From assembly GCA_030614005.1 (NCBI GenBank), contig JAUWKS010000001.1:141056-173055 (forward strand): a stretch of 32,000 nucleotides of DNA, in the 5' to 3' direction. A program made the position numbers and the translations under genes. The notes beneath the pieces are model-generated. The model saw nothing but the letters and a program-made list of their open reading frames with translations. It was not told the DNA's origin and did no database searches. The stretch is from Candidatus Heimdallarchaeota archaeon (lineage in GTDB: Archaea > Asgardarchaeota > Heimdallarchaeia > JABLTI01). Of the stretch, positions 1 to 32,000 are shown in pieces (position 1 is the stretch's first letter; each line of letters starts with the position of its first letter).

Positions 1-1
1 A

Positions 2-886
2 ATAAATGTAGGTGGAAGTTTAAACGCTCACAAGGATATTCAATGTGCTGAAGTTTCAGTAGGTGGTTCAATAACCATTGGAGGCAATGCTGCAATTGAA
101 ACAGCAGGTGCTGGTGGAACCATTAAAATTGCAGGCAGTAGCAACATCGGATCGATTAAAGTTGGTGGAAGCGTAACTCTTGAAGGAACAACTGAACTCG
201 ATAGCTTACGAGTTGGTGGAACTGGTAGAGTTAGTGGTGGCAAAATCGGGAAAGTCCGAATTGGTGGTTCATTCAAAGCATCTGAACCAATTGAAGTTGA
301 ATCAATTGATGTAGGTGGCACAACTAAATTAGAAAGTGATGCTAAAGTTGGTGTAGTAAGTGTTGGTGGTACCTTTAAAACAGGCGCAAACCTCGAATTT
401 GACACTATCAACGTAGGTGGAACTGTCTCAATTGGAGGAGATGCCACTGGAAAGAATCTATCTGTTGGTGGAGCTTTGAGCGCATCCGGAAACATGAAAG
501 TAGAAGGCAAAGTTTCTGTTGGTGGCACAATTAAAATTGAAGGTACTATTTTTGCAGATGAAATCTCTGTTGGAGGAACATTCCGCTCACAATTCGCTAA
601 AGCCAAATATTTCAAAATTGGTCGAAGAGGTGATGTCTATGGACCGGTACAAGCTGATAAATTGATTATCTCTGAAAGATCAAATGCAGAAGATCTCTTT
701 GGTGGAGAAATAATCATTGAGGAACGAGCAAGAGTAAGAAATGTATACGGCGAATCAATCTTCATTGAAAATAAAGCAAGAATTTCTGGCGATGTTGAGT
801 ATACTGATGATCTTTCTGTAGAAAGTGGAGCAGAACTCAAGAGAGAACCAAAGAAAGTCAAATCAATTAACTATCCAGATTATTAG
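2..886 (+). CDS. Bactofilin-like / polymer-forming cytoskeletal beta-helix repeat protein (5'-partial, at least 294 aa)
   Basis: The frame is open from nt 2 to TAG at 884-886; the ORF track shows only 476..886. Manual translation gives 12 tandem 16-18 aa repeats with a [VIA]GG[STA] core (INVGGSLNAHKDIQCAE, VSVGGSITIGGNAAIET, ... ISVGGTFRSQFAKAKY), then a bactofilin-like tail (ARISGDVEYTDDLSVESGA). Confidence 0.8.
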   Translation: MNVGGSLNAHKDIQCAEVSVGGSITIGGNAAIETAGAGGTIKIAGSSNIGSIKVGGSVTLEGTTELDSLRVGGTGRVSGGKIGKVRIGGSFKASEPIEVESIDVGGTTKLESDAKVGVVSVGGTFKTGANLEFDTINVGGTVSIGGDATGKNLSVGGALSASGNMKVEGKVSVGGTIKIEGTIFADEISVGGTFRSQFAKAKYFKIGRRGDVYGPVQADKLIISERSNAEDLFGGEIIIEERARVRNVYGESIFIENKARISGDVEYTDDLSVESGAELKREPKKVKSINYPDY

Positions 887-903
887 TCTAGATCCTTTTG
901 GTT

Positions 904-1365
904 TCAGCAGATAATGTTGAAGCCAAAACTATTTTTTTTAATCATCGGGATTAATTTTTTTGCATAATAGATTATACCTTCAATGTGATTGTATCCAATA
1001 TTCTCAAAGAGTTTTACTGAGGCGATATTACTACTTTCAATTAAAGCAGAAAAAACAGTAATGCCTTCTTCTTTCAAAGATTCTTCTGATGCAATTAAAA
1101 GCTTCTTTGCAATTCCTTTTCTCCTTAGCTGGGAATTGACTGCCATTCTATTTATCCAACCTTTTCGCGAATCATTGGTAACAATAACTGCGCCAACAAT
1201 TTCTCCAGAAGTATCCTCAGCAACGAGAATCCACATATTGGATTGCTGCATTTGTTTCTCAAGGTTTTCGGGTTTATCACGTCCATTTGGTTTCATTGGT
1301 AAATCCGTTTTTCCCCATAAAGAAATTAAAGAAGGAATATCATCTTTAGTTGCTCTTCTAATCAT
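904..1365 (-). CDS. GNAT family N-acetyltransferase
   Basis: Motif A RMAVNSQLRRKGIAKKLL and C-terminal NIASVKLFENIGY. The C-terminus may be altered by a homopolymer indel at 955-961. Confidence 0.9.
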   Translation of the reverse strand: MIRRATKDDIPSLISLWGKTDLPMKPNGRDKPENLEKQMQQSNMWILVAEDTSGEIVGAVIVTNDSRKGWINRMAVNSQLRRKGIAKKLLIASEESLKEEGITVFSALIESSNIASVKLFENIGYNHIEGIIYYAKKLIPMIKKNSFGFNIIC

Positions 1366-1407
1366 AGTACTTTGTTAGAAGATAATTTCAATAAATAAAA
1401 TTCACTA

Positions 1408-3534
1408 TTACTTTATATTCATTTGAGTTAGAAGATCTTTAATCTTGTCTTCTAATTGTGTAGTGAACTCAGAAATAACAATTGGCACTTCCGCCACACG
1501 TTCAGCAATTACATTTGCCCATAATCTGATTTCAGCTGTCGCTTCTGTTGCGATAACTGCTACTAAACCATTTTTGATTGGTTGAACAACAATCCAGAAC
1601 TCATCATAGAGAACTTCTCGCAGTCGCCCTTTGTCTCGTCCTTCAATTATACTCTCAGAAAGATGATTGATAGCAGTAAGTAGTCCTGAGAGAATTAGTT
1701 GATTTGTTTTCACACTATCTCGAAGTTTTGAGAGTATTGGCACTCCACTTTCTGATATAATTAGTAATCCAATAATTTCCGAATCAATTTGTTTCCGGTC
1801 CATTAATTTGAAAGATAGAATTGACTTTAGCTGTGGAGATACATATTTAAAAATACTATTTGTATCAAGAACCAATTGACCTTCGTCTTTTGCCTTATTG
1901 ATTCCTTGTTCAATATTAGTTAGGTCTTGCTTCCAGACATCATAATCAATCTCATTCATTATTTCTTTCGCTTGATCCAAGTCCTCTTGTGCTTTCTCGT
2001 AGAGACCTTTTGCTGCACATAAGATACTACTAATAGTAAGGCCCATAGCTAAAATTTGATTATGTTGATTTTCTTGTGCAAATTTAATGGCTATTTCTAT
2101 GTGATTTAGTGCCATATTCAATGTTGTTGTTTCTGTTTTTAAACGATATTTCTGAAGATAGACTGCAGTAAGCTGAATATTGCTCGAGAGGATTAAACCA
2201 TACTCCTTAGATTGGTTTGCCAATTCTAATGCTTGATGAAAATGCCTAATTGCATTTGAGAAATTTAGATCAAGCAACTCGGAATATCCTAGGAGGTAAG
2301 TTAATTGAGCATTTACTGAAAGAATCTCAAGCTCTTTTGCTAGAGATTGTAATTCACCGAGATATTGTTGAGCTTTGTCAGTTTGTTCAGATCGCAGATA
2401 AAAATGTATTAACTCAAACATTATGAATGCTTTAAACATAGATTTTTCTTTTCGCTGAATTTCATAGGCATGAAGAAAAGACTCCTCTGCTCGGGAGTCA
2501 CCAACGACATAGTAGATATTACCCATCTCTGTTAAATAGAGATATGGCCATTCGCCAGTTGATTCCTTATAGAGTGCGATTGCGCGTTCCATCATTTCTT
2601 TAGCTTTCATAATTTGCCCGGTTTCAAAATAAACTTCGGCAAGATTGCCTATTGCAATTGAAAGGCGATAATTATCATGAACATTATCGTATTCGTTCAT
2701 TAAATCTTCAAAACATTTTATTCCTTCTTCATTTTTACCAAAATAAGATACAATTGCACCTTTCAAATTTAGAAAATCAGTGTACGATTGGTAGATTCTA
2801 TTTTTTAGTACATACGGTTCAACAAAATTCATCATTTCTTCGATATTTGCTTCAACACCTGAGTGGAGCATCCACCAAATGCAATTTGTGGAGGCATCCT
2901 CTAATCCACGACTTTCTATTAAGTTATCAACTTGTGGTAAGCGTGCATTGATGTACTTGTATCCTTCTTTGAGAACTGCTATATTTCCTTGTTGACCATA
3001 AACCCAAGTACGAAGAGCAACCACATAAGCTTTCATTTCTAATGTAAAATCATTTCTTTTCTCAACAACTTGTGCAAGCTGATCCACAGTCTCTCGAGTC
3101 TCTTTATAGTTCGTTGGATTTTCATTGAAATAAGTAAGAAACATATCTATGTAAGGATGATCAATTTGTTTTAGCAGTACCTTATATTTGTCTGTTGCTT
3201 TCATTTTTTGAGTTAAATAACAACTCAGCGAAGCAATTTGAAATGCTATCTGTTTTGTAGCAATCAATTCAGATTCGATAAAAGTAGTTTTCTCTTTAGA
3301 TTTCTTCTTTCCCTTAATCCTTGAAAAGAGTCCTTTACCAGAAACATCTATTTTCATTGTAAGAAGTTTCTCTAGTTCTTGCAGTTCTTTTAATACTTCT
3401 TCTAAAACAACAATGGTACCTTTTTGTAAACGGTCGTTTGGATTTTGATCAGTCTGATGCAAAATAGCAGCTCTTAATCTATCTCTCGTATCCATCGGCA
3501 AACGATTTATGAAAGTCTCAAAGAGCTTCTTCAT
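1408..3534 (-). CDS. TPR-repeat protein with C-terminal longin/roadblock-like domain
   Basis: TPR-like helical repeats (AIGNLAEVYFETGQIMKAKEMMERAIAL; LLGYSELLDLNFSNAIRHFHQALELA). The last ~120 aa (IIGLLIISESGVPI...LILSGLLTAINHLSESI...LREVLYDEFWIVVQP...GLVAVIATE) follow a longin-like beta-beta-alpha-beta-beta-beta-alpha pattern. Confidence 0.75.
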   Translation of the reverse strand: MKKLFETFINRLPMDTRDRLRAAILHQTDQNPNDRLQKGTIVVLEEVLKELQELEKLLTMKIDVSGKGLFSRIKGKKKSKEKTTFIESELIATKQIAFQIASLSCYLTQKMKATDKYKVLLKQIDHPYIDMFLTYFNENPTNYKETRETVDQLAQVVEKRNDFTLEMKAYVVALRTWVYGQQGNIAVLKEGYKYINARLPQVDNLIESRGLEDASTNCIWWMLHSGVEANIEEMMNFVEPYVLKNRIYQSYTDFLNLKGAIVSYFGKNEEGIKCFEDLMNEYDNVHDNYRLSIAIGNLAEVYFETGQIMKAKEMMERAIALYKESTGEWPYLYLTEMGNIYYVVGDSRAEESFLHAYEIQRKEKSMFKAFIMFELIHFYLRSEQTDKAQQYLGELQSLAKELEILSVNAQLTYLLGYSELLDLNFSNAIRHFHQALELANQSKEYGLILSSNIQLTAVYLQKYRLKTETTTLNMALNHIEIAIKFAQENQHNQILAMGLTISSILCAAKGLYEKAQEDLDQAKEIMNEIDYDVWKQDLTNIEQGINKAKDEGQLVLDTNSIFKYVSPQLKSILSFKLMDRKQIDSEIIGLLIISESGVPILSKLRDSVKTNQLILSGLLTAINHLSESIIEGRDKGRLREVLYDEFWIVVQPIKNGLVAVIATEATAEIRLWANVIAERVAEVPIVISEFTTQLEDKIKDLLTQMNIK

Positions 3535-3623
3535 TGCAAGAGTTCTTAGTTATTCGCTATTATATTACTTTTTAAGTATGCATATAATGAAAATAGTGAT
3601 AATTTTTTCATTATTGTATCAAA

Positions 3624-3638
3624 GGACAATTTATAAAA
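3624..3638 (+). promoter_or_regulatory. Candidate archaeal BRE/TATA promoter for the M42 peptidase gene
   Basis: A purine-rich stretch is followed by TTTATAAA (3630-3637), about 70 nt upstream of the start codon. The AT-rich context weakens this call. Confidence 0.3.
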
Positions 3639-3712
3639 ATTTCTTGAATATTCAATAGATTTTTAAAATGTTCTTCATTGTAGAAGTACAGAAATAAATA
3701 GGTGTGTATTCA

Positions 3713-4840
3713 TTGAAACTAGACATTGAAACAATTGAGAAATGGACAAACGCTTTTGGTCCATCGGGTTTTGAGCAAGAGATTGCTAAAATGGTTAAAA
3801 AGTACATTAGCCCATTTGCAGATGAAGTTATTCAAGATCGAACAGGTTCAGTTATTTTCAAGAAAGGAGATAAAGGACCAAAAATTATGCTTGCAGGACA
3901 TATCGATGAAATTGGTTTCATTGTTGCAGGTATAAGCAAAGATGGTTTTATAGCCTTCAATCCATTGGGTGGCTGGTGGGATCAAGTTTTACTTAGTCAA
4001 AGAGTTATTATTAGAGTAAGAGATGGAACAAAAATCAAAGGTATCATTTGCTCTAAACCACCCCATATTCTGAAACCAGAAGAGAGAAACAAAGTAGTTG
4101 CTAAAGATGATATGTTCATCGATGTTGGTTGTAAGAGTAAGAAAGAGGTCGAATTACTAGGAATACAAATTGGCGATCCTATGATTCCAGACAGTCTTTT
4201 TGAGTTAATCAAAAGAACACAATTTATCAAAAACGAAAAGACAGGAGAAGAAGAAGAAAAGAAAGTCAATTTAGCAATTGCTAAAGCGTTTGATGATCGT
4301 ATTGGAGTAATAATTATTGCTGAAGTTTTTAAAAGACTAAAAGAAGAAAAGATTACTCACCCAAATCAATTATATGGTGTTGCTACAACCCAAGAAGAAG
4401 TTGGCCTTCGTGGTGCTCGAACTTCAGCTCAATTAATCCAACCTGATATCGGTTTTGCATTAGATGTTGATATTTCTGGTGATGTCCCAGGAGTAAACAA
4501 AATGCGTGTCCCGGCTGAAATGTCGAAAGGACCTTCTATTCTAACTGCAGATGGTTCAATGCTCCCTAATCCACGCTTAAAACATTTTGTTCTAGATATT
4601 GCCAAGAAACATGGCATTGATACTCAATTGTCAATTATAGTAAGAGGAGGAACAGATGCGGGAGCAATCCACCTTACTGGTGTTGGAGCTCCAAGTTTAG
4701 CAATCTGTATTCCAACAAGACATATTCATTCTCATAGTGGTATTTTGGATCTCGCAGACGTAGAGAAATGTATTGTGCTTCTTATAGAAGTAATTAAAAA
4801 ATTAGATCAAAAAACAATTGATTCTTTTACTAAAATCTAA
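3713..4840 (+). CDS. M42 family (TET-like) metalloaminopeptidase
   Basis: Metal-ligand motifs GHIDEIG, AFDDR, QEEVGLRGA, ALDVD and HIHS are present. TTG at 3713 follows an AGGTG RBS; GTG at 3704 is an alternative start. Confidence 0.93.
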   Translation: MKLDIETIEKWTNAFGPSGFEQEIAKMVKKYISPFADEVIQDRTGSVIFKKGDKGPKIMLAGHIDEIGFIVAGISKDGFIAFNPLGGWWDQVLLSQRVIIRVRDGTKIKGIICSKPPHILKPEERNKVVAKDDMFIDVGCKSKKEVELLGIQIGDPMIPDSLFELIKRTQFIKNEKTGEEEEKKVNLAIAKAFDDRIGVIIIAEVFKRLKEEKITHPNQLYGVATTQEEVGLRGARTSAQLIQPDIGFALDVDISGDVPGVNKMRVPAEMSKGPSILTADGSMLPNPRLKHFVLDIAKKHGIDTQLSIIVRGGTDAGAIHLTGVGAPSLAICIPTRHIHSHSGILDLADVEKCIVLLIEVIKKLDQKTIDSFTKI

Positions 4841-4945
4841 TTTTATTAACTTTTAAGATGGTTGTAACCATCTTACTTTCCATTTTTTGCCAATTCATTA
4901 AACTAAACCAAAACATTAAAAATTGATTGAATGTTTAACTGAATC

Positions 4946-6343
4946 ATGCCGGAGGACAGTTCCAATCCTAAGAAAGAGAAATTTTACTCGAGATTAAATG
5001 GTAGTGGAACGCATAAAGGGATTTTAATCAATATACTGATAGTTAATTTCTTTTACAGAATCTTCGGGGAAGGGTTCCGAGTTTTATTGATACCTTTTGC
5101 AGAAGATATAATGGACTGGTCTGATTATGAATACGGATTGATCCTTGCTATTGGAGGATATGCAGCAATGGCTGTTGTATTTCTCTTAGGTATCGTCGTA
5201 GATATACAATTTAAGCGAACAACTATGGTCATTGGATTAATTTGCACAATTGCTTCTGCAGTTGTTTTTACTCGAGTCTCACTTTTAGCTTTGTCAATTG
5301 TTTTCTATGCACTCTTTGCAATTGGGCAGCAATTGATGATGATTTCTACGAATACGTTCATAGCAAATGAAACTAAAAAAGGACAAGATCGTACAAGAGG
5401 TTTTACTGCCAATCAAACAACACGTGGAGTAGCTAATGCTATAGCTCCCCTTATTTCTATGTACATGTTAACGATCCCAGGAATAAATTTTGATTGGGCA
5501 TTTACAATAATGGCTGGATTTGCAGTTGTAGCTTTAATACTAATTTTCACTTTGAAATTAGTTGTAGAAGATAGCCCAAAAGCTGAAATCGAATATGCTG
5601 AAAAACTATCTGAAGACAGTCAAGATGAATTCACTCAATTTTCGGATAAAAAAGAAGATAAAAAGTCTATCTTAGGTGTGCAAGTTAGTTTTGGTCTCGG
5701 GAGAATGCTCATGGGTTTTACAAGTGGTATTGCAATACCATTTGTTGGGTGGTATATTTATGAAAGATTTTTGTCCGGTGTTTACGTCAATGCAACAGAA
5801 ATGTGGGGTTGGTTAAATTGTATCTTTTGGATCGTTCTTACTTTCGGATATGTTCTAATGGGGTTATTCGCAGAAAAAATAGGTAAAGAAATTATTATTG
5901 TTATATCTTGGGCATTAGTTATTCCTGCTGCAGTAGGTATTATGTTAGCTAATACTTTCTACGTTGCAGCAGCATTCTATATCATACGAGCATTTTTTGC
6001 TATGTGTCCAAGTGCTGCATGGAACAGTTTCATGTATGAATGGATTGCACCGAAACATCGAGGTAAAACTTTGGGTCTATTACAAACAGGTCAACGTGGT
6101 ATGCGTGCAACTGGAACTCTCATAGGAGGATTAGCATTCGCGTCTTTAGGAACCATTCTCTTTCCAATTGCTATGACTGCCTATCCTATTGCCGGATTAA
6201 TACCATTGATTCAAAGTAAAATTGTAAAGAAAAGGTTAGCAAAACAAAAAGAATTTGATAAAGCAACAAGTGAAGAAGAGGAAAATGTAGTTGAAGAGGA
6301 TTCATTTAGGGTAAATAATTTAGATCCTTTACTTCACAATTAA
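4946..6343 (+). CDS. Major facilitator superfamily transporter
   Basis: About 12 hydrophobic segments in two halves joined by a charged central loop, with a degenerate motif A (GLFAEKIGKE) and EWIAPKHRGKTLG. Confidence 0.88.
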   Translation: MPEDSSNPKKEKFYSRLNGSGTHKGILINILIVNFFYRIFGEGFRVLLIPFAEDIMDWSDYEYGLILAIGGYAAMAVVFLLGIVVDIQFKRTTMVIGLICTIASAVVFTRVSLLALSIVFYALFAIGQQLMMISTNTFIANETKKGQDRTRGFTANQTTRGVANAIAPLISMYMLTIPGINFDWAFTIMAGFAVVALILIFTLKLVVEDSPKAEIEYAEKLSEDSQDEFTQFSDKKEDKKSILGVQVSFGLGRMLMGFTSGIAIPFVGWYIYERFLSGVYVNATEMWGWLNCIFWIVLTFGYVLMGLFAEKIGKEIIIVISWALVIPAAVGIMLANTFYVAAAFYIIRAFFAMCPSAAWNSFMYEWIAPKHRGKTLGLLQTGQRGMRATGTLIGGLAFASLGTILFPIAMTAYPIAGLIPLIQSKIVKKRLAKQKEFDKATSEEEENVVEEDSFRVNNLDPLLHN

Positions 6344-6472
6344 TTAACTGCTCTGAGTTTCTTCCACAGATTTGGGTTCAATGATCCTTTGAATATTATT
6401 TACTTTACAAACTATTTTATAACACAGTATTATATTGTTATTATAGACAATAAATTCCGAGTGGAAGAATTA

Positions 6473-6802
6473 ATGACAGAATTAAAAGTCGAAGAAATCA
6501 AAGAAGGCTCAGGTCCAACTCCTAAAAAAGGAGATAAGATCTCAGTCCATTACACAGGCTGGTTAACGAACGGTAAGAAATTTGATAGCTCCGTTGACCG
6601 AAAAGAACCTCTAGAATTTCAAATTGGTGTGGGTCAAGTAATTAAGGGATGGGACCAAGGAGTCATCACCATGAAAGTTGGTGGCAAAAGAAAATTAACT
6701 ATTCCACCTCATTTAGCTTACGGAAACAAAAATATAGGGAATGGACTAATTCCTCCAAACTCGACGCTCATCTTTGAAGTTGAATTATTGAAAGTCAAAT
6801 AG
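6473..6802 (+). CDS. FKBP-type peptidyl-prolyl cis-trans isomerase, minimal FKBP12-like (109 aa)
   Basis: [26 protein letters not shown] and IPPHLAYG...[17 protein letters not shown] 6473 is preferred over the ORF-track TTG 6389 because the upstream extension is non-homologous. Confidence 0.95.
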
Positions 6803-6821
6803 TTCAATTTCCAAGACAAAT

Positions 6822-6832
6822 CTCTTTTTTTT
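6822..6832 (+). terminator. Oligo-T tract, candidate archaeal intrinsic terminator after FKBP
   Basis: CTCTTTTTTTT about 20 nt after the stop codon. Confidence 0.35.
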
Positions 6833-6960
6833 AACTAAACTAAATGATACTAATTTAGTATTATTTTTTTAAGACCTCAATGTATTTACGTCAAAAAAAC
6901 GTTTTTCTTTTACGGATTGACGACCGTATAATATCAAGACATTAATATACTAAGAAAGCG

Positions 6961-7056
6961 TATAAACTATTAGCGTGAAAAATGCCATTATCACGCTATT
7001 TGAAAAATGACTATCTCCTGTTTGCGTGGGGTGACTCTACTGAGCGCTTCCACGCA
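6961..7056 (+). promoter_or_regulatory. TATA-like box followed by two inverted repeats sharing GCGTG/CACGC arms
   Basis: TATAAA at 6961-6966; TAGCGTGA (6971-6978) / TCACGCTA (6991-6998); TGCGTGG (7023-7029) / CCACGCA (7050-7056) with inner GTG/CGC and CTC/GAG pairing. Confidence 0.45.
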
Positions 7057-7245
7057 CGTATTACTTCTTAAATACTAATTTCTCCTTATCTAAAGGATAC
7101 GTTGGACTTATCAAAAGATGCATCTCTTATCATACAGTTGTAACATGGAATCACAGATTATTTTTAGAATCAAAAATAGAAATCTTTGCACAAATTAAAA
7201 AAGCACTAAAAGTGTAGAGAATTCGATTTAAAGCTTGAAAGTGAT

Positions 7246-7992
7246 TTGCCTGTGTATATCGATACAAAAACCAAAAAAGCATTTTTACTAACAACATTTA
7301 TCGGCAGCCTTCTATTCTTAATATTGACAATCATTGCAATGATAGTCTATCCGGGAGGAACTTTTAATGATCCTACAGCTACCAGCTATAATTTTCTAGA
7401 GAACTACTTTAGCGATCTTGGAAGAGCACAAACCTTTCTAGGTGACTCAAATATTGTCTCGAGAATATTATTCACTTGTGCTTTAACAACAGTTGCAGTA
7501 TCTTTAATGTTTTATTTTATTACTTTACCTTCTTTCTTCAAAGAAAATAAAGTTGCAAAATGGTTCATTATAATTGGGTCAATAAATGGTTTTTTAGCAG
7601 CAATTGCTTATGCGTTAATTGGTTTTTTACCGTATGACCTATATGGTAAACTTCATACAAATATGGTTTATGTTGCGTTCTCAGCATCAATTTTAACATT
7701 GATTGTATACATCGTTGGTATTTTTCTTGAAAAAAGTTATCCCAATGCTTACGCTTGGGCATATGTAATTTTCACACTGGCCCTAGCAAGTTATTTGTAC
7801 ATATTATACGCAGGACCTAGCTCAGGTACTGATCTTGGTAGATTAATTCAAGTTGTTGGACAAAAAGTAATCGTTTATACTGAAATAATTTCCTTTGCTA
7901 TACAAGGGTTAGGTGCATGGTTTCTCCTCAGAAAATCAAAAACACCAGTAATCAATGGTGAACTACTTAAGGTGGAAATTACGAAAGAATAA
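7246..7992 (+). CDS. DUF998-like integral membrane protein
   Basis: Multiple TM segments and a YPGG...YNFLENYFSDLG motif recalled from DUF998-type proteins. GTG at 7252 is an alternative start. Confidence 0.65.
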   Translation: MPVYIDTKTKKAFLLTTFIGSLLFLILTIIAMIVYPGGTFNDPTATSYNFLENYFSDLGRAQTFLGDSNIVSRILFTCALTTVAVSLMFYFITLPSFFKENKVAKWFIIIGSINGFLAAIAYALIGFLPYDLYGKLHTNMVYVAFSASILTLIVYIVGIFLEKSYPNAYAWAYVIFTLALASYLYILYAGPSSGTDLGRLIQVVGQKVIVYTEIISFAIQGLGAWFLLRKSKTPVINGELLKVEITKE

Positions 7993-8058
7993 ATATATAC
8001 AAACATTTAAGTTTTGAAACCAATCATCAAAAACAATTGGAATAATAGAGGTCTACGC

Positions 8059-9663
8059 GTGAAAATCTCTTCGGATTTCTTGGTTATTGGTTCTGGAATT
8101 AGCGGATTATCATTCGCTTTGAAAGCTGCAAAATATGGAACAGTATCTTTACTTAGTAAAGATAAAATAAACGAAGGTTCAACCCTTTATGCTCAAGGAG
8201 GTATTGCCACTGTTTTTGATGAGAAGGATTCTTTCAAAGAACATGTCAAAGACACTCTTTCTGCGGGAGCAGGTTTGTGTAGATCAGATATTGTTGAAGA
8301 AATTGTTTTAGCAGGACCCAAGCTTGTTCAGGAATTAATTGATAACTATAATGTTAAATTTTCTGAAGCGAATGGGAAATTTGATCTTGGTTTAGAAGGT
8401 GGACACTCGAAAAGACGAGTTCTCCATGCAGCAGATAGAACTGGTTTTGAAATTGAATCGAAAATGGTTGAAGCAGCTCGCAAAGAATCAAATATAACTT
8501 TTTATGAAGATCATGTAGCAATCAATTTGTTTGTTGACAACAACATTTGTATCGGCGCATATGTTCTAGAAAAAAGCAAGGGTGAAATTATTAATTTTCA
8601 AGCAAAAGTTACCACTTTAGCTACAGGCGGAGCAGGTAAGGTTTTTCTTGTTACTAGCAATCCAGATATCATCACAGGTGACGGAATAGCTATGGCCTAT
8701 CGTGCTGGAGCATCAATAATCAACATGGAAATGGTGCAATTCCATCCAACGTGTCTATATCATCCTCATGCAAAAACATTTCTCATCACAGAAGCAATGC
8801 GTGGTGAAGGAGCGAAACTTATTGATGTTAATGGCAACCAATTTATGAACAAATATCACCCAAAGAAAGAGCTTGCTCCGAGGGATGTTGTTTCTCGTTC
8901 AATTGATGCCGAATTAAAAATATCAGGTGCAGACAGTGTTTTTCTGGACATTACCCACAAAAATTCAGATTTCATTAAAAAGAGATTTCCTATGATTTAT
9001 GAAAAATGTCTGTCACATGGGATTGATATTACTGAGCAACCTATCCCAGTAATTCCTGCAGCTCACTATTCTATTGGTGGAGTAAAAGCGTCTACATCGG
9101 GTCAAACTTCAATAAAAAATCTTTTAGCTATTGGTGAAGTATCTTGTACTGGATTCAACGGTGCGAATAGATTAGCTAGTAATTCCCTCTTAGAGGGTCT
9201 CGTTGTTGGTGACAAAGCAGCAAAATATGCAGCCAGTTTAATGATGAGCAATGATACAGTTAAGAAACAACCATTTCCCTATTGGGATCCTGGCATGGCT
9301 GAAGACCCAGATGAAATGGTTATTGTTAAACAGAACTGGGAAGAAATTAGAAGATTTATGTGGAATTACGTCGGTATTGTTCGTTCAAATAATAGATTGA
9401 TTCGTGCAGGCAACAGACTCGAGATGGTTATGAAGGAAATAAACCAATTTTATTGGGACTTCAAAATACACCCATCTCTTCTTGATCTTAGAAATCTCGC
9501 TCAAGTAGCTGAACTAATCATTCGTTGTGCAAAAGGTCGAATGGAAAGTCGTGGAGTTCACTATTCTCTTGATTATCCTGAAAAAGGAAAAACACCTTAT
9601 AACACTGAATTACAGATTTCAATGGTAGATCGAGTACCACTAAATGATAATCTCTATGATTAA
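8059..9663 (+). CDS. nadB: L-aspartate oxidase
   Basis: FAD motif VIGSGISGL, STLYAQGGIA, EGGHSKRRVLH, QFHPT, LITEAMRGEG, ELAPRDVV, PAAHYSIGG, GANRLASNSLLE and ESRGVHY. GTG 8059 follows an AGAGG RBS. Confidence 0.95.
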   Translation: MKISSDFLVIGSGISGLSFALKAAKYGTVSLLSKDKINEGSTLYAQGGIATVFDEKDSFKEHVKDTLSAGAGLCRSDIVEEIVLAGPKLVQELIDNYNVKFSEANGKFDLGLEGGHSKRRVLHAADRTGFEIESKMVEAARKESNITFYEDHVAINLFVDNNICIGAYVLEKSKGEIINFQAKVTTLATGGAGKVFLVTSNPDIITGDGIAMAYRAGASIINMEMVQFHPTCLYHPHAKTFLITEAMRGEGAKLIDVNGNQFMNKYHPKKELAPRDVVSRSIDAELKISGADSVFLDITHKNSDFIKKRFPMIYEKCLSHGIDITEQPIPVIPAAHYSIGGVKASTSGQTSIKNLLAIGEVSCTGFNGANRLASNSLLEGLVVGDKAAKYAASLMMSNDTVKKQPFPYWDPGMAEDPDEMVIVKQNWEEIRRFMWNYVGIVRSNNRLIRAGNRLEMVMKEINQFYWDFKIHPSLLDLRNLAQVAELIIRCAKGRMESRGVHYSLDYPEKGKTPYNTELQISMVDRVPLNDNLYD

Positions 9664-9681
9664 TCAAAGAAAAAAGGGTTT

Positions 9682-10561
9682 TTACATTCCCTTTATTTCT
9701 TCATAAAATTGTGAAATCTCATTACAAAATTCTTCTGGTAAAAGTAGACAAGTATACGCGTGCACTGAACCCTTGAGAGTGACTTTCTTAGTATATTTCT
9801 TTTCTTTAGCATAATTTTCGAGATTTCGTAAAACTATTTCATTATCTTGTTCTTTTTCATCAGGCAACCAAAGAATTGGACAATTGAATTTTTTATAATA
9901 ATCAGCAAAGGTCACATCGTACAATGGCTCAATATAGGACCAAATCTCTTCTGGTGATTGTGGACCTGTGAATCGTCCATCCTCTGTTTCCATTATTTCA
10001 TCTTCAGTTGCAATACGTACAACATCAGACCATGGAAAGTGTTTCTCCCAACCTTTTTTATTTTCAGTCATGTAGTCTTCTCTGGAATCATAATATTTTC
10101 GAGGTCGAGATAAAATTCGTTCTTTCAATTCAGTCATGGCTTTTTCGATTGCTTCTTTTGTTAGCACTTGATCTTTACTATCGAGTCCCACAATATCATA
10201 TAAACCCCCATCGAGTACTAAAGAAACAACACGGTCAGGATAGTTTGCAGCAAAACTAATAGCTACATCTGCACCCATTGAACAACCCACTAGATGAGCT
10301 TTTTCTACTTTTAGCTGATCCATTATGCTTGCTAAATCCTTTGCCATATCGTCAAGGTGACATTCATCCAAAGGTTTGTCAGTGTGTCCATGACACCTTA
10401 AATCTTGAGCAATAATATTATAATCCTCTTTAAAATGAGGGATAACACCATTCCAAATACCCAACGTTGCTCCACCATAATGGAGAAATACAATTGTTTC
10501 TTTTCCTTCATTTTTGAATTCTAATTTCTATTCCATTGGCTTTTATTTTTGAAATTGTCAT
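9682..10561 (-). pseudogene. Alpha/beta-fold hydrolase with a one-base frameshift near the N-terminus (pseudogene or assembly indel)
   Basis: ATG at 10561 gives MTISKIKANGIEI, and that frame then stops. The continuation EFKNEGKETIVFLHYGG (from 10521) is one base out of phase and runs into the 9682..10464 ORF, which has the GCSMG nucleophile elbow, AQDLRCHG and a C-terminal His (SVH). The span is 880 nt = 3n+1. Confidence 0.75.
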
Positions 10562-10672
10562 ATTAACACATCAATAAGTTATTTATTGTATGAAAATAAT
10601 AAAAAAAGGAAGAGAATAAATACTTTCTGATAGAAAGGTAAAATTGATTCTCATCTGCGAGAGAAAAGATAC

Positions 10673-11506
10673 TCATTTTGAAGCAATTATTTCGTACCAT
10701 TTCTTTAGGGATAGCTCTTTCCATTGGGGTCTTCGCGGTGGATAATAAAAAATCTTATCGGCCTCCAAAATTATCTCTTCTTCGGACTTTCCTTCCGCAA
10801 TCAATTCTCTAAAAAGATCAACCACCTTTTTTAGGTAAACATAAAACTCTTGGATTTTGTTTTTACTTGAAACAGATCCATGACCAGGTAAGTAATAATC
10901 AATATCAAGTGAAATATATTCTTCAAGTGCAGCAAGCCATGTTTCAGGATTAGCAGTAGGATCTCCACCCCATGGAAAACTATCTATAAACAAATTATCC
11001 CCTGCAGTTAGTGACTTATAATTAGGACAATAAACATAAGATGAACCTTCAGTATGTCCACCGGTTCGTTTGAAAATTACTTTGACATCTCCATCTGTAA
11101 TTTCCATTTGGTCATCAAATGTTTCAGTAGGCAGAACGATTTCTAATCCTTCAAGAGTTGAAGGATCTTCAGCATTTTTTATCATCTCAGCTATTTTATC
11201 AGGAGCCCAATTTGTTTTCAAACTTTCTTTCATTCTTTCTTCTGTATGTTTTGAAGAAATGATTTTACAATCTTTAAACACTTGATTACCAAATATATGA
11301 TCACCGTGTGTATGAGTAATTAAAAGATAGGTTGTTTTTTTACCTGTTTCTTTCTCAAGTTTTTCTCTAAATTCTTTTACTAAAGGAATATTCATACCTG
11401 AATCTATGAAGATTATTTGATTCGGTAAAACATAAGCAGCAACATTTCCACGTGTGCTTCCATCAGAAATTGAATAAACATTCTCAACGATTTTTTCTAT
11501 TGGCAT
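10673..11506 (-). CDS. Metallo-beta-lactamase fold hydrolase
   Basis: THTHGDH, GGHTEGS, AGDNLF and LPGHG motifs. Confidence 0.92.
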   Translation of the reverse strand: MPIEKIVENVYSISDGSTRGNVAAYVLPNQIIFIDSGMNIPLVKEFREKLEKETGKKTTYLLITHTHGDHIFGNQVFKDCKIISSKHTEERMKESLKTNWAPDKIAEMIKNAEDPSTLEGLEIVLPTETFDDQMEITDGDVKVIFKRTGGHTEGSSYVYCPNYKSLTAGDNLFIDSFPWGGDPTANPETWLAALEEYISLDIDYYLPGHGSVSSKNKIQEFYVYLKKVVDLFRELIAEGKSEEEIILEADKIFYYPPRRPQWKELSLKKWYEIIASK

Positions 11507-11905
11507 CTTTTACACATCTTTCACTTGTTTTTATCTACTATTTGTTAGTTTTTGTGAATATAATATTTTTCTGCTTGTTAAATTACCATTTGAAAATCAA
11601 TATTCAGTCTAGGTTATCAACAATATACAATAAGTATGAGATTCTTTTTCAAAGTTAAAACAATATTTCGGGAACTAGAAACCATTCCAATTCTCATCTG
11701 CTAACCAAACATCCATTAAATGATAATACTAGCTAAAGAATTGAGCTTATACCCTATAACTTTGTTGCTCTTTGAAAAGTCAGCTAATTTCCTCTTTAAT
11801 ATACTATTTAGTTCATTTATCAAAGAATCATCGAATACTTTCGGTTATCTCTCTCTAGATTATCTACTTATCTTAAAACTACACTTTAATAAAATAGTGA
11901 GCAAT

Positions 11906-12076
11906 ATGATTACTCAAATTACTAACTTTAAATGCCCAGGTTGCCTTAACGGTCACCTTACACAAGTAGATCGAATGATTCGATGCACATGTGGTTGGTG
12001 GGCATATGCAGAAGAAGAAAATGAAGAAGAAATATCAATACAGAGTGTAGAATTTATACCTGTTGTTGCTTCATAA
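11906..12076 (+). CDS. Small zinc-ribbon protein (56 aa) with acidic C-terminal part
   Basis: CPGC...CTCG cysteine pairs followed by EEENEEE. ATG 11906 follows a GTGAG RBS-like sequence; the upstream part of the 11720 ORF looks non-coding. Confidence 0.6.
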   Translation: MITQITNFKCPGCLNGHLTQVDRMIRCTCGWWAYAEEENEEEISIQSVEFIPVVAS

Positions 12077-12354
12077 TCTCTCGAGATACTAATTATGAAA
12101 TGGTTATATTGCTTTTCTTCAACTCTGAAAAGCTTTTTCTATTTTTTATTATCCTAATTTACTTCAATCATTCTCTTTTCTAAGAGAAAAAAAGTTCATT
12201 TTGGTAAAGGTTGGTTTATTCCGATAAATTTAATAGGTAATATTGTGAATCTAATTTAATTTCAAAAAATAATAATTATGTATTGATTATGGTAAAATAT
12301 AATAATGTGTCTAAATCACAATATCAAAATCTCATAGGAAGAGGTGCAAACAAA

Positions 12355-12621
12355 ATGGAATTTTGTGAAAAATGTTCAAATCTTATGAAGCCACTCCGGG
12401 AAGACAAAGTCAGTTATCTTGTCTGTTCGAATTGTGATAATAAGATTAAGGTCAATAAAACCAAAACTAAAGCTTATACAATTACACGAGAAATTAAACA
12501 TTCTCCTAAGGACAAGCTCGAAGTTACTGAGAAACGTCCATTAAAAGCTTTAACAGATGAAGAGAGAGAAGAGTTAGAAGATTCGTATGGGGATATGCTT
12601 GAACAAATGGATGTTGATTAA
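12355..12621 (+). CDS. TFS/RpoM-like protein with N-terminal zinc ribbon only and an acidic C-terminal helix (88 aa)
   Basis: MEFCEKCSNLM...LVCSNC matches the RPB9/RPA12/RPC11/TFS N-ribbon. There is no second Zn ribbon. GAGGTG RBS at 12341-12346. Confidence 0.8.
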   Translation: MEFCEKCSNLMKPLREDKVSYLVCSNCDNKIKVNKTKTKAYTITREIKHSPKDKLEVTEKRPLKALTDEEREELEDSYGDMLEQMDVD

Positions 12622-12728
12622 AAGTTAATTATACTTTAATTAACCATTTTCTCTTTTCAATTCTCACCTTTCTTTACCTTAGAATAACTATCGTTTGATT
12701 TTTAATTTAGAATATTCCTAACTAAGCT

Positions 12729-13922
12729 ATGAATAATACAATTCTAGCTGAGATTTTAGTGCGATATGGGGAGCTTGCTTTAAAGAGTCGTCCTGTTAGA
12801 AAATTCCTAGAAGCACGTTTAGTTAGAAACATAGTTAGAACGCTCAAAAATAATAATATTCATACTGATAAATTCAAAGTAGTAAATCATCGATCATGGG
12901 GAAGAATAATTGTTAGCTTATATAATTGGGATTATGCCCCTTTTGGTGATTATCAAGATAAAGAGCTTGAAGAAAGAGTAGTTTTCATTTTAGCACATCT
13001 TGTTAGTGGCATCACTTCTGTTAGTGCTTCTCATAAAATCAGTTCAGAACTCGAAGAAATTTTGGAATTTACTGTCAAATATTCATCCGAAAAATTACAA
13101 CCTTCTTCATCATTTGCTGTTCGAGTCAAACGAAACGGCAAACACCCATATTCCTCCAATGAGTTAGCAGGGAAGATTGGAGAAAAAATACTAGACACAA
13201 TTGGAAAAGAAAAGCAGCTTACTGTTAATTTAACAAATCCTGACTTTACACTTTCTCTAGAAGTAAAAGATGAATATGCTTTTATTTTTCATCAGAAAGA
13301 GATAGGCATTGGTGGTTTTCCCCAAGGATCACAAGGGAAAGTAGCGTCTATTTTAAGAGGGTCAGTAGAAGATGCAATTGCAGGATTTCTTTTGTGCAAA
13401 CGTGGATCCATTTCAATTCCAATTATATTTGAGCGAAAAGAGAAAGAAAGCTTTTCATCAAATTCAACAATGCTTGAAAAACATCTAGAATTGTATAGAA
13501 ATTTTCAACCTCTAAAAGAACATGTCCATTTCAAAGTTGATTTCGATGAAATATTAAAAGCAATCGGATTTAATAGACTACAATGCTCTACTTGTGATAA
13601 GGTCTGTATTGGTGTTACTGAAAGAATAATCAAAAATCAACATAAAGATGGCATTACATTAGGAAATTCCTCTGATGCTATTTTACTCAGAAATCCTGAG
13701 AAAAATTTCGCCACAGATTTTATTCCTATATACTATTCTCTCATTGCTCTTGACATCAAGGAACTTTTTCACCCATTTTCTAATGAAATGAAAAATAGTT
13801 TTTGCCTTGAGTATTGCCCTGGTTTTAAGAATCAAAAAAAGAATGAAATTGAACCACCATCTCCAGAGGAACTCTCTGAGATTGTGGCCAATGCAAATTA
13901 TACTATGGTTAAAAACCAATAG
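12729..13922 (+). CDS. thiI: ThiI-like THUMP-domain protein with degenerate PP-loop
   Basis: ILVRYGELALKSRPVR N-terminus; THUMP segment SFAVRVKR...VNLTNPD; GIGGFPQGSQGKV. The SGGxDS motif is replaced by RGSVED ahead of the conserved KRG. Confidence 0.75.
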   Translation: MNNTILAEILVRYGELALKSRPVRKFLEARLVRNIVRTLKNNNIHTDKFKVVNHRSWGRIIVSLYNWDYAPFGDYQDKELEERVVFILAHLVSGITSVSASHKISSELEEILEFTVKYSSEKLQPSSSFAVRVKRNGKHPYSSNELAGKIGEKILDTIGKEKQLTVNLTNPDFTLSLEVKDEYAFIFHQKEIGIGGFPQGSQGKVASILRGSVEDAIAGFLLCKRGSISIPIIFERKEKESFSSNSTMLEKHLELYRNFQPLKEHVHFKVDFDEILKAIGFNRLQCSTCDKVCIGVTERIIKNQHKDGITLGNSSDAILLRNPEKNFATDFIPIYYSLIALDIKELFHPFSNEMKNSFCLEYCPGFKNQKKNEIEPPSPEELSEIVANANYTMVKNQ

Positions 13923-13949
13923 CACGTCATTAGTTAGTTTGTTTGTTTG

Positions 13950-14186
13950 TTATGTAACGATTATTGGAGAAGGTATTTGATATATTCTCAATCGTCTGTC
14001 TTTTCCATCGCTTACTCTTATAACAAGACCTTTCTTCAATAACGAATCAAGTGCATAACCAAGTGTTCTATCTGGAAGATTTGTTTCATCCAATATACGA
14101 TATCGTGCCATTGGCCCTTTTCGTTCTAGAACGTAAAAAACAAAGTTCGCACTAGGAGGTAGTGTTTTAAGAATGTAGGCAAACAT
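13950..14186 (-). CDS. Small winged helix-turn-helix (MarR-like) transcription regulator
   Basis: LPPSANFVFYVL...ETNLPDRTLGYALDSLLKKGLV...DGKDRRLRIY is an archaeal wHTH pattern. Confidence 0.85.
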   Translation of the reverse strand: MFAYILKTLPPSANFVFYVLERKGPMARYRILDETNLPDRTLGYALDSLLKKGLVIRVSDGKDRRLRIYQIPSPIIVT

Positions 14187-14294
14187 GATTCCTCATCATA
14201 GCTGTATACTCCTAGTTAGTATTAGTTAATCTAAAGATTTAGACCTCCTTATTAAAAGATTTTCTAAAATCCAACAGAAAAAAGTTGCTATGAA

Positions 14295-16151
14295 TCATTT
14301 CTTTGATAATAAAATTTGGAATAAATCATCAAATTTGCCTAGCTCTTCTTTGAAATTTTCAAAGCTATACTTATCAGTGAAGTTGTCCACAGAACCAGAT
14401 ACGCAAGTTATTTTCTTCTTGGCAATATTTTCTAGATTTAATAATGTATCAGGTAAAACAGTAAATGATTCTCCCAAAAGAACAGGTGAGATGTTTTTCC
14501 CTAAAAGTATTTCAGCATAGTTCTCTATCTCCGGATGATTACCTAATGCCTCTTCTGAAGTATAAAATGATACAATAGCTGTTTTTTCCATTATCTGTTT
14601 GTTGAATTCTAGGAAAACATGACTTATCATATCTGATACTCCTTTTTCAAAAAGATTAGTCATATTGCCATAGGAGATAAAAGAATATTGATTATCCTTT
14701 TGTGAAAGAGTTGCATGTACTTCAGCTAATCTGGTCATACAAAAAAGCTTGCCAATTAAATGACCAAGTATTTTGAAATAATCAAACGAGCGTGATACAT
14801 TTCTTATGGCTTCTTCATAGTTACCTTGCTTTCGGTTAATCTCAGATAATGCACTGTAATATAGGGCATTTAGCTTGGGAGGAACTGGAGCAACCATTTC
14901 CTTTATTCCTCTGTTCAAAAAAAGTTCAGCCCGGGTTATCCTACCAATTAATGCACAGATCCAAGCGCTAAGCAAATTTATTTCAGACATTTTCAATTTA
15001 TTTTTATTTGCTTGGTAAATTTTACTTGCTTTTCTAGCAAACTTAAGTGATCGTAACAAAGAACCTCGATAGTCATCATCTCTGAAAGTATAGGCAGGAT
15101 AAGCCATCATTAGATATAATTCAGATTTTGCATGAGCTAATCTTCCTCTCAGATTAGCAACTGGTTCAGCAAGTGTAAATTCCTCTTCAATAATTCGTTC
15201 AATGTTTTCGTAGATGCCTAATGCCTTGTAAAACCAACCTTGCTGTGAATAAATAAATCCTAAATCGAATAGACCATCTACATGTAATTTTCTCATTAAA
15301 ATTGATTTACGAGTTCCTAAGCGCAGATACTTTATACCACGATTCAAATATTCTTCAGCAAGTGGTAATTTGTTATATGATACAAGATAACGAGCAGAAA
15401 TAAGCAAAATCATTGCCATTAAATTCATAATATCTTTTCTTTTATTTGAAGCAGCAATTTTGATACTTAAATTAAGATAATTCTTTAGATCTTCCAAAGA
15501 AATTTCAGGTGTAGTCTCGAGTTCAAGCAAACTAACAATTTCAAGTAATTCTACATCAATTTGATAATGGTCATTGAAATTATGTTTTGATGCATTATTC
15601 TTAATTACTTCAACGATGTTAAGAGTGTATTTTGGATTGATATTTAACCAAAACCAACCAAAACGAATCAAAACCATGAACAAGGATCTGTTTCCAGTTG
15701 CTTTTTCTTTTGAGGAACTTAACCGTTTAATAGAATCATTAGTAACAATTGTCAGTATTGTACTGTCAGTTATTTTAATGGGATGTAAATTCACTTCTTT
15801 ACAAATTTCAATTATTCGATCTTCTGACGCAGGTTCAAACCTATCAGTACCAATGATAATGAACCTTTGAGCAGAAATTTTCTCATTTATTTCTGAGACA
15901 AAATCTTTTCTAAAAAGAATCTCATTATCAGCTGTTATTTCAAGAGATGAAGCAAAAGTTGCTATCCAACCTTTCTCCTCTGCAATGCGAACATGATAGA
16001 GGATATTTTGTCGACTCATTTCTGTTGGAAAGACTTTTTCCGCTATATATCGAATGTGCTGTGTATTTGCAACACCAAGATATTTGACACAGGTGGCAAT
16101 AAATCTTGACCAGAAAAATTTAGTCCTTGATGCAAATACCATATGTTTCAC
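14295..16151 (-). CDS. TPR-repeat protein of unknown function with N- and C-terminal alpha/beta domains
   Basis: Central helical repeats (LFDLGFIYSQQGWFYKALGIYE; ALSEINRKQGNYEEAIRNVSRS). The terminal domains were not recognised. GTG 16151 or ATG 16142. Confidence 0.65.
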   Translation of the reverse strand: MKHMVFASRTKFFWSRFIATCVKYLGVANTQHIRYIAEKVFPTEMSRQNILYHVRIAEEKGWIATFASSLEITADNEILFRKDFVSEINEKISAQRFIIIGTDRFEPASEDRIIEICKEVNLHPIKITDSTILTIVTNDSIKRLSSSKEKATGNRSLFMVLIRFGWFWLNINPKYTLNIVEVIKNNASKHNFNDHYQIDVELLEIVSLLELETTPEISLEDLKNYLNLSIKIAASNKRKDIMNLMAMILLISARYLVSYNKLPLAEEYLNRGIKYLRLGTRKSILMRKLHVDGLFDLGFIYSQQGWFYKALGIYENIERIIEEEFTLAEPVANLRGRLAHAKSELYLMMAYPAYTFRDDDYRGSLLRSLKFARKASKIYQANKNKLKMSEINLLSAWICALIGRITRAELFLNRGIKEMVAPVPPKLNALYYSALSEINRKQGNYEEAIRNVSRSFDYFKILGHLIGKLFCMTRLAEVHATLSQKDNQYSFISYGNMTNLFEKGVSDMISHVFLEFNKQIMEKTAIVSFYTSEEALGNHPEIENYAEILLGKNISPVLLGESFTVLPDTLLNLENIAKKKITCVSGSVDNFTDKYSFENFKEELGKFDDLFQILLSKK

Positions 16152-16264
16152 TACCCAATTTTGACAATCTAGTATTAATATGGAATATGAAAGTTAGTTA
16201 GTATTTCATACTACGTGTTATTAATTTAACGTCCTAACTCCATATTAAACCATTTTATTCAAAA

Positions 16265-19200
16265 TCATTTAGGAATGTAACACACAGCAGCAACAAAGTC
16301 GTTATTTTGTGATAACTGAGCTTTTAGCTGTATACCAGACTTACTCTTAGCAAATTGTTTGGTTATTTTATTTGCTTCAGCGGGCAATTTAGTAGGATCA
16401 ACTTGAACGGTAATACTTTTGTTTTGTAATTCAACGACCTCTAAATCGTGAAGATCAATATTCAACCCGATACCCAAAACTTTTGAGGCTGCTTCTTTCG
16501 CAGCCCAAATTCTAGTAAGAAAGTCATCAGCAACATCTTTATTCTGAATTTTAAGAAATGATTGCTCTTGTGGACCTAACAATTCATCAGTGAGTGAGCT
16601 ATCTCTTGGCTCGATTATTTCCAAATCAATACCAATATTGAATGTTGAGCTAACTAATGCAACAGCATAACCATTGCTATGAGTTATCGAAACAAAGGTT
16701 TTCTTCTTACCTTTGTTTGTGACTGCGATTGGTTTTCCAAGATTACTTTTCTCAATCAAAATATCTTTATTTTCCAGTTTTGGCATGAGATTTCGGAGTG
16801 CCGTTTTTGCTGCAATCACTCCTGCTAACCATTCGGTTTTGCGTTTCTCAACTTTTATGGAATGATATTTTTCAAGCTCATCTGTTTGTAGATTGCTCGT
16901 TAAGTATTCAGAGTCGGATTTCAATTGCTCGTTGATCTGCTTTACACTAACTGCTTCAAGTGAAGAATCTTTAGGAACAGTAAATAATTGCTTTACTTGT
17001 TTCAATCGAATATTCTCAACAATTTCAAGACTTGCTGCTAAAGGTATTTTTACTGTGTTGTAATCTTCTGCTTTAAGGATTACTTCTCCAGTTTTTGTCA
17101 GCACCTCAAAATCATAAGTAGATCCAAAATCATTTTCACCTTTCTTGACACCACGTATTATTTCAGGTTCTCCAGCAACATCAAAGTAAGTAAGTTGTTT
17201 GACAGAATAAGGAAGACCAAGTCGGTCATCTTTTATTATATCTAAAAGACCCATCGCTTGGAATGCTGCTTCAATTGCTAATGGATTAGCAATTAATTCT
17301 TTAATATCCCAACTAAACTGATTATTTATTGGGATAGAACCAGCACCAATGATTTCTTTGTCAATGGTATTTATTGAGTGAAGTACTTGGAATAATGAAC
17401 CATGTGGAAGAATCTTATAGATGTCTCCTTTATTGATTAATTGTTTCTTGGTTAATTTTACCATTGATTTTTCCGCAACTTTTCGTGGACCAAAGACAAC
17501 AGTACCTTTGAAATGAAGTTTAGTATCACCTAGTTTCTTTCCATCTTTTATGAAATCAGATTCAATACGAACTTCTGGTGTTTTGCCATAAGATATTCGA
17601 GCTTTAAGTGCTCGTGGGTTATCTTTGAGAAATTTGATTGCAGAGTTGAACTCAATATTGTCAAAACCACTTAGCACTTTCTTTGGATAAGCAAGCTTTG
17701 CTAATTCGGCAAACAATTCTATACCCATTACTCCAGGTAGAAATGGAACAGCATCAAATCGATGGTGATTTAGATAGAGGTCAGTTGTAAGTGAGAAATC
17801 TCGTTCTGTTGAAATAGATCCGTCGAAGTTTCGTTTAATACTACCAATCATTGGATATACTTTGTGATCAACAAGAACTGCCGGTAATGGTGATTCTAGT
17901 AGAACACCTAATTTTCCAGCGATAACAACCTCAGCATCTTGTCCGGATTCAAGTTCATTGATGAAGGCATTTATTCCCTCATTCACTTGAATTGGGGTAA
18001 CTCCGGCATATTCCAGAATAGTCATTATTGAACCTCTGGTTGCCATTCCCACATCTGCCCAAGCAGACCAACAGATAGAAGTTGCACGAATGCCTTTTGC
18101 TCTTAAATTCCAGCAACTCTTTGAGAGATAATCATTCGCTGCAGAATAATCTACTTGTCCGCCATTTCCATATCGTCCGGCAACAGAAGAGAAACATATG
18201 ATGAATTGAATTTTCTTCAAATCAATATTGTTGATTAAATTATCATATCCAATTGCTTTAACGTCATAGACTCGATTAAAATCAACAAGCTCTTTATCAG
18301 CAATGAATTTAGATACTTCCAATCCAGCACCGTGAACAATACCTGTTATTGAGGTTTTGAAGTCTGAAACAACTTTTAGTAAAGTTTTTTCCATTTTCTC
18401 AGTATTAACAACATCTACAGAATAATACTTCGTTTTTGAACCCAAGGAAACAAGTTCTTGTACTCCTTTCTGGATGGCAATAGCTTTAGCTGTTTTTGAC
18501 CAAGCTTTCTCGATTTTAACTGGAGTAACTTTATCATCTGTTTCTTTCATTTTGGCAATCATAGTGTTTTTGAGTTCAGTTAAACCAGCTTCATCAAGTG
18601 CAAGTAGTTCTTTAATATTCTTTGGAATTTTCGTTCGACCAAATAATGCCAATTGTGCTTGATATTTTTCGGCAATTTTCTTAGTGATTTCAAAGGTTAT
18701 TCCTTGAGCACCACCAGTAATGACTATTAAATCATCTTTAGTTGGTTCGTATTTCTCTGATGCTTCTACCAATTCCTCAACAGTTGTAATGAAGATTTGA
18801 CGTTTTCCAGCAGAATTGTATACTACTTCTACTGAACCATCTCCAGAGCATAATTCATCAATCGCTAGTTTTGGCTTTTGACAGCTAACAAATTTAACAG
18901 TACCACCAACAAACTCTCGAGCAAGTGCTTTCGTAAAACCTGTCAAAGAGCCAACAATTGGATTGGCTTTTGCTTGCTTCCAACCAAGATTTTCAAATTG
19001 GTTATCTATAGCTAAAACAATTGGTTTCTTACTAAAGAACAAATACCGACTGCAAACGAAAAAGCTTCGAGCAACGAAATCGTGTTTAGTTTTATCATTT
19101 GTTTTTGGAGCGATGAAAACCATACCATCAACTTGCTGTTCTGGCAATGCTGCTTGAAGCTTATCAAGTGATTTCATTGACTTGAGATGGATTGTTTTCA

Positions 19201-22200
19201 CAACTTGAGCTTTTTTCTTCTCCAAAATTGCTACAATTTCATTAGTAAATTGGTTATTATCTCCAATAACAATAAATCGCTTTTGTTTGAGATCCAAACC
19301 CTTAGTTTTAATTTGAGAAGGAATCAATTGCAATAACATTCTTTTTGCAGGAACTTTTTCGATTGGCTTCTTTGCTGCTTGACCAGCAACGTGAGCTGAT
19401 TTTTCTCCAGAGCCAATTCGTTCAGAAACATAATGAGCAATCTTAGTAATCGTTGAATAATCTTGAATACGAATTCCTTCTTCTCGAGGCAAATCGAATT
19501 TTGATCGAAGAATACCAAAAATTTCTGCCTGTTTAACAGTATCAATACCAAGGTCTTCTTCAAGTTCCATATCTGCTTCCAACATGTCTGTTGGATAACC
19601 AGTTTTTTCTGAAACAAGATCAATAATTGTTTTAGAAATCTCACTAATAGAAATTGAAGATGTTCCAGTTGCGGCAGTAACTCCTACAGGTGTAGAACCT
19701 ACACCGCCCATTTTTGTTGCAAGATATTCAGCAATTTTATTTACAGAATAATAATCTTGAATTCTAACTCCTTCCTCTCGAGGCAAATTATACTGTGAAC
19801 GCAACATTCCAAATAGTTCTGCTTGTTTAACAGTATCAATACCAAGATCTTCCTCAAGATGCATATCTGCTTCAATCATATCTGCGGGGTAACCTGTCTT
19901 TTCGGAAAGCAAGGAGATAATCATAGTAACAATTTCACTATTAGATGCAGAAACAACAGATGATTTTGGAGCAGTGGTTTGTTTTAAAGCTTTAATTACA
20001 TTGGGGTCTTCAGTCATTCTCAAGGTATTATTAACAATCTCCATAGTTGAGCGACTGCCACCAATAGTTGCTAACCATTGATCATAATCCTTACTGTCAA
20101 ATCGTTCACTAGCTGTATTCAAACGATACAAAACCATAGCTAATTGTGAGCCAAAACCTGCTGAAAAGCGCATAGCATATTTAATATCATATTTTCCACC
20201 CTTAGAAAGATTGAGCACGCCCAATTCAGGGTCTACTTCTTTGAAATTTGCTACTGGAGGAATAATTCCTTTTTGGAGCATCTTAACTGCAACAACATCC
20301 TCAATTCCAGCTCCCATCGCATGACCTGTAAATCCTTTTGTGTTAGCAATAACGACTTTATCTAACGAAGCACCAAAAGTTTTTCGCAGAGCGTCTATTT
20401 CTGCAGAAGCACTGCCACCTCGAGCTGGCGTATAGGTTTCATGACTAACAAAAACTAATTGTTTCGCAATATCATCTCGAGAGATATTGTACTTCTTCTC
20501 AATTTTTGTCATGAAATTATTCATTTGAGATGAAATGTGTTCACGATCTAGTCGCGTTCCATGGAATGCTGAATTTACGAGATGCGTACCCATCAAATCA
20601 ACAATTGGTTTTACTCCTCTTTCATTCATTGCAGATTCTGATTCCAAAACAATGCCAACCGCTCCCATACCAACGATCATTCCGTGTCTTCTGTTATCGA
20701 AAGGCAAAGCAGCTTCTTCCACTATTTCAGAAGTTGTTGCTGCTCCAACTGCTAGGAATCCCGCTCCAAACCACTGGAACGTTTCATCACTTGTTATATC
20801 ATCTGCGGCTATTACAATTACTCTTTTGCACCGACCATTTCGAATCCAATCTTCAGCGATACCAATAGCTAGTGTAGTTGAAGAGCAAGCAGCGTTTACT
20901 TGTGTATTTGGTCCTCGTGCGCGAATAAATTGAGCAAATTGAGAATGGCCCATTGAAAGAACTTCGAATAAGAACTTACGACTGAAAATGTATTTCGAGT
21001 TTTTATCACCATCAAGTGCGACTTTATTCTTTTCAAACCATATCTTCACTTTTTCTCTGGAAGCTTTATTTGAGATTTGTTGAATTAATTCATCAAAAAG
21101 TAGAATAGTTTCTTCCTTGTGCTTTGATGCATATTTATCTGCTAGAGATTGAGAAACAATTGAAATTAGATTGTTACTTACAGGAAAAGCAGAAGCGAAA
21201 ATAATGCCGGTCTCATCTCTCATTGACTCTGGTAATACCCAACCTTTTGAGATTTCTTTTCCAACAGATGTTTTAATTTTCAAGGGCATTAAAGGAATAC
21301 CAGCATCTCTAAGTGCTTCAATTCCTGCTGCTAATGCTAATTGAAATGTTATATCAAAAATTTCAGTAAATTCGGCTTGCACGCCATAGTCTTTTGTAAG
21401 ATCAAACTCTCCTTTTTGAGCTGCAAGTTTAATGACTTCACTTACATCAGTTATCGATTGGAATTGTGCCCCTTTAACAGCATCTTTCACTAATCGGACA
21501 ATATTCTTTTCAACGATCTTTTCTCTCAGCTGAGAGGAAGTTTTTTCTATGAAATTCATACCGGAAAGAATTGCATCGAAATTAGAATCATCGAATACCT
21601 TACGATTTTTACCAGGTAACCCGATTGCTATACCAGTTACTCCTACGGCATCTGTATTAATATTCAGTCTGTCTATTTCTTTTTTAGTCTCTAATGCCTT
21701 TGCGATTATATTCTGGTATGTATCATAACCTACTTTAAGAAATGCATTGATAGCTGGCGCTTGTAATTTTAAGTACTCACTAAAGTCATCATTTTTAGTT
21801 ATCGTTGCTAAATCACCAAAAGCTAACACATCAAATGGAGATTCTTTTGTAATGACTTTAGTCTTACCGATAGAAGGAGCAATTGATGTAATTGGTACTG
21901 CTTTCTTTTTGTAGAATCTCTTTGTCGGATTTCTAAACTCTTCACTATAGATCGAATCATCTTTGTTAGGAATTTTTAAAGGATAACCAAAAGCACCGAG
22001 AGCAGCAAGCACTTCATTGAGATGTTGCATAGCTCCTCTCTTGGGATGGTTTGATGCTAGAGCAACAAAATCTTTCTTACCTTCAAGAATAGATTTAGCA
22101 AAACTTGTTAGAACATATTTGGGACCAATTTCAATGAATGTCCGTACTCCGTATTCCTCATACATATTTTTAATCTGCTTCATCCATTCGACAGGAGAAT

Positions 22201-25200
22201 AAACTTGTTTACAGAGTAGATCAATAATTTCTTGCCTTGTTTTTGGATAAATTCCTCCAGTTACATTGCTCGAAAGAGCAATTGTAGGTTTGCTATATGT
22301 AAGCTTCTCTAGTGATTCTCTTAGGAATTTCTCAGCAGGAGCAACAATTTCTGAATGAAATGCTGCAGAAACGGGTAAAGGAATTGCGGTTATGCCTTTT
22401 TCAATGAATATCTTGATTGCTTCAGTTATTGCAGGAGATGCTCCTGAGATTACAGTTTGACTTGGAGTGTTTTTATTTGCAGCTATTGCATAACCTTTGA
22501 CCTTTTTCAAAACGTCATCAACTGTTTGAGGACCCGCACTTACTGAAGCCATCATACCATTATCATCAGAATCAAAAAGAGACATCGCTTTGCCTCTAGG
22601 GATAACAGCCATTAAGCCATCTTTGAAGCTAACAATTCCAGATGCCACAAGTGCAGCATATTCACCTAGACTATGACCTGCAACAAAATCTGGTTTTATA
22701 CCAAACGAACGCAATAATCGATATATTCCAATATTGACAGCAAATATTGCTGGTTGAGTCACTTCAGTTTTTCTCAATAATGCTTTTGACTCGGCATCAT
22801 CTTTTCCTATAGCAAAGATTATTTCTGTTAGGGAAAATCCAAGCTCAGCTTGAGTTACTTCATCAGCTTCTTTGAAAACTTCTTTTACAATATCATACTT
22901 GTCCCAGAGCTCTTTACCCATACGAACGTATTGGCTACCTTGTCCTGGAAACATAAAAGCGATTTTTCCGAGTGTATGATCTTCACCATAGAATATTCCT
23001 TTATTTCTTAGTATCAATCTCTTAGCTTTATCTTGTTGTCCAGATATTGCTGAATCAATTAAAGAGGGTAAATCATCCAGTGATTTAGATACAATACCTA
23101 TTCGTTTCTTCTGAGAGAGAGCACCCATTGTTTCTTGACTAATATCATGTATACGACTTCCTGTTCCATTCTTATCAAAAGTACTCTTTGGTATTTTTGT
23201 TTTGAATGCTTCCAAATTTTTAAGTAAAGCAACATCAGAAGCACCTCCAATAAAGAGGGGTTCAGTTTCTAATACAATATTTTTATCGTAATAATCCTTC
23301 CAAGAGGATTCATCAAAAACAGTGGTAAAACCTTGTGCATCAGCTGATTGAGAAGTCATTTGACTGATACGTCTAGTTAATGATTCTAATTCTTCTTTTG
23401 ATAATAATTTTGGCAAATGGCCAATAGTTTCTCCAGGAATATATTCTTCCATAATAGCATGATAATTTGTTCCACCAAAACCAAAAGAAGAAATTCCTGC
23501 GATTCGATGTCCAGATGTTGGTTGAGGCCAATCCTTTGTTTCTGTAATAACATAAAATGGGGAAGTATCCCAAGCAACTTTTGGATTTGGTATTTCAAAA
23601 TTGGCTGTTGGGGTGAATTTCTTATGATAAATTGCAAGTGCAGTTTTGATTATCGAGGCAATACCAGCAGCACTTTTTAGATGACCAATTTGACTTTTAA
23701 CGGAGCTGATGACTATTGATGCTTTCGGAGAATTTTCTGCCATCTCATTCAAAACAGCCATTTCAACTACATCACCTACACCAGTAGCAGTTCCATGAGC
23801 TTCTAAAAATTGTATATCAGAGAAGGATACACCCGCTTGATCAAATGCTCTTTGAATTGCTAATTGTTGTCCAATGGGGTTTGGTGCAGTAATGCCTTTA
23901 CCTTTTCCATCACTAGCAGCACCTAATCCTCTAATAACAGCATAAATTCTATCACCATCTCTTTCTGCATCAGAAAGACGTTTAAGAACAACAAAACCTG
24001 ATCCTTCACCCATAACAAAGCCATTTGCCCTTGCATCAAATGGATATGAACCTTCAGCAGAAATCGCACCAATTTTGGCAAATTTAACAAAAATGGATGG
24101 GTCTAATGAACAATCTGATCCTCCACAAAGAACCGTATCATATTCATTATCTAGTAATCCTTTAACTGAAACACTCAAAGCAGCTAAACTTGATGCACAT
24201 GCAGCATCACAAGTCATATTCTTGCCGCGAAGATTAAAAACATTAGCAATTCGTCCAGCAATAACATTAGATAATTCTCCTGGCATCGAATCTTCATTTA
24301 TTGCCATTAATTCCTTATCATAAATTGTTTTTAATTCTTCTTTGACTTTCCTCCAAACATCTTCCTTAATATCACTGAAAGAAGCGCATTTTTCGAAAGA
24401 TCGATATGACTCTGCTAGAAAGATTCTTCGATTGTAATCGACTCGAATTGAACCACCCATACTATTTCCAACGATAGTTGCAGTTCGAGAATTATCTTTA
24501 TCCAAAATATTAGCATCAATTAGTGCTTCTCTAGCAGCTACTAAAGCAAATTGTTGAACGCGATCAATCTTCTGAGCAACTTTTGGAGGAATTTTAAATT
24601 CCAATGAGTTAAATTTGAAATCATCAATTGTTGCAGCAATTTTTGCGTAAGTTTTATCGGGTTCAAAAGGGTCAGGAGAATAATAGAGACTATGGTCATT
24701 AGACCATCTTTCTTTTGGTATTTCTTTTATTGAATAAACTCCAGAAATGATATTTTGCCAATATTGGTCAATGTTCAATGCATCTGGAAAAACTCCACCC
24801 AAACCAATAATTGCAACACCTTCACCTTGAAGAATATCATCGGGTATTGGAGTCAATTCTTGAACAATTTGAGGTTCTACTGCTTTGCTAAATTCTTCTT
24901 TTGATTCGAATTGTTCAGCAAAACTTTTTGCTTTGGTACTAACAACTTTTTTTGACTCTTCGATTAATTCCATATGAAGATCCTTAACAGTACGAATGCT
25001 TCGCAAACTACCAACAATTTGGCCAATCATATAATTTCCTTTTTCATATTGACCCTTCTCATCAATTGGCATAAACCTATTTGGTTTATCGTCTTCCCCA
25101 TCTGGGTTCCAAATTTCTCCTAATGCAGCAATACGTGTAGATCCTAGATTGTCTCTTTCGAATTGGTGTTTACGATCTTTAAGGCTCATACCTTCCTTTA

Positions 25201-31787: not shown

Positions 31788-32000
31788 TCAGTATGTTTTC
31801 AGTATATTTTCAACAAGTTCTAATTGTAATTCATTTAATTCGAAATTTTCTTTCATTTTAACTAATTTAGAAAAACCAATTCCTTTACCATCTTCTAGAT
31901 TTGTTAGCGCACAAGCAATTTCAACTTTTCTTTCAGAATAGACAGCACTATCTAAAGCTTTTGAGAGTGAATCAATAGCGGATTTGTCTCCAATCTCACC
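31788..32000 (-). CDS. 3' end of a HEAT-repeat (PBS-lyase-like) protein, 5'-partial
   Basis: Manual translation: GEIGDKSAIDSLSKALDSAVYSERKVEIACALTNLEDGKGIGFSKLVKMKENFELNELQLELVENILKTY*, with TGA at 31788-31790. It is absent from the ORF track because the start lies outside the window. Confidence 0.65.
   Translation of the reverse strand, partial: GEIGDKSAIDSLSKALDSAVYSERKVEIACALTNLEDGKGIGFSKLVKMKENFELNELQLELVENILKTY

What the first reader, a model, noticed from the sequence alone, without database searches (positions are those of the whole stretch)
16265..26995. Single-chain type I FAS/PKS-like megasynthase in an apparently archaeal (Asgard-like) genome
Seen: one 10.7-kb ORF with recognisable domains, ER (aa ~13-315), ER (~330-680), KS (726-1185), AT (~1345-1670), KS (1783-2291), 2x ACP, KR, DH and PPTase. 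Catalytic motifs are intact in both KS, the AT, KR, DH and PPTase. Established: archaea build membranes from isoprenoid ethers and generally lack ACP-dependent type I FAS/PKS, while bacterial PUFA synthases split these functions over PfaA/B/C/D/E. Inference: this is a complete reductive chain-elongation cycle in one polypeptide, making fatty acids or long-chain polyketide lipids. It sits within about 2-4 kb of archaeal-type genes (wHTH, ThiI-like, TFS-like), which is relevant to the lipid divide and eukaryogenesis if the host is Asgard.
Basis: partly seen in the sequence, partly recalled or inferred. Interest (0 to 1): 0.95.

Follow-up and report, generated by a model that had tools for sequence, protein, structure and literature searches.

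The report
Asgard archaeal one-protein fatty-acid synthase
A Heimdall-group Asgard archaeon really does encode, in one 3,576-residue protein next to the genes that make malonyl-CoA, every activity needed to build fatty-acyl chains on a carrier protein. The gene is native and shared by many Asgard lineages, so it offers a concrete, testable source of bacterial or eukaryote-type lipids in the closest archaeal relatives of eukaryotes.

Summary
Window 16265-26995 (- strand) is one 3,576-aa ORF with the order pseudo-ER, FabK/PfaD-type ER, KS1, malonyl-AT, KS2 (Cys-His-His), 2 ACP, KR, DH, Sfp-type PPTase. All catalytic motifs are intact and dN/dS is 0.12.

The host is archaeal. The gene lies on the genome's longest contig (173 kb) with Topo VI, the universal archaeal KH protein and archaeal adenylate kinase. 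Depth is even in four metagenome runs from three studies.

It is not a one-off. 69 of 399 Asgard genomes carry it, including 12/12 of its own family and the closed genomes assigned to Heimdallarchaeum and Ca. Harpocratesius. It always sits beside acyl-CoA carboxylase genes, usually with a lipase-like alpha/beta hydrolase.

The core (KS-AT-KS-ACPn-KR-DH) is the uncharacterised "Type R secondary lipid synthase" catalogued in bacteria in 2011. The Asgard form adds a fused PPTase and a fused ER. Family-wide, the carrier domains have Thr where Ser normally bears phosphopantetheine.

The same lineages have expanded DegV/FakB (19 copies here) and PlsY (6). This family lacks recognisable G1P dehydrogenase and GGGP synthase.

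This scan met the family before on other DNA (Heimdallarchaeum aukensis, Marine Group II archaea, many bacteria). The product is unknown; a saturated fatty acyl chain is most likely. I class it as a new variant of a known kind, of high interest.

The parts
16265..26995 (-). Whole megasynthase ORF, 3,576 aa (P0001)
   Evidence: dN/dS 0.116 against the 88-90% identical same-genus copy
26021..26968 (-). ER1 (aa ~10-325): degenerate FabK-like TIM barrel. It lacks the catalytic His (R/K/E/L/F/I/M instead) and the QGPM motif in all homologues. Inferred role: structural pseudo-partner of ER2.
24896..26020 (-). ER2 (aa ~326-700): FabK/PfaD-type FMN enoyl reductase. QGPM and ECGGH are invariant in the 18 ER-bearing homologues.
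   Evidence: (TIGR03151 FabK)
23426..24832 (-). KS1 (aa 722-1190): PfaA/PKS-type ketosynthase with a Cys-His-His triad
21986..22966 (-). AT (aa ~1344-1670): malonyl-type acyltransferase (GHSLGE, AAFHS)
   Evidence: (FabD TIGR00128, 238 bits)
20111..21658 (-). KS2 (aa ~1780-2295): diverged FabF-like ketosynthase with intact Cys2037, His2185 and His2225. It is not a chain-length factor.
19691..19948 (-). ACP1 (aa ~2350-2435): LGIDT motif, with Thr2388 (19832-19834) at the Ser position
19391..19654 (-). ACP2 (aa ~2448-2535): LGIDT motif, with Thr2486 (19538-19540)
17996..19318 (-). KR (aa ~2560-3000, catalytic part 2758-2981)
16976..17878 (-). PKS-type (PS-DH) dehydratase (aa ~3040-3340): His3078 and ExxxQ
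16268..16948 (-). Sfp/HetI-type phosphopantetheinyl transferase fused at the C-terminus (aa ~3350-3576)
27057..28655 (-). Acyl-CoA carboxylase carboxyltransferase subunit (12S/PccB type), 61 nt upstream on the same strand
   Evidence: adjacent in all 21 loci examined
28828..30312 (+). Biotin carboxylase
30267..30803 (+). Biotin carboxyl carrier protein
30820..31581 (+). Lipase/esterase-like alpha/beta hydrolase with conserved Ser108-Asp198-His227. Candidate chain-release enzyme. It lies directly downstream of the synthase in families f3, f19 and f20.

Best explanation
This is a native, functional Asgard member of the Pfa-like 'Type R' two-ketosynthase lipid synthase family. It has been extended into a self-sufficient iterative type I fatty-acyl synthase.

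Proposed mechanism, step by step:
1. The adjacent three-subunit biotin carboxylase makes malonyl-CoA (inferred).
2. The fused PPTase puts phosphopantetheine on the hydroxyl residue of the two carrier domains, here threonine (inferred, not shown).
3. The AT loads malonyl units.
4. KS1 and KS2 condense. They possibly divide the work by chain length (inferred).
5. KR, the PKS-type DH and the single active FabK/PfaD-type ER (ER2) fully reduce each round. The inactive ER1 copy probably serves as ER2's pseudo-dimer partner.
6. There is no FabA-type isomerising DH, so the expected product is a saturated, or at most hydroxylated, long acyl chain.
7. There is no thioesterase domain. Release probably falls to the conserved lipase-like alpha/beta hydrolase in the cluster.
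8. The free acid could then enter glycerolipids through the strongly expanded DegV/FakB and PlsY proteins of this lineage (inferred from co-distribution and DegV-PlsY gene pairs). The acyl-phosphate-forming kinase has not been identified.
For: - Domains and motifs.
- Purifying selection in every domain: dN/dS is 0.05-0.19 per domain and 0.116 overall.
- Archaeal contig: Topo VI A and B, the arCOG04150 KH protein and archaeal adenylate kinase are on C71. Contig GC is 33.4% against 33.5% for the genome. ARAGORN (run with intron detection) called introns in 13 of about 25 tRNA genes in the genome.
- Contiguity: depth is even and there are no joints in 4 runs from 3 studies. One independent contig spans the synthase N-terminus together with CT, BC and BCCP.
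- Distribution: 69/399 Asgard genomes carry it, 12/12 in its own family, including closed genomes (Ca. Harpocratesius named).
- Cluster: CT, synthase, ABH, BCCP and BC stay together across five families.
- Trees: the Asgard copies lie on one side of a branch with 100% support, and the ER-fused forms make one group with 98% support.
- Family identity: KS2 is 51-56% identical to Roseiflexus, Chloroflexi and Myxococcales proteins with the same architecture. This matches Type R in PMC3098273.
- Release enzyme: the catalytic triad is conserved and the nearest folds are lipases, esterases and PKS release hydrolases.
- Lipid context: the genome has 6 PlsY and 19 DegV copies. DegV occurs only in this class of the phylum. 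DegV and PlsY form adjacent pairs.
Against: - No product, no expression data and no proof of carrier modification exist.
- Every ACP has Thr where all characterised carriers have Ser. Activity therefore depends on an untested Thr-phosphopantetheinylation.
- The bacterial Type R relatives are called 'secondary' lipid synthases, and their product is unknown.
- The CT subunit is of the PccB/MmdA type, so acetyl- versus propionyl-CoA specificity is open.
- FakA, PlsX, PlsC and GpsA were not found in this genome. The route from chain to glycerolipid is therefore incomplete.
- CarS is retained, so isoprenoid lipids are probably still made.
- The gene's tetranucleotide profile is at the 98th percentile and its GC at the 97th percentile of same-sized genome chunks.
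Confidence: 0.7

Rival explanations
1. The same enzyme chemistry serves a specialised 'secondary' lipid or reduced polyketide and not bulk membrane fatty acids. Candidates include a very long-chain, hydroxylated or otherwise modified alkyl compound, a storage or surface lipid, or a signalling molecule.
For: - The family was catalogued as a secondary lipid synthase, in bacteria that also have FAS II.
- Tandem ACPs and two ketosynthases are typical of Pfa-like specialised systems.
- Only 12/135 genomes of family f20 and 3/14 of f19 carry it, as expected for an accessory trait there.
- CarS, and in f2-f7 also G1PDH, are retained.
Against: - It is nearly universal in five Heimdall-class families, in a conserved chromosomal setting.
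- It has a dedicated malonyl-CoA supply.
- An ER is fused on, giving full reduction.
- It is co-distributed with expanded DegV and PlsY.
- Its own family lacks G1PDH and GGGPS.
Confidence: 0.2
2. The gene is an inactive relic. With threonine in place of the carrier serine, the ACPs cannot be loaded and the protein does nothing.
For: - Both ACPs carry Thr.
- From general knowledge, Ser-to-Thr changes in characterised ACPs block modification by common PPTases.
Against: - Thr is the family rule: 386 Thr against 5 Ser in 118 proteins from archaea and bacteria.
- Ser and Thr coexist at this position in the closed genome G016, assigned to Heimdallarchaeum.
- dN/dS is 0.18 in the ACPs and 0.19 in the PPTase.
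- All catalytic residues are conserved across copies only 42-67% identical.
Confidence: 0.03
3. The gene is bacterial contamination or a chimeric join in a metagenome-assembled genome.
For: - Some near relatives are deposited under bacterial or other labels, namely Zixibacteria, Bathyarchaeia and Methanobacteriota.
- The gene's composition is at the upper edge for the genome.
Against: - Archaeal markers lie on the same 173-kb contig.
- Depth is even and no joints appear in independent runs.
- The same flanking genes occur in same-genus genomes and on the 'Zixibacteria'-labelled contig, so that label is a binning error.
- The gene is present in closed Asgard genomes.
- All Asgard copies lie on one side of a branch with 100% support.
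Confidence: 0.02

Closest known systems
'Type R' secondary lipid synthase cluster (Shulse & Allen 2011, PLoS One 6:e20146, PMC3098273; Koribacter, Solibacter, Elusimicrobium, Roseiflexus)
   Same: - One PfaA homologue with KS-MAT-second KS ('CLF')-tandem ACP-KR(-DH).
- A dedicated PPTase.
- An acetyl-CoA carboxylase gene in the Koribacter cluster.
- KS2 is 51-56% identical to Roseiflexus, Chloroflexi and Myxococcales proteins.
- The same Thr-type ACP motif.
   Different: - The PPTase is fused to the C-terminus instead of being a separate gene.
- A FabK/PfaD-type ER plus a dead ER copy is fused to the N-terminus.
- There are only 2 ACPs.
- The full three-subunit carboxylase and a lipase-like hydrolase are in the cluster.
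- The host is an Asgard archaeon.
- The 'CLF' keeps its Cys-His-His triad.
PUFA synthase PfaA-E of marine Gammaproteobacteria (TIGR02813 PfaA; PfaD ER; PfaE PPTase)
   Same: - A KS-MAT-ACPn-KR-DH backbone.
- An FMN-type trans-ER relative.
- An Sfp-type PPTase.
- Iterative Pfa-like logic. The best NCBIfam hit is PfaA at 943 bits.
   Different: - The score is below the PfaA cut-off of 1010 bits.
- There is no PfaB and no PfaC, and no FabA-type DH/isomerase, so no cis double bonds are expected.
- All functions are in one chain.
Enediyne polyketide synthase PKSE (e.g. SgcE, CalE8; recalled from general knowledge, not tested here)
   Same: - A KS-AT-ACP-KR-DH-PPTase order with a self-activating C-terminal PPTase.
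- Release by a discrete hydrolase.
   Different: - PKSE has one KS, one ACP and no ER, and makes a conjugated polyene.
- This protein has a second KS, tandem Thr-ACPs and an ER.
Fungal and CMN-bacterial type I FAS
   Same: - An FMN-dependent TIM-barrel ER.
- A PPTase at the C-terminal end of a KS-containing chain.
- A complete reductive cycle.
   Different: - The domain order and domain families differ.
- No FAS-specific Pfam domains are hit.
- There is no MPT and no double hot-dog DH of the FAS type.
CoA-dependent, ACP-independent archaeal fatty acid synthase complex of Sulfolobus (bioRxiv 10.1101/2024.07.05.601840)
   Same: It is proposed as a source of fatty acids in archaea.
   Different: It is an unrelated enzyme set (thiolase/DUF35, SDR, MDR) working on CoA esters. 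The present enzyme is carrier-protein dependent and of the bacterial type.

Membership tests
Type R secondary lipid synthase (Shulse & Allen 2011) | One PfaA-like polypeptide with the order KS-MAT-second KS/CLF-tandem ACP-KR | tested here: met
   Domain order. The same order is seen in 21 Asgard loci.
Type R secondary lipid synthase (Shulse & Allen 2011) | Sequence kinship with a named Type R member (Roseiflexus) | tested here: met
   KS2 is 51% identical over 97% of its length to Roseiflexus proteins P0231 and P0236. They fall in the same family tree.
Type R secondary lipid synthase (Shulse & Allen 2011) | 3-6 tandem ACPs and a separate downstream PPTase gene | tested here: not met
   This protein has 2 ACPs and a fused PPTase. 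Other Asgard copies have 2-5 ACPs, all with a fused PPTase. This is a variant of the family and not the catalogued form.
PfaA (NCBIfam TIGR02813) | Score at or above the curated cut-off | tested here: not met
   943.1 bits against a cut-off of 1010.1, in 4 separate stretches.
PUFA synthase system | PfaC-type KS-CLF plus FabA-like DH/isomerase domains | tested here: not met
   No FabA-type domain appears in the protein. Pfam scans of the window's ORFs show none either.
Fungal/CMN type I FAS | FAS-specific domain order and FAS-type DH/MPT modules | tested here: not met
   Pfam finds only PKS-type and Pfa-type domains. Only the NMO-type ER and the ACPS domain are shared.
Enediyne PKSE | KS-AT-ACP-KR-DH-PPTase with a single KS and no ER | not tested
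   The resemblance in the C-terminal half is recalled from knowledge of the family. No PKSE model or sequence was compared here.
Functional carrier protein (PP-binding) | Conserved Ser that bears 4'-phosphopantetheine | tested here: not met
   Thr2388 and Thr2486 align with the Ser of the PigH ACPs and of a free ACP. Across the family the count is 386 Thr to 5 Ser. Whether Thr is modified cannot be tested with these tools.
Asgardarchaeota host (Heimdall class) | Archaeal information-processing markers on the same contig, and kinship with named Asgard genomes | tested here: met
   Topo VI A/B, arCOG04150 and archaeal Adk are on C71. The genome shares a phylum with G133, which is Ca. Harpocratesius repetitus.

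The most novel reading that the evidence does not exclude
In this Heimdall-class family (12/12 genomes) the synthase would be the de novo source of the cell's main membrane acyl chains. The chain would pass from the megasynthase to hydrolase release, then to DegV/FakB-type carriers (19 paralogues), an unknown kinase and PlsY (6 paralogues), ending in fatty-acyl glycerol-phosphate lipids. This would occur in a lineage that has lost recognisable G1P dehydrogenase and GGGP synthase. It would be a living archaeal intermediate across the 'lipid divide'. It would run on carrier domains that bear phosphopantetheine on threonine, a linkage not known for any carrier protein.
Probability: 0.25. Interest if true: 0.95.

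Novelty: new variant of a known kind. Interest (0 to 1): 0.8.

Why it matters
Current texts say archaea lack type I FAS and almost always lack ACP and ACP synthase (bioRxiv 10.1101/2024.07.05.601840). The origin of fatty-acyl lipids in the eukaryotic lineage is unresolved.

Here the closest archaeal relatives of eukaryotes carry several relevant traits as conserved chromosomal features:
- a complete carrier-protein-dependent fatty-acyl synthase with its own activating enzyme and malonyl-CoA supply;
- an expanded fatty-acid-binding (DegV) repertoire;
- an expanded acyl-phosphate:glycerol-phosphate acyltransferase (PlsY) repertoire.

Earlier papers could not explain the PlsY homologues. The paper that described the closed Heimdallarchaeum and Harpocratesius genomes does not mention the gene.

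The enzyme is a single ORF that should activate itself. That makes it an unusually convenient entry point for finding the unknown product of the whole Type R family. It also allows a direct test of whether a PPTase can load threonine.

Tried and rejected
- **Exhaustive representative search.** The search with KS1-AT was swamped by multi-modular PKSs, whose summed scores outrank single-module relatives. It gave no nearest-neighbour information.
- **SSU rRNA.** None was found in the MAG, so taxonomy rests on protein markers and kinship codes.
- **RNA evidence.** No RNA holder was listed for the gene, so nothing can be said on expression.
- **Protein Atlas feature search for KS2**. It pointed to diatom and fungal KS clusters. 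I treated this as a lead only. The PDB sequence search shows KS2 is FabF-like.
- **Apparent GpsA hit.** The hit turned out to be a ketopantoate reductase.
- **FakA.** The FakA-like_C hits are just DegV genes, and no Dak2 domain was found.
- **Biotin ligase.** Relatives have one next to the cluster. It is not present in the last 400 nt of the window, which is the contig end.
- **Literature searches.** Searches for Asgard or Heimdallarchaeia with PKS, FAS, PUFA synthase or ACP found only generic BGC surveys. Searches for Thr-phosphopantetheinylation and for a Marine Group II PKS found nothing relevant.
- **GGGPS absence.** I considered reading it as loss of ether lipids. I rejected that as a conclusion because CarS is retained throughout the class.
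Full report
**1. The object**

The window holds one uninterrupted ORF on the minus strand, 16265-26995, of 3,576 residues. Pfam and NCBIfam find the following domains:
- two nitronate-monooxygenase/FabK-type barrels in residues ~10-680;
- a ketosynthase at 725-1190;
- an acyltransferase at 1347-1639;
- a second, weaker ketosynthase signal around 1780-2295;
- phosphopantetheine-binding domains around 2359-2540;
- a KR at 2758-2981;
- a PKS-type dehydratase from 3057;
- a 4'-phosphopantetheinyl transferase at 3382-3542.

The best whole-family match is PfaA (TIGR02813) at 943 bits, below its cut-off of 1010.

**2. Catalytic residues**

I aligned the protein with 20 full-length Asgard homologues taken from genomes. 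The alignment shows invariant catalytic residues in these domains:
- KS1 (Cys-His-His);
- the AT (GHSxG and xAFH, the malonyl signature);
- KS2 (Cys2037, His2185, His2225);
- KR (Ser, Tyr);
- DH (His, ExxxQ);
- the PPTase (DxE, WxxKEA);
- the second ER barrel (QGPM, ECGGH).

KS2 aligns best to FabF structures, with its Cys and both His in register. It is a real condensing enzyme and not a chain-length factor.

The first ER barrel has lost the His and the QGPM motif in every homologue. It is probably a structural partner for ER2 (inference).

The gene is under purifying selection. dN/dS against the 88-90% identical same-genus copy is 0.116 overall and 0.05-0.19 for each domain.

**3. Threonine in the carrier domains**

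Both ACPs read LGIDT. The Thr aligns exactly with the phosphopantetheine Ser of the solved PigH di-ACP and of a free ACP.

This is not a peculiarity of this gene:
- All 2-5 ACPs of the Asgard homologues have Thr, except two of the three in the closed genome G016, assigned to Heimdallarchaeum, which have Ser.
- Among 118 family proteins from archaea and bacteria the count is 386 Thr, 5 Ser and 2 Ala.

Two observations argue that Thr is the modified residue: Ser and Thr interchange at this position, and both the ACPs and the PPTase are under purifying selection. This is an inference that needs mass spectrometry.

**4. Is the host archaeal, and is the gene native?**

The window is the last 32 kb of the longest contig of a 3.62-Mb MAG. 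The contig is C71, 173,055 bp. The MAG is 90% complete with 3.4% contamination.

- **Markers.** About 100 kb upstream on the same contig lie DNA topoisomerase VI subunits A and B, the universal archaeal KH protein arCOG04150 and an archaeal adenylate kinase. Three of these four (Topo VI B, the KH protein and the adenylate kinase) score above an NCBIfam cut-off; the best Topo VI A model (354 bits, cut-off 424) falls below it.
- **tRNA introns.** ARAGORN (run with intron detection) called introns in 13 of about 25 tRNA genes in the genome.
- **Composition.** Contig GC is 33.4%, against 33.5% for the genome. The gene itself is at 36.0% GC. Its tetranucleotide profile is at the 98th percentile of same-sized chunks. 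This is a mild deviation, expected for a Gly/Ala-rich enzyme gene, but I note it as counter-evidence.
- **Independent assemblies.** Contigs of four metagenome runs from three studies (marine sediment and cold seep) cover 11000-30900 at even depth, with no joints. One contig about 1% different from the window spans 23468-30900, which is the synthase N-terminus plus CT, BC and BCCP.
- **Synteny.** The flanking genes (617-aa TPR protein, ThiI-like, TFS-like, MBL) occur in the same order in same-genus genomes at 44-87% identity. They also occur in that order on a contig deposited as 'Zixibacteria', which is therefore a binning error.

**5. Distribution**

I searched 399 genomes of the same GTDB phylum with residues 330-1190 (ER2 plus KS1). 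The search finds the gene in 69:

| Family | Genomes with the gene | Note |
|---|---|---|
| f1 (own) | 12/12 | includes the window's genome |
| f2 | 1/1 | |
| f3 | 26/30 | includes two closed genomes |
| f4 | 2/3 | |
| f5 | 11/12 | form without ER |
| f19 | 3/14 | a different class |
| f20 | 12/135 | |

G133 in f19 is the near-closed genome (deposited as one 4.36-Mb contig; Wu et al. call it a dual-contig assembly) of Ca. Harpocratesius repetitus FW102, class Lokiarchaeia. Named relatives are 'Candidatus Heimdallarchaeota archaeon' MAGs from independent studies.

In every locus examined the carboxyltransferase gene directly precedes the synthase and the BC and BCCP genes are adjacent. In f3, f19 and f20 the alpha/beta hydrolase follows immediately. 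In relatives a biotin-protein ligase also belongs to the cluster.

**6. Family identity**

A region-restricted search with KS2 shows one large family with the core KS-AT-KS-ACPn-KR-DH. Members fall into three groups:
- Bacteria (Roseiflexus, other Chloroflexota, Myxococcales/Polyangiaceae, Spirochaetota) have neither a fused PPTase nor a fused ER.
- Thermoplasmatota archaea have a fused PPTase.
- Asgard archaea have a fused PPTase and, in most, the N-terminal ER pair.

This is the 'Type R' secondary lipid synthase of Shulse & Allen (2011). They described it as KS-MAT-CLF-ACP(3-6)-KR plus a PPTase gene, found in Koribacter, Solibacter, Elusimicrobium and Roseiflexus. An ACC gene sits in the Koribacter cluster, and no product is known.

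Trees of the KS1-AT-KS2 region agree. I used FastTree on 138 rows and IQ-TREE with LG+C20 PMSF on 37 rows. Both place all Asgard copies on one side of a branch with 100% support. The ER-fused copies form one group with 98% support. Thermoplasmatota and bacteria lie on the other side.

The trees are unrooted, so no direction of transfer is claimed. Only some rows carry organism names. Unnamed rows were grouped by architecture and clade.

**7. Release and downstream fate**

The protein has no thioesterase domain. The cluster's 253-aa alpha/beta hydrolase has an invariant Ser108-Asp198-His227 triad.

Its model (pLDDT 80) is closest to a thermostable lipase in complex with a monoacylglycerol intermediate. 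Further matches are PET46, feruloyl esterases and monoacylglycerol lipases. The trans-acting PKS release hydrolases GrgF and DcsB also appear. A chain-release role is plausible but inferred.

The genome also has these features:
- It encodes six PlsY-family proteins. The PlsY copy on C71 scores below the TIGR00023 cut-off.
- It encodes 19 DegV/FakB-family proteins. None of the four archaeal control genomes has either family.
- Within the phylum, DegV is confined to the window's class. It is found in 57/57 genomes of f1-f5, 12/24 of f6-f7 and 0/317 elsewhere.
- PlsY is found in 57/57 genomes of f1-f5, with 4-8 copies per genome in f1.
- DegV and PlsY form adjacent same-strand pairs in G000 (C103) and in at least five same-genus genomes (coordinates).
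- A PlsY gene lies about 1 kb from the cluster in both closed genomes assigned to Heimdallarchaeum.
- PlsC, PlsX, FakA (Dak2) and GpsA were not found.

A route from free acid through DegV and acyl-phosphate to PlsY is thus suggested but incomplete.

**8. An unexpected correlate**

- **GGGP synthase (PF01884).** It gives strong hits in almost every Asgard family. It gives none in f1 (0/12) and only one strong hit among the 57 genomes of f1-f5. It is also absent from the three closed or near-closed genomes that carry the synthase.
- **G1P dehydrogenase (NF002022).** It is present in f2-f7 but in none of the 12 f1 genomes.
- **Direct check.** tblastn with same-class G1PDH and with Asgard GGGPS sequences finds nothing in this genome; the best E-value is 0.24.
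- **CarS.** CDP-archaeol synthase is retained throughout the class.

I therefore do not conclude that ether lipids are lost. These results show only that no recognisable gene for either step was found. This is recorded as unexplained.

**9. Literature**

- In the searchable library no paper describes this gene in Asgard archaea. Generic BGC surveys only state that Asgardarchaeota encode 'PKSs'.
- The paper on the closed Heimdallarchaeum and Harpocratesius genomes discusses ester-lipid genes but mentions neither 'polyketide' nor this synthase.
- A 2024 preprint states that archaea encode neither FAS II nor FAS I and nearly all lack ACP and ACP synthase.
- Reviews leave the role of Asgard PlsY open.
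- Public annotations call the protein 'SDR family oxidoreductase' or 'acyltransferase domain-containing protein'.

**10. Earlier notes of this scan**

The scan has met this family before on other DNA. Instances include a closed Heimdallarchaeum aukensis genome (e1-547189), Marine Group II archaea (e1-4460071, e1-1243423) and many bacteria (for example e1-4085577). The earlier notes gave the same Type R assignment and reported the same Thr carrier observation. I reached both points independently before reading those notes.

- the phylum-wide distribution;
- the Asgard grouping in the trees;
- the three fusion grades;
- the contiguity test;
- the selection test;
- the hydrolase fold;
- the co-distribution with DegV and PlsY, and with missing G1PDH and GGGPS.

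**11. Verdict**

The thing is a new variant (ER- and PPTase-fused, archaeal) of a known but uncharacterised enzyme family. Its product, the chemistry of its Thr carriers and its link to membrane lipids remain to be shown. All three are directly testable with a single self-activating ORF.

Noticed in passing
G000 genome-wide; e.g. C103:19301-19912 (PlsY) and C103:20025-20873 (DegV): The genome has 19 DegV/FakB-family paralogues and 6 PlsY-family paralogues. DegV and PlsY form adjacent same-strand pairs here and in same-genus genomes. Within the phylum, DegV occurs only in the window's class.
   Followed up: partly
G000 and the 11 other genomes of its family (f1): No recognisable G1P dehydrogenase (NF002022) or GGGP synthase (PF01884) was found in any of the 12 genomes, while CarS is present. 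GGGPS is also missing from nearly all of f2-f5 and from closed Heimdallarchaeum and Harpocratesius genomes.
   Followed up: partly
window 19832-19834 and 19538-19540; family-wide: Thr replaces the phosphopantetheine Ser in essentially all carrier domains of the whole Type R family, bacterial members included: 386 Thr against 5 Ser.
   Followed up: yes
proteins P0155, P0162, P0200 (public records): Close relatives of this Asgard gene are deposited under the labels 'Zixibacteria', 'Bathyarchaeia' and 'Methanobacteriota'. Synteny and identity to Asgard genomes show these are MAG binning or taxonomy errors.
   Followed up: yes
G000:C71:90626-90718 (outside the window): ARAGORN calls a tRNA with anticodon CTA ('tRNA-Pyl'), the only tRNA on the 173-kb contig. 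Whether a pyrrolysine system is present was not checked.
   Followed up: no
G000:C71:126184-127947 and 128613-131828 (outside the window): A FadD-like long-chain acyl-CoA ligase lies about 30 kb from the synthase. Next to it is a LacZ-type beta-galactosidase that scores above a bacterial equivalog cut-off.
   Followed up: no
window 2-886: An open-ended ORF at the window start carries a bactofilin domain.
   Followed up: no
window 8014-9663: An L-aspartate oxidase (NadB) scores above the NCBIfam cut-off. It keeps its place in the syntenic block next to the synthase in relatives.
   Followed up: no
G000:C72:152-1363: An IS605 OrfB / TnpB (Cas12f-like) transposon gene lies 3 kb from the genome's single CarS gene.
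   Followed up: no
Asgard family f5 and Kariarchaeaceae-labelled proteins (L057-L059, P0230): These Asgard copies have 4 ACPs and the fused PPTase but no ER. No FabK-like gene lies within the loci fetched, which extend about 2-6 kb beyond the synthase on either side. Their enoyl reductase is unidentified.
   Followed up: partly

What the first reader, a model, noticed from the sequence alone, without database searches (positions are those of the whole stretch)
19424..19933. Both ACP domains carry threonine instead of serine at the phosphopantetheine site
Seen: both ACPs read LGID-T-VKQAE, with codon ACT at 19832-19834 and 19538-19540. Ser is not one sequencing slip away in both copies, and synonymous differences around the sites show two independent copies. 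Established: PPTases attach 4'-phosphopantetheine to the Ser of the (D/H)S motif. Inference: either Thr-linked phosphopantetheinylation by the fused, possibly specialised PPTase, or ACP-like domains that work unmodified (e.g. CoA-based). I recall a similar GIDTVKQAE motif in uncharacterised bacterial PKS-like proteins but cannot verify this here.
Basis: partly seen in the sequence, partly recalled or inferred. Interest (0 to 1): 0.85.

Follow-up and report, generated by a model that had tools for sequence, protein, structure and literature searches.

The report
Carrier domains with threonine attachment site
Both acyl-carrier domains of a giant archaeal fatty-acid/polyketide synthase have threonine where studied carrier proteins have the cofactor-bearing serine; about 96% of its large enzyme family shares this, which points to an undescribed threonine-linked cofactor attachment.

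Summary
Both ACP domains of a 3576-aa synthase (window 16265-26995, minus strand) read EDLGIDTVKQAE. Thr2388 and Thr2486 (both ACT) sit where carrier proteins have the phosphopantetheine-bearing Ser. Independently assembled metagenome contigs show the same codons.

It is a family trait, not decay. Relatives were chosen by their second ketosynthase domain, blind to the site. Of 130 such proteins, 125 are Thr-only, 4 Ser-only and 1 mixed, and no well-formed copy has another residue. The Ser cases are single tips inside Thr clades, so Thr and Ser interchange. 106 of 607 family ACP cores contain no serine at all.

A related Sfp-type PPTase is fused or lies within 10 kb in 66 of 79 loci. In this archaeal genome the fused PPTase is the only PPTase, and the two Thr-ACPs are the only carrier domains.

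The best reading (about 0.68) is that the fused PPTase attaches 4'-phosphopantetheine to the threonine hydroxyl. This is inferred, not shown: E. coli ACP S36T cannot be modified (PMC3340395).

I found no paper describing the trait. This scan has already reported it on at least eight other genomes. New here are the Ser/Thr interchange, the mixed arrays and the genome-level exclusivity.

The parts
16265..26995 (-). Single 3576-aa open reading frame (P0001). Domain order: ER-ER-KS-AT-KS2-ACP-ACP-KR-DH-PPTase, an iterative type I FAS/PKS-like 'secondary lipid' synthase.
   Evidence: ORF list, translation, Pfam domains. Best NCBIfam match is PfaA TIGR02813 at 943 bits, below its 1010 cut-off.
19691..19960 (-). 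ACP domain 1 (aa 2346-2435). Motif EDLGIDTVKQAE, with Thr2388 at the phosphopantetheine position.
   Evidence: PP-binding match over cut-off. Model with helix II starting at the Thr. ACP fold matches.
19832..19834 (-). Codon ACT for Thr2388.
   Evidence: The same letters are in contigs of runs X1 and X8.
19397..19666 (-). ACP domain 2 (aa 2444-2533). Motif EDLGIDTVKQAE, with Thr2486 at the phosphopantetheine position.
   Evidence: PP-binding match over cut-off.
19538..19540 (-). Codon ACT for Thr2486.
   Evidence: The same letters are in contigs of runs X1, X3 and X6, from three studies.
16265..16978 (-). C-terminal Sfp-type PPTase domain (aa 3340-3576). Carries ITHS (His3439), GIDLE (Asp3457, Glu3459) and WAAKEAASK (Glu3501, Lys3505).
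   Evidence: Pfam ACPS 53.9 bits against a cut-off of 25. Aligns to Sfp residues 44-187. Motifs conserved across 78 family PPTases. It is the only PPTase in the genome.
26051..26959 (-). Enoyl reductase-like NMO/FabK-type domain 1 (aa about 13-315).
   Evidence: Pfam NMO with 3 matched stretches. FabK TIGR03151 match. Boundaries are approximate.
24956..26008 (-). Enoyl reductase-like NMO/FabK-type domain 2 (aa about 330-680).
   Evidence: Pfam NMO best stretch 461-680. TIGR03151 match at 329-598.
23426..24823 (-). Ketosynthase 1 (aa 725-1190).
   Evidence: Pfam ketoacyl-synt, Ketoacyl-synt_C and KAsynt_C_assoc.
22076..22963 (-). Acyltransferase domain, malonyl-CoA:ACP transacylase-like (aa 1345-1640).
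   Evidence: Pfam Acyl_transf_1. FabD TIGR00128 at 238 bits.
20123..21649 (-). Second ketosynthase-like domain (aa about 1783-2291). It occupies the position called CLF in Type R clusters but keeps the NAACSS cysteine.
   Evidence: Second ketoacyl-synt stretch, sequence read. Used as the site-blind family query.
18053..18724 (-). Ketoreductase domain (aa 2758-2981).
   Evidence: Pfam KR at 107 bits.
17006..17827 (-). PKS-type dehydratase region (aa about 3057-3330).
   Evidence: Pfam PKS_DH_N at 19 bits, below its cut-off. Relatives carry PF21089 and PF14765. Boundaries are approximate.
27057..28655 (-). Acyl-CoA carboxylase carboxyltransferase, directly upstream on the same strand.
   Evidence: Pfam Carboxyl_trans, E 1.7e-192.
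28828..30312 (+). Biotin carboxylase, divergent from the synthase operon.
   Evidence: Pfam CPSase_L_D2, Biotin_carb_N and Biotin_carb_C.
30267..30803 (+). Biotin carboxyl carrier protein.
   Evidence: Pfam Biotin_lipoyl.
30820..31581 (+). Alpha/beta hydrolase. It may be a chain-releasing thioesterase; that role is inferred.
   Evidence: Pfam Hydrolase_4, Abhydrolase_1 and BAAT_C.

Best explanation
The two domains are working acyl carrier domains of a self-contained, iterative type I fatty-acid/polyketide-like synthase. The synthase belongs to a family related to PfaA and to the 'Type R' secondary-lipid synthases. In this family the 4'-phosphopantetheine arm is attached, from CoA, to the hydroxyl of a threonine (here Thr2388 and Thr2486) rather than a serine. 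The attaching enzyme would be the Sfp-type PPTase that the family always carries, here fused at the C-terminus. It would use the usual Mg2+/Glu-assisted attack of the side-chain hydroxyl on the CoA pyrophosphate. The holo-ACPs would then shuttle malonyl and growing acyl thioesters between AT, KS, KR, DH and ER, with malonyl-CoA coming from the acyl-CoA carboxylase genes next door. Shown here: the Thr, its structural position, its family-wide fixation, the Ser/Thr interchange, the PPTase linkage and the genome-level exclusivity. Inferred: that the Thr is actually modified, and why Thr is preferred. Possible reasons are insulation from housekeeping AcpS and ACP hydrolase, or a phosphodiester more resistant to beta-elimination.
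For: (1) Position. The Thr aligns to the DS serine of solved ACPs and is the first residue of helix II in a confident model.
(2) Only hydroxyl residues at the site. In 623 ACP copies of the 120 best relatives the site is Thr 619 and Ser 4, nothing else. A site-blind sample was taken by KS2 domain from 1.84 billion representatives. It gave 125 Thr-only, 4 Ser-only and 1 mixed protein among 130 with well-formed ACPs.
(3) Interchange. On a KS2 tree each Ser or mixed protein is a single tip inside a well-supported Thr clade, which needs at least 5 changes. P0132 is S-T-S. Four Thermoplasmatota-type proteins are S-T-T-T-T(-T).
(4) One PPTase family serves all of them. It is fused in all-Ser P0144 and in mixed P0132, and lies immediately downstream of all-Ser P0222.
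(5) No alternative serine. No other Ser is conserved in the domain, and 106 of 607 unique ACP cores have no Ser at all.
(6) PPTase linkage. A related PPTase is fused or within 10 kb in 66 of 79 named-genome loci; 12 of the 13 without one are cut contigs. Its catalytic His/Asp/Glu/Glu/Lys motifs are conserved.
(7) Exclusivity. In this genome (90% complete) the fused domain is the only PPTase and the two Thr-ACPs are the only PP-binding domains. The same holds in a Thermoplasmata MAG and a Heimdallarchaeota MAG. The PPTase therefore has no other possible substrate.
(8) Selection. All four Thr codons are used across the family. Orthologues of 3574-3612 aa without stops occur in same-genus and same-family genomes.
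(9) A complex model of PPTase domain, CoA, Mg and ACP1 scored 0.85 against a best control of 0.29. That mark was reached by 51 of 78 solved complexes and 2 of 108 mismatched pairs in calibration, which holds only roughly here because small molecules rode along. Runs agreed in at least 98% of contacts and partner pLDDT was at least 83. Thr2388 touches Glu3501, the Sfp Glu151 equivalent. Solved PPTase-carrier complexes exist, so this pass may reflect likeness only.
(10) Malonyl-CoA supply genes are adjacent.
Against: I found no biochemical precedent: six full-text searches for the motif or for Thr-linked phosphopantetheine returned nothing relevant. In the best-studied system a Ser-to-Thr change abolishes modification: E. 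coli ACP S36T 'cannot be post-translationally modified by 4'-PP' and does not complement (PMC3340395). A secondary alcohol is a poorer and bulkier nucleophile (general chemistry). I found no clear active-site change in the family PPTases that would explain Thr acceptance. No member of the family has a known product or a demonstrated activity.
Confidence: 0.68

Rival explanations
1. The Thr-ACPs stay unmodified (apo). They would act as scaffolds or docking domains, while the synthase works on CoA- or otherwise-tethered substrates. The PPTase-like domain would have another role or none.
For: E. coli ACP S36T is not a PPTase substrate. There is no published Thr-linked phosphopantetheine. No product is known for the family.
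Against: The domain is among the most conserved parts of the protein, with invariant DLG-DT-VKQ-E. It is multiplied to 4-8 tandem copies in relatives, which in PUFA synthases raises throughput through holo-ACPs (stated in PMC3098273). The site tolerates only Thr or Ser. A PPTase with intact catalytic residues is kept fused or adjacent. In this genome that PPTase has no other conceivable substrate.
Confidence: 0.12
2. The threonine carries a different group than plain 4'-phosphopantetheine. Examples would be a whole dephospho-CoA-type prosthetic group as in citrate lyase and malonate decarboxylase ACPs, or direct O-acylation.
For: Nothing here identifies the chemistry of the adduct. The hydroxyl requirement (Thr or Ser only) fits any O-linked group.
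Against: The linked enzyme is a standard Sfp-type PPTase with the Mg2+ and Glu motifs, not a CitX/MdcG-type transferase. Ser-type members with the same PPTase look like ordinary carrier systems. An oxoester would be a poor substrate for Claisen condensation (general chemistry).
Confidence: 0.08
3. Phosphopantetheine is attached to another residue of the domain, either another Ser or one of the conserved Thr22/Thr72 positions. The helix-II Thr would then be only structural.
For: Two other Thr positions are about 98% conserved: EKTGYP, and the residue before helix IV.
Against: No other Ser is conserved, and 106 of 607 ACP cores have no Ser. The window's ACP1 has Ser, not Thr, at position 72. The TGY motif also occurs in the Ser-type PigH ACPs. 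The helix-II Thr is the residue placed against the catalytic Glu3501 in the complex model (with its caveats). Only this position switches between Thr and Ser in the way an acceptor would.
Confidence: 0.05
4. Sequencing or assembly error, or a decaying pseudogene.
For: ACT is one substitution from the Ser codons TCT and AGT.
Against: Independent contigs from other runs and studies carry the same codons. Both copies show the Thr. It is family-wide with all four Thr codons. The 3576-aa frame is intact and is conserved in related genomes.
Confidence: 0.01

Closest known systems
'Type R' secondary-lipid synthase gene cluster (Shulse & Allen 2011, PLoS One 6:e20146, PMC3098273)
   Same: A PfaA homologue with KS-MAT-CLF-ACP(3-6)-KR plus a dedicated PPTase gene, spread across Acidobacteria, Elusimicrobia and Chloroflexi. 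My homologue lists cover the same taxa. The product is unknown there as well.
   Different: The paper does not contain the word threonine. The window's protein has two N-terminal enoyl-reductase domains, only 2 ACPs, a DH region and the PPTase fused in one chain. Its second KS keeps the active-site cysteine. The host is an archaeon.
Tandem ACP domains of PUFA synthase PfaA with PPTase PfaE (TIGR02813 family)
   Same: PfaA is the best NCBIfam match (943 bits). Both have tandem ACPs after KS-AT, a shared EKTGYP...DLGID core, and a dedicated Sfp-type PPTase.
   Different: The score is below the family cut-off of 1010. PfaA ACPs have Ser at the site (LGIDSIKRVE; this is from my own knowledge and was not tested here), where this family has DTVKQAE. 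There are no separate PfaB, PfaC or PfaD partners here.
Sfp-type PPTase acting on a carrier protein (Sfp-PCP complex 4MRT; AcpS-ACP 1F80)
   Same: The fused domain aligns to Sfp residues 44-187 with the His, Asp/Glu and Glu/Lys motifs. The predicted docking places the ACP helix-II N-terminus against the catalytic Glu.
   Different: The acceptor would be Thr. E. coli ACP S36T is not modified in its native system (PMC3340395). The family PPTases form their own related group: they score 77-126 bits with the family HMM, against 76 or less for other PPTases of the same genomes.

Membership tests
Carrier protein / PP-binding (PF00550) | Sequence match to the family model above its curated cut-off | tested here: met
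   Whole-protein score 36.4 bits against a cut-off of 20.8. Each domain scores 24.5-24.6 bits in the genome search.
Carrier protein / PP-binding (PF00550) | Small helical ACP fold with the attachment residue at the N-terminus of helix II | tested here: met
   Model with pLDDT 84 and helices 7-22, 43-56 and 73-83; the Thr is residue 43. Foldseek top hits are all ACPs, with target TM-scores of about 0.8-0.87.
Carrier protein / PP-binding (PF00550) | Conserved serine of the (D/H)S motif as phosphopantetheine acceptor | tested here: not met
   Thr2388 and Thr2486 occupy the position.
Carrier protein / PP-binding (PF00550) | Post-translational 4'-phosphopantetheinylation | not testable with these tools
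   Needs mass spectrometry of the expressed domains.
PfaA, polyketide-type PUFA synthase (TIGR02813) | Score above the curated cut-off | tested here: not met
   943.1 bits against a cut-off of 1010.1.
PfaA, polyketide-type PUFA synthase (TIGR02813) | KS-AT-tandem ACP-KR(-DH) order | tested here: met
   Domains found by Pfam, but with an extra ER-ER at the N-terminus, a second KS before the ACPs and a fused PPTase.
Type R secondary-lipid synthase (Shulse & Allen 2011) | PfaA homologue with KS-MAT-CLF-ACP(3-6)-KR | tested here: inconclusive
   KS-AT-KS2-ACP-KR order is present. There are only 2 ACPs, KS2 keeps its cysteine, and ER, DH and PPTase are fused on. Homologues cover the Type R taxa.
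Type R secondary-lipid synthase (Shulse & Allen 2011) | Dedicated PPTase encoded with the synthase | tested here: met
   Fused here. Fused or within 10 kb downstream in 66 of 79 loci.
Sfp-type (group II) PPTase | ACPS domain above cut-off, two-lobed architecture, and the catalytic His, Asp-x-Glu and Glu...Lys motifs | tested here: met
   PF01648 at 53.9 bits against a cut-off of 25; the N-lobe model 4PPT_N scores 21, below its cut-off of 27. Aligns to Sfp residues 44-187. ITHS, GIDLE and WAAKEAASK are present.

The most novel reading that the evidence does not exclude
O-phosphopantetheinyl-threonine is a natural post-translational modification. It would be made by a distinct clade of Sfp-type PPTases that accept both Thr and Ser, and it would be the normal state of the carrier domains in a very large, cross-domain family of lipid/polyketide synthases. 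In some archaea these would be the only carrier proteins present. If so, the 'invariant serine' rule for carrier proteins has a widespread natural exception. It would also offer a ready-made orthogonal PPTase/acceptor pair.
Probability: 0.62. Interest if true: 0.85.

Novelty: new variant of a known kind. Interest (0 to 1): 0.8.

Why it matters
Carrier proteins of fatty-acid, polyketide and non-ribosomal peptide synthesis are taught and annotated as needing a conserved serine. Motif rules and mutagenesis controls such as S-to-T assume this. A family with hundreds of 50%-identity clusters, present in at least ten phyla of bacteria and archaea, uses threonine instead. That implies either a new linkage or a new way of using carrier domains.

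If the linkage is real, it has four consequences. Carrier-domain prediction rules would have to change. A PPTase clade with altered acceptor specificity would become available as an orthogonal labelling pair. The reason evolution fixed Thr becomes a testable question, with cross-talk and stability as candidate answers. And archaeal genomes that lack any other ACP or PPTase would still be running ACP-dependent acyl-chain synthesis, which bears on the debate about fatty acids in Asgard-related archaea.

Tried and rejected
Literature: full-text searches returned nothing relevant. They covered 'GIDTVKQAE', 'DTVKQ', 'threonine instead of serine' with phosphopantetheine, 'replaced by threonine' with phosphopantetheine, 'tandem ACP' with threonine and PUFA synthase, and Heimdallarchae* with polyketide synthase and ACP. 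The library does not hold most subscription-journal papers, so this is not proof that nothing is published.

Bias check: the genome-contig scan used a pattern that contains DT, so its all-Thr count cannot measure frequency. I replaced it with the site-blind KS2 search.

PPTase specialisation: I aligned 78 family PPTases and looked for an active-site change that would explain Thr acceptance. There is a conserved Glu-x-Arg after the GxDxE motif, and the group scores as related, but nothing can be interpreted without a structure.

Some HMM hits with other letters at the site (Q, L, P, I, D, G, E) are partial or degenerate segments without the G-x-D-x-V-K context. I excluded them from the counts and did not study them.

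Organism: no 16S rRNA was found in the MAG. It is archaeal by ribosomal protein L21e, and the closest named homologue is from a Heimdallarchaeota MAG at 38% identity. I did not establish the lineage further.

Expression: no RNA holder was listed for the gene.

Raw reads were not available. Only Logan contigs were laid.
Full report
**What is there**

The region lies inside one 10.7-kb open reading frame on the minus strand (16265-26995, 3576 aa). Pfam and NCBIfam give the domain order: two NMO/FabK-type enoyl reductases, KS, AT, a second KS-like domain, two PP-binding (ACP) domains, KR, a PKS-type DH region and a C-terminal PPTase. The best family model is PfaA (TIGR02813) at 943 bits, below its cut-off of 1010.

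Both ACPs read EDLGIDTVKQAE. Thr2388 is codon ACT at 19832-19834 and Thr2486 is codon ACT at 19538-19540. The two domains are 62% identical and differ at neighbouring synonymous sites.

**Is the Thr really at the attachment position, and is it real DNA?**

- phmmer against all PDB chains aligns the Thr with the DS serine of the PigH ACP doublet and of ordinary ACPs.
- An AlphaFold model of ACP1 (pLDDT 84) has helices at 7-22, 43-56 and 73-83, and the Thr is residue 43, the first residue of helix II.
- The model's best structural matches are all acyl carrier proteins.
- Contigs assembled independently from other public runs (marine sediment and cold seep metagenomes) match without differences at the sites. 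X6 and X3, from two further studies, cover the ACP2 codon. X8 and X1 cover the ACP1 codon. These are contigs, not raw reads.

**Family-wide pattern**

A search with the ACP region found 2283 proteins at E <= 0.001. In the best 120, the 623 ACP copies (2-8 per protein) have Thr 619 times and Ser 4 times at the site, and nothing else. The surrounding DLG-x-D-T-V-K-Q-x-E is essentially invariant.

A scan of one genome per species found at least 594 matching stretches. The taxa include Thermoplasmata, Heimdallarchaeota, Elusimicrobiota, Chloroflexota, Acidobacteriota, Spirochaetota, Myxococcota, Actinomycetota, Bacillota, Gemmatimonadota and Thermodesulfobacteriota. All four Thr codons are in use: ACG 131, ACC 110, ACA 14, ACT 14.

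That scan used a pattern containing DT, so it cannot measure how often Thr occurs. I therefore ran a site-blind test. phmmer with the second KS domain alone, against 1.84 billion representatives, gave 594 clusters at E <= 1e-30. Among the best 150, 130 have well-formed ACPs: 125 are Thr-only, 4 are Ser-only (P0144 with six copies, P0222 with two, P0224, P0229) and one is mixed S-T-S (P0132).

**Thr and Ser interchange**

On a maximum-likelihood tree of the KS2 domain, each Ser-only or mixed protein is a single tip inside a well-supported Thr clade, which needs at least five changes. Four Thermoplasmatota-type proteins have Ser in the first ACP and Thr in the other four or five.

All-Ser P0144 and mixed P0132 carry a fused PPTase of the same family. 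All-Ser P0222 has the PPTase gene immediately downstream. So the site accepts only the two hydroxyl amino acids, they replace each other over evolutionary time, and both occur in one polypeptide next to a single PPTase. This is what an acceptor residue would look like. Earlier notes of this scan called the Thr invariant; it is more exactly about 96% Thr, with Ser as the only alternative.

**No other acceptor**

No other Ser is conserved in the domain. 106 of 607 unique family ACP cores contain no serine at all.

Two other Thr positions are conserved: EKTGYP and the residue before helix IV. The TGY motif also occurs in the Ser-type PigH ACPs. The window's ACP1 has Ser at the second of these positions.

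**The PPTase**

- The fused domain aligns to Sfp residues 44-187 and keeps ITHS, GIDLE and WAAKEAASK.
- A PPTase recognised by an HMM of the fused domains is fused or within 10 kb in 66 of 79 named loci. Twelve of the 13 without one are contigs cut inside or just after the synthase.
- In genomes that have several PPTases, the cluster-linked one scores 77-126 bits with that HMM, and the others score 76 or less.
- Ectobacillus funiculus and an Austwickia MAG have only an AcpS-like enzyme plus the cluster PPTase.
- In the window's own genome (3.6 Mb, 90% complete, archaeal by ribosomal protein L21e) the fused domain is the only PPTase, and the two Thr-ACPs are the only PP-binding domains.
- The same holds in a Thermoplasmata MAG and a Heimdallarchaeota MAG.

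A catalytically intact PPTase kept in these genomes therefore has nothing to act on except Thr-ACPs.

The synthase occurs in 8 of the 10 other same-genus genomes searched, and in several other families of the class. Where the frame is complete in the same genus and family, it is 3574-3612 aa without stops.

**Docking model**

A complex model of the PPTase domain, CoA, Mg and ACP1 scored 0.85 against a best control of 0.29. In calibration that mark was reached by 51 of 78 solved complexes and 2 of 108 mismatched pairs. The calibration holds only roughly here, because small molecules rode along. The three runs agreed in at least 98% of contacts, and partner pLDDT was at least 83.

Thr2388 touches Glu3501, the equivalent of Sfp Glu151, and Glu3459 of GIDLE is in the interface. 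PPTase-carrier complexes have been solved, so this pass may show likeness rather than independent evidence.

**Context**

Directly upstream lies an acyl-CoA carboxylase carboxyltransferase. Divergently transcribed from it are a biotin carboxylase, a BCCP and an alpha/beta hydrolase. This fits a malonyl-CoA-consuming synthase with a possible release enzyme.

**What argues against**

E. coli ACP S36T cannot be phosphopantetheinylated and is non-functional (PMC3340395). I found no paper reporting a Thr-linked arm or this motif. The Shulse & Allen paper that defined the closest cluster type does not contain the word threonine. No family member has a known product. I could not point to a PPTase residue that explains Thr acceptance.

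**Verdict**

The trait is a hallmark of a very large, uncharacterised family.

| Reading | Confidence |
|---|---|
| Natural O-phosphopantetheinyl-threonine installed by the family's own Sfp-type PPTase | about 0.68 |
| Unmodified domains | 0.12 |
| A different O-linked group | 0.08 |
| Another attachment residue | 0.05 |
| Error or decay | 0.01 |

It is a new variant of a known kind of system (carrier protein plus PPTase), not a new kind. This scan has reported the same trait on at least eight other genomes. The present work adds the site-blind frequency, the repeated Ser/Thr interchange and mixed arrays, the shared PPTase family, and the genome-level exclusivity in this archaeon.

Noticed in passing
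window 27057-31581: A full acyl-CoA carboxylase set (carboxyltransferase, biotin carboxylase, BCCP) and an alpha/beta hydrolase flank the synthase in an archaeal genome. This suggests a dedicated malonyl-CoA supply and a possible release enzyme.
   Followed up: partly
window 16265-26995: A public gene call for this same ORF is only 2106 aa (P0040, 100% identical over the ACP region). Some annotations therefore start the gene far downstream and miss the ER-ER-KS part.
   Followed up: no
window 20123-21649: The second KS-like domain sits where Type R clusters have a 'CLF', but it keeps an active-site-like cysteine (NAACSS) and both histidines. It may be a second true ketosynthase.
   Followed up: no
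L104:888-5016: The locus of the all-Ser relative P0144 has an Arf/Ras/Roc small GTPase and a MalT-like TPR protein next to the synthase. The window also has TPR/MalT-like proteins on either side (1408-3534 and 14295-16151). This may be a conserved Asgard-type neighbourhood.
   Followed up: no
P0265, P0134, P0136, P0139 (relatives): Some relatives contain ACP-like segments with a wrecked motif among intact Thr-ACPs, for example DLGIDPDKQAA and DLGVKDADLQG. These may be decayed repeat copies or HMM artefacts.
   Followed up: no
L041 (uncultured Acidobacteriaceae MAG): This is the only locus with full 10-kb flanks in which no PPTase was found. Its synthase is split over several overlapping frames, which may reflect assembly frameshifts.
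   Followed up: no
window 19433: The contig of run X1 reads T where the window has A. It is the only difference in 801 bases and lies near the end of ACP2.
   Followed up: no
window 2-886: An open-ended ORF with a bactofilin domain in an archaeal genome.
   Followed up: no
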